In this document: positions 1 through 55,490 of the stretch, piece by piece
Numbering within the stretch: the first letter of the stretch is position 1
Layout of the letters: every line of letters starts with the position of its first letter
DNA from: a virus
Lineage: Duplodnaviria; Heunggongvirae; Uroviricota; Caudoviricetes
Direction: 5' to 3' (one strand)
IMG/VR virus record: IMGVR_UViG_2872185964_000005
DNA: 55,490 nucleotides
Notes under the pieces: generated by a model
Databases searched by the model: none
What the model saw: the letters and a program-made list of their open reading frames with translations, nothing else
Told to the model about the DNA's origin: nothing
Position numbers and translations under genes: made by a program

Positions 1-2390
<2,390 letters not shown>

Positions 2391-2410
<20 letters not shown>

Positions 2411-2854
2411 ATCTCACACCTCCCGGAATCCCCGCTGAAGCCATCATTAATGCGGCATCATCCACCATGACATCCGCCACATCCGCAGACGATAAAATAT
2501 CGCGCCCTCCGTCCCCACCGAACCGGACGCCTCCGGCAAGTCCTGCCGCTTTCTGCATCAGCATTTTGTCCTCATCCGGCCTCTCCACCTGCTCTTCCTC
2601 ATGCCGGGGACAAGCAGACTGAAATCAGAGGGATGCATATCCGGATCGCAAAAAAACAGGCTGAGTACAGCGTACGTCAGCCCGGAAAAATGCATATCCA
2701 GCTGGGTATCCTGAAAATAATGCGTGCGGTAAAAACGGTGCCAGTCGGCATATTCGGTGGATGTCATCCCGGCAAGCATGGCGCGCCAGTCGAGTCTCCC
2801 CATCTCACGCGCCAGTCTGAGGGCAAAGTTCAGCTCGCCGTCGAAGACTTTCCC
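2391..2854 (-). CDS. T: gpT portion of the G-T fusion, reached by programmed -1 frameshift; carries one additional apparent frameshift near 2590
   Basis: ORFs 2558-2803 and 2391-2588 match lambda GT C-terminal sequence (WRAMLAGM..., LMQKAAGLAGGVRFG). Confidence 0.7.
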
Positions 2855-3261
2855 GCAGAAAAATCATCATCAGTCAGCGTGTTATTTTTCGCCACTTCAG
2901 TAATATCAGTATCCGGACGAACAGCTTCGATCATCCCGGACAGGCACAACACCACGTCTTCCGCCCGGGCAATGGCATCGGCAGGCCAGGTGGTGAGCAC
3001 TTCCTGCTCTATCTTCATCACGGCCTCATTCATTGACGGTGACTGCGTTTTCTGTGGATGGTTATGCCACAGGGACATCGCCACCAGAAACGCGCCGGTT
3101 CTGACGAGATCTTCCACGCTTACCTGCAGGTTGCCGCAGGATTCTGCCTGTTCTGCACGCCGTTTCAGGAGGGCAAGATGCTCGATACGCTGCAGCGCAG
3201 ACAATTCGGAAAGCGTGACAGACACACCGTTATATTCAAATTGTTCTGTTTTCAGAAACAT
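2830..3261 (-). CDS. G: Tail assembly chaperone gpG
   Basis: 143-aa ORF MFLKTEQFEYNGVSVTLSELSALQRIEHLAL... is near-identical to lambda G. Confidence 0.9.
   Translation of the reverse strand: MFLKTEQFEYNGVSVTLSELSALQRIEHLALLKRRAEQAESCGNLQVSVEDLVRTGAFLVAMSLWHNHPQKTQSPSMNEAVMKIEQEVLTTWPADAIARAEDVVLCLSGMIEAVRPDTDITEVAKNNTLTDDDFSAGKSSTAS
2848..2854 (-). promoter_or_regulatory. GGGAAAG slippery heptamer for the G/GT -1 ribosomal frameshift
   Basis: Minus-strand GGGAAAG sits in the last codons of G (..SAGKSSTAS), the same position as in lambda. Confidence 0.7.
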
Positions 3262-3274
3262 GTATTACCTCCGT

Positions 3275-4027
3275 TTACCCTGCAGCGCCCGCTTCAGTAA
3301 CGGTGACTTCAGCCACTGCGGCGAACTGACCATTTCCGCTCACCACAGGGATCTGCACCTTACCTGTCGCCACGCCGTTTACCGTAATTGTCATATCTTT
3401 CACACTAATGGTGGCTTTCGACGGATCGGCGGAAACCGCTCTGAACGTCTTGTCGGTTGCACTTTCCGGCTCAAAAGAAACCGTCAGGGTGGTTGTTTTC
3501 CCTTTTGCCACCGTACCGGATGTCGGCGTCACCTTAATCGCACTGACCGGCGTAATTTTGCTGCGTTCTTCCGCTACAGAAGGTTTACCCACGTTAGTGA
3601 CTTTCACCGTGCGGGTGATCACTTCTTTCGCCGTCACGGCCTTACCGATACTGCTGACCCAGCCACGAAACACATCCACCGTGCCATTCGGAAAACGGAT
3701 TTTATAGGCCCGGACATCGCCGCTTTCAAACCAGCCTATAAGCCCTTTCTGGCCTTCCTCTCCCGGTTTCCAGGCCAGCGTAAAACTGGTATCACCTGCA
3801 GATTTCTGCCCCTGCCCGGTCGCGGTCCAGTCCGCGTCTTCATCATCCAGGTAGTTATCATCGTAGGATTCTGCCGTCATCTCGCCCGGCGTCAGATCCT
3901 TCACCTTAGCCAGTCGCTGCCAGTCATCGTCTGACAACGGGTTTGCATAAGCATCACCCTTGCCGTTGTAAACCCACAGAGTGGTACCGGCACCTTTTAC
4001 CGGCTCAAGGGGATTTGGTGTTGCCAT
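3275..4027 (-). CDS. V: Major tail protein gpV with C-terminal Ig-like domain
   Basis: 250-aa ORF ...[39 protein letters not shown]... matches lambda V. Confidence 0.9.
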
Positions 4028-4034
4028 ATCGTCC

Positions 4035-4429
4035 TCACATCTCGTATGTAATGGAATAAGTCAGATCTGCAGAACTCCATAACGCCATATCGTCATCACG
4101 ACGATACTCATAGCCCTGCGTAACCATCGTGGTAATCAGTCCTGCCAGTGCCGGGATCGCGGTCATCGCCGGGTAAATCCGGCTTTCCATCCACTGATCA
4201 AGCTCTGAATCCGGTACCTGTGCCGGTAAAAACACCTCAATATGCAGCGTGGCCCGCCAGGTATCTGCATCCAGCTCTTCACCGGTATACTCTGCATCCG
4301 TCAGATAAACCGCGATCGCAGGAAAATCCTCTTCGTCAAAAACAACGGGCGACCATCAAACAGCGTCGCCCCGTGTTCATGCTGCTCGAGCGCATCCAGC
4401 ACTGCGGCACGAATGTCAGTGTGTTTCAT
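4035..4429 (-). CDS. U: Tail terminator gpU, apparent frameshift at a C-run near 4330
   Basis: N-terminal [17 protein letters not shown]... and C-terminal [22 protein letters not shown]...ITYEM match lambda U in two frames; ATGA overlap with Z. Confidence 0.8.
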
Positions 4430-4959
4430 CGTTTTATTGCAATCCTCAGTTGTTGTTTCAGCGCGTATGCCAGTTCTTTAGGCAGGCGTTCACGCCGGAT
4501 ACGGTCAACATTCTCATCAAATGCCTGTTTCAGTGGGGCCGCCATCGGGATTTTCACCACATCAATGGGGTAACGGTTTTTCCCGGCCACACGCTGCATG
4601 ACATGCCAGCGACCATTTTTTAATCGCTGAATAAATGCCCGCTGATACCGATGCTGACCGGCTTTAAGTATGCTGTTCGGGCGACGCCCCAGCATCCTGA
4701 TCCCCAGCTTAATCACAGGGAGATCACCGCGGTTAACGATAATTTTGGCATTCGGATTTCTGACCGTCGCCCGTTTCAGTCTGGACCGTTCCTTAACCAG
4801 TTTCCGGCGAACCTTTGTCTCCCGGGCAACCTGTGATGAAGACTGATTAATCGCCGTTGTGGCCACGCGGTTAATGGCCATTGCTGAAGCCGCCGGAATG
4901 GCGTTTTTACGAACCCGGCTCAGATTGTCAATCGCCTGATCAAGCCCTTTTATCGCCAT
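4426..4959 (-). CDS. Z: Tail completion protein gpZ
   Basis: 177-aa ORF MAIKGLDQAIDNLSRVRKNAIPAASAMAINRVA... matches lambda Z. Confidence 0.9.
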   Translation of the reverse strand: MAIKGLDQAIDNLSRVRKNAIPAASAMAINRVATTAINQSSSQVARETKVRRKLVKERSRLKRATVRNPNAKIIVNRGDLPVIKLGIRMLGRRPNSILKAGQHRYQRAFIQRLKNGRWHVMQRVAGKNRYPIDVVKIPMAAPLKQAFDENVDRIRRERLPKELAYALKQQLRIAIKR

Positions 4960-4974
4960 AATTTCACCCTGCGT

Positions 4975-5328
4975 TTATCGTCGCCGGTTAACTGCGGGTG
5001 GTTGACCACGGTTGAGCCAGAGATAACAGCTGCCCCCGTCATCCGGAGAAACACGATCCACCCAGAATATCTCACCATTAATGGTCAGCGTGTCACCACG
5101 CCGCACGGCACGAACCGTATCCGTCCGCACAAATAATGACGGGCTACTTCCTTCAATACGGACCCCGCCACCGGTAAACCCCAGCGACTCCGGATCATCA
5201 AAAACCCCCTGAACTTCGCTGCCACACTGTGCCCCCGAGGTGAACTGCGCACAGAGCCCCATCACTTCAACGATCGTACTGTCTACCCCGGCGAGGGCAG
5301 CATCAAAGGCATTCTGAAAATCACGCAT
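4975..5328 (-). CDS. FII: Head-tail joining protein gpFII
   Basis: 117-aa ORF ending ...FWVDRVSPDDGGSCYLWLNRGQPPAVNRRR, near-identical to the lambda FII C-terminus. Confidence 0.9.
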   Translation of the reverse strand: MRDFQNAFDAALAGVDSTIVEVMGLCAQFTSGAQCGSEVQGVFDDPESLGFTGGGVRIEGSSPSLFVRTDTVRAVRRGDTLTINGEIFWVDRVSPDDGGSCYLWLNRGQPPAVNRRR

Positions 5329-5704
5329 ATTCAGCCGTTCCGTGCTGTATCATGGCCGTTGCCAGTGATGATGGCACCAGAACACACATACTCCGTAACG
5401 CCAGCTCAACGGGACGACCTGTCTCCGGGCAATACCCCATTACTTGCAGGCACTTCCGTACCCGGACGGCTTTAACATCATCCGGAGCATCCGTGTTGTT
5501 CAACTGCTCACCATCGTCTGTGTGATTTTGATCAGCCCCGCTCTCATCAGAGTGCATAATGCCCTCCGGGGAAACAGCAAGCTCCTCTTCCCACTCAGAC
5601 ACACGTTGAGCAATATCCGCAGCACTCCCCGACATATCCGCCTCGCGCCCCAGCAGGCCAGCCAGTTGACGAAGACGATTCAGATTTTCTTCTTTTGTTG
5701 CCAT
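5321..5704 (-). CDS. gpFI-like DNA packaging/head assembly protein (position-based; weak sequence match)
   Basis: ORF with AGGAGG Shine-Dalgarno before MATKEENLNRLRQLAG..., located between E and FII; acidic central region. Confidence 0.55.
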   Translation of the reverse strand: MATKEENLNRLRQLAGLLGREADMSGSAADIAQRVSEWEEELAVSPEGIMHSDESGADQNHTDDGEQLNNTDAPDDVKAVRVRKCLQVMGYCPETGRPVELALRSMCVLVPSSLATAMIQHGTAEYA

Positions 5705-5755
5705 CTCAGCCTCCTGTGAAAAAAGACACGGGGGCATTTCGCCCCCGCTCACGGA

Positions 5756-6784
5756 TTATTTCACCTGTACCACCACAAACTCATCCGGATCCGGCAGCAC
5801 CATCAGCGGAGCGGACTGCGTCATGGTGAATTCACAGGACGGATCGCCCACGGTCAGCCAGTGTTTCGGGTAACGGGAAGAAGCCACCACTCCTTCAGAC
5901 AACGCCTGTGCATCCTTAATGGCACCATAGCAACGAATCCCCTCTGCCGCCGTATTCCCCAGCACCAGCATGCCCTCCGGCAGATAACGTTTTTCGGTAC
6001 CGTCCTCTGCCACATAAGACGTTTTCGCCACCACAATGGCCAGATCGCCGTAATACCCCTTGAAGGACACCACTGCGCCCAGATCTTTCACTGCCGTTTC
6101 GAGTTGTGAATTTGAGCCGCGACGGGTATCCAGTTTTTCGCGGAACAGCTTAAAGCCATTCAGCAGACGCCAGACCGTACCGTCCATAATGGCGATATTC
6201 ACAAGGCCGCTGGCCTGATCGCAGTAGAGGTCAATATCATGCGTCGGATCAAACGTATCACGGTCCTGCTCAGACCATTTTTTACCGTCAGCCTGCTCAA
6301 TGTTATTTCCTTCAGAGCGCCCGAAATCCACCTCGACAGTATCAAACTGATCCCCTTCCATGGTGTATTTGCCATACAGCACGGCATTCACCGCCTGCAT
6401 TTCTTCCACCTGGACAATGGCGTGCTCTTCCTGTTTGAGGTTATCGGTAATGATACGCAGACGACGGTAGGCCGGGTCGTTCAGCTGAGCCGGATCTTCA
6501 CCAGGAAGGCGCTCAACCGCCTGCTGGTAATTAAATTCGTGTTTCGGCTTGACGTAGCCCGGACGTAACACGCGGGTTTCACCACCGCGATGGCGAAGCA
6601 CTTTTCCTTCAACGATCGGGGAGACATAGGCCGCCACCGGCGTTTTTCCGGTAATTTTGTCCAGCATCACCTCTTCGGTGTGGAAATTCACCGTACGGCG
6701 GAAAAACAGCTCCAGAAACAGCGCACGGAATTTCACTTTTTGTTCGGTATAACCGAGTAACTGGCGGGTCGTAAACAATCCCAT
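5756..6784 (-). CDS. E: Major capsid protein gpE
   Basis: 342-aa ORF with KLDTRRGSNS.LETAVKDLG, MVLGNT, FTM.QSAPLM.L.DPDEFV motifs shared with lambda E. Confidence 0.9.
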   Translation of the reverse strand: MGLFTTRQLLGYTEQKVKFRALFLELFFRRTVNFHTEEVMLDKITGKTPVAAYVSPIVEGKVLRHRGGETRVLRPGYVKPKHEFNYQQAVERLPGEDPAQLNDPAYRRLRIITDNLKQEEHAIVQVEEMQAVNAVLYGKYTMEGDQFDTVEVDFGRSEGNNIEQADGKKWSEQDRDTFDPTHDIDLYCDQASGLVNIAIMDGTVWRLLNGFKLFREKLDTRRGSNSQLETAVKDLGAVVSFKGYYGDLAIVVAKTSYVAEDGTEKRYLPEGMLVLGNTAAEGIRCYGAIKDAQALSEGVVASSRYPKHWLTVGDPSCEFTMTQSAPLMVLPDPDEFVVVQVK

Positions 6785-6841
6785 AAATCAGTTCCTTTCA
6801 TTCAGAAATCAGTCAGGCCACCATGGTGGCCTGATAACGTG

Positions 6842-7189
6842 TTACGGCAGAGCCGCGTGACTCAGGGCTGTGCCGGCAAAGGCATTTGCCTTTTTGTGTT
6901 CATCCACACTGTCAGGCCAGCGGATTGCCTCCGTCGCAAAGGTCCCCGACTTGTAATAGGTCAGCACCGTCTCTGTGCCTTCAAGCGGCAGTACCAGTAT
7001 GCCAACCGCACTACCGGCTTTCTGTCCATCCCAGACCACCAGTTTCCCGGTGGCTTCATCCAGCATCAGGGGCGTCAGAGCCGGTGTTGCAGAAGAAATC
7101 CCGCTGCTGCCTGTGGCGGTATGAGCCGGATCATTACCAGCAAAAATACGTACTTCCGCACGCTGTTCAGTGATGGTTTTCGTCACCAT
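6842..7189 (-). CDS. D: Head decoration protein gpD
   Basis: 115-aa ORF with NDPAHTATG, TPLMLD, KLV.WDG, VGIL, YKSGTF, FAGTA matching lambda D. Confidence 0.9.
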   Translation of the reverse strand: MVTKTITEQRAEVRIFAGNDPAHTATGSSGISSATPALTPLMLDEATGKLVVWDGQKAGSAVGILVLPLEGTETVLTYYKSGTFATEAIRWPDSVDEHKKANAFAGTALSHAALP

Positions 7190-7248
7190 ATTGTTAAAAC
7201 CTCGTATTGATGTTCAGCACTGACTTCATGGCATGGCCATGAGCATTT

Positions 7249-8729
7249 TCACGTCCGCATCACCGTCTTCTGATGCCTGTGACACGCCCCCTGGACCGCA
7301 GCCGGTGAATGGTTCGCCATGAAATGTTCAAACAGGGCGGTTGTGGATGCAGAGACCGGTTCTGCCTTACCTGATCCCGCAGCCAGCACAGCCCGGGCGC
7401 TCTCCACAGTCATTCCCGGGCAGGCAGCCAGCTGTTCAGCCTGCGCCTCAGCCCCTTTTGCCTCATCCAGTGCCATGATCTGATCACGGAGTGATGGTCC
7501 GGCATTCGCCTGCGGTGAAGCAGCCAGGATCGGGCGGGCTTTTTCCACCGTCATCTCCGGCATCGCCGCCAGCGTTGCTGCCAGTTGTTCACGACCGTTC
7601 GCTTCTTCACACGCCATAATGCGATCGGCTTCACTCTGCGCGGATGCCACCGGCTGCTGCGGTGCCGCCGCGGCCAGAATCGCCCGGGCCTGTTCAACGC
7701 TCATGCCCTGTTGCCCTGCCAGCATCGTGGCAAGCTGTTCACGTCCTTTCGCTTCCTGGCATGTCAGGATCCCCATCACTCGCTGGTTCTCCTGCACGGC
7801 GGCTTCCGTTGCAGTTAATTGCGGCATAGTGCCTCCTCTGACATTACTGTTCAGCGCCGTGGCCATCACACTGATGGCATCCGACGCATTGATTAATTCA
7901 TCCGCCAGCCCGGCCTCAATGCCGGACTGACCTTCAAAAACGGCGGCCTCTGTTCCCGTGACCGCATCCACAGACAACCCGGTATACATCGCCACTTTTT
8001 CGGCAAACATCCGGTGCGCCGCATCAATCCGCTGCTGCATATCCTGGCGAACCTCTGCCGGCAACGCTTCAAACTGATTGCCATCCACCTTGTGCGCCCC
8101 GGCATAAATCAGCGTGATATCCACACCGGCCTGCGCCAGATGACCGGCATAGCTGACATGGCTCATCATCACGCCAATGGAGCCGATACGGGATGTCTGG
8201 GTAACCAGCCGTCGGGAGCAGGCCGACGCCAGCAGCATGGCTGCAGAACAGGCCGTGTCATTGCACAGTGCCCAGACCGGCTTCTGCTGACGGAGGCGGT
8301 AAATCATGTCAGCGCAGTCAAACGCGCCGGCGGCCTGCCCGCCCGGACTGTCAATGTCCAGCAGTATGCCCCGCACCTGGCTATCTGCCATTGCCTGCTG
8401 AAGACAGGCGACAATGCCGTCATAGCCAGTCATTCCGGAAAATGGCCGCATCCCCCCAGCCGGTGCACCAGCGTGCCGGTCACCGGCAGTACCGCAATAC
8501 CGTTCACCACCCGGTAAACACGGGCCGGTCGTTTACCTCCGGCCATGTACTCGTCCGTTTCAGCCAGCATTCCGGGAGCATCAAGCTGTACCTGCTGTTG
8601 TGGTACCGAAAGACTTGCTGCGCCCATCTCGCGCCCGAGCGCGCAAAAGAAAACCCGCGCATAGGCGGGCTCCAGAAGCAGCGGTTCATTGAATGCTGCG
8701 GCAATAATGTGTGAAAGATTACGTCTCAC
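7249..8729 (-). CDS. C: Prohead protease/minor capsid gpC with in-frame scaffold (Nu3-like) C-terminal repeats; apparent +1 G-run frameshift near 8445-8455
   Basis: ORF 8430-8729 (AAFNEPLLLEPAYARVFFCAL) and ORF 7249-8451 (FSGMTGYDGIVACLQQA..ILLD.D.PGG) match lambda C; three IMGILTCQEAKGREQLA-type repeats at the C-terminus. Confidence 0.85.
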
Positions 8730-10309
8730 GTGGTGTTGTCTCCTCTTCCGGCCTGCGACTCTCCGCTATCTGCTGCTGATACGCCTGCGCTATCCACACC
8801 GGACGTGAGAGTCCGGCTTTTTCCCGCTCTGCAGATTCCCTGACCTGCTGGCGGAAAATGTCCTGATAATCCTCGCCCATCAGCGCCAGCTCTTTCTCAT
8901 ACGTGCTCAGTCCGGCCTCAATGCGCATCACTGATTCCTGAACCTCCTTGAGCCCGTCAATGGCCATTCTTCCGGCTCCAATCCACTCAGCCCGTGACCA
9001 GGCTGATCGCGCCTGATAAAAATCAAAACGTGCCCGTGGCGGACGAATAATCCCCGAAGAAGTGCCTCTTCCAGCCAGCAGGAAAACATCTGCGTGGCCA
9101 GCCGGGACGCAATAAATTTTCGCCGCCCCATAAAATAGCGCCACGACTCATTGGCGGATGCGCGGGCACTTGAATAACTGACCTTCGAGTAATCACGGGA
9201 CAACTGTTCGTAGGAAACGCCAAGACCGGCGGCGATATACCGCAGCAGCGCCTGTTCAAGCGCCGAAAATCCATTGTCTGAATCCTGCGCGGTCTGAAGT
9301 TTCAGATCATCACCGGGGAAAAGGTGCGGAATTTTGACACCGCCCAGCGTCACGCTATTCGTGTCATACCAGGTGGAGAACTTATCCAGAATATTAATAA
9401 GCGGATTATCCTTCTGCCCCTGCGGCGCACCGGCGATATATTCAAAGGCCTTTTCGGTATCAAGGTCACTTTCAATCGTCGCTGCATACATCGCCTTCAC
9501 TATGGCCGACTGAAGCTGTGTTGCCTGCAGGGAATCGAGCATCTTCAGCCGTTCCATTACGCTGTAAAACTGATTGGCCCCACGGGTCTGCCCGTCCTCC
9601 ACCGGCTCGAAAATATGCAGCATGGCCGGACGCCCGGTGGGAAGTTCACGCGGGATCCGTTCCCATCGTCCACTCCCAGAGAACGGAAAATCATCCTCAC
9701 AGATATGGTACGCAACGGCACGACCATATCGATCGACCTCCACACCGGCCCGCAGAAAACGGTTCCCCATACCGTGTCCTGGCGTGTCCACCCGTTTCGG
9801 ACTCACGGCTTTAAAACGCGTACGAAACAGTTGCGTGCTCTCCGTATCCCAGACCGGCTGCACAAAGATTTCGCCGTTAAACGCATGAACGCCCACACCT
9901 TCACGAATAAATTCCGTAAACGTGCGTTTCTCTTCCACGTCGATCTCGCCAAACATCCCTTCGGCGTATTCCGACCAGGCCGCCTCCACCTCATCGACAA
10001 AACTTTTTGCCGCAGTCTCCCGCATCCCCAGCCAGCGCCAGTTCGGACGGTAGCTGATCAGAAACATATGCCCGACAATATGATCCTTATGCAGGGCCAC
10101 CGCATTGGCCGCTATCCCGTTATTGCGCACCAGATCATCTGCCCGGGCATTCCCCAGACGCAACGCAGGCAGCAGGGCTGCATCGGCACTCTGCGCCGGT
10201 GGCAACCACTCCGCCATTTGCCCACCAAATCCTGCGCCGCCCCGTTGTAGCTGAGACTCTCACGAAGCGGAACGCCGTTCACATCAATCAGGACAGGCGT
10301 TCGTTTCAT
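8719..10309 (-). CDS. B: Portal protein gpB, near-identical to lambda B but with two apparent single-G deletions (about 10220 and about 9060)
   Basis: ORFs 10112-10309, 8928-10217 and 8719-9144 together reproduce lambda B colinearly (MKRTPVLIDVNGVPLRESLSYNG..., MAEWLPPAQSADAALLPALRLGNARADDL...). Confidence 0.9.
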
Positions 10310-10512
10310 AACCTCACTCCCAGCGGACGACGGCGACGTCGGGTTGTCCCCAGTACCGACTCCGCATCATTGATCGCCCGGTTAAGCTCATCCAGAGAAG
10401 CCGCCGTATATTCAATTCTGCGACCATCTTTCTGGACAGACACCACCCGTTTACCGGTTAATAAATCAAGGCGTGCCTGACGCAGCGCCTGTAGTTCAGC
10501 GACTGTAACCAT
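10306..10512 (-). CDS. W: Head-tail connector protein gpW
   Basis: 68-aa ORF with LTGKRVVSVQKDGRRIEYTAASL matching lambda W. Confidence 0.85.
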   Translation of the reverse strand: MVTVAELQALRQARLDLLTGKRVVSVQKDGRRIEYTAASLDELNRAINDAESVLGTTRRRRRPLGVRL

Positions 10513-12429
10513 TCACTCCTCCGGACAGCTTCGCTGCCAGTTCTTTAAGGGTTGGCCGGGTCGTCTCTTCTTCCCGGGATTTTGCCAGTACAGCCAGATC
10601 AAGCTGCCAGCGTTGCACGGACACACGTAATGCCGCGTAGGCATACACCAGGCAGTCCAGCGCTTCGTTACGCCGCTTTTTGTTATCCCACAGCAGACGC
10701 ATCTTTCCTTTTTCCCACTTCTCCACAAGCTCTTCCGCGACCAGTTGCTGCGCCTCTGTCTGCGAAAAAATCTCCGGATCATCAGGAAAACGGATGGCAT
10801 ACGACGTGGCTTCATCCGCAGGCGTGGGATCGGCTTTCATACGGGCATAGAGAATTTCTTTTGCGGTGTCCGTCCCCACTTCACACAGATACACGCCCCG
10901 CTGATTGCGGGTTTTCGGCATGGTGATCACCGGCTTGCCATAGACAGATGCGCCTTTTACCGGCAGCACCCGGAAAACACCGTGTTTTTTTGACCTCTGA
11001 TAGACAATTTCACCATCGATCCCCCCGGTGTCCCAGCAGACACGGGAAATGGTCATTTCGGTTCCGTCTGCATGGCAGTATTTTTTGTTGATCGCCGCAT
11101 CCACACGTAACAGCGTCTCTTCCTCATCGGGACGGCCCATAATGATGATTTTATCCACCAGAAAAGCTTCCTCTCCCGGTGCCCATCCCCAGACATACAT
11201 CTCAAAACGGTTTCGCTGCGAGTCAATGCCCGCCGTCAGATAAACCACCCGGGCAGGTACCGCCGCCGTGTAATGCACGACCTTATCCATCAGTACCTGG
11301 TGATCGAGTTTTTCGCCCACGGCTTCTTCCCAGGTCTCGCCCAGCGTGGTGTTCACAAAGGTTTTCAGGCCGTTGGGATCTTTCAGTGCATCCAGCCAGT
11401 CATAGACTATCTGTACCCAGGTGGTAAACGGACTGTACGCCGTCCAGATATGGAACGTGATGGAGCGCGGCGGCGGAATTTCATTACCCGCAGCGCTGAA
11501 AAACGTCAGACCGTCACGGGTCCACATGCCCGTGTTTTCACAGAACCACCGCCCGTTGCTCTGGTCCAGTTCAGACTGATGGATCACGCAGCCATGATGT
11601 TCACAGAGGTAGAAAACACTTTCGGGACTGTCCTTCTCCCATTTAAGCCCAAAAGGCGTGGACTCATCGCCAAATTTCAGATACTGCTCCTCCCCACAGT
11701 GTGGGCAGGGCACATAAAAACGCATAAAATGCGCCGACTCGTTGGCCGCTTTTTCGATCTGGCAGGTGCCTTTGATTTTAGGCGTCGAGCCGCGAATGGA
11801 TTTGGGCCATACAGAGCCCTCAATACGTTTATCCCCAGCAGGGTTGGCGAACCCTCTTTTTCGACATCCGGTTCGAACGAGGAAAGTTCGTCATAGCAGA
11901 CCACGTCCACGGATTTTTCACGGTAGTTTTTAGCGGCAGCCCCGCCCAGGCACCAGAAGCCCACGCCCGATGAAAAACGTTTCAGCGTGAGGGTATTATC
12001 ACGATGTTTACGACCCAGCCATGGGGAAAGGTCTTTCAGGCATGGCACATCCCGAATCGTCGCCTCCACGTGAGACTTCATAAAATCTTCAGCGGCAGAA
12101 TCCGTGGGCTGAAAAAGCAGACTGTTTCGTGATTTATGCTCAATAAAATACCCGACCACCCCCAGCAACATCTTTGTATAGCCAACACGGGCAGATTTAA
12201 TCAGGTTAACCGTGCGAACCTGGTCGTTACCCATACAGTTCATAATGGCGACCTGGAACGGCAGCGTTTTCCATTCTCCCTCACCATATGAAGATTCTTT
12301 AGGCAGATAATAATTTTGATCAGCCCATTCAACTGGCGTCACCGGCAATGCCCTTATCAGGGGCTGTAATGCTGTTGTGACAGCACTCATCATATTATTC
12401 AGTTGTTGCTCTGATATATTCATCGAGTA
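10496..12429 (-). CDS. A: Terminase large subunit gpA, apparent single-G deletion near 11820
   Basis: ORFs 11677-12459 and 10496-11725 match lambda A (VEWADQNYYLPKESSYGEGEWKTLPFQ.., FYVPCPHCGEEQYLKFGD..., WDTGGID). Confidence 0.9.
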
Positions 12430-12526
12430 AATCCGGTAATTTATCCCCTGCCCGCGCACACTGATTTGCCCCTTCGCAATAAGGGTTTTCAGATGGTCAA
12501 GATGGCGTGGTGTTAAATCAGGAAAC
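12430..12526 (-). pseudogene. Nu1: Terminase small subunit Nu1, C-terminal fragment, separated from its N-terminal part by IS insertion and inversion
   Basis: Translation FPDLTPRHLDHLKTLIAKGQ continues the Nu1 sequence that stops at 18569 (..LSMQRQFP); shared 8-bp GTTTCCTG duplication. Confidence 0.7.
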
Positions 12527-12656
12527 GTAAGGCAGTATGACTTTCCGTGAGACAGATGCTGGCCAACGTGGGATATTTAACGCGGGTTAACATCGTTGTC
12601 AGAGCCGCATGGGTGAGCTGTTGCTACACCCCGGTATTTCCACCACGGAGGCCAGC

Positions 12657-13781
12657 ATGAACAACAATAACACATTGTACGTCGGGTTAGATGTTCACAA
12701 AGAATCGATTACTGTCGCTTATGCTATCAATTCAGAACCTGTTGAACTGATGGGTAAAATTGGCACATCACCTACTGATATTCAGAATCTTTGTAAACGT
12801 CTCAGGTCAAAGTCATCGCAGGTCAGTATCGTTTATGAAGCGGGGCCCTGTGGTTATGGACTTTATCGTCGGCTGGTGAAATCCGGTTTTGACTGCATGG
12901 TCTGCGCCCCCTCACTTATCCCGAAAAAACCGGGGGAGCGGGTTAAAACCGATCGCCGTGATGCCATCAGACTTGTGCGTTCACTGCGTGCAGGAGATCT
13001 TTCTGCTGTCTACGTACCCGGCATTGAAGATGAGGCATTCCGGGATTTGGCCGGGCATGGGCATCTGCCCGCGATGATTTACGGCATGCAAGGCAACGTC
13101 TGAAATCGTTTCTTCTGGTTCATGGGTCCATTATGTCGGGCGAGCAGATTGGGGCCCTGCACACCGACGCTGGCTCAGCAAATACTCATTCGAAAGTCCC
13201 TGGCGACAATTAGCTTTTGACGAACACCGTCGTACAATAGAAGACCGGCAGGCACAATGTGAACGGCTGGAATCCGCCCTGAAGGAGGCCGTTACCGAAT
13301 GGAGGCTGTATCCGGTAGTAGAGGCGCTGCAAGCCATGCGAGGGATTCAGTTTATTACTGCGGTTGGATTAATTTCTGAACTGGGTGATCTGACCCGTTT
13401 TGAACATCCACGACAACTGATGTCATGGTTTGGTATCACGCCATCAGAATATTCATCGGGTGGAAGCAGACATCAGGCAGCATTACCAAAGCCGGAAACA
13501 GCTATGCCAGAAAGCTATTGGTCGAGGCAGCGTGGAGTTACCGTCATCCGGCACGCATCAGTCCGGCAATACAAAAAAGGCAGGAAAATTTACCCCGCCC
13601 CGTCATTGACAGAGCATGGGATGCTCAACTCAGGCTTTGTAAGAGGTATCGAAAACTTCAGGCCAAAGGAAAGAATGTCAATATTACAATTGTTGCTGTT
13701 GCACGTGAGCTGGCGGGTTTTATCTGGGATATGGGCCGAATAGCAATGTCTGTCGCACAACAACCACAATGTCACAAATAA
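12657..13781 (+). CDS. IS110-family transposase/recombinase, copy with two apparent homopolymer frameshifts
   Basis: MNNNNTLYVGLDVHKESITVAYA... (DEDD/RuvC-like start typical of IS110 family); identical to the intact 22602-23729 copy except for homopolymer lengths. Confidence 0.8.
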
Positions 13782-25073: not shown

Positions 25074-25587
25074 CAACAGCTCACCCATGCGGCTCTGACA
25101 ACGATGTTAACCCGCGTTAAATATCCCACGTTGGCCAGCATCTGTCTCACGGAAAGTCATACTGCCTTACTATCGTATTGATTGATCTGCATCAAATTAA
25201 CGTAAAAGCAACTTCAGATAATACAAATCAGCAACACTGAATATGGGGAAACATTATGTCATCAAAGAACAGAACCCGCAGAACAACAACCCGCAACATC
25301 CGATTTCCAAACCAGATGATTGAACAAATTAACATCGCTTTTGATCTGAAAGGTTCAGGAAACTTTTCAGCGTGGGTTATTGAAGCCTGCAGGAGAAGGC
25401 TGGCAACAGATGCAACGCATCTGCGCCCGGCCAGCATGACAAATAACGAGAAATGAACGTTCGGTTACAGGAGCAGGTACCCACTGTCCTCCAACAATAT
25501 TTCATCTTCATATCCGACGGAACAAGACTTACCCTGCCGGGATGTACAGAATAACAACAGAGTGATAATTAATTTCTGATGAAATAA

Positions 25588-25914
25588 TCAGGGTGCGGAA
25601 GGACTAAAGATAAACGTTTTCTTCACGCCTTTACACGGCCTGTCCTTCTCAAATCGCCATTTTGCCATCGCCTTTACAACCTGCTCATCAAACAGATGGT
25701 GCGGCTCTGAACGAATAAACTCAATTCGGGTGACAGTACCATCAGCACCAATATCAAACCTCACATCAACCCGTCCCTTTATATAATTTGCCGCTGCATA
25801 GGCCGGATATTGTGGTAATGCCTTAACCAACTGTCGGGGCATATCTGTTTTATGTTGCGTACAGCCCATAACCAGAGAAGACAACAAAATAATTAACGGA
25901 AGGTTTCTTTTCAT
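25588..25914 (-). CDS. Predicted lipoprotein with a TonB C-terminal-like domain (moron)
   Basis: Signal peptide plus lipobox MKRNLPLIILLSSLVMGC; YP.Y...G.V.V.F.I.ADG.V..I..I.S.P...FD..V..A...W.F pattern typical of TonB_C; GGGA Shine-Dalgarno. Confidence 0.6.
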   Translation of the reverse strand: MKRNLPLIILLSSLVMGCTQHKTDMPRQLVKALPQYPAYAAANYIKGRVDVRFDIGADGTVTRIEFIRSEPHHLFDEQVVKAMAKWRFEKDRPCKGVKKTFIFSPSAP

Positions 25915-26258
25915 TTTCATTCCCGGCACAGATAAGAATAAGTCTTATTCTAACAATGCCACCCTGTCGGTCATCAATCCTCTGCTTAATGGCAACGACA
26001 ATTATCCGACTTAAATCACAAATCAGACACATGACATAACAGAGCTTGCGAGGTAACACATCGTCCGGTTTCTTCCACCATCGCACCGGACCAGCGACCA
26101 TGAGGGGACAACGCCGCGCTCCGTTAACGCGGTAAACCCCGGTGTGTATCGTTTTTGATTATCCCCGCACACTCGCGCAGAGGAGTCTCCCGGTCGGGCT
26201 GCGGTCTCTGTTAATGCGGGGATACGGCGACAATACCGCGCATGGTTAATAAGGTCGC

Positions 26259-26483
26259 TCAACACACTGGCTGTAATGCAGCGGATACCATGCGGCATTT
26301 AGCGGCATTCATCGTACACTCAACGGTTAGCTCTTCATTCGTGGCATTCACCTGAAAGGTCCGGGAGTGTAATTGCGTACATTTACCACTGAACGAACCT
26401 TCAACAAGAACACGACCACGCTGCAAAATACGGAACGGAATTGTTCCCTGAAAAGGCTTTACGGTTACCAGTAATTTCTTCAT
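26259..26483 (-). CDS. Hypothetical 74-aa Cys-rich protein
   Basis: ORF with GGAGA Shine-Dalgarno 5 nt before ATG (MKKLLVTVKPFQGTIPFRIL...); no recognisable family. Confidence 0.4.
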   Translation of the reverse strand: MKKLLVTVKPFQGTIPFRILQRGRVLVEGSFSGKCTQLHSRTFQVNATNEELTVECTMNAAKCRMVSAALQPVC

Positions 26484-26509
26484 GCATTCTCCGGATAACA
26501 AAAATACTA

Positions 26510-26979
26510 GTTAATACACTGAGTGCGGATATATTCCTGCGCCCCTTCCAGTTGCTTCTGCATTGTCATCAACCGCTCTCTGAGGGTGAAATAATCCCGT
26601 TCAGCGGTGTCTGCCAGTCGGGGCCGGTTGCATTATCCATTCCGGAGGTGCCGGTGGCTTCACGCACGGTACCGGAGCAGGTGGCGTTGATCCGCAGGCG
26701 CTTACGACCAGCGGCAACATCAGCACGCAGAGTTTCATTTTCAGCTCTCGCATCGGCTAATTCCCTTGAGTATCTGGCATCAAGCGCAGCAACATCACGC
26801 TGGCGCTGCTGCATGTCAGTAATGGTTGCGTTTGCCAGCTCCAGCTCTCTGGCTTTTTTATCGCGCTGCGCTTTGTAGGTGATGGCGTTATCACGGTAAT
26901 GGTCTGTTGCCAGCCACAGCGCACCACAGACCACCAGCAGAATAACGGTAAACGCGGAAAGCATTCGGTTTATGTTCAC
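26510..26979 (-). CDS. Rz: Spanin Rz (i-spanin) with embedded Rz1 (o-spanin); apparent C-run frameshift near 26620
   Basis: N-terminus ..[42 protein letters not shown] matches lambda Rz; the alternate frame gives Rz1-like [15 protein letters not shown]; downstream frame gives [17 protein letters not shown]. Confidence 0.8.
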
Positions 26980-27107
26980 CCCAGCAGCCCCGACGAAGAC
27001 AACATCATCCAGGCCATGGAAAGAAAAAGAGCAACCAGCATTAGTGAAAATGAAATGCCGACAATTACACAGAGGATCTTCGCCAGCGTTATGAGTTTGT
27101 CTGACAT
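26976..27107 (-). CDS. Small single-pass membrane protein (43 aa), uncharacterised
   Basis: GGGAGGA Shine-Dalgarno; [43 protein letters not shown]; between endolysin and Rz. Confidence 0.45.
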
Positions 27108-27121
27108 GCTTAATCCTCCCT

Positions 27122-27304
27122 TCACGATTTCAACGCAATGACCAGTTTTGCCAGCCCATACAGCATCGGGGACACAGCAACACCGACCGCCATCCACTTA
27201 ATGGCAAAAGCCAGTGCTCTGCTGATGTCATCAGTTACAGGCGCTTTCAGTTCAAGGCCGTTTTTCATGGTCAACCTCAACAGAATTCGTTTATACTTCG
27301 CCAT
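27122..27304 (-). CDS. Small C-terminally anchored membrane protein (60 aa), uncharacterised
   Basis: AAGGGAG Shine-Dalgarno; [60 protein letters not shown]. Confidence 0.45.
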
Positions 27305-27337
27305 GTTCTCCCTTGCCTTACTCAAGGTCAGAAACAC

Positions 27338-27372
27338 AAAACCCCGCTTGGTGCCAACAAACGGGGTTTTTA
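27338..27372 (-). terminator. Hairpin with flanking A/U runs between the endolysin gene and the small membrane-protein genes
   Basis: aaaaccccg-15 nt loop-cggggtttt; the T-run is stronger on the plus strand. Confidence 0.4.
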
Positions 27373-27460
27373 CTTTTATTCACTTACGTTTCGCCAGTTC
27401 GCAGGATTTCGTGTTATCCGTCCGCGTGCTCATGCCTTATTTTTCAGCAAAATATTCTGC

Positions 27461-27994
27461 TTATCTGTCGATGTCCCAGCACGCCAGCGCACTTTCCTGG
27501 TCTCGCCGGGATACCTGACCGTAGCAATTATTTGAGCGGATACGGCAGTCTCTGCCACCGTCCTTAATCCACCAGCGAATCGCTTCGCATGCTCCCCTGC
27601 GGTCACCAGCATTAATCCGTCTGTAAAACGTCGACGGGAAACACTTACCGGGGCCAATGTTATAGGGACAAAATGACGCGATACCCGCTTTCTGGGGTTC
27701 GGTCAGCGGCACTTTAATATTGCGCTCCACCCATGCCAGCGCCTTATCACGCTCAATGGCGTTGACCTGGTCGCATTTTTCCTTCGACAACTTCATGCCC
27801 GGGACGACAGGTTTACTATCCACCAGGATGGCACCGCGGCAGATGGTCCAGATACCCGCGCCATCACGGTATGCCGTGGTGTGGTTACCTTCCTTTTCAT
27901 CCAGAAACTGGTCGAGGATTTCAGGCGCAGGCGCACCTGCGGCAATCAGCGCCAGAACGGCAGCCGACAGGCCGTATTTGATTTTGGTGTTCAT
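27461..27994 (-). CDS. R: SAR (signal-anchor-release) endolysin, lysozyme family
   Basis: N-terminal hydrophobic SAR segment LSAAVLALIAAGAPAP; ..YRDGAGIWTICRG.. catalytic region resembling P1 Lyz / phage 21 R. Confidence 0.8.
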   Translation of the reverse strand: MNTKIKYGLSAAVLALIAAGAPAPEILDQFLDEKEGNHTTAYRDGAGIWTICRGAILVDSKPVVPGMKLSKEKCDQVNAIERDKALAWVERNIKVPLTEPQKAGIASFCPYNIGPGKCFPSTFYRRINAGDRRGACEAIRWWIKDGGRDCRIRSNNCYGQVSRRDQESALACWDIDR

Positions 27995-28044
27995 GGATAT
28001 TTATCAGGGTTTATCGATTTCAAATCCCTGGATATGTTAAGTCT

Positions 28045-28389
28045 TCAGGCCAGCGGTGGAGTCTTCAGAGAACCCGTAATTATTCCCGGTAGTTTTCCTC
28101 TGTAGGTTATCAACACATCCTGCGCCTCTAAAATTACGGGGCGCTTTTCCGGCAACGGACCATCCCCTTCACATAACCCGGCAGCAACATCCATGAAAAA
28201 CTGCTTCGCCTGCTTTTTCGCCTCAGCTTCGTAAAACTCCAGCGTGGCATATTCAGTACGGTCAAGACTAATCGCCACATCTGGCAACAACAGTGACGGA
28301 TACCCACCAATTTCCAGTGCCACAGTAACAGTAATCTTATTCGGGTAATTATTTATCCCTTTAACAACCAGTTCGTATTTTTTCTTCAT
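28045..28389 (-). CDS. Hypothetical protein between holin and endolysin
   Basis: 114-aa ORF, no transmembrane segment; gene order resembles holin-ydfR-lysozyme in some E. coli cryptic prophages. Confidence 0.4.
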   Translation of the reverse strand: MKKKYELVVKGINNYPNKITVTVALEIGGYPSLLLPDVAISLDRTEYATLEFYEAEAKKQAKQFFMDVAAGLCEGDGPLPEKRPVILEAQDVLITYRGKLPGIITGSLKTPPLA

Positions 28390-28393
28390 CGCT

Positions 28394-28609
28394 TTACTCT
28401 CCCCGCGCCGCCTTACGACGGTCCTCTCTGATTTTGAAATACAGGTTAGTCAGATATGTCAGCAGCCCAAACAACAGACTCCCCAGCACGCCTATTGCCG
28501 CCCACTGAGACGGGGAAACCCTGTCCAGCAACTGCAGGAACCAGTAGCCCGTTCCCACCGCTGACGTGGTGTATGACACACCTGTTGTGATTTTTTCCAT
28601 CTGGTACAT
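28394..28609 (-). CDS. S: Pinholin, phage 21 S21 type, with dual-start motif
   Basis: ..[51 protein letters not shown] is near-identical to the S21 C-terminal sequence; two Met codons three codons apart (MYQMEK). Confidence 0.8.
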
Positions 28610-28684
28610 ACCCGTCTCCCGCAATCCGGAAGCTCACAACAATATAAAGACCACCGGCACACACCGATGGTCCCTTGCGCATGC

Positions 28685-28930
28685 TTACATCATCATGTCG
28701 CTGTCAGGTGTAGGTTCACCGCCATCTGAAGCACTCCCGTCACCCGCGATACCTTCCGGCTCAGGAACCGCTGCTACGCCCAGCAGCTCATCCAGAATGG
28801 CATCCACTTCTGCATCAAGACGCGACTCAAGATTCTGGCGAAGTTTCTGTTTCAGTGCGCTCCGGACTTCTTCAGAGCGCAGGACTTCCTTCACTGCCTC
28901 TGCAGTGACCAGGGATGTGATTTCTGACAT
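28685..28930 (-). CDS. Hypothetical acidic protein (81 aa)
   Basis: ORF from MSEITSLVTAEAVKEVLRSEEVRSALKQ...; late-operon position upstream of the holin. Confidence 0.4.
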   Translation of the reverse strand: MSEITSLVTAEAVKEVLRSEEVRSALKQKLRQNLESRLDAEVDAILDELLGVAAVPEPEGIAGDGSASDGGEPTPDSDMMM

Positions 28931-28955
28931 GGGATTTTCTCGCTGAAAGGGGTTG

Positions 28956-29138
28956 TTAAGGAGTAACGGGTTCTTCGGGTTTGCTTCCGGCTGACTGACT
29001 GGCGCTGATTTTCTCAGCGGCCCTTTTATCAATCTGCCTGCACCAGAAATCGCGCACAGCCCTGTACCCACCCGAAAGAAGATACAGCACACAGACCGCC
29101 GTACAGAAGTACAGCATCACCTGATGAATAAATGTCAT
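28956..29138 (-). CDS. Hypothetical small membrane protein (60 aa)
   Basis: MTFIHQVMLYFCTAVCVLYLLSGGYRAV... single hydrophobic helix. Confidence 0.4.
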   Translation of the reverse strand: MTFIHQVMLYFCTAVCVLYLLSGGYRAVRDFWCRQIDKRAAEKISASQSAGSKPEEPVTP

Positions 29139-29276
29139 AATTTCTTACCGTTATGGTTGACAATGAGAATTGTTTTCATTTAAAAACCAATGTACGAAAG
29201 CATCTTTTCTTTACATTCTCCATTGGGATTACCTCCGCCAGCTTCCATTCCTGCCGCTGGCGGCTTTTTTTAGCAA

Positions 29277-31154
29277 TTATGCGGCTGCTCCAGCTTTGTT
29301 TGCTTTAACTTCCACCGTATCAATAAGTACAGGGTAGGTTTCTGCACTACCTGTAATATCCGTAATGACAAACCTGTTGAGTCCATTAGCAGTATTGGCC
29401 CATTTCACCAGGTCAAACGCCTGTCCATCCACACCATCAAGCACCGGAGTAACATTAATGCTGTTACTGCCCTTAAATTTAAATGCAAGCGTATGCCAGT
29501 CATGGTCGAATGCGCCAAACGTGCCAAGTTCTTTTTGTTGATTAACTGTATGATGGTATGCAACATTAATACTGGCTTTATCTGTCTGGACAAAGAAAGA
29601 ACTCAGATGGCCTTCACCACCCTCACCCGGCCATTCCGCTATTCGCCAGTACAAACCAAAGGCATACTTGTTTCTGGTTGTCTCAAGATTGACGTTTTCG
29701 GGGATTTTAAACCGGACAGCAATTTCCCCGCCTTTTTCCAGTAAAAGTTTTGCCTTGTCTGCAGCAATATCACAGTACATTGACCAGGATTTCGCGCTGT
29801 TATTTTTCTCAATTCGCAGAGCTTTATTGCCGCTGTCATCAACCAGTGTGCGTCTGCCATACATACCGTCCCAGCCATAAGGTTTCAGCTGATTGTCTGT
29901 AGCTTTTTTGGCATCGTAAAAAATTACAGACTCTGAGGTGGTAACCGGCCTGTCTGGAACAACCACCCCGGCAGTACCATTAACAAACGCAGAAGACTTA
30001 CCCGCGCAGCTCAGAATCGCCGTTGCCAGACGGTCGGAAATAATCCCACGGCGAGCCCATGAACTGAAATGGCTCGCCCTGTCCTGTGACGTCCAGGTGG
30101 CTGAGCTGTCACGCCATTTCGAACCGTAATAACCGATACCCGGAATGTCCGGGTCTTCTTCCGGTTTGTTCGTCGGCACATTCACCCCGTTCTCATCGGT
30201 CATGAACGGTACGAAATGGATATTCTTTTCCGTTTTATTTTTATAGCTGCCGTACACCGTCTGGTACGTGGATTCGTTCTTCTGCTTCCAGAAATACGTC
30301 GTGTCCCCGCATATCCAGGGAACACCACCAGCAGAGCCACCGACGCACTGGCCTGCCATATCCGCCAGGTCTGCACGGAATTTATCAACCAGCGCACCAA
30401 ACTGTGCGGCATGATTTGCCGGCGTACCGCCAAAATCAAATTCCCCCTGCATCCACACCACGGCAAACAGCACATTTTTCGGGTTCTTCTCCAGTGCCGC
30501 TTTTGTTCGACCGATAAGGTCCTTATACAGCGGCTTGTCCACACCCCAGCGGGTTGAATTCTCCGAGGCACCACTCGCGTCACTGTATGTGCCATCAGCT
30601 CCGGTGGTGAACGCTGAACCACCACGACAGCACGGAACCAGCAGAATGCCCGCATTCGCCGGTATAAACGGCAGCAGTTTTTTGGCGATATGCAGCCCCT
30701 GCCCACGGTTCCGTACTGCCCTTTGACAGGTCCGCTTTCGGATGGTTAAGACGGCTCATGTCCTGCACATCATGCAGACAATGGTCCGCCGGAATGATGT
30801 CGTTATATTTGCATGCTGCACCGCCCGGTGTCACCGTACTGCGACGCGCCAGTTGCTTAATACGCGGGTCCGGACGGTCATATGTCCCGGCAGCGGAAGG
30901 CCTTCACCATACGACATGCCGTTTGACTGCCCTGCCAGAACCACAACAAAGTAATACTCCGGGTTGCTGGTGGCGCTGATTACTGCACCTTCTGCTGCAA
31001 TCGCCTGCATCAGAGTATAAGGGGTTATGGCCACCGGACTACCAAACGGCTGCCAGCCCTCTTTCAGTTTATGTGTCAGCTTTTCCGCAAGATCTGACGG
31101 CGACGCCGCCCTGACAACATCATAGTGTTTAAATGCCATGGTTCTTTCCACCAT
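29277..31154 (-). CDS. nanS: Prophage sialate O-acetylesterase NanS-p-like (SGNH hydrolase), reading frame broken at least twice (apparent frameshifts)
   Basis: N-terminus MAFKHYDVVRAASPSDLAEKL...YYFVVVLAGQSNGMSYGEGLPLP (SGNH GQSN motif); ORFs 30831-31154, 30595-30834, 29277-30542 colinear. Confidence 0.75.
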
Positions 31155-31399
31155 CTGAAAAATGATTCTTTAAAATACCTGACATGTAATACAGAAAAAA
31201 CACAAAACCATACCTTAAATAAAAACCTCATCATCAAGCAGATATGCATGGATAAACTACAAGACGAGATATAAACCACCCTGCATTTAAATAAACAATA
31301 AACAACATCAGAAAAATAATTCTGCTCTATGGTTTACATTCAAAAATATCATTTATACTTTTCAGAACATCACCAGCAATGCATAAACAAGGAAACCAA

Positions 31400-31735
31400 A
31401 TGAAGTGGATTGTGATTGATACAGTTATCCAGCCATCATGCGGAATATCTTTTTCAGTCATATGGAGTAAAATAAAATTAATAATCTGGTATCAATCGGA
31501 TGCTTTCTTACCTCCTGAAAGTATATTTACACTGACTCACACAGGCATCATGCTCAATAACAAAGTGCTACCTGTAACCATTTACAACGTAGTACCATTC
31601 AATAAAACATTCTGGAATTTAATCAAAAACAGCCAGGAATGCCCTACAAATACAGATAACGTATTGAATGAATGCTTTAATAACCGTTGCACTCTGCAAA
31701 TATGTCCTTATGGGCTAAAACAACAAAGTCCATAA
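31400..31735 (+). CDS. Hypothetical Cys-rich protein encoded in an AT-rich island, antisense to the phage late operon
   Basis: [25 protein letters not shown]... preceded by a very AT-rich 220-bp region; no signal peptide; no family recognised. Confidence 0.35.
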
Positions 31736-32013
31736 GGAGTTTACTCACATCTGACAAAATCAATATAAACAGCCCTCCGGAGAGGGCTGGAGAGTGGCGC
31801 TATGTGCCATTGCATGGTGCCGGGTGCCTCCCGGTGAATTCAGTACCAGCACCTGAATCCGCGATTATCCCATATACCTACTCGCTGATTGCCCCTCCGC
31901 ACAGGGGATTCACCATGCCAGTTTCTTTTAACAAACTCCCCGCAAACCAGACAACAGTCAACCGCCTGAATTGTGAGACATTTAAAAAAAAGCCCGCAAA
32001 AGCGAGCCAGGGA

Positions 32014-32090
32014 AAATAAGTGTGGCGCGTTCTACTGTATTCGAACCAGTGACCGATTGCTTAGAAGGCAATTGCTCTGTCCGGCTGAGC
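32014..32090 (-). tRNA. tRNA-Arg (anticodon UCU), one acceptor-stem and one T-stem mismatch
   Basis: Cloverleaf readable by eye: D-arm TAGCTCAGCCGGACAGAGCA, anticodon loop CUUCUAA, T-loop TTCGAAT, 3' GCCA. Confidence 0.6.
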
Positions 32091-32099
32091 TAACAACGC

Positions 32100-32189
32100 A
32101 GGATACAGATAATGAACCGCCTTCGGGACCCGAACTCCGCGCAACCAGCTTCGAAGGCTGGCGCTCTTTCCTGATGAGCTAATGGCGGT
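32100..32189 (-). other. tRNA-like sequence (possible degenerate tRNA-Arg, anticodon UCG); T-arm does not fold cleanly
   Basis: D-arm TAGCTCATCAGGAAAGAGC and anticodon arm CCAGC-CUUCGAA-GCUGG are intact, T-stem pairing is poor. Confidence 0.3.
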
Positions 32190-32262
32190 ATGTGATAGTG
32201 GCCCTTGCTGGATTTGAACCAGCGACCTGGCGATTATGAGTCGCTCGCTCTCACCACTGAGC
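32190..32262 (-). tRNA. tRNA with CAU anticodon (Ile2/lysidine type or Met), prophage ileZ-like
   Basis: GGCCCTTTAGCTCAGTGGTGAGAGCGAGCGACTCATAATCGCCAGGTCGCTGGTTCAAATCCAGCAAGGGCCA folds as a canonical cloverleaf. Confidence 0.75.
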
Positions 32263-32320
32263 TAAAGGGCCGGGAGCAGAATAATAATGGTGCGTAATTA
32301 ATTCTGCAATCTCATCCGTT

Positions 32321-33368
32321 TCAAACGATTAAATCCTGAACTTCCCTGACTGTCTGCTCAAAACGTCCTGTCTCCAGTTCAACGCCAATCGCACGACGCC
32401 CGAGCGCCAGTGCCGCTTTTACCGTTGAACCCGACCCCATGAAAAAATCCGCAACCAGATCACCAGGACGACTACTTGCGCTGATTATCTGCTGCAGCAT
32501 TTCTGCCGGTTTTTCGCACGGATGTTTCCCGGGATAGAACTGCACCGGTTTATGTGTCCACACATCCGTGTACGGCACCTGCGCCGTCACACCAAAATAC
32601 CGCCGCAGATGTTTATATTCACTCTGCAGCTCCGCATACTGTCGGTTCAGTGAAGTATACGTATCCACCAGCTGGTGGTGGGGCTTTTCCAGTTCCCCCG
32701 CTGATGCTTCTCTTCTGCCACCCTGGCAAACAGTGCCTGTAATTTCAGATAATCGCTTTCGTTCGGCAACTGCCACTGACTGGCACTGAACCAGTGCGAC
32801 ACCATGTTTTTCTTTCCTGTGGCATCTGCAATCTGTTTTGCCGTTATCCCCAGGGCCGCGCATGCATCACGAAAGTAAGAAATCAGCGGGCCATCACATG
32901 CTGTTTCAGTGCCCTGCCCTTCGCCTCATACCCGGCATCTTTCGGACGATACGGCCCCTGATAATGTTCCGCGAACAGAATGCGCTCTGTGGCGGGGAAA
33001 TACGCCCGCAGGCTTTCCTTGTTGCACCCGTTCCAGCGTCCGGAAGGCTTCGCCCAGATAATATGGTTCAGCACACTGAAGCGTTCACGCATCATGATTT
33101 CGATATCAGATGCCAGGCGATGACCACAGAACAGGTAAAGACTTCCGGCAGGTTTCAGCACCCGCCAGAACTGCGCCAGACACTGGTCCAGCCACTTCAG
33201 GTAATCATCGTCGCCCTTCCACTGGTTATCCCAGCCCTCAGGCTTCACTTTAAAGTACGGCGGGTCCGTGACTATCAGGTCAACAGAATTTTCGGGTAAC
33301 GACCGGATAAATTCCAGGCAGTCGGCGTTGATTAACTCACAACTGGATATTTTTACAGTATTAAGCAT
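32321..33368 (-). CDS. Orphan DNA methyltransferase (N6-adenine/N4-cytosine class, motif IV before motif I); apparent frameshift near 32870
   Basis: DLIVTDPPYF (motif IV) in ORF 32883-33368 and FFMGSGSTVKAAL (motif I) in ORF 32321-32863; no adjacent restriction endonuclease gene. Confidence 0.75.
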
Positions 33369-33518
33369 GGATCATTAAGCCTGTCTCTGATAGGCTCATT
33401 CTGCTTTTGCGCAAAGCAGTGGGCCTGAGGTTTGCTTGTGAACCCAACGCATGAGCAGATGGCTGGTGGGTGCCCCTAACACCCACCAGCCGCCCATTTA
33501 CCACAAATAAAAAAGCCT

Positions 33519-33716
33519 TCACTGCGGAAGGCGTCTGTAACAACCGAACTGATAGTCTGCCAGACCCGCCATAACCAGCTGGGTCAGTATTAACTGGCAG
33601 CGTTCGCGTGAAAGGTAAGTATTCTGCGCTATCTCCCCGACTGTCGCCGGTTCGGTAACGCTTAATTCATTAAACACCACTCTGGCGGTTTCTGTCATAT
33701 CCTGCTGTTTTAGCAT
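33519..33716 (-). CDS. Hypothetical small protein (65 aa), possible winged-helix
   Basis: MLKQQDMTETARVVFNELSVTEPATVGEIAQNTYLSRERCQLILTQLVMAGL..; lies between tR' and the methyltransferase gene; followed by a hairpin plus T-run at 33506-33535. Confidence 0.35.
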   Translation of the reverse strand: MLKQQDMTETARVVFNELSVTEPATVGEIAQNTYLSRERCQLILTQLVMAGLADYQFGCYRRLPQ

Positions 33717-33840
33717 GTCTTTTTCCCTTTTCCGGTTAACGTGACACACCAATAACTCTTGTCGAAAAAGCCAGCAAGCTGAAAGACAGGTATTCACCGC
33801 CACCAGCGCGTTTACTGTACTGACGCGATTTCAGTCATAA

Positions 33841-33872
33841 AAAACCCGCCAGGCGGCGGGTGTAAAAAATCT
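33841..33872 (-). terminator. tR'-like intrinsic terminator downstream of the Q gene
   Basis: Minus-strand cccgcc-gccu-ggcggg followed by uuuuuuau, about 70-100 nt after the Q stop. Confidence 0.6.
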
Positions 33873-33894
33873 TCTAACGTCAGGCATAAAACGC

Positions 33895-33925
33895 CCATCA
33901 TTAGAGCAAATTTACCACAGATTCG
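33895..33925 (-). promoter_or_regulatory. Candidate pR' late promoter
   Basis: Minus-strand TTGATT - 16 nt - TAAATT between the Q stop and the terminator. Confidence 0.4.
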
Positions 33926-33941
33926 GGAAAAATCAACAACA

Positions 33942-34762
33942 CTATCGCGTTACCCTCTTTAACTGCCGCTCCGCCCATGCCTCTTCAATGTCAAACCGAA
34001 CCACCAACGTATCGTAAAAGCGTTTCACTGATTTTTTCCACGTATCAAGCGTGATAGCACTCGTCACTTTGCATATGGCATTAAATGCCTCCGTTGATGG
34101 TAGTCTTTCACAGCCACGACCACCACAACGCTGGCAGTCTCTGATAACAGGCATACCACGTTTTACCGACTCTTCACGATGAATGGCGACACCACGCCCA
34201 CGGCAATCCTTACAGGCGGTGGAAACCTCACCCTTTCCGCCACACTCCGGACAGGCAACTTTTACCACCTCCCTGACTTTTTTCCATTCTTCCAGTAAGA
34301 CGGATACACGCCTTTTGTGCACTTTGCCCACACTGGTGGCTTACCATCCGGATACTGGATCTTGTTTGTAAAAACCTCGCTTTCAATAAATTTTTTTCCG
34401 TGACAGCAGGGGCACTGTTTTTTGCTCGCCGCGCTACGGGCATAATCTTCAAACGCATACGAAGCCATAATGCGCATCACTACCGGTTTTATTTCTGCCG
34501 GAAGTTTTCTCAACGCCGCCACACGATCGCACCGACTGAGTGCATAATCTGCCAGTAATTCTGTTGCCCGCGCCCTGTCATTCATACTGATGCCCATTTT
34601 CCCCAGGAACGCAGAAAACCCCATCTCAGCCCGATTCTGTGTCATGCCCTGCGCGGCCATCACATCAGTGATACTCAGCGCATCTTTTGACGTTGAGGCC
34701 GATGCATCGGTCAGGCTAGGGGATTTTGGGGAGTAGTATTTCGGTAAATCTTCCAGTTTCAT
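33942..34762 (-). CDS. Q: Late antiterminator Q (phage 82/21-type zinc-finger Q), apparent frameshift near 34300
   Basis: N-terminal ORF (..LADYALSRCDRVAALRKL..YAFEDYARSAASKKQCPCCHGKK) and C-terminal ORF (CPECGGKGE..CKDCRGRG..CQRCGGRG) overlap in different frames. Confidence 0.75.
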
Positions 34763-34798
34763 TTTTTGACCTGCTCTTCATGCATTATGGGTAAATCT

Positions 34799-35131
34799 TC
34801 ACCCCATACGTCCACCAGATACTGGCTGACCACGAACGATATTGATTTCATCAAACTGCTCATCGTCCATTAACACTCCCGCATGCGTCAGCGCATCCAG
34901 CGGTGCTTTCAGGATATTGTCCAGGTCGCGACGACGCTTATCCGGTGGCTCTGCAATCACCTTTATCGCCAGCCTTCCGGACAGGCTTAATTTCAGCCGC
35001 TGCTGGCGAACAATAAGCGCCACAGCCCGGCGATAACGCTTTCCCTCCTCCGAGATAAAATATGTGCTGCCACGGCGTCGCCAGTAAGTGTTCACCGTCG
35101 GCGGGTAAGGTAAAACCAAATCTATGAGCAT
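34799..35131 (-). CDS. rusA: Holliday junction resolvase RusA
   Basis: 110-aa ORF with ..PPDKRRRDLDNILKAPLDALTHAGVLMDDEQ matching the RusA catalytic core. Confidence 0.8.
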   Translation of the reverse strand: MLIDLVLPYPPTVNTYWRRRGSTYFISEEGKRYRRAVALIVRQQRLKLSLSGRLAIKVIAEPPDKRRRDLDNILKAPLDALTHAGVLMDDEQFDEINIVRGQPVSGGRMG

Positions 35132-35325
35132 CAGTCACCTCTTTTACCCAAGCACGCCAGTTGCAAAGGCGTGATCAAGAAAACGAAAAATTAAATCAAC
35201 CTGAGAACCATGCTTTTCTTCGAACGCCAGAGGATCCGCATGAAGCTCGTTGTGATGCTCCCGACACAGCGGTAGCGTGAAAATATCGTGAGATTTTGTC
35301 CCCATTCAGCCCTGACCATGACCAA

Positions 35326-36048
35326 TCAGGTGATGGGATCGTCGGCTGGCTTACCACAACACGCACACGGCTGTGTCTTCACCCAGCGTGTGTATTTCTC
35401 GTTAACCCAGCGGCGACGTTTTGGGCGTAACATAAAAGACTCCGGCGACTCCGGATCCACTTTCAGCGCCAGCACCTTTTTCGCCTTATCCTGGATGATG
35501 CTGGTGGCAGGAACCGAAGGCACAAGGTCACTTTCCCGGGTGACAGACGGCACAACAGGCTTCGGTAATCTCAGTGCCTTACGGGCTGCACTTTCCGGTA
35601 AGGCATCCGCCAGGTCATTACGAATCAGCCACCAGCACAGTTCCGGCATTGTCACAACGTGACTGTCATCAAAACCGAGATCCCGACGCACAACAGACAA
35701 CACCCAGCGGGCACAGTTATCCGTTGCCATTGATTCCAGCCGTTCCGTGAACTGGTCACGGAGAAGATTGTCACAGTGCCAGCACAGACGGATTGCGCCT
35801 GGCGCGTGCCGCATTGTGGTCATGTTCTCGCTGTGCCAGTCGGAATGAGGCCACTGACAGCCCTTTTCACGAAGTAACCAGCTCTCAAGGCATTCCACGC
35901 CACCAGCACGACGGATCACCGCCTCATGGCGGAACACGGCCCGAACGGCAGGATCATCCGCCAGCGGTTGTGATGCTGCCGGAACGGCACCGCTGGCGAA
36001 AGATGAATAACGTTCCGGCTCAGGCTCCAGCAGGACACGCCCCTGCAT
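35326..36048 (-). CDS. Hypothetical nin-region protein with CxxC motifs (possibly DUF968/YdfU-like)
   Basis: 240-aa ORF with CWHCDNL and CACCGK motifs; 190-bp gap to rusA suggests a truncated or frameshifted 3' end. Confidence 0.4.
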   Translation of the reverse strand: MQGRVLLEPEPERYSSFASGAVPAASQPLADDPAVRAVFRHEAVIRRAGGVECLESWLLREKGCQWPHSDWHSENMTTMRHAPGAIRLCWHCDNLLRDQFTERLESMATDNCARWVLSVVRRDLGFDDSHVVTMPELCWWLIRNDLADALPESAARKALRLPKPVVPSVTRESDLVPSVPATSIIQDKAKKVLALKVDPESPESFMLRPKRRRWVNEKYTRWVKTQPCACCGKPADDPIT

Positions 36049-36182
36049 AAACAGGGCATCAGCTCTGAACCGGGCCTGAACAATACAATCCCCATTCGCG
36101 GGGCAATTTCAGGAGTCAACAATGCTCTCACGGTCACCTCAGCGAACGATATTGCATGAACGCAGGAGAAAAAATTCAGCCA

Positions 36183-36440
36183 TCACGCAGTAAACTCCTT
36201 CACCAGCGTTTCAAACTGGCTTACCTGGCCTTCCAGTTCCGCCACGCAATCCACCAGCTCATCCACCGCCTTTTGTGTACGGTGTTTTGCCTGCAGCAGA
36301 TCACGAAGCGCCGGAGTAAGCTGCTTGCGGAGCGTATCTTTTGCCACGCTCGTTTTTTCCATCTGTTCAGCACAACGAAGCATCTCCTGCGCCTGCCGAC
36401 GAAGTTGTTCCGGTGAAACAGTGATTGTTCTGTTGTTCAA
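36183..36440 (-). CDS. Hypothetical coiled-coil protein (85 aa)
   Basis: ORF between the helicase and nin-region genes. Confidence 0.35.
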   Translation of the reverse strand: MNNRTITVSPEQLRRQAQEMLRCAEQMEKTSVAKDTLRKQLTPALRDLLQAKHRTQKAVDELVDCVAELEGQVSQFETLVKEFTA

Positions 36441-36504
36441 AATAAACGCTCCGTTTTACTGCCCGACATGCGGTTATTGCTGTATCTGCGCGGATTGCCC
36501 GGCG

Positions 36505-37835
36505 TCATGGGTGTGGAAAGAACCGGGCACTCTCCTGGTCCACAGGCAGAAAATGTCCGTTATGAAAACGCCGGTAAATGGTCCCGAGCGTGCCATTACG
36601 CTGTTTCGTGATGTTGATTTCTGCTATGCCTCTGGCCTGAGTTTCCGGGTTGTATACCTCATCCCTGTAAAGCATCAGAATGATGTCGGCATCCGCCTCG
36701 ATTTCCCCGGAGTTTTTCAGGTCCGAGTTCATTGGGCGTTTATTGGGTCTGGATTCCACGCCGCGGGAGAGCTGGCTCAGAGCAATCAGCGGAAAACCGC
36801 CGGATTTTGCCAGGCTTTTAAGTCCCTTTGAGATTTCCCCCACCGCAAGGTCGTGACGCCCCGTACTGCGGGTTTTAATCAGGCCGAGGTAATCGACCAC
36901 CACCAGCGCCGTTTCCGGGTGTTTCATCCGGTGGTGCTTCGTGGTTGCACATATCTCATCAATGGGTCAGGTTTGCCTGGTCCACCATCCAGATATTACG
37001 CCCCGTCATTCGTCCCACGCCCTGCGAGAAACGCGCCCAGTCTTCATCTTCAAAACGGGCAACAGACTTAAGACGGGATACCGGCATTCCACCGGCAGCA
37101 GACACCATACGTTCACCAATCTGGATGTTCGCCATCTCCATGGTGAACAGAAGCACGCCATGCCCCTGCTCAGTCACCTTGTCGATGATGTCCAGCGCAA
37201 GTTCGGTTTTCCCCATCGAAGGACGGGCGGCAATGAATACCAGGTCTCCGGGCTCCATACCGCCCGTTTTTGCGTCCAGTTCATCAATACCGGTCATCAG
37301 CGCCCTGGATTTCTCCAGTCCCTGATTGCGGCATTCAACACGGTCGACCACTTCCAGAAGGACATCATCAATGTGAACCGGCTGAATGACGCCCTTTCCG
37401 GTCGACAGTGAGGCCATCATGTTCTGCACATCCTTCAGGGCATCCTCGGCTGCTTCACAGGTATACGCATCACGTAAATTCTGTAATGCTTCAGTCAGTG
37501 TTTTTTCTGCATCGCGCAGTGCGGCATTGCGCCGCAACGCTGCGACATAGTGCTCCAGTGAAGACTTCACCCAGGTTTTGCGTCCGGTGTCGGTAATCAC
37601 CGGGCAAGTTCCGGCATCTCATTGCACAGCAGTACGGGGTCAATGACGCCGGATATGCGAGCCTGTCTGCAAATCCCGCGTAAATATCCCGGTACTGACG
37701 CACAAAAAATACATCCGCCGGAAGTGTGGCCAGAATATCCATCACTTCCGGATCGGCCCCACGCAGAAAAAACGCACCGATGACAGCGCCTTCCAGGTCA
37801 TCGTTACGCCATGCCGGGGTGTTCTGGCTGGTCAT
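36505..37835 (-). CDS. Replicative DNA helicase, DnaB family; two apparent frameshifts
   Basis: DnaB N-domain ORF 37491-37835; Walker [13 protein letters not shown] in ORF 36959-37600; C-terminal ORF 36505-36927. Confidence 0.8.
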
Positions 37836-38719
37836 GCGGCAACACCTCCGATACGAGAACGGTAGCTGGGCCAGTTAAACGACAACCAGTTGCGCCCGCC
37901 ATCGGTGATCCTGTCGGCAATCCGGGGACTGATGAACGCCCACAATTCTTCCGGTGAAAGATTGCTGATCAAGATAGTTGGCAAAATACCCTCATACCGG
38001 GCATTGATAATTTCCTGCAAAATGGCCATTTCAGCCGCACTGCCAAACTGAACGCCGACTTCGTCGACAATCAGCAAATCCAGTGACGCATAATGCTCAA
38101 TGACGTCATCCGCTGTTTTTTCACTGTCATTCCGCCAGCAGTTTTTCACAGCCCGGGTAAGGCGCATCACGTCGGTGATCTCCACACTGGCCAGATAGTT
38201 ACGGATGATGTGTTTTGCCATTGATACCGCCAGATGATTTTTCCCGGTACCGCAACTGCCGGTCATAACAAGACTGGTACCGTTCTCCAGCATATCTGGC
38301 CAGTTCTCCGCATAGCGGCGACAGGCCGCAAGATTTCTGGCTGCGTCAGGATTAACCTCCAGATAATTATCAAACTCGCAGTCCCGAAAACGCAGAGCAA
38401 TTCCGGCGTTATCAGTCAGTTCTTCCGCCTTGAGGGACGACAGTTCCATGGTCAAATAACTGGCCTCAGCGATCAAGCAGTCAGGGCAGCATGAAATTTT
38501 TTCTCTGTCCTCGCCATTACGATCGCTCCACACCAGTATATGCGTACGATATTTACCGTGTTTTTCGCAATATCCGCGACCTTCACGCATCAGGCAGGAA
38601 CGATAAGGCCATGGCTTTTCGCCCTTCTGAGCAAATGCAATCTCTGCCCGTAACTCATCCATTCGCGCCTGTAGTCTTGTTTGTTTCTCACGTTGGTCAA
38701 TCGTCATCATCGCTGTCAC
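37832..38719 (-). CDS. DnaC-like helicase loader (IstB-like AAA+ ATPase)
   Basis: Walker A GSCGTGKNHLA, LLIVDEVG, C-terminal WLSFNWPSYRSR resembling DnaC. Confidence 0.75.
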   Translation of the reverse strand: MTAMMTIDQREKQTRLQARMDELRAEIAFAQKGEKPWPYRSCLMREGRGYCEKHGKYRTHILVWSDRNGEDREKISCCPDCLIAEASYLTMELSSLKAEELTDNAGIALRFRDCEFDNYLEVNPDAARNLAACRRYAENWPDMLENGTSLVMTGSCGTGKNHLAVSMAKHIIRNYLASVEITDVMRLTRAVKNCWRNDSEKTADDVIEHYASLDLLIVDEVGVQFGSAAEMAILQEIINARYEGILPTILISNLSPEELWAFISPRIADRITDGGRNWLSFNWPSYRSRIGGVAA

Positions 38720-38720
38720 C

Positions 38721-40007
38721 TCAGAATGTCAATTTGTTACTGGATTTACCGAATTTGTCAGACATGGCTCCCAGGCCAGCCAGGACATCAACCTGTCGCT
38801 GTCGCCCACCTCCGTGAGCGGCTGGCTGTTGCCAGTAATCTTCGAAGTGACGATCGGGTCCAAAGAACGTCGCAGCCTGCTTCACGAACTGTGTGCCGGT
38901 ATTTCCTGTAGCACGTACCCAGGCGGCATACCGCTTCACGCCATCAAGCATGGTCTCCGGTTTTATTCCTTCCCTGATACGGGCTTTCCAGGCTTTGAAG
39001 GCTGCTGACTTGGAATTGCCACCAGCACGTTTGGGATATTCCTGCCAGGCCTGTTCAAATTCCGGTGAATATTCCTGTCGGGCAGAACGCGCTGGCGCAG
39101 ACGCGTCAGCGGATGCATCAATAGTGTTTTTAGTCTCCGTTGTAATCTCTGTAGTAATCTCTGTATTTGTATCAACATTCGGCGTATCCCCTGTTCCGTT
39201 ATGACGTCGGGGGTGTTCCGTTTTAACGTAATAGCTGTATCGCTGATTGCATTATTGCTGTTACTTTCTGGCGAAACAGAAGAAGGTGTGGTGATGGCCG
39301 CAATTGCCTGTGGGTTGATCCCGACAAACAAAATATTGCTGCATTTCACCCCATCGAGCATTTCCACCGTGCGTAAATCCAGAGTAATAAACCCTGCATC
39401 GCGCAGACGCTTCAGCGCATCTGCGGTTTCCCTTTTCCCGAAACCAAACTGCTCAGCAAACGCCTGGTAGCTTCTTTGCAGTTTGTCGCCCTGAAAACGC
39501 TTGCGATATCCCAGCAACGCTCCGGTGTGCTCATCCCTGACCTCTGTCGGCGGTACCAGTAAACGATCTCTGAAAGCAGAGCGATAGCCGTCGCATCCGG
39601 ACGCCCACTGGGTAGTCGAATATATTTCCACCAGTTCGCAGGTGTAACATTGCCGGAAATATTAATTTGACCAATAGCCATAACTTCCGGTGTGGGGGCG
39701 TAACGGCTCATACAACCTCCTTCCGCGGCATGAGAATTGTGTAGCCACGCGCAGGTTGTAGTCTGGCTTTTGCATCAATAGTAAGCGTTGCAATTTTTCG
39801 GATATGAAGATAACCAGCTCTTTCCAGTGCCAGGGTTTCCCTGAATATCGCTTGCTTAGAACAACAGCAGAAATCAGCAAGCACCTGATGATCAATAACT
39901 CTCTCGCCTTCACCGTCTGAAGAACCCGACATCAAAACACGCAACATAATCAGGCGCTGAATCGGGTTATCGAAAGCACATCCGCACACAAACTGAAAAC
40001 AGTTCAC
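38721..40007 (-). CDS. Replication initiator, lambda O-like (N-terminal DNA-binding domain, iteron-containing linker, C-terminal domain); two apparent frameshifts
   Basis: Three colinear ORFs (39708-40007, 39412-39711/38963-39631, 38721-38951); direct repeats inside the gene; position upstream of the loader and helicase. Confidence 0.6.
39141..39165 (-). repeat. Candidate origin iterons inside the O-like gene
   Basis: Tandem GTAATCTCTGTA x2 with flanking partial copies (tagtctccgt, tttgtatcaaca). Confidence 0.45.
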
Positions 40008-40223
40008 GCCACACCTCCCAGACGCTTAAACATTTTTCCAGACAGAAATACCGCCAGAGGGTAACTGATGGTGTAGCTACGCCCCTGTAGTTCGCACACG
40101 ACTTTCTGGCTTTCAGCGTTGACTAGGCAAACCCGCAGAACGTGACCGTTGCTGGTGGCGAACCACTGCCCCACACGGGGCAACGGTTGTATCGGTGATA
40201 CAGGGAATTAACGATGTGGCGGA

Positions 40224-40418
40224 TCATGGACGCACCTCCACCGTAGTTACGTATTTAACCGGGCTACCTTTCATTGAGATGGTTTCACACATCTCTGCCG
40301 CTTTCAGTTCCGCTGTTTTTCTGGATTTATAGCGACGGTGCCAGACAGATACATCCGTGCGAACTGATACATCGTTTCTGTATTCCGTAGTGGAGATGAT
40401 GATTTCGTAACTAATCAT
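40224..40418 (-). CDS. Hypothetical protein (64 aa)
   Basis: ORF overlapping the stop of the Rha gene by 4 bp. Confidence 0.35.
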   Translation of the reverse strand: MISYEIIISTTEYRNDVSVRTDVSVWHRRYKSRKTAELKAAEMCETISMKGSPVKYVTTVEVRP

Positions 40419-40962
40419 GGGCGAACCTCCTTGTCAGAACCATTCAGCCTGGAATCAACAAGTGCAGCGCCAAAAACAGCATCACCAACACGGTCGTACA
40501 GTTTGCTAGCCAGCGGAGATTCAACGGCCTTAAGCATTGGATAAAGCTGGCTTGTCCAGATTTGATGGATTTCACGCAAATGCAGGTATACGCCTCTGGC
40601 GTTTCGTGCGACAGCTGACATATCAACCGCGTCAGCACCAGATAAATTCTTCTCCATCTGGTTAAAGGCGTTGATGTATGCCTCTTTGAACCGGGCTGCA
40701 CGTTTGCCAGTAAAGCCCATAGCAAGGAACGCGAAGCCATCGCGGGTGATTTGATAGCAAGGTAGTTTGCGGCCTGTGCAATCGGTGTAATCACTGGGCT
40801 GAAAATTCAGCTCAGTGAATTCAACAGAGCACTCAAGCGTCTGGATTTTTTGAATAACGTTTTTGTGCTGCTTGCAGAAATATTCGGCAACGGCCAAAGA
40901 AGAGGTAACAGCCTTCCCATGGATAACATCAATTTTAGGGTGAGTTTGGGTAGGGGTGGTTG
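40415..40962 (-). CDS. rha: Rha-family phage regulatory protein
   Basis: From MATTPTQTHPKIDVIHGKAVTSSLAVAEYF...FTGKRAARFKEAYINAFNQMEK; the upstream in-frame extension crosses a terminator hairpin and is excluded. Confidence 0.7.
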
Positions 40963-41127
40963 CCATAGTGACATCCTCATGTGCGAATTTTGAAAACTCA
41001 CCACATGGGACGCCAATCACAGAGGTGGTGAGACGTACAGGGTTGGCGTAACCGGTCGCACATGACCCCGGCGCATCTTTCGATGCCCCTGCACGCCCCA
41101 CCATAATTTGGATGTGAGGAAACGTGC

Positions 41128-41152
41128 GCAAAAAAACCGCTGAAGCGCGGTT
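41128..41152 (-). terminator. Intrinsic terminator between the two Rha-family genes (tR1-like position)
   Basis: Minus-strand aaccgcgc-uucagc-ggutt stem followed by uuuuuuu. Confidence 0.5.
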
Positions 41153-41371
41153 ATGCGCATGTGCGAATTTCAGGACGCCAATCCCGGCACCCGCTTTATA
41201 AGGTGCGGAGACAGTGTAACGTCCCGAAATTGCAGAATCAATATTTGGTCTTGAAATGATCATATAGCTGCTGATATCTTTAGAACTGTTCTTGGATGTT
41301 TCGGAGCCGTTTTATGCGAAACAGCTCCCCGTTATTGATGTTGAGTGAGCCGGGTTACTCCCGGCTTTTTT

Positions 41372-42079
41372 TCACCGCTGCCAACCAATAACCTGAAATA
41401 ACCCCATTTTCGGGTGATACCAGCGAGTCCCTCGCGGTTCTGCTTCCTCCATAACCCGATAAAAAGCAGCCATAAACGGTTCCACAGCAACAATTGCGCG
41501 ACGTGACAACAATCTGTCCGGCGTCATGAACTCATGGGTGTCTGTAGGAATTTGATAGGCGTTCACCAGATTGCGGCATTTATCATCTGACAAACCGGTT
41601 TTTGCTTTCAGTTGGCGATATCCGGCATAGCCCTCACGAATAGTGCCCTTTTTAATTTGCTCGACTGTTTCAGCAACGTGGCTGACTTTTTCTTCCACCT
41701 GAGTGATCCGTTTCTGTTGGCGAACGGCTTCAAGAGCCATCGCGGCAACCATTTCGATTTCGCTCATTGGCTTACGGATCTGTTCTTCCAGTTCGCGCCA
41801 GCGATCTACCAGGCGAGCTGTGAATTCAGGACAGAGCTGTGCGACGACAATGATGCTGTCGCGCTTACCTCGTTCACCTTCGAATACATACGCGCTAGAA
41901 AATCGGCGAGGCCCAAGTGATTGTTTATTCTCAATTTCCACAGTCTGTGGAAATTGGATGATTCCCTTTTTAGCCAGTGTTTCAATAGTTCTCTTAACAC
42001 TATCTGGTCGGCTTCCCACCAGCTCTGCGATCTCAACGCTGGTCATGGATGCTTTGCCGTTAAAAATTGCGGTGTTCAT
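41372..42079 (-). CDS. Phage regulatory protein, Rha/antirepressor-like N-terminal domain
   Basis: MTSVEIAELVGSRPDSVKRTIETLAKKGII... ; translationally coupled (ATGA) to the upstream cro-like ORF. Confidence 0.55.
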   Translation of the reverse strand: MNTAIFNGKASMTSVEIAELVGSRPDSVKRTIETLAKKGIIQFPQTVEIENKQSLGPRRFSSAYVFEGERGKRDSIIVVAQLCPEFTARLVDRWRELEEQIRKPMSEIEMVAAMALEAVRQQKRITQVEEKVSHVAETVEQIKKGTIREGYAGYRQLKAKTGLSDDKCRNLVNAYQIPTDTHEFMTPDRLLSRRAIVAVEPFMAAFYRVMEEAEPRGTRWYHPKMGLFQVIGWQR

Positions 42080-42303
42080 TGTTGGTCTCCTGTGGGCTTG
42101 TCATCTTCTGTATTCGCTAGCCTTGGGTGTGTATATGGAATGCTCGGATCCAGATGACAAAGAATGGCAACATCCTCCGGAACACCTCGCGTTTTCCACT
42201 TTCCAACACCTTGACTGCCACGAGGCCTTCCTTTCTTTGGGAACCTGCGACCAATAGCGGCATTGGTTTTAAATTGAATTTTTAATATTTCATAAAGGGT
42301 CAT
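42076..42303 (-). CDS. Cro-like first gene of the rightward early operon (assigned by position); contains an AT-hook-like GRPRG motif
   Basis: 75-aa ORF divergent from cI across a 111-bp region with repeated GTATCA-containing sites. Confidence 0.4.
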   Translation of the reverse strand: MTLYEILKIQFKTNAAIGRRFPKKGRPRGSQGVGKWKTRGVPEDVAILCHLDPSIPYTHPRLANTEDDKPTGDQQ

Positions 42304-42414
42304 TCTTTAGTCTCACACCAGATACTTTGTTATTCAACGATGTTAACCGCGGGATTCCAAAGTATCAAGAAATTCTGTTACTTTCGTATCAACAGCCATG
42401 AGAGGAGAAGAAAA
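42304..42414 (+). promoter_or_regulatory. Candidate OR/PRM-PR operator-promoter region
   Basis: Repeated 17-mers tACTTTgtTATtCAAC / tACTTTcgTATCAACa and aagtatcaag between the divergent cI and cro-like genes. Confidence 0.45.
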
Positions 42415-43070
42415 ATGAAGTCTTTAGGTGAACGTCTCATCAACGCACGGCAAAAAGCTGGGTTAACACAAGATGCGTTGGCTAAAAAAGCTGGGATCAC
42501 CAGAGTTGCAATCAGTAAAGCCGAGCAAGGCCTTACAAAAAGTTTCAACGGTGACACCCTTTTTAAAGTTGCAGCTGCACTGCGGTGTTCACCGCAGTGG
42601 CTTCAGAACGGAGATGAAAAAGATAAGCATTGGGAAAATAATGTTAAGAGCTGCCCACAGAGAGACACAGCACACTCTTACCCTGTAATTAACTGGGTTC
42701 AGGCAGGATTATTCGCAACTTCTGGTGATGACTACAACATGTATGATCAGGATAATTGGAGGCATTCTGTAAAATACGCTGGTGAGAGGGGTTCTGGCTG
42801 GAAGTGCACGGAGACTCAATGACTTCGCCCGTAGGAATAACATTTCCTGAAGGAATGTCGATCCTTGTCAACCCAGATAAAGAAGTTTTTTCAGGGTGTT
42901 ACGTCATCGCCAGAAAAAAATCCACCAATGAAGCAACATTCAAAAAATATATTTCTGACATGGGAAAGGCGTTTCTAAAGCCCCTTAATCCACAATATCC
43001 AATCATAGAAATGGACAATGATTGCGAAATAGTAGGTGTTGTGGTTGATGCCAGGTGGGATATTTTCTGA
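42415..43070 (+). CDS. cI: CI-like repressor (N-terminal HTH, C-terminal LexA/S24 autopeptidase domain), apparent frameshift near 42800
   Basis: MKSLGERLINARQKAGLTQDALAKKAGITRVAISKAEQG (HTH_XRE) and GDSMTSPVG...VIARKKSTNEATFKKY (S24 Ser/Lys) in adjacent overlapping frames. Confidence 0.75.
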
Positions 43071-43079
43071 CCAGACACA

Positions 43080-43172
43080 AAACACAAAAAGAAACCAAAG
43101 TATCAAAATCACTTGCCACACCTTGACACCTTAGTTACCATAAAACAAAGTTCGTAACTGAGGTATCATCTC
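43080..43172 (+). promoter_or_regulatory. Candidate OL/PL operator-promoter region
   Basis: aagtatcaaaat, ttgacacc, gaggtatcatct: the same GTATCA half-sites as the OR region. Confidence 0.4.
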
Positions 43173-43676
43173 ATGATCAATAAAGCTACAACTCTTGACT
43201 GTCTCGAAGAACTGAAAAACCTCGGCAGCCTCATTACACTAATAGCAAAAGCAACACCTGATGCTACACTCTCTAGCGATATAGAGTCATGCGCAGGACT
43301 GGCATGGGATATGACAAATAGCATATCCAGAAAGCTATCGTCAGCAATGCTTTTACAGAACAAAAATTCTGCAATCAACAACCGTCTTCGCACCCAACGC
43401 GAAGCCTGCGGCTTAACAACCGCCGAACTCGCCAGGCTGCTCGATCTCGATGAAGAAATTATCATCCAGTGGGAGAGCGGAGAGTATGAACCAACTATCA
43501 GTATGCTTATCCCACTGGCAAATATTCTTGGCTGCGATCCGATGTGGCTGTTAACTGGTGAGGTTACTCCTCCGGAGCAACCAAAAAGTGAGGAGCAGCA
43601 ACACCATGACGCATCTCAACAAGTTTGCCCCTTATCTCGCGAAGCTCTTCTGCGGAAGAACCAATACCAATGGTGA
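43173..43676 (+). CDS. HTH_XRE-domain protein, first gene downstream of cI/OL
   Basis: ..RLRTQREACGLTTAELARLLDLDEEIIIQWESGEYEPTISMLIPLANILGCDPMWLLTGE; the N-terminal 60 aa may be upstream of the true start. Confidence 0.5.
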   Translation: MINKATTLDCLEELKNLGSLITLIAKATPDATLSSDIESCAGLAWDMTNSISRKLSSAMLLQNKNSAINNRLRTQREACGLTTAELARLLDLDEEIIIQWESGEYEPTISMLIPLANILGCDPMWLLTGEVTPPEQPKSEEQQHHDASQQVCPLSREALLRKNQYQW

Positions 43677-43804
43677 CATAATCGCCGCTTCGCCCTTCAA
43701 GGTACATGCGAACATTTTTATCAATCATTGCGGAAACAGTCTCAATATGAAAACACTTCTGAGACTCGCTATATAGCAGAACATATAAGTCAGCTGAGGA
43801 AGCC

Positions 43805-55490: not shown

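What the first reader, a model, noticed from the sequence alone, without database searches (positions are those of the whole stretch)
25588..25914. Lipoprotein with a TonB C-terminal-like domain encoded near cos in the late region
The ORF has a lipoprotein signal peptide (lipobox VMGC) followed by a domain with the spacing and residue pattern of the TonB C-terminal domain. A periplasm-facing lipoprotein of this kind could bind the TonB boxes of outer-membrane receptors and block TonB-dependent phage or colicin entry, a superinfection-exclusion role comparable in logic to Cor and Llp lipoproteins (which act on FhuA). I do not recognise this exact arrangement as a described system.
Basis: inference. 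Interest (0 to 1): 0.55.

Follow-up and report, generated by a model that had tools for sequence, protein, structure and literature searches.

The report
Prophage lipoprotein copy of TonB's tip
A degraded lambdoid prophage carries an intact gene for an outer-membrane-anchored copy of only the receptor-docking tip of the bacterial energy transducer TonB; it probably acts as a non-productive decoy at TonB-dependent receptors, but its function has never been tested.

Summary
Window 25588-25914 (minus strand) encodes a 108-aa protein with a lipoprotein signal peptide (LVMG-C18, Thr at +2). It has a TonB C-terminal domain (Pfam TonB_C, E = 9e-15) that aligns without gaps to E. coli TonB 153-231. 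The AlphaFold model superposes on TonB from the BtuB and FhuA complexes at about 1 Å.

The gene is not new as an annotation. RefSeq calls it "TonB family protein", it occurs in 1235 of 5426 complete E. coli genomes, and phage 21 and LF82 prophage Perceval carry a 71%-identical version. I found no functional study.

New here:
- It belongs to a family of small secreted TonB-tip proteins, 14 of 16 with a lipobox.
- In Escherichia, Klebsiella and Sodalis phages the gene always lies between the lysis cassette and the terminase/cos region. In Raoultella, Klebsiella and Erwinia it is an ordinary chromosomal gene.
- Most relatives have a near-perfect Fur box 14-20 nt before the start codon. The window's allele has a different palindrome there.
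- The Perceval copy is transcribed in lysogens, and dN/dS is 0.12.

The decoy or exclusion mechanism is plausible but unproven (about 0.4). The Fur boxes and the chromosomal homologues keep an iron-physiology role open.

The parts
25588..25914 (-). CDS of the 108-aa TonB C-terminal-domain lipoprotein (stop codon included)
   Evidence: ORF list. Same CDS annotated 'TonB family protein' WP_000828072 in 99.6%-identical E. coli DNA. Pfam, NCBIfam and PDB matches.
25861..25914 (-). Signal peptide and lipobox (residues 1-18; LVMG-C18; next residue Thr19)
   Evidence: Read from the translation. 14 of 16 family members have a lipobox, and none has Asp at +2. Outer-membrane sorting is inferred from the +2 rule (established knowledge).
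25603..25839 (-). TonB C-terminal domain (residues 26-104, equivalent to E. coli TonB 153-231), including the beta3 strand that pairs with TonB boxes (residues 94-103)
   Evidence: Ungapped alignment. AlphaFold model and its secondary structure. Foldseek against the PDB. The role of beta3 is from PMC11658791.
25947..25974 (-). Promoter-like site: -35 ATGACC, 16-nt spacer, extended -10 TGtTAGAAT
   Evidence: Consensus scan; on its own this is not above chance. The same TGTTAG(T/A)AT precedes the Fur box in the P0034-type phage alleles. The phage-21-type allele is transcribed in lysogens.
25935..25951 (-). Perfect 8-1-8 palindrome AGAATAAGaCTTATTCT overlapping the -10, at the position where relatives have a Fur box
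   Evidence: Sequence. It matches the 19-mer Fur consensus at 13 of 19 positions; about 5% of random 120-nt windows score as high. It does not come within 3 mismatches of the 7-1-7 motif (6 mismatches by my hand count).
26258..26482 (-). 74-aa hypothetical ORF between Rz and the TonB-domain gene
   Evidence: Annotated in the near-identical E. coli prophage. ORF list. Function not examined.
26569..26979 (-). Rz (i-spanin) with embedded Rz1 o-spanin lipoprotein (26601-26753)
   Evidence: ORF list. 97% identical to DNA annotated 'lysis protein'. 83% nucleotide identity to phage 21 Rz.
27461..27994 (-). Endolysin (lysozyme) of the late lysis cassette
   Evidence: ORF list. Homology to the annotated lysozyme in L001.
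25256..25456 (+). YlcI/YnfO-family small ORF, the last gene shared with intact relatives before the IS insertion
   Evidence: Collinearity with L001 ends at window 25247.
23808..24970 (-). IS3-family element (orfA 24695-24970, orfB 23808-24698) that replaces the HNH/terminase region found in intact relatives
   Evidence: ORF translations. Intact neighbours shown in L001. The surrounding 12-25 kb is a pile of IS110-, IS3- and IS66-family genes.
16627..16688 (+). Displaced cos region: Fur-like palindrome TGATAATCATTATCA (16627-16641), cosQ-like GGGTCCT (16648-16654), cohesive-end sequence GGGCGGCGACCT (16677-16688)
   Evidence: Sequence. Motif scan. Nu1 remnant at 16872-17393. The identity of the cos sequences rests on my knowledge of lambda.

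Best explanation
The gene is a prophage cargo gene (moron). [quoted passage not shown]

It has no N-terminal membrane helix, no ExbB/ExbD-interacting part and no proline-rich spacer, so it cannot transmit energy. It keeps the TonB fold and the beta3 edge strand that pairs with the TonB box.

The most likely mechanism is this. Sitting under the outer membrane, it binds TonB boxes of TonB-dependent transporters and/or of incoming colicins non-productively. It thereby competes with the scarce real TonB and damps TonB-dependent entry of phages such as T1 and phi80, group B colicins and siderophore-microcins.

It is expressed from its own promoter in the lysogen. In most relatives that promoter carries a Fur box, so the protein would be made when the receptors themselves are derepressed. 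In lytic growth it would also be read as the last gene of the late transcript.

Shown: domain identity, fold, lipobox, absence of the energy-coupling parts, synteny, purifying selection, Fur boxes in relatives, and transcription of a 71%-identical allele in a lysogen.
Inferred: outer-membrane location, TonB-box binding, inhibition, and the exclusion phenotype.
For: Domain and fold:
- About 42% identity (hand count from the alignment) to E. coli TonB 153-231 without gaps.
- rmsd 1.0-1.1 Å to TonB taken from its complexes with BtuB and FhuA.
- The aromatic and structural residues Y163, P164, G174, F180, G186, P198, F202, W213 and F230 are kept; most of these positions are invariant or nearly so in the family.
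- Position Q160 is Leu33. Q160L is the classical suppressor allele that restores the activity of TonB-box mutants of FhuA and colicin M (PMC11658791).

Mechanistic precedent:
- Overproduced periplasmic TonB domain inhibits TonB-dependent iron import, and a TonB-box pentapeptide inhibits colicin killing and phi80 infection (PMC9841981 citing Howard 2001 and Tuckman 1992).

Export and anchoring: 14 of 16 family members have a lipobox, none with Asp at +2, and the other two have ordinary signal peptides.

Real, selected gene:
- dN/dS = 0.12 between the window allele and the phage 21 allele.
- It is intact here in an IS-riddled prophage.
- It occurs in 1235 of 5426 complete E. coli genomes.

Moron behaviour:
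- It keeps the same slot between the lysis genes and the terminase/cos region. The phage 21 type has lambda-type terminase genes and the window type an HK97-type morphogenesis set. Klebsiella and Sodalis phages share the slot.
- LF82_160 'TonB fragment' is expressed 8-fold above prophage background in lysogens, while the flanking endolysin, Rz and terminase genes are silent (PMC9928086).

Fur boxes:
- They sit 14-20 nt before the start codon with 0-2 mismatches to TGATAATnATTATCA in 8 of the 15 loci scanned (three chromosomal Raoultella/Klebsiella-type loci, L084, Erwinia typographi, the Sodalis prophage, and phage alleles L103, L111 and L127). Two further Klebsiella-phage alleles (L134, L139) match at 3 mismatches, and one (L112) has no match within 3.
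- By the 19-mer score the upstream site was the best in each of the six loci checked, and it is the only conserved block in otherwise unalignable upstream DNA.
Against: - No binding or phenotype data exist for any family member (literature searches).
- Inducing an inhibitor of iron uptake under iron starvation looks costly.
- Homologues sit at a fixed chromosomal site (next to lacI-lacZ) in several Raoultella and Klebsiella species and next to the ara genes in Erwinia. That fits a housekeeping iron-stress role at least as well as an anti-phage one.
- The window's own allele lacks a canonical Fur box (13 of 19), and the phage 21 allele has none (10 of 19).
- Family-specific conserved surface residues differ from TonB (Tyr39 in place of R166, and SEPxHLFD in place of AKPANMFE), so the partner could differ.
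- Whether a 7-residue tether lets the domain reach a TonB box in the orientation seen in 2GRX and 2GSK was not tested.
- PADLOC has no defence model for it.
- Neither intact carrier phage I checked has an annotated cor gene, so self-exclusion of the Cor type is not indicated.
Confidence: 0.4

Rival explanations
1. Iron-limitation fitness factor that helps TonB-dependent uptake rather than blocking it. An outer-membrane-anchored TonB-tip paralogue, induced by iron starvation, could pair with the C-terminal domain of real TonB or pre-organise TonB boxes at the outer membrane. It would be carried by phages as a lysogenic-conversion gene in the way sitABCD is.
For: - Strong Fur boxes in most relatives.
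- Chromosomal, non-prophage homologues at a conserved site in Raoultella and Klebsiella, and in Erwinia.
- Phage 21 and Perceval carry the iron/manganese importer sitABCD as well.
- Constitutive expression in lysogens.
Against: - No mechanism is known by which an unenergised TonB domain could promote transport.
- The only reported effect of extra periplasmic TonB domain is inhibition.
- No transporter gene is linked to it in any locus examined.
Confidence: 0.2
2. An envelope lipoprotein whose TonB-like fold has been re-used for another partner, such as peptidoglycan, another outer-membrane protein or a host factor. It would give a Bor-like conversion phenotype unrelated to TonB boxes.
For: - It occupies the same moron slot as bor.
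- Family-specific conserved surface motifs differ from TonB.
- TonB-like domains are used for other partners in FusB, which binds ferredoxin (PDB 9hi3, hit), and in gliding-motility proteins (NCBIfam hits).
Against: - Its closest relatives by far are enterobacterial TonB proteins themselves (NCBIfam PRK10819 models, E = 2e-20; ungapped alignment).
- The beta3 strand and the YP motif are retained.
- Fur control points to iron and TonB biology.
Confidence: 0.12
3. A lysis accessory or spanin, as the PHROG label 'Rz-like spanin' suggests.
For: - PHROG 1267, E = 1.3e-42.
- It is an outer-membrane-type lipoprotein encoded just after Rz/Rz1 in the late operon.
Against: - The phage has its own complete Rz/Rz1 pair (phage 21 annotation).
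- The protein is a 90-aa globular TonB domain. It is neither a short proline-rich o-spanin embedded in Rz, nor does it have the C-terminal membrane helix of a unimolecular spanin.
- Homologues occur in chromosomes with no lysis genes nearby.
- It is transcribed in lysogens when the lysis genes are silent.
- The label is most simply an annotation error.
Confidence: 0.03
4. A non-functional remnant of a captured host tonB gene ('TonB fragment').
For: Annotated as 'partial tonB-like' or 'TonB fragment' in several records.
Against: - It has acquired its own signal peptide and lipobox.
- dN/dS is 0.12.
- It is conserved across genera at 35-50% identity with the fold-defining residues invariant.
- It has its own regulated promoter and is transcribed.
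Confidence: 0.02

Closest known systems
C-terminal domain of E. coli TonB (residues 150-239; PDB 1u07, 2gsk, 2grx)
   Same: - About 42% identical over 79 residues without gaps.
- Same fold at about 1 Å.
- Same conserved aromatic, Gly and Pro residues.
- Retains beta3, the strand that pairs with TonB boxes.
   Different: - No N-terminal membrane anchor, ExbD-binding region or proline-rich spacer.
- Anchored instead to a membrane (predicted outer) by a lipid.
- Q160 is replaced by Leu and R166 by Tyr.
- The tail after beta3 is shorter and proline-rich (5 residues against 9).
- It cannot be energised.
Artificially exported periplasmic TonB fragments (Howard et al. 2001, known to me and cited in PMC9841981)
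   Same: An unenergised TonB C-terminal domain placed in the periplasm. It is reported to inhibit TonB-dependent iron import. This is the closest functional precedent for the proposed decoy mechanism.
   Different: - Those are laboratory constructs, soluble and overproduced.
- This is a natural, lipid-anchored, diverged protein with its own promoter.
- I could not read the primary paper.
Phage 21 gp73 'TonB C-terminal domain protein' and LF82 prophage Perceval LF82_160 'TonB fragment'
   Same: - Same family (71% identical), same length, same lipobox.
- Same position between the lysis genes and cos.
- The Perceval copy is listed as a moron expressed in lysogens.
   Different: - Different allele group.
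- The upstream region keeps only half of the palindrome and is preceded by a 45-aa ORF.
- Neither has an assigned function.
Cor (phi80, N15, HK022) and Llp (T5) exclusion lipoproteins
   Same: - Small phage-encoded lipoproteins.
- Their function is established: they block entry through FhuA, a TonB-dependent transporter (my knowledge).
   Different: - No sequence or domain relationship; only TonB_C and TonB_2 hits were found.
- Cor and Llp act on one receptor that their own phage uses.
- This protein would act on the shared energy-coupling step.
- Neither carrier phage checked has an annotated cor gene.
Bor of phage lambda
   Same: An outer-membrane lipoprotein moron in the same genome slot (between Rz and cos), expressed in lysogens.
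   Different: - Unrelated sequence and opposite strand.
- Bor is linked to serum resistance, not to TonB.

Membership tests
TonB_C domain family (Pfam PF03544 / TIGR01352) | Profile match above the curated cut-off | tested here: met
   PF03544 55.3 bits against a 24.6-bit cut-off. TIGR01352 55.1 bits against 27.1.
TonB_C domain family (Pfam PF03544 / TIGR01352) | Fold of a three-stranded beta-sheet packed against two helices | tested here: met
   AlphaFold model with pLDDT about 97 in the domain. Foldseek finds TonB C-terminal domains at rmsd 1.0-1.4 Å and probability 1.00.
TonB energy transducer (equivalog PRK10819) | Full-length architecture: N-terminal membrane helix, proline-rich spacer and C-terminal domain, scoring above the equivalog cut-off | tested here: not met
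   The best equivalog scores 73.6 bits against a 315-bit cut-off, and only profile positions 157-240 are matched. The protein is 108 aa and its N-terminus is a cleavable lipoprotein signal.
Bacterial lipoproteins | Signal peptide ending in a lipobox [LVI][ASTVIM][GAS]C | tested here: met
   LVMG-C18 follows a basic n-region and a hydrophobic core. The lipobox is conserved in 14 of 16 family members. Lipidation itself is not testable here.
Bacterial lipoproteins | Outer-membrane sorting (no Asp at +2) | tested here: met
   Thr19 at +2. In the 14 lipobox-bearing relatives the +2 residue is S, T or A. The location itself is inferred from the +2 rule.
Phage morons (autonomously expressed prophage cargo) | Transcribed from the repressed prophage, independently of neighbouring late genes | tested here: inconclusive
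   Shown by published RNA-seq for the 71%-identical Perceval allele. For the window allele there is only a promoter-like site, which is not above chance on its own.
Fur regulon | Fur box overlapping the promoter | tested here: inconclusive
   Relatives have 0-2 mismatches to the 7-1-7 motif, 14-20 nt before the start codon. The window allele matches the 19-mer at only 13 of 19 and has no 7-1-7 match within 3 mismatches. The phage 21 allele matches at 10 of 19. No binding data exist.
Cor / Llp superinfection-exclusion lipoproteins | Sequence family membership | tested here: not met
   Pfam, PHROG and NCBIfam scans return only TonB-type families and the mislabelled PHROG 1267.
Cor / Llp superinfection-exclusion lipoproteins | Blocks infection through a TonB-dependent receptor | not testable with these tools
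   This needs plating assays.
Spanins (the label of PHROG 1267) | An o-spanin embedded in or adjacent to its i-spanin partner, or a unimolecular spanin with a C-terminal membrane helix | tested here: not met
   The gene is separate, about 650 bp downstream of a complete Rz/Rz1 pair. It is a globular TonB domain with no C-terminal hydrophobic helix. Homologues occur away from any lysis genes.
Known anti-phage defence systems (PADLOC) | Match to a defence-system protein model | tested here: not met
   The only hit is a chance-level one (E = 0.038) to an unrelated cyclase model.

The most novel reading that the evidence does not exclude
The family is a new class of entry barrier that targets the shared energy-coupling step rather than a receptor's surface. 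It is an outer-membrane-tethered (sometimes soluble periplasmic), unenergised TonB tip, switched on by Fur derepression exactly when TonB-dependent receptors are abundant. It would capture the TonB boxes of receptors or of translocating colicins and microcins, protecting against TonB-dependent phages and bacteriocins. It is spread by temperate phages of Escherichia, Klebsiella and Sodalis, and is fixed in the chromosomes of Raoultella, Klebsiella and Erwinia.
Probability: 0.3. Interest if true: 0.75.

Novelty: new variant of a known kind. Interest (0 to 1): 0.58.

Why it matters
If the decoy mechanism holds, roughly a quarter of sequenced E. coli would carry a prophage gene that modulates every TonB-dependent process at once. 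This includes Shiga-toxin phage lysogens and the Crohn's-associated strain LF82. The affected processes are siderophore and B12 uptake, and sensitivity to T1/phi80-type phages, group B colicins, siderophore-microcins and siderophore-antibiotic conjugates.

That would bear on three areas:
- phage-therapy host range;
- bacteriocin ecology in the iron-limited gut;
- resistance to "Trojan horse" antibiotics.

It would also be a natural version of an inhibitor strategy (blocking the TonB to TonB-box contact) that medicinal chemists are trying to engineer (PMC9841981).

The Fur boxes make the regulation testable in a day. The phenotype needs only one plasmid and standard phage and colicin spot tests.

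Tried and rejected
- **Literature.** Six were aimed at a functional study of a phage-encoded TonB-like lipoprotein and found none. The only relevant mention is the LF82 moron table.
- **Howard et al. 2001.** The paper could not be read, so it is cited second-hand.
- **Single-sequence AlphaFold run.** It gave pLDDT 56 and was discarded in favour of the run with an alignment.
- **Locus searches.** The search for related loci with the 16- and 8-sequence alignments failed for lack of conserved stretches. Smaller alignments worked. The first viral scan returned only near-identical E. coli loci and added little.
- **Source of the window.** No complete E. coli genome covers more than 41% of a 24-kb slice. 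The many IS elements suggest Shigella, but this was not confirmed.
- **Iron cargo nearby.** I looked for iron-related cargo between 13 and 24 kb. The ten ORFs scanned gave only IS-family genes, a Nu1 remnant and three without a family.
- **BFVD viral structure library.** No match at E <= 1e-3.
- **Window palindrome as a Fur box.** Rejected as shown: 13 of 19 is reached by about 5% of random windows.
- **Spanin and pseudogene readings.** Both were considered and rejected (see the rival explanations).
Full report
**1. What is there**

On the minus strand, 25588-25914 is an ATG-started ORF of 108 codons. In-frame alternatives lie at 25920 (ATG) and 25929 (GTG). The product reads MKRNLPLIILLSSLVMG-C18-TQHKTDM-P26... 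It has a basic n-region, a hydrophobic core, a lipobox (L-V-M-G-C) and Thr at +2.

From Pro26 to Ser104 it matches the following:
- Pfam TonB_C: E = 9.1e-15, 55.3 bits against a 24.6-bit cut-off.
- TIGR01352.
- E. coli TonB residues 153-231, without a single gap (PDB 1u07, 2gsk, 2grx; E about 1e-15).

A single-sequence AlphaFold run was poor (pLDDT 56). With a 16-sequence family alignment the domain is modelled at pLDDT about 97. Foldseek then returns only TonB C-terminal domains at the top:
- 2gsk_B, TonB from the BtuB complex: rmsd 1.0 Å, target TM-score 0.92.
- 2grx_C, TonB from the FhuA complex: rmsd 1.1 Å.
- 1u07: rmsd 1.3 Å.

**2. What it lacks and what it keeps**

The best full-length TonB equivalog model scores 73.6 bits against a 315-bit cut-off and is matched only at profile positions 157-240. 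There is no membrane helix, no ExbD-contacting region and no proline-rich spacer. The protein cannot be energised.

It keeps the residues that define the TonB fold: Y163, P164, G174, F180, G186, P198, F202, W213 and F230 in TonB numbering. Most of these positions are invariant or nearly so across the family. It also keeps beta3 (residues 94-103 in the model). In the FhuA-TonB crystal structure beta3 pairs in parallel with the TonB box (PMC11658791).

Three differences from TonB stand out:
- Q160 is Leu33. Q160L is the allele that restores the activity of TonB-box mutants of FhuA and colicin M (PMC11658791).
- R166 is Tyr39, conserved as an aromatic residue in most of the family.
- The tail after beta3 is short and proline-rich (SPSAP).

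**3. Context in the window**

The gene is co-oriented with, and downstream of, the late lysis genes. These are the endolysin (27461-27994) and Rz (26569-26979) with its embedded Rz1 lipoprotein (26601-26753), followed by a 74-aa ORF (26258-26482). A YlcI/YnfO-family ORF follows on the other strand (25256-25456).

Collinearity with intact relatives stops at 25247. An IS3-family element follows. The stretch from 12 to 25 kb is a pile of IS110-, IS3- and IS66-family genes with a Nu1 remnant. A lambda-type cos (GGGCGGCGACCT, 16677-16688) lies on the opposite strand. Tail genes lie at 0.7-4.2 kb.

No complete E. coli genome covers more than 41% of a 24-kb slice of the window. The source is probably an IS-rich relative such as Shigella, which is my inference. 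The TonB-domain gene is intact in this wreck.

**4. Is it known?**

As an annotation, yes:
- The same 701-nt region is found at 99% identity or more in many E. coli genomes. It matches in 1235 of 5426 complete genomes, with up to 6 copies per genome, and the CDS is named "TonB family protein".
- The exact protein has been seen on at least 1000 contigs.
- In the phage collection it occurs in Stx1a-converting phages, Lys8385Vzw and JLK-2012 at 98-99% identity.
- A second allele group at 71% identity occurs in phage 21 ("TonB C-terminal domain protein"), ev017, Perceval ("TonB fragment") and the PhiR phages.
- A 41%-identical version occurs in a Klebsiella phage.
- PHROG 1267, which is this family (E = 1.3e-42), is labelled "Rz-like spanin". 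I regard that label as an error (see section 8).

The only relevant mention is the LF82 moron table.

**5. The family**

An exhaustive HMMER search gave 4726 hits, mostly real TonB proteins. The closest non-E. coli hits are 107-133-aa (two of about 150 aa) single-domain proteins that align from the first residue.

- Fourteen of the 16 I aligned have a lipobox, with S, T or A at +2.
- Two have ordinary signal peptides, so they would be soluble periplasmic TonB tips.
- dN/dS between the window allele and the phage 21 allele is 0.186/1.53 = 0.12, which indicates strong purifying selection.

**6. Where the family sits**

In phages it always lies between the lysis cassette and the terminase/cos region, on the late strand, whatever the type of lysis or packaging genes:
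- E. coli prophage with an HK97-type morphogenesis set.
- Phage 21 and PhiR47_2, with lambda-type terminase genes (Nu1/A annotated in PhiR47_2).
- Klebsiella phages.
- A Sodalis prophage.

It also occurs outside prophages:
- Next to lacI-lacZ in Raoultella ornithinolytica, R. lignicola and Klebsiella sp. R390.
- Next to the ara genes in an Erwinia species.
- Next to ABC-transporter genes in Erwinia typographi.

It is therefore not only a phage gene.

**7. Regulation, the main new point**

Directly upstream of most relatives is a Fur box. It ends 14-20 nt before the start codon.

Mismatches to the 7-1-7 motif TGATAATnATTATCA:

| Mismatches | Loci |
|---|---|
| 0 | L086, L088, L103 (representing the P0034-type alleles L103-L110), L111 |
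| 1 | L083, L091 (Sodalis prophage) |
| 2 | L092, L084, L127 |

Matches to the 19-mer consensus GATAATGATAATCATTATC:

| Locus or group | Matches of 19 |
|---|---|
| L091 | 17 |
| L088, L092 | 16 |
| Klebsiella-phage group | 12-14 |

Background for comparison:
- In the six of these loci whose background was sampled, the upstream site is the best-scoring 19-mer site.
- Random 120-nt windows reach 14 of 19 or more only 1-2% of the time.
- Shuffled sequence gives about 0.5 hits within 3 mismatches per locus.
- In an alignment of twelve upstream regions the box is the only conserved block.
- In the P0034-type phage alleles the box abuts an extended -10 element, TGTTAGTAT.

The window allele has the matching extended -10 TGTTAGAAT (25955-25947) with a -35-like ATGACC. 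Where the Fur box should be, it has a different perfect palindrome, AGAATAAGaCTTATTCT (25951-25935). That palindrome matches the 19-mer at 13 of 19, a score about 5% of random windows reach. It does not come within 3 mismatches of the 7-1-7 motif (6 by my hand count). The phage 21 allele keeps only the left half (10 of 19).

So Fur control is well supported for the family but not shown for this allele.

Independent expression in lysogens has published support for the phage 21 type. In LF82, LF82_160 "TonB fragment" is 8-fold above the Perceval prophage background. Its normalised log2 values are about 5-6.6, against 2.3-3.7 for the flanking endolysin and Rz genes and about 2.3-4.3 for the terminase genes. 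Expression is unchanged in macrophages (PMC9928086).

**8. Mechanism**

The facts to explain are these: an exported and (mostly) lipid-anchored, unenergisable, selected copy of the TonB-box-binding domain, closest to enterobacterial TonB itself, made in lysogens, and in most lineages made only when Fur is off.

*Decoy (confidence about 0.4).* The most economical reading is competition. The protein would bind TonB boxes of transporters and/or of translocating colicins without pulling on them. Precedent exists. Overproduced periplasmic TonB domain inhibits TonB-dependent iron import. A TonB-box pentapeptide inhibits colicin killing and phi80 infection (PMC9841981, citing Howard 2001 and Tuckman 1992; the primary paper was not available). 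Fur control would then deploy the shield when FepA, FhuA, Cir and the other receptors are derepressed and the cell is most exposed to TonB-dependent phages, colicins and siderophore-microcins.

Several points keep this at about 0.4:
- No phenotype has been reported.
- Blocking iron uptake under iron starvation has an obvious cost.
- Chromosomally fixed homologues exist in Raoultella, Klebsiella and Erwinia.
- Family-specific surface motifs differ from TonB.
- Whether a 7-residue tether allows the docking geometry is untested.
- The presence of sitABCD in phage 21 and Perceval can be read two ways: as compensation for a TonB block, or as a sign that the gene is simply another iron-limitation fitness cargo.

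*Rivals:*
- A positive accessory of TonB-dependent uptake (0.2).
- Re-use of the fold for another envelope partner (0.12).
- A spanin or lysis role (0.03). This is contradicted by the phage's own complete Rz/Rz1 pair, the globular domain, the chromosomal homologues and expression in lysogens.
- A dead tonB fragment (0.02). This is contradicted by the acquired signal peptide, the dN/dS value and the cross-genus conservation.

**9. Comparison with known systems**

- It is a member of the TonB_C domain family (tested and met).
- It is not a TonB energy transducer (tested and not met).
- It is a predicted lipoprotein (sequence features met).
- It is unrelated in sequence to Cor and Llp (tested and not met), and PADLOC has no defence model for it.
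- It may work like Cor and Llp only in the loose sense of a prophage lipoprotein that closes a TonB-dependent gate. It would act on the shared coupling step, not on one receptor.
- Neither intact carrier examined has an annotated cor gene. Phage 21 has a lambda-like J.
- It shares its genome slot and its lysogenic expression with Bor, but nothing else.
- The BFVD library of viral protein structures contains no TonB-like fold at E <= 1e-3. The domain is therefore rare among catalogued viral proteins.

**10. Verdict**

- The gene is already annotated, so the novelty lies elsewhere. It lies in recognising a lipoprotein/periplasmic "TonB-tip" family, its Fur boxes, its fixed moron slot, and the decoy hypothesis.
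- I class it as a new variant of a known kind and score interest at about 0.58. The gene is common, clinically relevant, cheap to test and mechanistically unusual if the hypothesis holds.

Noticed in passing
window 16627-16688 (+); also L139 6829, L091 7670, L111 5217, L002 7047: A perfect Fur-type palindrome TGATAATCATTATCA sits 6 nt before a cosQ-like GGGTCCT and 35 nt before the lambda-type cohesive end. Similar palindromes (0-2 mismatches) lie just upstream of terS or near cos in a Klebsiella phage, a Sodalis prophage, another phage contig and phage 21. It could be an IHF or terminase site, or a real Fur site at the packaging region.
   Followed up: partly
window 12000-25250: The prophage is scrambled by IS110-, IS3- and IS66-family elements. 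The cos/Nu1 fragment (16.6-17.4 kb, + strand) is inverted relative to the late operon (lysis genes at 26.5-28 kb, minus strand). Three identical 296-aa IS3-type orfB copies occur at 17275, 23808 and 43934.
   Followed up: partly
PHROG 1267 (match to window 25588-25914): This PHROG is labelled 'Rz-like spanin', but it is the TonB_C lipoprotein family (E = 1.3e-42 over the full length). The label looks like an annotation error that will propagate.
   Followed up: yes
window 25935-25951 (-): A perfect 8-1-8 palindrome AGAATAAGaCTTATTCT overlaps the -10 of the gene's promoter-like site, at the position where relatives have a Fur box. The phage 21 allele keeps only its left half. The binding factor, if any, is unknown.
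   Followed up: partly
L102 (phage 21, record 21967-25416) and LF82 prophage Perceval: Both phages that carry the 71%-identical allele also carry the iron/manganese importer sitABCD as cargo. The intact E. coli O10:H32 prophage (L101) carries an ompC porin gene inside its tail region.
   Followed up: no
L083 6738-7301 and L099 1277-1903: A DUF1440/YagU-like membrane protein gene lies next to the chromosomal homologue in Raoultella. It is 61% identical to a cargo gene of the Klebsiella phage that also carries the TonB-domain gene. This suggests a shared pool of cargo genes.
   Followed up: partly
P0139, P0129 (family members): Two relatives have an ordinary signal peptide instead of a lipobox, so they would be soluble periplasmic TonB tips. 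These are natural counterparts of the laboratory constructs reported to inhibit TonB-dependent transport.
   Followed up: no
window 25633-25635 (codon 94): The window allele and the phage 21 allele both have an extra Cys at residue 94 (RPC-K/Q-G), just before beta3. Other alleles have R, Y, T, S or V there. A free periplasmic Cys could form an intermolecular disulphide.
   Followed up: no
window 26258-26482 (-): A 74-aa ORF lies between Rz and the TonB-domain gene. It is annotated as hypothetical in near-identical E. coli prophages, and no function was examined.
   Followed up: no

Follow-up and report, generated by a model that had tools for sequence, protein, structure and literature searches.

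By sequence comparison, the segment between the endolysin gene R and the spanin gene Rz of a lambda-like, decayed prophage is a late-operon slot prone to recombination that contains two unrelated accessory modules. One module is a hairpin together with a small membrane-protein gene, ORF1, and homology among loci indicates that this pair is a self-contained, movable cassette located at many late-operon junctions of Enterobacterales prophages. The other is a second small gene, ORF2, which is a separate block, linked to Rz and unrelated to the ORF1 cassette. Both products look like ordinary late-expressed accessory membrane proteins that possibly assist lysis. The prophage lies in a window of 55,490 nt (the whole stretch of DNA that was analysed), and comparison of the whole window with complete E. 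coli genomes yielded no near-identical one, the best coverage being 56%.

On the minus strand, the order is holin, DUF1327/YdfR gene, Phage_lysozyme gene, hairpin, ORF1, ORF2, and Rz/Rz1. The P21-type holin gene (28394-28624) matched PF04971, and the endolysin R (27461-27994, minus) is a SAR-type lysozyme (PF00959, E 2.8e-24) whose N-terminal segment, residues 9-27, is weakly hydrophobic and SAR-like in hydropathy. The endolysin stop is followed by a conserved non-coding stretch (27373-27460, minus) delimited by homology comparison, and then by the GC-rich hairpin (27338-27370, not assigned to a strand) with 13 pairs and a 7-nt loop. Next come the 5' leader of ORF1 (27305-27337, minus), ORF1 itself (27122-27304, minus; 60 aa, ATG at 27304, stop TGA at 27124-27122), and ORF2 (26976-27107, minus; 43 aa, ATG at 27107, stop TGA at 26978-26976). 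Direct reading gave a Shine-Dalgarno sequence for each ORF, GGGAG at 27312-27308 for ORF1 and GGGAGG at 27120-27115 for ORF2. Rz (26569-26979, minus; PF03245) contains the embedded Rz1 (26601-26753, minus; PF06085), whose profile matched the tail of the 'Rz' ORF in the Pfam scan. Alignment to three other loci (L001, L002, and L008) revealed that Rz and Rz1 of the window are both frameshifted by a 1-nt deletion (a missing C) near 26623.

The preliminary description of this DNA had placed a hairpin and two ORFs with Shine-Dalgarno sequences between the SAR endolysin gene and Rz, and all of these elements were found where it put them. It had also regarded them as an insertion relative to phage 21- and lambda-type cassettes. 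This agrees with the Qin and DLP12 prophages of E. coli K-12, in which the endolysin gene overlaps Rz by 4 nt and nothing lies between; identity of either ORF with a named small protein of K-12 was set aside on this ground. Because both K-12 prophages lack the two ORFs, neither ORF is needed for the standard holin-endolysin-spanin cassette. Insertion between genes that are adjacent in relatives is a property of morons; as to the promoter and downstream terminator that give a moron independent expression, the terminator-like hairpin here lies upstream rather than downstream, and the consensus scan found no sense promoter.

We surveyed 95 unique versions of the slot between R and Rz. They included hairpin-ORF1-ORF2, ant-ORF2, ant-ORFa-ORF2(-ORF1'-ORFd), hairpin-ORF1 alone, and ORF1-ORF2-methylase; at least 10 alternative contents occurred among relatives, with a DNA methylase, ant, and other mini-ORFs among them. 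The homology breakpoints coincided with ORF boundaries (27375, 27107, 27121, and 26976). Hence the view of the hairpin and both ORFs as one insert held only in part: all of them lie in the slot, but they form two units, a hairpin-ORF1 cassette and an Rz-linked ORF2. The whole 561-nt segment was common: of 5426 complete E. coli genomes, 988 carried it at a coverage of at least 80%. Stx phages and Salmonella prophages also carry the non-coding stretch at 27373-27460; its homology to loci of the Stx type extends to 27375 and ends there. It is kept after a GH19 endolysin gene in one locus (L160) and is missing in a Salmonella locus (L159) in which ant precedes the hairpin. By this comparison, the stretch lies outside the ORF1 cassette.

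Codon-level variation indicates that both ORFs are under purifying selection. The variable sites of ORF1 were distributed over codon positions as 15/5/36 with a dN/dS of 0.18, and those of ORF2 as 19/14/24 with a dN/dS of 0.38, in both cases with a bias to third positions, compared with 0.8 and 1.5 in the other frames of ORF2 and 0.8-4.0 in the other two reading frames across the analysis of both ORFs. ORF length and start were kept among copies of 65-100% identity. The ORFs are carried by plaque-forming phages such as PhiR5_2 and PhiR12, and prophage copies of both are sometimes frameshifted, truncated, or deleted. Over the segment, PhiR5_2 and PhiR12_1 are 96% identical.

The claim of two small membrane proteins with one transmembrane (TM) helix each was borne out by AlphaFold and hydropathy. 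In the ORF1 model, helices span residues 2-14 and 23-59 (pLDDT 75). The protein is predicted to have a basic amphipathic N-terminal helix and a moderately hydrophobic C-terminal TM helix, and would be tail-anchored with its N-terminus inside; the cytoplasmic part is net basic (+5). The mean KD of the TM helix was 1.86, compared with 1.70 for the best window of the holin and 1.74 for the SAR segment, and its small residues are spaced as G41xxxS45 / Y49G50. ORF2 was modelled as one helix (residues 2-38, pLDDT 88), a single, very hydrophobic TM helix. ORF1 and ORF2 as paralogues were rejected, because profile-profile comparison was negative.

ORF1 belongs to phrog_1115/phrog_4493 (PHROG E 1.5e-41), and its homologues occur in Escherichia, Salmonella, Klebsiella, Serratia, Yersinia, and Enterobacter with motifs conserved across the six genera. 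The hairpin and ORF1 form a discrete unit of homology, corresponding to 27116-27381 of the window. Loci were sampled as the best 80 matches per search, and the sample is therefore skewed to close relatives; family membership of the distant copies was confirmed by PHROG matches. In Salmonella, ORF1 homologues adjoin Rz together with three different holin/endolysin types, and homologues were found with a lambda-type holin and GH19 endolysin and with HP1-type holins. One adjoins Rz in a Yersinia remnant. Others lie between baseplate genes (Klebsiella, Serratia), after tail-fibre assembly genes (E. coli, Enterobacter), or after capsid or tail-tip genes (metagenomic contigs). Since homologues sit at baseplate, capsid, and tail-fibre genes and beside non-SAR endolysins, the ORF1 cassette is not tied to SAR endolysins.

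The hairpin is the sole hairpin in the 55-kb window with an A-tract, stem, and T-tract. It was flagged by the terminator scan, with the A-tract upstream and the T-tract downstream, and RNA folding supported it, with T-tracts on both sides of the stem. Pairing was 98% across 12 variants, and two pairs had changed on both sides. It looks like a bidirectional intrinsic terminator, by prediction, that forms the 5' boundary of the ORF1 cassette. It stood upstream of an ORF1-family gene in all 62 unique ORF1-bearing R-Rz slots (seven with one stem mismatch) and accompanied such a gene in 10 of 11 diverse loci. We also considered that the hairpin is the 3' terminator of R. This was rejected because it precedes an ORF1-family gene even where R is not upstream: it follows ant in Salmonella L159 and baseplate or tail genes in L249-L260, and is always just ahead of the ORF1-family gene in these loci. 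The sRNAs PasA and PasD2 flank an esterase gene and adjoin the holin/lysozyme operon (Zhu, Shabalina, Storz 2026); the hairpin is probably distinct from them, as we read the described position as upstream of the holin. Rfam contained no known RNA family matching the hairpin or the non-coding stretch after R, its only match being a sub-threshold rimP-leader attributable to the terminator.

RNA folding of the ORF1 leader gave a small conserved stem, CCUUG...CAAGG, that overlaps the Shine-Dalgarno sequence. The leader is nearly invariant between E. coli and Salmonella copies, with variation in the loop only. The Salmonella copies have, besides the stem over the Shine-Dalgarno sequence, a further ORF of 8 codons upstream, which ends in a stop codon that overlaps the start of ORF1.

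A motif scan located a candidate sigma-70-like promoter on the plus strand at 27268-27297, antisense to ORF1 and within its codons 3-12. The motif, TGGTCA-18-TATACT, points toward the hairpin, in a scan that returned no more sites than in shuffled sequence. Of 11 loci, seven had the motif in the equivalent position, among them those of Salmonella, Klebsiella, Serratia, Enterobacter, and an E. coli paralogue of 42% identity; the four without it included the most distant homologues. Synonymous sites in ORF1 codons 3-16 were unusually invariant. Conservation of the motif could be a by-product of protein constraint, because it lies inside the codons for a conserved 10-residue peptide. Transcription from this site would give an antisense RNA of ~75-80 nt (~27304-27380, plus strand) covering the start codon and Shine-Dalgarno sequence of ORF1; the predicted RNA folds as a 5' stem followed by the terminator (z -2.7). 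In one locus (L253), an unrelated 54-aa tail-anchored ORF beside the ORF1 copy has the same layout of hairpin and antisense promoter. These features suggest a type I toxin-like cis-antisense control of ORF1, with the promoter as a candidate site only. The membrane toxin module proposed at the outset thus gained some support for ORF1, from the conserved antisense promoter-like site and the bidirectional terminator, but not for ORF2, which has no counterpart to this antisense layout.

On the coding strand between R and Rz, no sigma-70-like promoter was detected by a consensus scan, which can miss weak or non-sigma-70 promoters. Of 11 homologous loci, 10 likewise had no sense promoter in the ~200 nt flanking the ORF start on each side, and the one match, in L156, lay upstream of the hairpin.

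ORF2 is a member of phrog_4906 (PHROG E 2.1e-23) and forms a discrete block of homology (27107-26976). By tblastn it was present in 276 phage records, most Stx phages among them, and is usually unannotated. In 76 of the 83 unique slots, its stop codon precedes the ATG annotated as the start of Rz by 11-16 nt. An overlap of the stop with the Rz start is nearly always present; in the window, it involves an upstream GTG start of Rz in the sequence GTGA (26976-26979, minus; direct reading), an arrangement typical of translational coupling. We infer that the GTG start supplies the sole basic residue ahead of the Rz TM segment. Some phages have a methylase gene or other mini-ORFs between ORF2 and Rz. 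ORF2 and Rz gave no alignment, so an origin of ORF2 by duplication of the membrane anchor of Rz was rejected.

Neither protein fell into a recognisable family, as the preliminary description had stated. In Pfam, ORF1 had no match and ORF2 only a sub-threshold match to DUF3930; NCBIfam gave no usable match for either, and PADLOC no defence-model match for ORF1, ORF2, or YdfR. The PHROG matches were all annotated 'unknown function', and none was a holin. Examples of these families are RefSeq WP_001151823.1 and WP_001280932.1 and ORF53 of phage P13374 (YP_006906870.1). Members of phrog_1115/phrog_4493 and phrog_4906 occupy the same position, after the endolysin gene or before Rz, without difference from the ORFs here, and membership gives no mechanism because 'unknown function' or 'hypothetical protein' is all that their annotation states. 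A profile search of 1.84 billion representative proteins returned 22 matches at E <= 0.001; those examined were short unannotated peptides, except for one 928-aa repeat protein judged spurious. Literature searches under accession numbers, peptide strings, and the PhiR12 phage names retrieved nothing on ORF1 or ORF2, and a search on small membrane proteins in lysis cassettes retrieved nothing relevant.

We then compared the two proteins with the components of lysis and toxin systems. Like holins, both are small TM proteins encoded in a lysis cassette, with one TM helix each. A charged C-terminal tail is lacking: ORF1 ends in ...ALKS and ORF2 in ...SSSGLLG, and the net charge of the C-flank is +1 and 0, respectively, compared with +3 over 17 residues in S21-type holin. 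An i-spanin has an N-terminal anchor with a periplasmic coiled coil, and an o-spanin a lipoprotein signal with a lipobox Cys. As spanins the two proteins are too short beyond the membrane, with ~14 residues after the ORF2 helix and two after the ORF1 helix, and they did not match PF03245 or PF06085. No lipobox was seen; the only Cys, C13 of ORF2, follows Leu inside the helix. The releasin of phage Mu (gp25, DUF2730) was rejected as a relative, because there was no Pfam match and size and topology differ, the ORF1 helix being C-terminal. Profile searches of Pfam and PHROG found no homology to a known holin or spanin component. With 60 and 43 aa, both proteins have the size (under ~60 aa) and hydrophobicity of type I toxins; no own toxin promoter was found in the consensus scan, and there was no homology to Hok, Ldr, Ibs, TisB, Zor, or other toxins in Pfam and NCBIfam.

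The explanation that we tentatively favour, at somewhat less than even odds, is that the slot holds accessory inner-membrane genes with inferred late expression, an antisense-held ORF1, and an Rz-coupled ORF2. Ordinary transcription would stop at the hairpin. Because no sense promoter is detectable, ORF1 and ORF2 would probably be transcribed only by the Q-antiterminated late transcript reading through it. In the lysogen, a short cis-antisense RNA, starting inside ORF1 codons 3-12 and terminated by this hairpin on the other strand, would hold ORF1 translation down. Late in infection, ORF1 would insert tail-first in the inner membrane and may act, in the manner of type I toxins, as a membrane-perturbing peptide that assists lysis. 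Coupled translation would keep the synthesis of ORF2, a single-pass peptide, in pace with that of Rz, and ORF2 would have an auxiliary membrane or spanin role. Against this model, classical type I toxin genes have a sense promoter and ORF1 has none detected, a terminator in the middle of a baseplate operon is awkward in phages that perhaps lack antitermination, and the adjacency of ORF2 and Rz may be linkage only. A bolder version, which we consider rather unlikely, is that hairpin-ORF1 belongs to a family of type I toxin-like mobile cassettes not described before, each with a bidirectional terminator, a tail-anchored mini membrane protein, and a cis-antisense RNA that begins within the first codons of the gene. 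Such cassettes would move among the lysis, baseplate, capsid, and tail-fibre junctions of late operons in Enterobacterales prophages, stay silent in the lysogen, and aid membrane collapse at lysis, and ORF2 would be a fifth part of the lysis cassette of Stx phages that has escaped notice and is co-translated with Rz.

It is unlikely, on balance, that ORF2 is primarily a spanin accessory, either a partner of the Rz anchor or mainly a translational coupler that sets Rz/Rz1 dosage. In favour of this role are the overlap with the Rz GTG, the short distance (at most 16 nt) to the Rz ATG in 76 of 83 slots, and the constant place of ORF2 directly before Rz in Stx phages, whatever stands upstream; empty slots have a 4-nt overlap of R with Rz, so that coupling at the Rz start appears to be maintained. 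However, in Salmonella and Yersinia, genes of this Rz family lack ORF2 and have ORF1-type genes or nothing there, methylase and mini-ORFs split ORF2 from Rz in some phages, ORF2 has no similarity to Rz, and linkage at a recombination boundary could explain the adjacency. The preliminary description also suggested lysis-timing regulators. In this case, ORF1 and/or ORF2 would act on the pinholin/SAR-endolysin pair in an antiholin- or releasin-like manner via TM-helix contacts. Their position right behind the SAR endolysin inside the lysis cassette, the hydrophobicity of the ORF1 helix near those of holin and SAR segment, its small-residue spacing, and the existence of a separate membrane regulator of a SAR endolysin, Mu gp25 (PMC9239132), would fit this idea. 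But ORF1 homologues occur with lambda-type holin and GH19 endolysin, with HP1-type holins, or outside lysis cassettes, so that an ORF1 role specific to SAR endolysin/pinholin timing is improbable; K-12 Qin, with its P21-type holin and YdfR gene, lacks both ORFs; and neither the profile searches (DUF2730, holin) nor topology and size relate them to gp25. We regard this explanation as distinctly unlikely.

Superinfection exclusion was a further suggestion, and we considered it together with lysogenic conversion, in either case by genes expressed from the prophage that protect or modify the host membrane. Where small membrane proteins are inserted in late operons as morons, they are often of use to the lysogen (PMC2629481), and the slot also holds ant and methylase genes. 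This role is disfavoured because sense promoters are lacking, between R and Rz and in 10 of 11 homologous loci in the sigma-70-like consensus scan, and a terminator lies immediately upstream; PADLOC had no match either, and we consider it quite improbable. Very improbable indeed is the reading of the ORFs as non-functional recombination leftovers, chance frames in junction DNA beside an ordinary terminator. The slot is highly mosaic, frameshifted and truncated copies exist, ORF2 is unannotated in most database records, and the window prophage is decayed. Against this stand the dN/dS values well below 1 solely in the proposed frames, the preserved length and start, the conserved motifs of the ORF1 family in six genera, and the plaque-forming phages PhiR5_2 and PhiR12 that carry the ORFs.

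The textbook lysis cassette of phages of Gram-negative bacteria consists of holin, endolysin, and spanin. In about a fifth of complete E. coli genomes and in most Shiga-toxin phages, the cassette has extra conserved genes for mini membrane proteins, usually missed by annotation. Should ORF2 tune the synthesis of Rz/Rz1 or the action of the spanin, or should ORF1 be a membrane toxin under antisense control, lysis timing would be affected, and therefore phage and Shiga-toxin release; the few known type I toxin systems of prophages would also gain a family. Even without a phenotype, the endolysin-Rz junction is a hot spot of accessory genes, and hairpin-ORF1 is a traceable mobile module.

The sar RNA of phage P22 is complementary to the ribosome-binding site of ant. 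In this 'ant moron', ant is controlled by sar, a small antisense RNA (PMC2629481). Like P22 and lambdoid morons, the R-Rz slot holds variable genes in flux between normally adjacent genes, ant homologues included. Unlike the P22 ant moron, it has its terminator upstream and no detectable promoter of its own, and it encodes mini membrane proteins rather than regulators, with an antisense RNA that is only predicted. The short frame overlapping the ORF1 start in Salmonella copies resembles mok-hok coupling. The hokW-sokW system of the Sakai prophage Sp5 is a type I toxin system that assists phage-mediated lysis and release (PMC8621323). ORF1 differs from Hok systems in that there is no Hok homology, no Sok or Rfam match, and no detected toxin promoter, and its TM helix is C-terminal; its likeness to hokW-sokW and hok-mok-sok lies in a small hydrophobic inner-membrane protein and in a candidate cis-antisense RNA that would cover the ribosome-binding site. 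In phage P2, the gene for LysA, a membrane protein with four TM segments that affects lysis timing, lies between the endolysin gene K and lysB. Mu gp25 (DUF2730), the separately encoded membrane regulator of a SAR endolysin, has 99 aa, an N-terminal TM segment (N-out, C-in), and a 73-aa acidic cytoplasmic domain (PMC9239132). Although ORF1 and ORF2 have no sequence relationship to gp25 or LysA and the ORF1 family also occurs outside lysis cassettes, they are like both in being small membrane proteins encoded beside endolysin and spanin genes, outside the holin-endolysin-spanin triad.

The lysis cassette opens with a P21-type holin gene (PF04971; 28394-28624, minus strand, as are the genes and non-coding DNA that follow) and a DUF1327/YdfR gene (28045-28389), which lies between holin and endolysin, as in the K-12 prophage Qin, and is itself a further non-canonical cassette member. 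The Phage_lysozyme product encoded next (27461-27994) has a SAR-like N-terminus with weak hydrophobicity. After 88 nt of non-coding DNA (27373-27460) come a GC-rich hairpin of 13 bp with an A-tract on its 5' side and a T-tract on its 3' side (27338-27370), ORF1 (60 aa; 27122-27304; Shine-Dalgarno GGGAG), ORF2 (43 aa; 26976-27107; GGGAGG) and the spanin gene Rz (26569-26979) with Rz1 embedded at 26601-26753. ORF2 terminates at a GTGA, in which its TGA and an in-frame GTG of Rz overlap. Re-reading the minus strand confirmed the positions and descriptions of the hairpin and both ORFs in the preliminary description. A terminator scan called 27338-27370 as a terminator, the sole A-tract/stem/T-tract hairpin of this kind in the 55-kb window.

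To assess coding, we compared unique DNA variants taken from the window segment and related loci, 243 sequences in all. Variable sites at the three codon positions numbered 15/5/36 in ORF1 (25 variants, dN/dS 0.18) and 19/14/24 in ORF2 (24 variants, dN/dS 0.38), and the other two frames of the same bases gave dN/dS of 0.8-4.0. AlphaFold modeled ORF1 as two helices (2-14 and 23-59; pLDDT 75) and ORF2 as a single helix (2-38; pLDDT 88). By hydropathy, the membrane segment of ORF1 is C-terminal (mean KD 1.86) with an N-terminal flank of +5, which implies tail anchoring, the N-terminus lying inside; ORF2 has a strongly hydrophobic segment (mean KD 2.89). As the preliminary description had it, neither belongs to a recognisable family: Pfam, NCBIfam and PADLOC gave no match, and the PHROG matches (phrog_1115/4493 for ORF1, phrog_4906 for ORF2) are all families of unknown function. 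Of 5426 complete E. coli genomes, 988 carry the 561-nt segment at ≥80% coverage, with both products labelled hypothetical proteins; the segment is also present in the E. coli phage isolates PhiR5_2 and PhiR12_1-5. The two-gene finding is genuine and of wider spread than the window alone could reveal; no characterised homologue exists, and the genes are new members of the class of late-operon accessory genes.

The expectation that Rz/Rz1 normally follows the endolysin gene (R) directly is true of the K-12 prophages Qin and DLP12, in which R and Rz share 4 nt and no insert separates them, in agreement with the textbook four-gene lysis module (PMC2629481). We surveyed the R-Rz interval in 232 related loci, giving 95 unique sequences. 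Most, in a set weighted towards close relatives, contained hairpin-ORF1-ORF2. Other contents were ant-ORF2 in Stx phages (e.g. P13374, whose ORF53 is ORF2); another type of ant ahead of ORFa (31 aa) and ORF2, to which a half-length ORF1 and ORFd (28 aa) are added in some cases; hairpin-ORF1 by itself in Salmonella, in one case after ant; ORF1-ORF2 followed by a DNA methylase gene; and a few frameshifted or deleted forms. Breakpoints of homology fall at ORF boundaries: Stx-type loci align with the window as far as 27375 and resume at 27107, and Salmonella loci align over 27381-27116 alone, exactly the hairpin and ORF1, resuming within Rz. ORF2 (27107-26976) and the C-terminal half of ORF1 (27238-27121) also move as separate blocks. 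The insertion is real; it is not a dedicated endolysin-to-Rz device and comprises two separate accessory modules at a recombination hot spot. In PhiR5_1 and phiSTEC1589-Stx1c, four mini membrane ORFs stand in a row with overlapping stops and starts: ORFa, ORF2, half-length ORF1 with a GTG start, and ORFd with a C-terminal RWW. Frameshifts that join ORF2 and ORF1 halves account for some of the 71-90-aa "proteins" in databases.

Searched with an ORF1 profile, 1.84 billion representative proteins yielded 22 hits only, and a second profile search added members from Klebsiella, Serratia, Yersinia and Enterobacter; the short ORFd also belongs to this family. Distant members lie immediately 5' of Rz in a Yersinia enterocolitica prophage remnant, between two baseplate genes in Klebsiella, Serratia and one metagenome contig, 3' of tail-fibre assembly genes in E. 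coli and Enterobacter, and 3' of capsid or tail-tip genes in metagenome contigs. Ten of 11 diverse loci, and every one of the 62 unique R-Rz intervals with ORF1, have a hairpin of this kind 30-110 nt 5' of the family gene. Its stem is invariant at the base and variable at the top, with 98% pairing and two pairs altered on both sides. The hairpin accompanies ORF1 across these loci and is therefore part of the ORF1 unit, not of the endolysin; the two together make up a cassette that moves between sites. Beside a distant E. coli paralogue (L253, 3230-3504), a second cassette of like layout carries a double hairpin, a leader, an antisense promoter-like site (TTCACA-16-TAAAAT) and an unrelated 54-aa tail-anchored ORF. 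Downstream of a capsid gene in another locus (L258, 2400-3400), near-identical hairpins flank an ORF1 homologue on both sides, followed by four further called mini-ORFs of 32-59 aa. These two loci suggest a broader class of hairpin-plus-mini-ORF cassettes.

The only promoter-like site near ORF1 (TGGTCA-18-TATACT, 27268-27297) is on the opposite strand within codons 3-12, facing the hairpin, whose stem has T-tracts on both flanks. The predicted 77-nt antisense RNA, with a 5' stem and terminator fold (z -2.7), would span the ORF1 start codon and Shine-Dalgarno site. The motif recurs at the matching relative position in 7 of 11 loci, including Salmonella, Klebsiella, Serratia (TAGTCA-18-TATAAT, 10/12 matches), Enterobacter and the L253 paralogue of E. 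coli (42% identity), where it occupies different codons (TTTACC-16-TATACT); it is absent in the other four. Synonymous sites in ORF1 codons 3-16 are unusually invariant. As the motif falls in codons for a conserved peptide, selection on the protein might incidentally have preserved it; a promoter scan found no excess of such sites over shuffled sequence, and none was seen on the sense strand. In Salmonella copies (L155-L162, ~3470-3510), a 25-nt insertion gives rise to an upstream ORF of 8 codons (MCREVCSL), its stop overlapping the GTG that starts ORF1, and adds a stem (GGGAGG…TTCCCT) across the Shine-Dalgarno site; this arrangement looks like mok/hok-type leader-peptide coupling.

A tblastn search located ORF2 in 276 phage records; Stx1/Stx2 phages predominate, and the match usually carries no annotated feature. 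In 76 of 83 unique R-Rz intervals its stop lies 11-16 nt 5' of the ATG annotated for Rz and shares bases with the GTG ahead of it; initiation at this GTG would give Rz its sole basic residue before the membrane anchor. On the simplest reading, ORF2 would be a single-pass peptide co-translated with Rz. A C-run near 26623 is one C shorter in the window than in close relatives (L001, L002, L008), which swaps the Rz and Rz1 frames: the Rz1 profile hits the end of the "Rz" ORF, and Rz1 terminates abnormally. Unless the missing base is a homopolymer sequencing error, both spanin genes are inactivated. Two minus-strand ORFs 3' of Rz are possible additional accessory genes, one of 113 aa (25588-25929) with a lipoprotein-like signal (…LVMGC) and TonB_C (PF03544, E 1e-14), the other of 80 aa (26259-26501) with no family match.

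Further RNA elements occur around the cassette. The stretch at 27373-27460 shows conservation across E. coli, Salmonella and Stx phages and persists behind a GH19 endolysin unrelated to this one (L160); the Stx phages have a different terminator-like hairpin after it (GGCACCGTAATGGTGCC). The stretch matched no Rfam family and could be a 3'UTR element or small RNA. On the minus strand, another terminator-like hairpin (28646-28675) lies just 5' of the holin gene, with STnc100 sRNA and three tRNA genes (31759-31947, 32026-32271) farther 5'. According to a 2026 preprint (Zhu, Shabalina, Storz), PasA/PasC sRNAs adjoin the holin/lysozyme operon, and PasD is related to STnc100. Adjacent C4 antisense and isrK Hfq-binding RNAs (41021-41108 and 41130-41206, minus strand) match the P1/P7-type antisense immunity arrangement of Gifsy-type prophages. 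A frameshift pseudoknot of the IS3 family (Rfam ALIL) occurs three times in identical form (18091-18207, 24624-24740, 44750-44866), indicating three insertion sequence copies. Judged by ORF size, no terminase-sized ORF was seen directly 3' of Rz before the copy at ~23.8-25.1 kb, so the prophage looks truncated. The best coverage of 21000-33500 by any complete E. coli genome was 56%, so the DNA could conceivably come from an IS-rich relative such as Shigella.

We tentatively favor a mechanism in which both proteins would be produced solely from the Q-antiterminated late transcript, ORF1 would be a toxin-like membrane peptide assisting lysis, kept silent by the terminator and perhaps also by antisense RNA, and ORF2 would be coupled to Rz; as a whole, this is possible rather than probable. 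The site between endolysin and Rz would suit a timing regulator specific to pinholins or SAR endolysins, but Salmonella ORF1 stands 5' of Rz alongside three holin/endolysin combinations, one a lambda-type holin with a GH19 enzyme, which makes such a restricted role unlikely. ORF2 may act on the spanins, on the membrane or as a mere translational coupler; a spanin accessory role, to which its place before Rz would point, is rather unlikely. ORF2 has no similarity to Rz or ORF1. An exclusion function expressed from the prophage would fit membrane peptides and is quite improbable; no sense-strand promoter for ORF1 was seen. That the genes are functionless leftovers, as the few broken forms might suggest, is hardly credible beside their dN/dS values.

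The layout of ORF1, with its hairpin and antisense promoter-like site, is like that of type I toxin loci, although the antisense RNA here is only predicted, and is also reminiscent of the P22 sar/ant arrangement. One prophage type I toxin, hokW-sokW, aids lysis (PMC8621323).

Follow-up and report, generated by a model that had tools for sequence, protein, structure and literature searches.

A probable unannotated relative of the small RNA Esr41 at the esterase/lysis junction of a lambdoid prophage

Between a sialate O-acetylesterase gene and the lysis genes of a lambdoid prophage, on the strand opposite to the late operon, lies a short promoter–terminator unit. It is very probably a real regulatory small RNA (sRNA) gene of about 80 nt, an unannotated relative of Esr41. 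We studied it within a stretch of 55,490 nucleotides of viral DNA (IMG/VR record IMGVR_UViG_2872185964_000005), here called the window. Our preferred reading, to which we assign a probability of about three in four, is that of a stand-alone ‘moron’ sRNA gene of the late region, expressed in the lysogen, dependent on Hfq and acting in trans against ribosome-binding sites (RBS) as a paralogue of Esr41. What we say of the transcription of this allele, its exact 5′ end, its binding of Hfq and its targets draws on its relatives. Esr41 (= EcOnc14) itself is an Hfq-dependent sRNA of the O157:H7 island SpLE1/OI-43; it has been described as an island sRNA that is specific to EHEC and governs iron uptake, resistance to colicins, LEE expression and motility.

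Architecture of the transcription unit

The unit consists of the following elements.

29157–29162, plus strand: −35 hexamer TTGACA, an exact consensus, found also in Esr41, PasA, PasC and EcOnc52
29180–29186, plus strand: A/T-rich, non-canonical −10 region
29192–29271, plus strand: predicted sRNA transcript of 80 nt, its 5′ end placed by the TTGACA+30 register and its 3′ end by the U tract
29215–29227, plus strand: seed 1, AUUCUCCAUUGGG, predicted to be single-stranded, complementary to RBS/start-codon sequences and matching the M1 seed of Esr41
29232–29239, plus strand: seed 2, CCUCCGCC, an anti-Shine–Dalgarno sequence that overlaps the 5′ arm of the terminator and corresponds to the M2 site of Esr41, CCCUCCGCC
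29235–29263, plus strand: terminator hairpin with an 8-bp stem and a 13-nt loop, its arms being CCGCCAGC (29235–29242) and GCTGGCGG (29256–29263)
29265–29271, plus strand: terminator T tract, the U7 tail of the RNA, separated from the stem by one C and predicted to be the likely Hfq-binding 3′ end

An earlier note, made from the sequence alone, had described a promoter and a terminator here. All of the features that it described exist, but their true positions lie 8–10 nt to the right of those given. The TTGACA placed at 29149–29154 is found at 29157–29162 (read from the sequence and re-indexed by script), the 8-bp GC-rich stem placed at 29225–29253 has its arms where they are listed above, and the T run following it is T7 rather than T6. 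The proposed TTTAAA/TTAAAA −10 after a spacer of 16–17 nt survives as TTAAAA (29180–29185) after 17 nt, or TAAAAA (29181–29186) after 18 nt. This −10 is poor, and for that reason a consensus promoter scan called no promoter at the locus. A terminator scan reported only a shorter alternative hairpin, 29251–29263, with a T tail.

Is the arrangement more than chance? We counted perfect GC-rich stems of 8 bp or more with six or more Ts behind them. The 55-kb window, both strands taken together, has one, and it is the candidate's terminator; a dinucleotide-preserving shuffle has 0.005 on average. Not one of 200 shuffles had a perfect TTGACA in the 130 nt upstream of such a terminator. The unit is non-random.

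If the −10 is so poor, where would transcription begin? The reported 5′ ends of Esr41, PasA and PasC each lie exactly 30 nt past the end of their own TTGACA. For Esr41 the 5′ end, defined as the start of the Rfam match and of the expression construct of Waters et al., is at position 2048 of its locus (L005), with TTGACA at 2013–2018; the 5′ ends of PasA (2600 in its locus, L001) and PasC (1910 in L002) are both at the +30 position. The −10 hexamers of these relatives are equally weak and stand in the same register: TATATA in Esr41, CAGAAA in PasA and PasC, GAAAAA in EcOnc52. This shared register is our main argument that the weak −10 is nevertheless used. Applied to the window, it would place the start at G29192 and yield an 80-nt RNA ending at 29271. 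A covariance model built from 14 alleles, with Esr41 left out and the window sequence included (model R1), aligns to exactly 29192–29271 with 107 bits.

In the predicted fold of this RNA (−18.5 kcal/mol, z = −2.2) a weak 5′ hairpin is followed by ACAUUCUCCAUUGGG, which stays open, and then by terminator and U tail, the same layout as in Esr41. A conserved second hairpin between seed and terminator (GGG..CCU) was considered and rejected: its pairing register varies among alleles, and the bases concerned are those of the seed.

Genomic context and spread

The unit is flanked by two minus-strand genes.

28956–29138, minus strand: DUF1378 protein, the first small late ORF before the holin and lysozyme genes (annotation taken from the 98%-identical O104:H4 locus)
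29277–31154, minus strand: SASA-family sialate O-acetylesterase of nanS-p type, disrupted by two in-frame stops and convergent with the sRNA

The start codon of the DUF1378 gene (29136–29138) is 19 nt from the −35 hexamer on the opposite strand, and the stop codon of the esterase (29277–29279) begins five bases past the T run. The esterase frame matches the intact 636-aa protein of O104:H4 from end to end at 83% identity; two in-frame stops interrupt it near codons 108–135, where a stretch is out of frame, so that the gene is probably a pseudogene. The annotated O104:H4 copy carries on one strand Q, the SASA-family esterase, DUF1378, DUF826, holin and lysozyme. The gap between esterase and DUF1378 is unannotated in that copy, as is the locus in RefSeq and phage records. 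Between holin and lysozyme the window has a 114-codon ORF (28045–28389, minus strand) that the O104:H4 locus lacks, holin and lysozyme being adjacent there.

How widespread is the unit? Over 146 nt the locus shows 100% identity with E. coli O104:H4 prophages; the figure is 99% for phage phiSTEC1589-Stx1c and about 85% for 933W and for Sakai VT2/Sp5. The Sp5 allele lies on the minus strand of NC_002695.2 at approx. 1272086–1272167. Of 5426 complete E. coli genomes, 848 (approx. 16%) carry the unit, with a median of two copies. Its carriers include Stx1, Stx2a and Stx2c phages, 933W and Sp5 among them, as well as the O104:H4 prophages. A loose-pattern search of genome contigs listed 120 loci, all 120 of which were chance matches in unrelated taxa; model R1 found no second copy within the window.

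Other elements of the window were noted in passing. Just upstream of the esterase lies STnc100, a PasD-related prophage sRNA (RF02076, 118 bits; 31759–31947, minus strand), and beyond it, still upstream of the esterase, are three tRNA genes (32026–32271). There are no stx genes between the tRNAs and the esterase, from which we take the window to represent a non-Stx or Stx-less lambdoid prophage with the late-region layout of an Stx phage. Three identical ALIL frameshift pseudoknots (RF01497, 116 bits each; 18091–18207, 24624–24740 and 44750–44866, minus strand) point to three copies of an IS3-family insertion sequence (IS629/IS1203-like) in the 55 kb. At 41021–41206 (minus strand) a C4 antisense RNA (RF01695, 75 bits) adjoins isrK (RF01394, 62 bits); together they form, within the prophage, a module of P1/P7 type for the control of immunity or antirepressor.

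Kinship with Esr41

To which known RNA is the unit related? At gathering thresholds Rfam reports nothing at the sRNA locus. The best of 4227 families is Esr41 (RF02676), which scores 20.7 bits in the window and 28.1 bits in the Sp5 allele, both far short of the family's gathering threshold of 102 bits; a true Esr41 scores 108.6 bits. By blastn, window and Esr41 are 76.6% identical over 64 nt. In the opposite direction, the best non-self match of model R1 is Esr41, at 26.4 bits with a rough E of 8e-4.

The two RNAs have in common the TTGACA −35, the 5′ end at +30, a length of about 75–80 nt, the terminator with U7, and a core that may be written ..UUCUCCAU(G/U)GGG..CCUCCGCC.GC..GC.GGCG-U7. They differ in the 5′ third, where the window RNA has a weak hairpin and an extra UUUUCUUUA stretch, in a one-base insertion inside seed 1 of the window RNA, and in its longer loop. 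Whereas Esr41 has a stable 5′ hairpin, GAUGCU..GGCAUC, the window RNA has a weak alternative one, and a sister allele has GAUG..CAUC. The gap is bridged by intermediate alleles. One subtype starts with GAUGUCGAAAGCAUC and has the GAUG..CAUC 5′ hairpin, to be compared with Esr41's GAUGCUCUAGGCAUC; another allele has CAUGGGUAUUACC where Esr41 has CAUGGGGUAUUCCC.

The homes of the two differ as well. Esr41 lies in SpLE1/OI-43 downstream of iha, the window unit in a lambdoid late region, and blastn finds no homology between their flanks. We considered whether the SpLE1 neighbourhood of Esr41 might be a decayed esterase/DUF1378 locus, and rejected the idea: no protein or DNA similarity extends outside the RNA itself.

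Variation among prophage copies

Which parts of the unit are held constant? In a first harvest of copies from IMG/VR the search pattern fixed the seed bases, so that the invariance of the seed in the resulting alignment (A2) is circular. A second harvest was anchored outside the RNA, on the DUF1378-proximal DNA and the −35 only. In it TTCTCCAT is kept in all 129 copies, and 119 of the 129 match the full core pattern. TTGACA is kept in all harvested copies examined; because the harvest patterns and the regular expression required it, independent evidence for conservation of the −35 comes from Esr41, PasA, PasC and EcOnc52 alone.

Variation among copies falls on the 5′ part and the loop rather than on seed and stem, and just before the predicted start both the length and the sequence vary. 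In the most divergent allele (L128/L130) the 5′ hairpin is unrelated and the loop runs to 27 nt, but GUUCUCCAUGAGGAUACUCCUCCGCCAGCG, the 3′ arm of the stem and U7 are retained. Conservation and covariation of the hairpin in related prophages had been proposed as a check on the candidate. Conservation was found, the stem being kept over 132 copies with a mismatch in two of them. Covariation is confined to one pair: pair 8 of the stem is C–G in most of the 132 copies, U–A in one group (L126/L134) and U·G in L133 and L127, consistent with a passage from C–G to U–A through U·G. A single covarying pair is weak evidence, since the copies come from closely related E. coli and Shigella prophages with little variation. 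The divergence between alleles (approx. 85% identity) is no lower than in the neighbouring coding DNA. Constraint is visible in the pattern of variation only, not in strong covariation.

Beyond the T tract the homology of the unit stops, and at least four unrelated esterase 3′ ends follow it in different prophages. This indicates that the T run is a mosaic boundary and that the sRNA travels with the DUF1378 side.

Seeds, targets and a proposed mechanism

What might such an RNA bind? In Esr41 the M1 mutation changes GGG to CUC in CAUUUUCUCCAUGGGGUAUUCCCUC and is compensated in chuA (..uuuucCCCauggagaaucg..) and cirA; the M2 mutation changes CU to UC in UUCCCUCCGCC and is compensated in bfr (..gcggAGgga..) (Waters et al., PMC5286369). 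Against seed 1 of Esr41, UUCUCCAUGGG, the window has AUUCUCCAU-U-GGG, that is, nine contiguous matches, a one-base insertion and then GGG. Of the nine bases of seed 2 the window keeps eight.

We compared duplex energies (RNAduplex) with those of shuffled sequences. The chuA–Esr41 duplex, at −24.3 kcal/mol, was equalled by 0 of 300 shuffles, and the chuA duplex with the window RNA, at −19.7 kcal/mol, by one of 300; that with PasC, at −9.6 kcal/mol, was equalled by 217 of 300. In its predicted pairing with chuA the window RNA employs the seed of Esr41. The duplex of the window RNA with bfr, at −21.2 kcal/mol, is no better than shuffles (27 of 300). The seed target motif ATGGAGAA occurs four times in the window against two expected, which is not significant. 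The chuA gene is missing from many E. coli lineages.

In the lysogen, we propose, host sigma-70 RNA polymerase would start about 30 nt past TTGACA, near G29192, and halt at the GC hairpin and U7; the product would be about 80 nt long. This RNA would be an Esr41 paralogue, with a weak 5′ hairpin, the single-stranded seed AUUCUCCAUUGGG, a U tail and, where the terminator begins, the second seed CCUCCGCC. Most likely it would bind Hfq. It would pair in trans with RBS/start-codon regions (..CCCAUGGAGAA.. or ..GGAGG..) and so repress translation. Its likely targets would be those of Esr41, the iron-uptake and iron-storage genes chuA, cirA and bfr, with consequences for colicin Ia/Ib sensitivity. 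We favour this mechanism because the seeds of Esr41 are kept and because the chuA pairing uses one of them.

Other small RNAs of the same slot

The slot between the esterase and the DUF1378/holin lysis genes is also occupied, in antisense orientation, by PasA, PasC and EcOnc51/52. PasA and PasC of EPEC E2348/69 have been validated by Northern blot, RNA-seq and RIL-seq; on NC_011601 (minus strand) PasA extends from 743499 to 743415 (85 nt; a minor form of 236 nt extends to 743264) and PasC from 1290909 to 1290832 (79 nt); both are antisense to their neighbours (‘> < >’) and Hfq-dependent on Northern blots, and EcOnc51 and EcOnc52 are their counterparts by homology in EHEC (Pearl Mizrahi et al., PMC8550237 Table S6). 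EcOnc51/52 are known in O157 Sakai as Hfq-CRAC peaks (PMC4104026 Table S2), and the EcOnc52 peak, 1181998–1182075 (minus strand), covers the Sakai Sp4 unit. The respective homes are PP2 (PasA) and PP5 (PasC) of E2348/69, and Sp12 (EcOnc51) and Sp4 (EcOnc52) of Sakai. PasA is suspected of being processed from a longer precursor, and its seed overlaps the terminator stem (bioRxiv 10.64898/2026.05.13.724894).

The window unit resembles PasA, PasC and EcOnc52 in its antisense orientation, its TTGACA+30 register, its GCCAGC/GCUGGC terminator and its U7; in PasC and EcOnc52, as in the window, the T run directly abuts the esterase stop codon. The sizes of PasA, PasC and EcOnc51/52, 79–85 nt, are near the 80 nt predicted for the window RNA. 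The body of the RNA and the seeds, on the other hand, are unrelated, and the body cannot be aligned. The PasA seed GCCAGCACCU, complementary to the target motif CUGAUGCUGG, is absent from the window RNA, which has CCGCCAGCUU at the equivalent place.

Could the unit then be a variant of PasA or PasC? This was ruled out. A blastn (also blastn-short) search with PasA, PasC and EcOnc52 gave no match at the locus, and model R1 matches the three in the terminator only, with E values of 1.5–6.4. By the criterion of Zhu et al. for PasA/PasC similarity, a blastn match with more than 75% query coverage, the window unit falls outside. On sequence comparison we regard it as a different allele of the PasA/PasC slot, Esr41-like in sequence and PasA/PasC-like in position. 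The suggestion that a plus-strand sRNA gene of about 80 nt, complete in itself, runs antisense to the late operon thus finds support in the slot, in the homology with Esr41, in the architecture with its promoter register and in the pattern of conservation.

Wider parallels exist. The anti-sRNAs AsxR/AgvB and EcOnc27/STnc100/PasD are likewise Hfq-bound sRNAs of prophage late regions that have their own promoters and terminators, conserved positions and interchangeable alleles. They differ from the window unit in occupying the neighbouring moron site, upstream of the esterase and thus on its other side. AsxR and AgvB, moreover, are 51–60-nt sponges for core sRNAs, and STnc100/PasD are about 170–200 nt long and lie on the sense strand, in both cases unlike the window unit.

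Alternative explanations

Might the unit act mainly in cis, as an antisense to the late transcript or through convergent transcription that, in the lysogen, damps leaky read-through into the lysis genes, any trans targets being secondary? At 29192–29271 the RNA is, by construction, a perfect complement of the late mRNA, and its promoter faces the late operon at the short distance from the DUF1378 start given above. The RIL-seq partners of PasA include the 3′ ends of adjacent esterase genes (PMC8550237), and all alleles keep both the orientation and the abutment to the esterase stop. Yet Esr41, with the same core, works in trans from SpLE1, where it has neither esterase nor lysis neighbours, and the invariant part is a short seed rather than the whole complementary stretch. 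The RBS of DUF1378 is outside the span of the RNA. Late transcription, moreover, is strong and Q-antiterminated, and a weak convergent promoter is an unlikely brake upon it. We consider action mainly in cis unlikely.

Is the hairpin with its T tract no more than a terminator or an insulator, or does a longer antisense transcript that began elsewhere end there? On this view TTGACA would be a relic, conserved but inactive, and the allele would give no discrete 80-nt RNA with its own function. The non-canonical −10 would fit this, as would the suspected processing of PasA from a longer precursor and its 236-nt read-through form (bioRxiv 10.64898/2026.05.13.724894; PMC8550237). The Sp5 allele, in addition, is missing from the Hfq-CRAC orphan (EcOnc) peaks of Sakai, which we count as weak negative evidence because of the distance-to-feature filters and the repeat copies in that genome. 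On the other side, the distance from TTGACA to the 5′ end is identical in three validated relatives, and the seed is invariant in 129 copies in which the flanking parts of the RNA vary. Nor is there an upstream plus-strand gene in need of a terminator: between 26.5 and 29.1 kb all ORFs with homologues are on the minus strand. This explanation we judge distinctly unlikely.

That the region encodes a very small protein is most improbable: plus-strand ORFs of 51 and 55 codons and a minus-strand ORF of 15 codons do exist, the last with an ATG (29223–29221) behind a good Shine–Dalgarno sequence (GGAGG-N8-ATG), but the plus-strand ORFs (29153–29308 and 29170–29337) start in or before the promoter, run across the terminator and are without their ATG in Sp5 (that of 29153–29308 is absent there), the minus-strand ORF (29223–29176) shrinks from 15 codons here to four in Sp5 and Esr41, and its resemblance to an RBS is to be expected on the strand opposite an anti-RBS seed. 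The view in the earlier note that no protein-coding ORF fits the unit is borne out by the course of the plus-strand ORFs across promoter and terminator and by the lack of conservation of the small ones.

The junction as a cassette site

What does the locus add? Lambdoid prophages already carry PasA/PasC and EcOnc51/52 at this place, so that the unit is a further member of a known group of prophage sRNAs and no new type of element. Slot, family and mechanism being known, the gain is incremental, one unannotated member. We found no publication that describes this allele as an sRNA; the EDL933 candidates sRNA103–110 (Gruber & Sperandio 2015) stood outside the comparison.

The sequences suggest that common lambdoid and Stx prophages, among them those of O104:H4 and O157:H7, serve as vehicles for an Esr41 paralogue with the same seeds. 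Should the RNA be expressed, prophage copies may buffer what the loss of esr41 does to a mutant, the sRNA repertoires of pathogenic E. coli are under-counted, and the ‘Pas’ slot holds at least three seed classes.

A broader reading, which we advance tentatively and hold to be slightly less than an even bet, makes the esterase/lysis junction a modular cassette site for sRNAs. Its scaffold (TTGACA promoter, +30 start, GCCAGC/GCUGGC terminator and U7) would be fixed, and seeds of the PasA, PasC/EcOnc52 and Esr41 types would have been exchanged within it. Esr41 itself would be one escaped copy of an allele that about 16% of the complete E. coli genomes have. Were this so, lysogeny by the phages that carry the allele would itself rewire iron uptake and colicin Ia/Ib sensitivity, and single deletions of esr41 in O157 would be buffered by prophage paralogues.

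Some features of the EPEC loci were observed in the course of this work. Upstream of the PasA and PasC promoters, and convergent with them, is a sense-strand hairpin with a T tract (CCGTCAGTG..ACTGGCGGCTTTTTT; plus strand, 2734–2763 of the PasA locus and 2045–2074 of the PasC locus); the window allele has no counterpart. In E2348/69 PP2 a second complete promoter–terminator unit, nearly identical to EcOnc52 of Sakai, follows PasA (2350–2480 of the PasA locus, minus strand) and abuts the esterase stop, so that PP2 holds two tandem sRNA cassettes. The 236-nt minor form of PasA ends at the terminator of this second unit.

Follow-up and report, generated by a model that had tools for sequence, protein, structure and literature searches.

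On the minus strand of the window, the whole 55,490-nucleotide stretch of prophage DNA analysed here, lies a methylase gene (32321-33368) that is assigned from its open reading frames, Pfam matches and intact homologues to the M.EcoGI/M.EcoGII family of beta-class N6-adenine DNA methyltransferases. By reading of the open frames, the gene begins with an ATG at 33368 and ends with a stop codon at 32323-32321, and the locus occupies 1048 nt, as against 1050 nt in intact copies, which encode 349 amino acids. The coding sequence is divided between two open reading frames: an N-terminal one of 161 aa (33368-32883), which matches the N-terminal half of the PF01555 (N6_N4_Mtase) model (E=1.5e-17), and a C-terminal one of 180 aa in another frame (32863-32321), which matches its C-terminal half (E=1.1e-24). 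Each half exceeds the PF01555 cutoff of 26.7 bits separately, and the repaired 349-aa protein matches the whole model with 151 bits (E=6e-44).

The catalytic motif IV, DPPY (residues 35-38, D35-Y38; 33255-33266, minus strand), and the AdoMet-binding motif I, FMGSG (residues 310-314, F310-G314, of the repaired protein; 32429-32443, minus strand), were located in the sequence and its translation. DPPY comes first, followed by the target-recognition domain and then FMGSG, and this order, together with the profile match, bears out the sequence-only reading of the gene as a beta-class amino-methyltransferase. In an AlphaFold model of the family (PMC11551740), the catalytic domain is made up of residues 1-134 and 260-349, with a four-helix target-recognition domain (residues 135-259) between the two parts; by these published limits, approximately 125 residues separate the two catalytic-domain parts of the protein. 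Beta-class methyltransferases of solved structure (8urk/9c3u 'Methyltransferase', M.RsrI, CcrM and M.MboIIA) share the catalytic and AdoMet-binding Rossmann halves (E=1e-25 to 6e-15), with matches limited to residues of about 8-142 and 269-343. For the central target-recognition domain, no matching sequence was found among solved structures.

Three-frame translation and alignment to intact homologues reveal that the frame is broken twice, not once. At the first break (about 32888-32891, minus strand), a gene-strand run of four Cs is read as three at codons 160-161 in alignments to the loci L001, L002 and L016, and a stop at 32885-32883 comes after it. At the second (about 32696-32700, minus strand), the alignments show a gene-strand run of six Gs read as five at codons 224-226. 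The protein reads on through three frames, ...KQHVMA / PLISYFRDACAALGITAKQ...EEKHQRG / ELEKPHHQLV...FFMGSGST...DLIV, and both breaks fall inside the target-recognition domain as delimited by the published model (residues 135-259). The intact 1050-nt, 349-aa references for this comparison came from complete E. coli genomes, among them WP_000935525.1 (O55:H7 DEC5E) and WP_000935531.1 (O104:H4 2009EL-2071). Restoring the two bases yields a 349-aa protein identical, residue for residue, to ACD07257.1 / B2TZ43_SHIB3, a protein of Shigella boydii CDC 3083-94 that is present on 145 contigs. As deposited, the two motifs do not lie on one polypeptide in an uninterrupted frame, and the full-length enzyme cannot be made from the gene as written in the window.

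The surroundings are those of a lambdoid prophage, with Q, RusA and DUF968 genes on one flank and tRNAs, a SASA esterase, holin and lysozyme on the other. The Q antiterminator gene (33942-34762, minus strand; PF03589, 273 aa in sister loci) is itself split in the window by a one-base homopolymer loss at about 34294. A candidate PR'-like promoter, TTGATT-16 nt-TGgTAAATT (33909-33936, minus strand), lies 6 nt past the Q stop and resembles a late promoter that has an extended -10 element; it was read by eye and, with 8/12 positions, falls below the scan threshold. The terminator scan found, downstream of it, a strong tR'-like intrinsic terminator (33836-33861, minus strand; hairpin 33861-33844) formed by ACCCGCC-GCCT-GGCGGGT followed by TTTTTTAT, and another intrinsic terminator a short way before the methylase (33505-33532, minus strand; hairpin 33532-33515). 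Between the two is a conserved 65-aa open reading frame (33606-33803, minus strand; phrog_331), which every sister locus likewise has between Q and the methylase. Three tRNA genes, with the anticodons CAT, TCG (Arg) and TCT (Arg), stand directly downstream of the methylase (32023-32271, minus strand) by tRNA calls and by comparison with sister loci, the CAT-anticodon tRNA being annotated as tRNA-Ile in RefSeq relatives. A further intrinsic terminator from the same scan closes the methylase-tRNA block (31981-32008, minus strand; hairpin 32008-31991). Three minus-strand terminators bracket the unit downstream of Q, and the order Q, 65-aa frame, methylase, tRNAs is kept in every sister locus compared.

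The placement of the gene directly downstream of Q/tR' is therefore approximate: the gene does belong to the late region downstream of Q, but it is not immediately adjacent, as a gap of about 570 nt between the Q stop (33942) and the methylase start holds both terminators and the 65-aa frame. No partner endonuclease is found among the neighbours, as had been noted at the outset; these are Q, the 65-aa frame, the three tRNAs, a PmrD/IraM-like gene, the SASA esterase, holin and lysozyme. A scan of 31900-34100, which covers the whole unit, found no sigma-70 consensus promoter. The layout is compatible with the Q-dependent read-through that the sequence-only reading had proposed. The comparative pR' paper PMC6266700 makes no mention of the methylase.

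Several features beyond the unit were recorded. The tRNA-Arg(TCG) gene (32114-32189, minus strand) measures 76 nt, compared with 77 nt in the S. boydii record CP001063.1, a base being lost in a G4 run at about 32128, and its Rfam score is 35.3 bits in the window versus 43.4 in CP001063.1. Between the tRNA terminator and the PmrD/IraM-like gene lies a full-length match to the gammaproteobacterial sRNA STnc100 of Rfam (31759-31947, minus strand; 118.4 bits, versus 126.9 in CP001063.1) that bears three homopolymer losses. Three such losses (30705, 30722 and 30889) divide the esterase, a DUF1737-SASA-DUF6645 protein of the nanS-p type (29277-31154, minus strand; 617-621 aa in sister loci), into pieces of 107 aa and 421 aa. 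At the other end of the window, the sequence at 54351-55466 corresponds to mlrA (yehV) together with the integrase/excisionase region beside it. The prophage is therefore located next to mlrA, as are related prophages in the E. coli genomes that match; its integrase region, at about 770 nt, falls short of the roughly 1190 nt found in the E. coli relatives.

M.EcoGII is a 349-aa beta-class enzyme from a prophage of E. coli O104:H4 C227-11, is identical to M.EcoGI at 333/349 positions, and has a close relative in phage 1720a-02 (PMC5778455). The repaired methylase is identical at 346/349 positions to the copy in O104:H4 2009EL-2071 and at approximately 331/349 (about 95%) to M.EcoGII, the text of which was machine-read with evident errors (PMC11551740 supplement). 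Since the O104:H4 2009EL-2071 copy itself scores about 330-333/349 against M.EcoGII, which fits the published count, this copy is probably M.EcoGI. On that footing, M.EcoGI is likewise 349 aa long and lies in the same context of Q, 65-aa frame, methylase and tRNA, and the window differs from it by three amino acids and by the two breaks of the frame. M.EcoGII shares the length, the layout of DPPY, central target-recognition domain and FxGxG, and the prophage location; it differs by about 16-18 substitutions, which fall mostly in the target-recognition domain and just beyond (residues 164-277).

At the nucleotide level, the gene is 98.4% identical to its counterparts in O104:H4 genomes, where it occurs at two places per genome, and 94.5% identical to that of phage 1720a-02. 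Stx-converting phages (1720a-02, Stx2a/2c/2d phages and phiP27) carry the methylase between Q and stx, with 83-94.5% nucleotide identity over the whole gene. The window, unlike these phages, has no stx; the tRNAs are followed instead by the STnc100-like sRNA, the PmrD/IraM-like gene and the SASA esterase. Of the 5426 complete E. coli genomes compared, 1980, about a third, carry the methylase, in up to 6 copies each.

Adenines in any sequence context are substrates for M.EcoGII, whether they lie in double-stranded DNA, single-stranded DNA or RNA; the enzyme is silent in the lysogen, and its constitutive expression is deleterious (PMC5778455). The same study suggests that prophage induction turns its expression on and that it shields phage DNA from restriction (PMC5778455). 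M.EcoGI is reported, second-hand in PMC4659465, to be non-specific and to give no methylation signal in normal growth. With 95-99% identity to these enzymes, the allele in the window would be expected to methylate adenine in any context as well. The specificity, which had been left to be assigned, thus falls to a characterised any-context adenine family, and the suggestion that such a gene alters host methylation appears unlikely to hold in a lysogen, given that the O104:H4 copies are reported to be without signal in normal growth and that constitutive expression is harmful (PMC5778455, PMC4659465). The layout likewise agrees with the lack of expression of the O104:H4 copies in lysogens. It follows from the published record that the gene family is already known, as are its non-specificity, its location in prophages and the fact that lysogens do not express it; the anatomy of the methylase does not depart from the published picture, and its place is the usual one for the family.

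The cause of the two frame breaks was examined by comparing the window, which derives from the 4.71-Mb chromosome record CP026872.1 (assembly GCA_002950295.1), with CP001063.1 (locus L016), an S. boydii record that carries the same prophage. The prophage encodes an intact methylase there, as it does in several further assemblies. Over 18.3 kb (25074-43367), the window shows 8 substitutions and 24 one-base deletions relative to CP001063.1, with no one-base insertions, and all 24 deletions are located in G/C runs. Over all 23.9 kb aligned, the counts are 13 substitutions, 31 one-base deletions and 0 one-base insertions, with 30/31 of the deletions in G/C runs. The losses increase with run length: 1.3% of G/C runs of three are shortened, 17.6% of those of four, 35.7% of those of five and 100% (2/2) of those of six, compared with a single one of the 752 A/T runs of three or more. 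Four sister assemblies of the same prophage have 0, 0, 1 and 2 such deletions. The structural genes (662-12526, 11.9 kb), compared with an E. coli prophage, contain 9 further G/C-run deletions.

The losses strike Q, RusA, DUF968, DnaB and the SASA esterase, and also the tRNA-Arg, the sRNA and intergenic terminator stems. Repeated sequences within the window show the same pattern. A 2.7-kb repeat is present twice, with 1 substitution but 7 differences in homopolymer length between its copies, and the middle one of three IS3-family copies (23730-25080) has three G/C-run losses with no counterpart in the other two. Losses that involve deletions only, are limited to G/C runs and depend on run length are the signature of homopolymer under-calling in long-read consensus sequence rather than of evolution. 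Because the losses have these properties, are specific to this assembly and outnumber substitutions, it is concluded, from the pattern, that both frame breaks in the methylase are most likely assembly artefacts, at about 85-90% confidence. The window alone is not proof of this. A genuinely split frame, making the gene a pseudogene, had been named beforehand as an outcome that would count against the sequence-only reading; the split is indeed present in the sequence, as two breaks, and artefact, rather than true pseudogene, is the most likely explanation. What is added to the sequence-only reading is that the split frame, like many apparent pseudogenes in the window, is most likely an assembly error.

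Across the window (1-55490), G/C homopolymer losses amount to approximately 1.3 per kb relative to CP001063.1, a rate for which comparison within the window is limited by the near absence of housekeeping DNA; example sites are 26624, 28614, 30705, 30722, 30889, 34294, 34806, 35338, 36525, 37605, 39214, 40181 and 42792. The 49-55 kb end is without homopolymer losses and was considered as counter-evidence, which was rejected: with 9 G/C runs of four and 2 of five, about 2 losses are expected there. The 2.7-kb repeat is an inverted duplication (12527-15362 and 21004-23766) that contains an IS110-family transposase, and the prophage has apparently been rearranged between the structural and lysis regions. 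The three 1.3-kb IS3-family copies (17200-18600, 23730-25080 and 43860-45260), with an orfA of about 108 aa and an orfB of 296 aa, interrupt the prophage.

Taken together, the methylase is best regarded as an ordinary copy of the lambdoid-prophage M.EcoGI/M.EcoGII family that lies under late-operon control and whose frame breaks are artefactual, a combined reading to which a probability of about 0.85 is given. A constitutive PR'-like promoter just past Q would be active in lysogeny, with one or two intrinsic terminators halting its transcripts, and the methylase would be silent in the lysogen because these terminators stop PR'-like transcription. Upon induction, Q-modified RNA polymerase would read through, so that the methylase and the three tRNAs are transcribed. 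The enzyme would then heavily methylate the replicating phage DNA, and in the next host this methylation may blunt restriction systems that are sensitive to adenine methylation. For the copy in the window, the promoter, the dependence on Q and the anti-restriction role are thus predicted features. The two breaks in the frame would be one-base G/C homopolymer under-calls, a fault that runs throughout assembly CP026872.1.

The foremost alternative is that both one-base deletions are real and that the methylase is dead, a true pseudogene in a decaying, IS-ridden prophage of Shigella type, whose loss may even be favoured if a leaky non-specific adenine methylase is harmful. The deleterious effect of constitutive M.EcoGII (PMC5778455) speaks for such selection, and decay of the prophage in this lineage is genuine: IS elements interrupt the prophage, splits in DnaB and DUF968 are common to several sister assemblies, and the CP001063.1 locus is without gene calls over the DnaB and DUF968 stretches. 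Split methylase halves moreover form PHROG families of their own, and in the assembly GCA_002968185.1 the methylase is also broken twice, once at the same G6 run. Against this, like lesions occur at approximately 1.3 per kb in all genes, and in tRNA, sRNA, terminators and repeats; they are only ever deletions, are confined to G/C runs, vary in frequency with run length, and outnumber substitutions by 31 to 13. The sister assemblies are practically free of such lesions (0-2 deletions), and, two missing bases aside, the encoded protein is that of the reference without one amino-acid change. A true pseudogene is therefore considered unlikely.

The split copies in other assemblies deserve separate consideration. 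GCA_002968185.1 (locus L021, PTES01000001.1), from a different strain, has the same G6-to-G5 loss and a different G4-to-G3 loss in the methylase, at L021 positions 9905 and 10164. Over 20.5 kb, this assembly bears the same deletion-only signature as the window but at a lower rate, with 6 substitutions and 9 deletions, each of the latter in a G/C run. Four losses are common to the two assemblies and all are in G/C runs of 5-6, as would be expected if errors recur at the longest runs. Common ancestry of the shared G6 loss was considered and rejected, as the sequences differ by substitutions and by 12-bp and 18-bp indels, and as all four shared losses fall in the most error-prone G/C class (5-6). 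Repeated miscalling of the longest run could account for the shared loss, and so could a genuine hot-spot of slippage or selection for inactivating a toxic gene. In the same assembly, the flanking Q, RusA, SASA esterase, holin and lysozyme are intact. PHROGs contains separate families for the N-half and the C-half of the methylase, which implies that split copies are common in deposited phage records, whatever the cause. The orthologue in E. coli SF-088 (NZ_CP012635.1, L004 7769-8817) is annotated as frameshifted and measures 1049 nt, a T5 run of the window appearing there as T4; it is a further homopolymer-linked split of this gene in a deposited genome.

A bolder proposal is that the C4 run (codons 160-161) and the G6 run (codons 224-226) are slippage hot-spots at which lysogens recurrently, and perhaps reversibly, silence a toxic methylase. 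This would explain the recurrence of split copies in assemblies and in phage protein families; it is regarded as a long shot. Still less probable is a contingency switch, in which the G/C tracts are real slippage sites that impart phase variation or are bypassed by transcriptional or translational slippage. Phase-variable methyltransferases under homopolymer-tract control are known in other bacteria and offer a precedent, and two different assemblies have a shortened G6 run. However, known contingency tracts are much longer than 4-6 bases, bypass would have to occur at each of two independent shifts, and the same loss at every G/C run of six and at a third of those of five in the compared DNA, whatever their location, means that the methylase is not singled out. 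Finally, a site-specific orphan methylase that is expressed in the lysogen and plays a Dam- or CcrM-like regulatory role in the host is scarcely credible: the nearest solved relatives do include the site-specific beta-class enzymes M.RsrI, CcrM and M.MboIIA, but the protein is 95-99% identical to M.EcoGII and M.EcoGI, which are reported to be non-specific and signal-free in lysogens, and the gene stands behind terminators, the scan of 31900-34100 having revealed no separate consensus promoter for it.

The biological weight of the locus is small, and its practical value is as a warning that this assembly under-calls G/C homopolymers at approximately 1.3 sites per kb. The apparent pseudogenes in the window (Q, RusA, DnaB, SASA esterase, portal, protease and methylase) should not be taken as biological decay without read-level support. 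Relative to CP001063.1, the window also has in-frame repeat insertions of 18 bp (28871) and 12 bp (39154), which appear to be true polymorphisms and not errors. GCA_002968185.1 lacks them, whereas CP026762.1 (L012) has insertions of the same 18-bp and 12-bp lengths versus CP001063.1, a correspondence of length and not of aligned site.

What the first reader, a model, noticed from the sequence alone, without database searches (positions are those of the whole stretch)
40963..41371. 410-bp non-coding spacer with an intrinsic terminator and a repeated 40-bp motif between the two Rha-family genes
The spacer contains a minus-strand hairpin plus U-run (41128-41152), a plus-strand terminator-like hairpin with T7 (about 41347-41375), and two copies of catgtgcgaattt...gacgccaatc (about 40978-41018 and 41158-41184). 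No N-like antiterminator is evident in the window. The region may act like lambda tR1 as a regulated checkpoint in the early-right operon, or encode a small RNA.
Basis: seen in the sequence. Interest (0 to 1): 0.35.

Follow-up and report, generated by a model that had tools for sequence, protein, structure and literature searches.

The report
P4/P1-type RNA immunity cassette (IsrK–C4)
The "spacer" between the two Rha-family genes holds a known kind of phage RNA immunity switch, a small antisense RNA with matching target sites on both sides, so it is an ordinary though unannotated member of a system described in phages P4, P1/P7 and Gifsy-1.

Summary
On the minus strand it carries an IsrK/seqA-like leader RNA (41206..41130) that ends in the minus-strand terminator. 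Next comes a C4/CI-type antisense RNA (41108..41021). Both score above Rfam's curated thresholds. The "repeated 40-bp motif" is the pair of C4 target sites: a1/b1 upstream and a2/b2 downstream, with b2 touching the ribosome-binding site of the Rha gene. Across 83 related loci the C4 loops and both target pairs change together, at fixed offsets. The region also lies in a 282-codon frame continuous with the Rha gene. That frame has no stop codon in 45 distinct relatives and matches Pfam Phage_ASH, as in the nested eta/kil genes of phage P4. The likely mechanism follows P4 and P1: an internal constitutive promoter makes the immunity RNA, which blocks Rha translation, while translation from upstream early transcripts overrides the block. 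The plus-strand terminator probably ends a separate antisense RNA of about 86 nt with a conserved promoter. A lambda tR1/N-type checkpoint is not supported. Verdict: new member of a known kind, low interest.

The parts
41130..41206 (-). IsrK / seqA-like leader RNA. It has a 5' hairpin, a second hairpin that presents a1 in its loop, b1 just downstream, and an intrinsic terminator at the 3' end.
   Evidence: Rfam RF01394 isrK, 62.3 bits (cut-off 50), E 2e-12, full model. Hairpin 1 has compensatory changes in 6 of 6 pairs across 19 relatives. P1, Gifsy-1 and P4 carry the same element.
41128..41152 (-). Intrinsic terminator at the 3' end of the IsrK-like RNA: AACCGCG-CTTC-AGCGGTT followed by a T-run.
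   Evidence: Terminator scan. The same position holds a terminator in 68 of 92 distinct relatives, with compensatory stem variants such as AACCGCG, ACACGCC, AGACGCG and ACCACGCC.
41175..41181 (-). a1 target site (UUGGCGU), in the loop of IsrK hairpin 2.
   Evidence: Exact complement of C4 a'. It corresponds in position to the a1 site annotated in P1.
41158..41166 (-). b1 target site (UCGCACAUG).
   Evidence: Exact complement of the C4 b' loop. Duplex energy -15.8 kcal/mol.
41021..41108 (-). C4 / CI-type antisense RNA. The predicted mature form is about 41102..41024, by alignment to the annotated 77-nt P1 c4.
   Evidence: Rfam RF01695, 75.1 bits (cut-off 45), E 2.5e-14, full model. The consensus structure has 7 pairs with compensatory changes in 24 relatives.
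41056..41065 (-). b' recognition sequence (UCAUGUGCGA) in the loop of the second C4 hairpin.
   Evidence: 10/10 complementary to b2 and 9/9 to b1.
41043..41049 (-). a' recognition sequence (ACGCCAA) in the single-stranded stretch after C4 hairpin 2.
   Evidence: Complementary to a1 and a2. P1 has CUGUCAA here, matching its own UUGACAG sites.
41010..41016 (-). a2 target site (UUGGCGU), immediately 3' of C4.
   Evidence: It corresponds in position to the a2 site annotated in P1.
40974..40986 (-). b2 target site (UCGCACAUGA, 40986..40977), overlapping the Shine-Dalgarno GAGGA (40978..40974) of the short Rha ORF.
   Evidence: Duplex energy -16.6 kcal/mol. The P1 annotation for its b2 reads 'repression of icd ant translation'.
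41213..41241 (-). Predicted constitutive sigma-70 promoter of the IsrK-C4 transcript: -35 TTGATT (41241..41236), 17-nt spacer, -10 TACACT (41218..41213), with a predicted start near 41206.
   Evidence: It aligns hexamer for hexamer with the promoter P1c4/P51b annotated in P1 (TTGACC-17-TATAGT). The -10 TAnAnT is conserved in 19 relatives. At 8/12 matches it fell below the scan threshold. No LexA box and no word shared with the operator region.
40415..41263 (-). Long ORF of 282 codons (Ash-Rha, the counterpart of P4 eta). It starts upstream of the internal promoter and spans the promoter, IsrK, the terminator, C4 and a2/b2, in frame with the Rha gene.
   Evidence: ORF list. Pfam Phage_ASH 53.8 bits at residues 16-110, plus Phage_pRha. 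In 45 distinct relatives this frame has 0 stops in 400 distinct triplets, against 19/396 and 23/380 in the other frames, and frame is preserved by every indel (all 3 nt, plus one compensating 1+2 pair). RefSeq annotates it as a CDS.
40415..40966 (-). Nested short ORF of 183 aa: a Rha-domain, Bro-network protein and putative antirepressor or regulator. It is the counterpart of P4 kil and is the gene controlled by C4.
   Evidence: Pfam Phage_pRha 113 bits. PHROG transcriptional regulator / anti-repressor families. Its N-terminus MATTPTQTHPKI resembles P4 Kil MATTLTPSHPEF.
41251..41280 (+). Plus-strand promoter-like element (TTGAAA, 18 nt, TG-n-TATCTT), back to back with the IsrK promoter.
   Evidence: Promoter scan, 9/12 with a TG extension. 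Both hexamers and the TG are kept in three sequence variants whose spacer differs at about half its positions.
41287..41372 (+). Candidate antisense small RNA of about 86 nt (OOP-like by position). It has a conserved 5' segment GUUCUUGGAU, a small internal hairpin and an intrinsic terminator (stem 41347-41367, T7 41366-41372).
   Evidence: Terminator scan. Fold -29.3 kcal/mol, z = -3.05. Across 14 distinct sequences the internal hairpin pairs covary (CG/UA/UG, GC/UA, UG/CG). Two substitutions are tolerated only as G.U pairs in the plus-strand RNA. Two single changes within variant A break a pair.
41372..42079 (-). Upstream gene (Roi / Ant-like DNA-binding protein, 235 aa). Its stop codon abuts the plus-strand terminator.
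   Evidence: Among the 72 contigs found by the exact hairpin, every case examined has roi on one side and an IsrK-C4 module on the other.

Best explanation
The region is a P4/P1-type IsrK-C4 RNA immunity cassette nested in the 5' part of a Bro-network (Ash-Rha) gene. It sits in the early-right operon of a lambdoid E. coli prophage.

Shown here:
- On the minus strand there is an IsrK/seqA-like leader with a1/b1 and an intrinsic terminator. A C4/CI-type RNA follows, with recognition sequences a'/b'. Then come a2/b2, with b2 overlapping the Shine-Dalgarno of the 183-aa Rha ORF.
- The recognition sequences and all four target sites co-vary across relatives.
- A 282-codon frame running through all of this is kept free of stop codons.

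Inferred from homologues:
- In the lysogen, an internal constitutive promoter (start near 41206) makes mostly the short IsrK-like RNA.
- Read-through transcripts yield C4, which is cut out by RNase P and 3' trimming.
- C4 pairs with a2/b2 and blocks Rha translation, which provokes premature Rho-dependent termination. The promoter that makes the immunity RNA therefore expresses neither Rha nor the downstream replication genes.
- a1/b1, in cis or on free IsrK, compete for C4 or assist termination.
- After induction or infection, transcripts entering from the early promoter carry the upstream ATG (41263). Ribosomes translating the long frame then melt the terminator, C4 and the target duplexes, making those transcripts insensitive to the RNA immunity. 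This is the behaviour described for P4 eta.

The plus-strand hairpin belongs to a separate, divergently transcribed antisense RNA of about 86 nt. Its function is unknown.
For: - Rfam hits above curated thresholds over full models: C4 75.1/45 and isrK 62.3/50.
- The same two-RNA architecture is found in P1, with annotated promoter, a1, b1, c4, a2 and b2. It is also found in Gifsy-1 and P4.
- Across 83 distinct loci there are at least 13 a-types and 20 b-types. In nearly every locus the exact complement of the C4 loop sequences occurs at fixed offsets upstream and downstream.
- Compensatory changes support the C4 stems, the IsrK hairpin and the terminator.
- b2 overlaps the SD.
- In the long frame, 0 of 400 distinct triplets are stops, against 19 and 23 in the other frames. 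All indels preserve frame (3 nt, or one 1+2 pair). The feature is absent from P1-type modules.
- The long frame matches Pfam Phage_ASH, as does the old P4 'cI' ORF.
- The P4 eta/kil arrangement and the Kil-like N-terminus are seen directly.
- The P4 mechanism is summarised in PMC10111431. Lambdoid 'IsrK-C4 immunity systems' are named in PMC3632133. For Gifsy-1, terminator read-through, an ~80-nt processed RNA and IsrK pairing with the 'orf45' region are reported in PMC4825925.
Against: - Nothing was measured in this phage: no transcript ends, no processing, no repression.
- The internal promoter is only 8/12 to consensus and was missed by the scan.
- The long ORF's ATG at 41263 has no clear Shine-Dalgarno and is 108 nt from the upstream gene. 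It is therefore not translationally coupled as in P4 or in loci L006/L007.
- The cargo is neither P1 Ant, nor Gifsy-1 AnrP (no similarity), nor demonstrably an antirepressor.
- The published roles of the upstream sites disagree. In P4, seqA aids termination. In Gifsy-1, IsrK activates the downstream gene. Which applies here is unknown.
Confidence: 0.85

Rival explanations
1. A lambda tR1-like checkpoint. The minus-strand terminator would be a regulated stop in the early-right operon that an antiterminator (N-like or Q-like) or another factor overcomes. The repeats would be protein or nut-type sites.
For: The terminator is real and lies on the path from the cro/roi genes to the replication genes, all on the minus strand.
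Against: - No boxA-like sequence between 33961 and 49442.
- The terminator is the conserved 3' end of a curated sRNA family. It is found in the same position in Gifsy-1 and P4 (with a terminator-like hairpin in P1), none of which has been tied to N/nut antitermination.
- The repeats are exact complements of the RNA between them and co-vary with it.
Confidence: 0.04
2. Purely protein-coding. On this reading the 297 bp are only the N-terminal 'Ash' domain of a 282-aa Ash-Rha protein, and the RNA-family hits and repeats are by-products of the coding sequence.
For: The frame is open with no stops in 45 relatives and frame-preserving indels. Pfam Phage_ASH scores 53.8 bits. RefSeq and phage records annotate one CDS.
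Against: - Stem positions change by compensatory pairs while the encoded peptide changes radically, for example ASKDA / PTSVG / QPQGW.
- Loop-target complementarity is kept in triplicate across at least 20 specificities.
- P1-type homologues carry 2-5 stops in this frame and in the others.
- The P1 c4 product is annotated as an RNA. The P4 cI ORF of the same Pfam family overlaps the CI RNA.
- The region contains a promoter and a terminator homologous to mapped ones.
Confidence: 0.03
3. For the plus-strand hairpin only. It would not end an sRNA. Instead it would be a structural element of the minus-strand message, such as a 3' stabiliser or processing site after roi, or an insulator against stray antisense transcription. 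The apparent plus-strand promoter would be conserved because it overlaps the start region of the long ORF.
For: - The -35 hexamer overlaps codons 3-5 of the long ORF, and the -10 lies in its 5' leader. Conservation could therefore reflect minus-strand function.
- Two microvariants break a pair in the internal hairpin.
- No transcript data exist.
- Only three sequence variants are known, all next to roi.
Against: - On the minus strand the hairpin is preceded by A7 and not followed by U's. Only the plus strand reads as an intrinsic terminator.
- Two substitutions, GAAGU to GAGGU and GCCGGG to GCUGGG, keep pairing only in the plus-strand RNA.
- The hexamers and the TG are kept while the 18-nt spacer diverges.
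Confidence: 0.35

Closest known systems
Phage P4 immunity region (PLE promoter, seqA, CI RNA, seqC, nested kil/eta genes)
   Same: - IsrK-like (seqA) and C4-like (CI) RNAs sit in the same order and score above Rfam thresholds.
- A long ORF starts upstream of the internal promoter and spans both RNAs, in frame with a nested short ORF whose RBS follows the downstream target.
- The translations of both belong to Pfam Phage_ASH.
- The short ORFs begin alike: MATTLTPSHPEF in P4 and MATTPTQTHPKI here.
- In both, the module lies upstream of the replication genes.
   Different: - The host element is a lambdoid prophage, not a satellite.
- The nested gene is a 183-aa Rha-domain protein, not the 65-aa Kil.
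- The long ORF is not translationally coupled to the upstream gene in this window (108-nt gap).
- The upstream promoter is presumably the cI-controlled early promoter rather than P4 PLL.
- The recognition sequences differ.
Phage P1/P7 immI operon (c4 antisense RNA, icd, ant1/ant2)
   Same: - The promoter hexamers, a1, b1, terminator-like hairpin, C4, a2 and b2 are collinear with the annotated P1 features.
- b2 lies at the RBS of the first downstream ORF.
- Specificity is set by a'/b', which is the basis of P1/P7 heteroimmunity.
   Different: - There is no icd gene.
- The cargo has a Rha domain, not the KilAC/ANT domain of P1 Ant.
- P1-type modules have stop codons in all frames, so they have no eta-like long ORF.
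- P1 immI is a free-standing operon, not part of an early operon.
Salmonella Gifsy-1 isrK-orf45-anrP locus (Hershko-Shalev et al. 2016, PMC4825925)
   Same: - It has the same a-type (UUGGCGU), an IsrK with a Rho-independent terminator, and a C4 (69 bits) exactly where 'orf45' was placed. b2 lies on the SD of the downstream gene.
- Partial terminator read-through and an ~80-nt processed RNA were reported.
   Different: - AnrP is an ORF6N-domain protein with no similarity to the Rha protein here.
- In Gifsy-1 the frame from the C4 AUG ends at the anrP start (stop-start overlap) instead of being fused to the downstream gene.
- The locus lies after the Q gene, not in the early operon.
- The b specificity differs.
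Lambda OOP antisense RNA (comparison for the plus-strand unit only)
   Same: It is a short RNA transcribed against the early-right operon. It lies between the gene in the cII position and the replication genes, has its own sigma-70-type promoter, and has an intrinsic terminator ending at the 3' end of the upstream gene.
   Different: - It overlaps the upstream coding sequence by only 3 nt.
- Only weak similarity to lambda's oop region appears, near the terminator, in one MAFFT alignment.
- No experimental evidence exists.
Lambda tR1 / nutR N-antitermination
   Same: There is a terminator inside the early-right operon, upstream of the replication genes.
   Different: tR1 is Rho-dependent and sits directly after cro with nutR. 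Here the terminator is intrinsic, is part of an sRNA gene, has no boxA nearby, and is controlled by RNA pairing and translation rather than by a nut site.

Membership tests
C4 antisense RNA (Rfam RF01695; P1/P7 c4, P4 CI) | Matches the covariance model above the curated threshold over its full length | tested here: met
   75.1 bits against a cut-off of 45, model positions 1-87/87, E 2.5e-14.
C4 antisense RNA (Rfam RF01695; P1/P7 c4, P4 CI) | Long closing stem enclosing two hairpins, supported by covariation | tested here: met
   26 predicted pairs, 7 of them with compensatory changes, in 24 relatives including this one.
C4 antisense RNA (Rfam RF01695; P1/P7 c4, P4 CI) | Two exposed sequences (a', b') complementary to sites a2/b2 just downstream, at the RBS of the next ORF | tested here: met
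   a' 41049..41043 pairs with a2 41016..41010. b' 41065..41056 pairs with b2 40986..40977, which overlaps SD 40978..40974.
C4 antisense RNA (Rfam RF01695; P1/P7 c4, P4 CI) | The same complementary sites (a1/b1) in the upstream leader | tested here: met
   a1 at 41181..41175 and b1 at 41166..41158. Loops and sites co-vary in 83 loci.
C4 antisense RNA (Rfam RF01695; P1/P7 c4, P4 CI) | Excised from a longer transcript by RNase P into a stable RNA of about 77 nt that represses in trans | not testable with these tools
   The only support is the invariant CACCACC at the 3' side and alignment to the annotated P1 c4 ends. RNase P processing of C4 is cited in PMC2190699.
IsrK / seqA leader RNA (Rfam RF01394) | Matches the covariance model above the curated threshold and ends in a Rho-independent terminator | tested here: met
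   62.3 bits against a cut-off of 50. Terminator at 41152..41128.
IsrK / seqA leader RNA (Rfam RF01394) | Own promoter directly upstream | tested here: inconclusive
   TTGATT-17-TACACT aligns with the annotated P1 P1c4 promoter, and the -10 is conserved. It is only 8/12 to consensus and unmapped here.
P4-type nested eta/kil gene around the immunity RNAs | Long ORF that starts upstream of the internal promoter, spans both RNAs, and is in frame with a nested short ORF | tested here: met
   ORF 41263..40415 with a nested start at 40966. There are 0/400 stops in frame against 19/396 and 23/380 in the others, and frame-preserving indels. P4 has the same layout.
P4-type nested eta/kil gene around the immunity RNAs | Translation of the RNA region belongs to Pfam Phage_ASH | tested here: met
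   53.8 bits here. The P4 'cI' ORF scores 59.7 bits.
P4-type nested eta/kil gene around the immunity RNAs | Long ORF translationally coupled to the upstream gene | tested here: not met
   There is a 108-nt gap between the roi stop (41372) and ATG 41263, with no clear SD. Coupling by start/stop overlap is seen in relatives L006/L007 and in P4.
P4-type nested eta/kil gene around the immunity RNAs | Immunity-specific Rho-dependent termination downstream, suppressed by translation of the long ORF | not testable with these tools
   Known for P4 through the summary in PMC10111431. The original paper, PMC94026, is not held.
P1 immI operon (c4-icd-ant) | icd ORF between C4 and ant, and Ant with a KilAC/ANT domain | tested here: not met
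   The next ORF starts 54 nt after C4 and is a Phage_pRha protein. P1 Ant1 is PF03374 ANT. icd-type cargo forms a separate cluster of loci.
Lambda tR1/nutR N-antitermination checkpoint | nut site (boxA/boxB) upstream of the terminator | tested here: not met
   No match to CGCTCTTTA with up to 1 mismatch between 33961 and 49442. The window-wide count equals chance. boxB was not searched.
Lambda OOP-type antisense RNA (plus-strand unit) | Promoter and intrinsic terminator about 80-90 nt apart, antisense to the early operon, ending at the 3' end of the upstream gene | tested here: met
   TTGAAA-18-TG-n-TATCTT at 41251-41280 and a terminator at 41347-41372. These are conserved in three variants. 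This is a prediction only.
Lambda OOP-type antisense RNA (plus-strand unit) | Sequence homology to lambda oop | tested here: inconclusive
   Only terminator-proximal similarity appears in one MAFFT alignment. No Rfam family matched above threshold; the best was sroD at 24.5 bits against 50.

The most novel reading that the evidence does not exclude
In this group of lambdoid prophages the IsrK-C4 cassette would be more than a lock on an antirepressor. It lies between the early promoter and the O/P-type replication genes, in a phage with no detectable nut site. It could therefore be the phage's early-operon checkpoint. Passage would require translation of the stop-free Ash-Rha frame through the terminator and C4. 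The conserved, divergently transcribed plus-strand RNA of about 86 nt (OOP-like, undescribed) would tune that translation by pairing with the roi / long-ORF junction. The many independently assorting a and b sequences would then act as an RNA-level heteroimmunity code among E. coli prophages.
Probability: 0.25. Interest if true: 0.5.

Novelty: new member of a known kind. Interest (0 to 1): 0.25.

Why it matters
- **Annotation.** Similar sequence occurs in 1170 of 5426 complete E. coli genomes, and related modules occur in hundreds of phage records, many of them Shiga-toxin phages. Where I checked, RefSeq and phage records annotate the region only as a long 'Rha family' or hypothetical CDS, with no RNA gene. 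Recognising the cassette corrects that annotation. It also shows that Pfam Phage_ASH is the translation of an RNA gene region.
- **Prophage biology.** These prophages appear to carry a second, RNA-based immunity layer with sequence-defined specificity. That bears on prophage induction, superinfection and crosstalk between co-resident prophages, and hence on toxin-phage biology.
- **Limits.** None of this is new in kind. The mechanism was worked out in P4, P1/P7 and Gifsy-1.

Tried and rejected
- **Mosaic boundary sequence.** I considered that the repeat is a recombination 'boundary sequence'. Rejected, because both blocks are complements of the RNA between them and co-vary with it.
- **IsrK = C4 leader, and 'orf45' = C4, as new links.** I considered these novel. 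They are not: Barquist 2013 names the IsrK-C4 system in P4, P1, P7, N15 and lambdoid prophages. The IsrK paper itself discusses seqA/CI and STnc1160.
- **Stop-free frame as a new feature.** I considered this novel. It is the P4 eta/kil arrangement.
- **Regulation of the internal promoter.** There is no LexA box (CTG-N10-CAG) in 40900-41450. No word of 9 nt or more is shared with the cro/cI operator region.
- **boxA search.** Nothing near the early region.
- **'Different right flank' of the plus-strand hairpin.** This appeared in some contigs but was an artefact of a T7/T8 length difference. The flank is roi in the case examined.
- **More variants of the plus-strand RNA.** The genome-contig scan with GTTCTTGGAT-N45-75-CCGGCTTTTTT returned 22 hits, all in unrelated phyla, so they are chance matches. 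The GTTGAGCGAGCCGGGT scan of viral contigs added only microvariants plus unrelated hits.
- **Trans targets of the plus-strand RNA.** The conserved 5' segment has no complement in the window beyond its own locus.
- **Classical papers.** PMC196329, PMC41593, PMC312442 and PMC94026 are not held. Statements about RNase P processing and Rho-dependent termination rest on secondary sources and on my own knowledge.
- **Rfam sub-threshold hits.** sroD, PrrF, SorX and the miRNA families are terminator-driven or chance matches.
Full report
**Observation**

All genes around the finding are on the minus strand. In order they are a cro-like ORF (42303..42076), a 235-aa Roi/Ant-like gene (42079..41372), the "spacer", and a Rha-domain gene with ATG at 40966. 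Small ORFs and O/DnaC-type replication genes follow.

- A minus-strand intrinsic terminator, with stem 41152..41135 and a T-run to 41128.
- A plus-strand terminator, with stem 41347-41367 and T7 at 41366-41372.
- A two-block direct repeat: 40973-40990 / 41153-41170 and 41008-41018 / 41173-41183.

The same repeat search showed that both blocks are complementary to two segments lying between them, 41056-41065 and 41040-41049.

**What it is**

An Rfam scan placed two curated RNA families on the minus strand, each over its full model and above its gathering score:
- C4 antisense RNA at 41108..41021, 75.1 bits against a cut-off of 45.
- isrK at 41206..41130, 62.3 bits against a cut-off of 50. It ends in the minus-strand terminator.

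The richly annotated P1 record has the same order of parts: promoter P1c4 (P51b), a1, b1, a terminator-like hairpin, c4, a2, b2, and then the first ORF. The P1 leader also matches isrK, at 35.1 bits.

Aligning the two sequences by eye gives these correspondences:

| Feature | Window | P1 |
|---|---|---|
| -35 | TTGATT (41241..41236) | TTGACC |
| -10 | TACACT (41218..41213), same 17-nt spacing | TATAGT |
| a sites | UUGGCGU | UUGACAG |
| a' in C4 | ACGCCAA | CUGUCAA |
| b sites | UCGCACAUG(A) | GUUAGUG |
| b' loop in C4 | UCAUGUGCGA | CACUAAC |

Site b2 (40986..40977) overlaps the Shine-Dalgarno GAGGA (40978..40974) of the Rha ORF.

**Comparative test**

A pattern scan of viral contigs with the conserved 5' arm of C4 gave 120 loci, of which 83 are distinct. 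They carry at least 13 a-types and at least 20 b-types. In nearly every locus the exact complement of the C4 loop sequences lies at fixed offsets: a1 about -73 to -83, b1 about -57 to -69, a2 about +86 to +94, and b2 about +115 to +125. The a and b types assort independently.

Structural support is as follows:
- The C4 fold has 7 pairs with compensatory changes.
- The first IsrK hairpin has 6 of 6 such pairs.
- The IsrK terminator keeps its position in 68 of 92 distinct contexts, with compensatory stem variants.

In this window, none of 5000 shuffles gave both complements. About 1% of shuffles reached the duplex energies.

Gifsy-1 and P4 carry the same pair of RNAs. In Gifsy-1 the C4 hit (69 bits) lies exactly where the IsrK paper placed "orf45". 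That paper reports conserved nucleotides but variable amino acids there, and an ~80-nt processed RNA, STnc1160.

**The region is not simply non-coding**

The frame of the Rha gene is open back to an ATG at 41263. That ATG lies upstream of the internal promoter. RefSeq and the PhiR49_2 record annotate this 282-codon ORF as a single CDS, with no RNA gene.

In the lambdoid, Rha-type subfamily (45 distinct sequences covering many a/b types) this frame contains 0 stops among 400 distinct position-triplet combinations. The other two frames contain 19/396 and 23/380. Every indel is 3 nt, apart from one compensating 1+2 pair. P1-type modules have stops in all three frames.

The encoded peptide varies radically where the RNA stems covary. 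What appears to be selected is an open frame, not a particular protein sequence. In some relatives the ORF is about 380 codons long and its ATG overlaps the stop of the upstream cII-like gene.

The translated extension matches Pfam Phage_ASH at 53.8 bits. The historical P4 "cI" ORF belongs to the same family and overlaps the CI RNA. P4's long ORF starts at the stop codon of the upstream ORF88 and spans isrK and C4. Its nested short ORF begins MATTLTPSHPEF, compared with MATTPTQTHPKI here.

This is the known eta/kil arrangement, as summarised in a 2023 paper citing Forti et al. 1999:
- A constitutive promoter sits inside eta.
- Its transcript is terminated through CI/seqA interactions and yields CI.
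- Kil is the truncated form of Eta.
- Full-length Eta is translated only from an upstream promoter.
- Translation of Eta prevents termination.

Barquist et al. 2013 had already named an "IsrK-C4 immunity system" in P4, P1, P7, N15 and lambdoid prophages.

**Mechanism**

Shown here are the anatomy, the complementarity, the covariation and the open frame.

Inferred by homology:
- The internal promoter is active in the lysogen.
- Most transcripts stop at 41128.
- Read-through transcripts yield C4, processed by RNase P. C4 is a cited RNase P substrate.
- C4 pairs with a2/b2, blocks Rha translation, and causes premature termination.
- a1/b1 modulate this, through termination help in P4 or titration and activation in Gifsy-1.
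- Early-promoter transcripts translated from ATG 41263 escape the control.

No LexA box or shared operator word is present near the internal promoter, which is consistent with constitutive expression.

The cargo is a Rha-domain, Bro-network protein grouped with regulators and anti-repressors. Its function is untested. Across the family the cargo varies: Rha-type in 84 loci, P1 Icd in 20, plus Bro-N/P22_AR_C and ORF6N types.

**The plus-strand hairpin**

This hairpin reads as a terminator only on the plus strand. On the minus strand it is preceded by A7 and not followed by U's. In 72 viral contigs found by the exact hairpin, every case examined has roi on one side and an IsrK-C4 module on the other, and the flanking ~180 bp are nearly identical.

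Searching by the Roi protein recovered two further sequence variants of the roi-IsrK intergenic region. All three variants share:
- A plus-strand -35 TTGAAA.
- An 18-nt spacer that differs at about half its positions.
- TG-n-TATCTT or TG-n-TATTTT.
- A conserved GTTCTTGGAT.
- A small hairpin whose pairs covary.
- The terminator stem, with a variable loop.

Two substitutions are compatible only with G.U pairs in the plus-strand RNA. Two microvariants break a pair. The predicted 91-nt fold has z = -3.05.

I read this as a candidate antisense RNA of about 86 nt, divergent from the IsrK promoter and OOP-like by position. My confidence is about 0.5-0.6. Similarity to lambda's oop region is weak, and no further variants were found.

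**Comparison and verdict**

The locus passes the tested defining features of the C4 and IsrK families and of the P4-type nested gene. The exception is translational coupling to the upstream gene. It fails the P1 immI cargo features (icd and an ANT-domain Ant) and the nut feature of a lambda tR1 checkpoint.

It is a new, uncharacterised member of a known kind. It is very common: similar sequence occurs in 1170 of 5426 complete E. coli genomes. It is generally hidden under a CDS annotation. A specialist would not be surprised. The modest open points are the plus-strand RNA, whether the cassette gates replication-gene expression in a lambdoid early operon, and the size of the a/b specificity repertoire.

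Noticed in passing
window 39209, 39549, 40177, 42788, 43105; also 38642: Compared with the near-identical prophage of E. coli CE10 (99.1% over 4.85 kb), the window has five single-base deletions, all in homopolymer runs, plus a 21-bp indel. The deletions split the cI repressor (42340..42822 and 42804..43070) and the O-like replication gene into fragments. The pattern suggests sequencing or assembly errors rather than real pseudogenes.
   Followed up: partly
window 40415-41263 (-); L186 1966-2814; L002 2516-3364: RefSeq (PGAP) and the PhiR49_2 record annotate the whole IsrK-C4 region as part of one 282-aa CDS and list no RNA gene. Pfam Phage_ASH (PF10554) is in effect the conceptual translation of the IsrK/C4 (seqA/CI) RNA region, including the old P4 'cI gene product' ORF.
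   Followed up: yes
L010 3562-3750 and 4218-4406: One viral contig carries two complete IsrK-C4 modules in tandem. Each lies inside its own ORF (3505..4167 and 4164..5015), and the second ORF's start overlaps the first ORF's stop.
   Followed up: no
L003-L122 (viral contigs): The a and b recognition sequences of C4 assort independently. For example, a = UUGGCGU occurs with at least 8 different b sequences. Homology among contigs that share the roi-side flank breaks at about the a1 site. This suggests recombination that shuffles immunity specificities.
   Followed up: partly
L185 (Gifsy-1) 34131-34214 (-): The 'orf45' of the published isrK-orf45-anrP locus coincides with a full-length C4 match (69 bits). 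Its first AUG is the AUG in the 5' arm of C4. By alignment to the annotated P1 c4 ends, RNase P processing would split that AUG.
   Followed up: partly
window 18091-18207, 24624-24740, 44750-44866 (-): There are three identical ALIL pseudoknot hits (116.2 bits), the frameshift signal of IS3-family insertion sequences. One lies next to the transposase ORF 43934..44824, just beyond the cI side of the immunity region.
   Followed up: no
window 31759-31947 (-) and 32026-32271 (-): An STnc100 sRNA hit (118.4 bits) and a cluster of three tRNA genes lie in the late-regulatory part of the prophage.
   Followed up: no
window 41236-41256: The -35 hexamers of the predicted IsrK promoter (minus strand) and of the predicted plus-strand promoter are back to back, 9 bp apart. 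The two may therefore compete for or share RNA polymerase binding.
   Followed up: no
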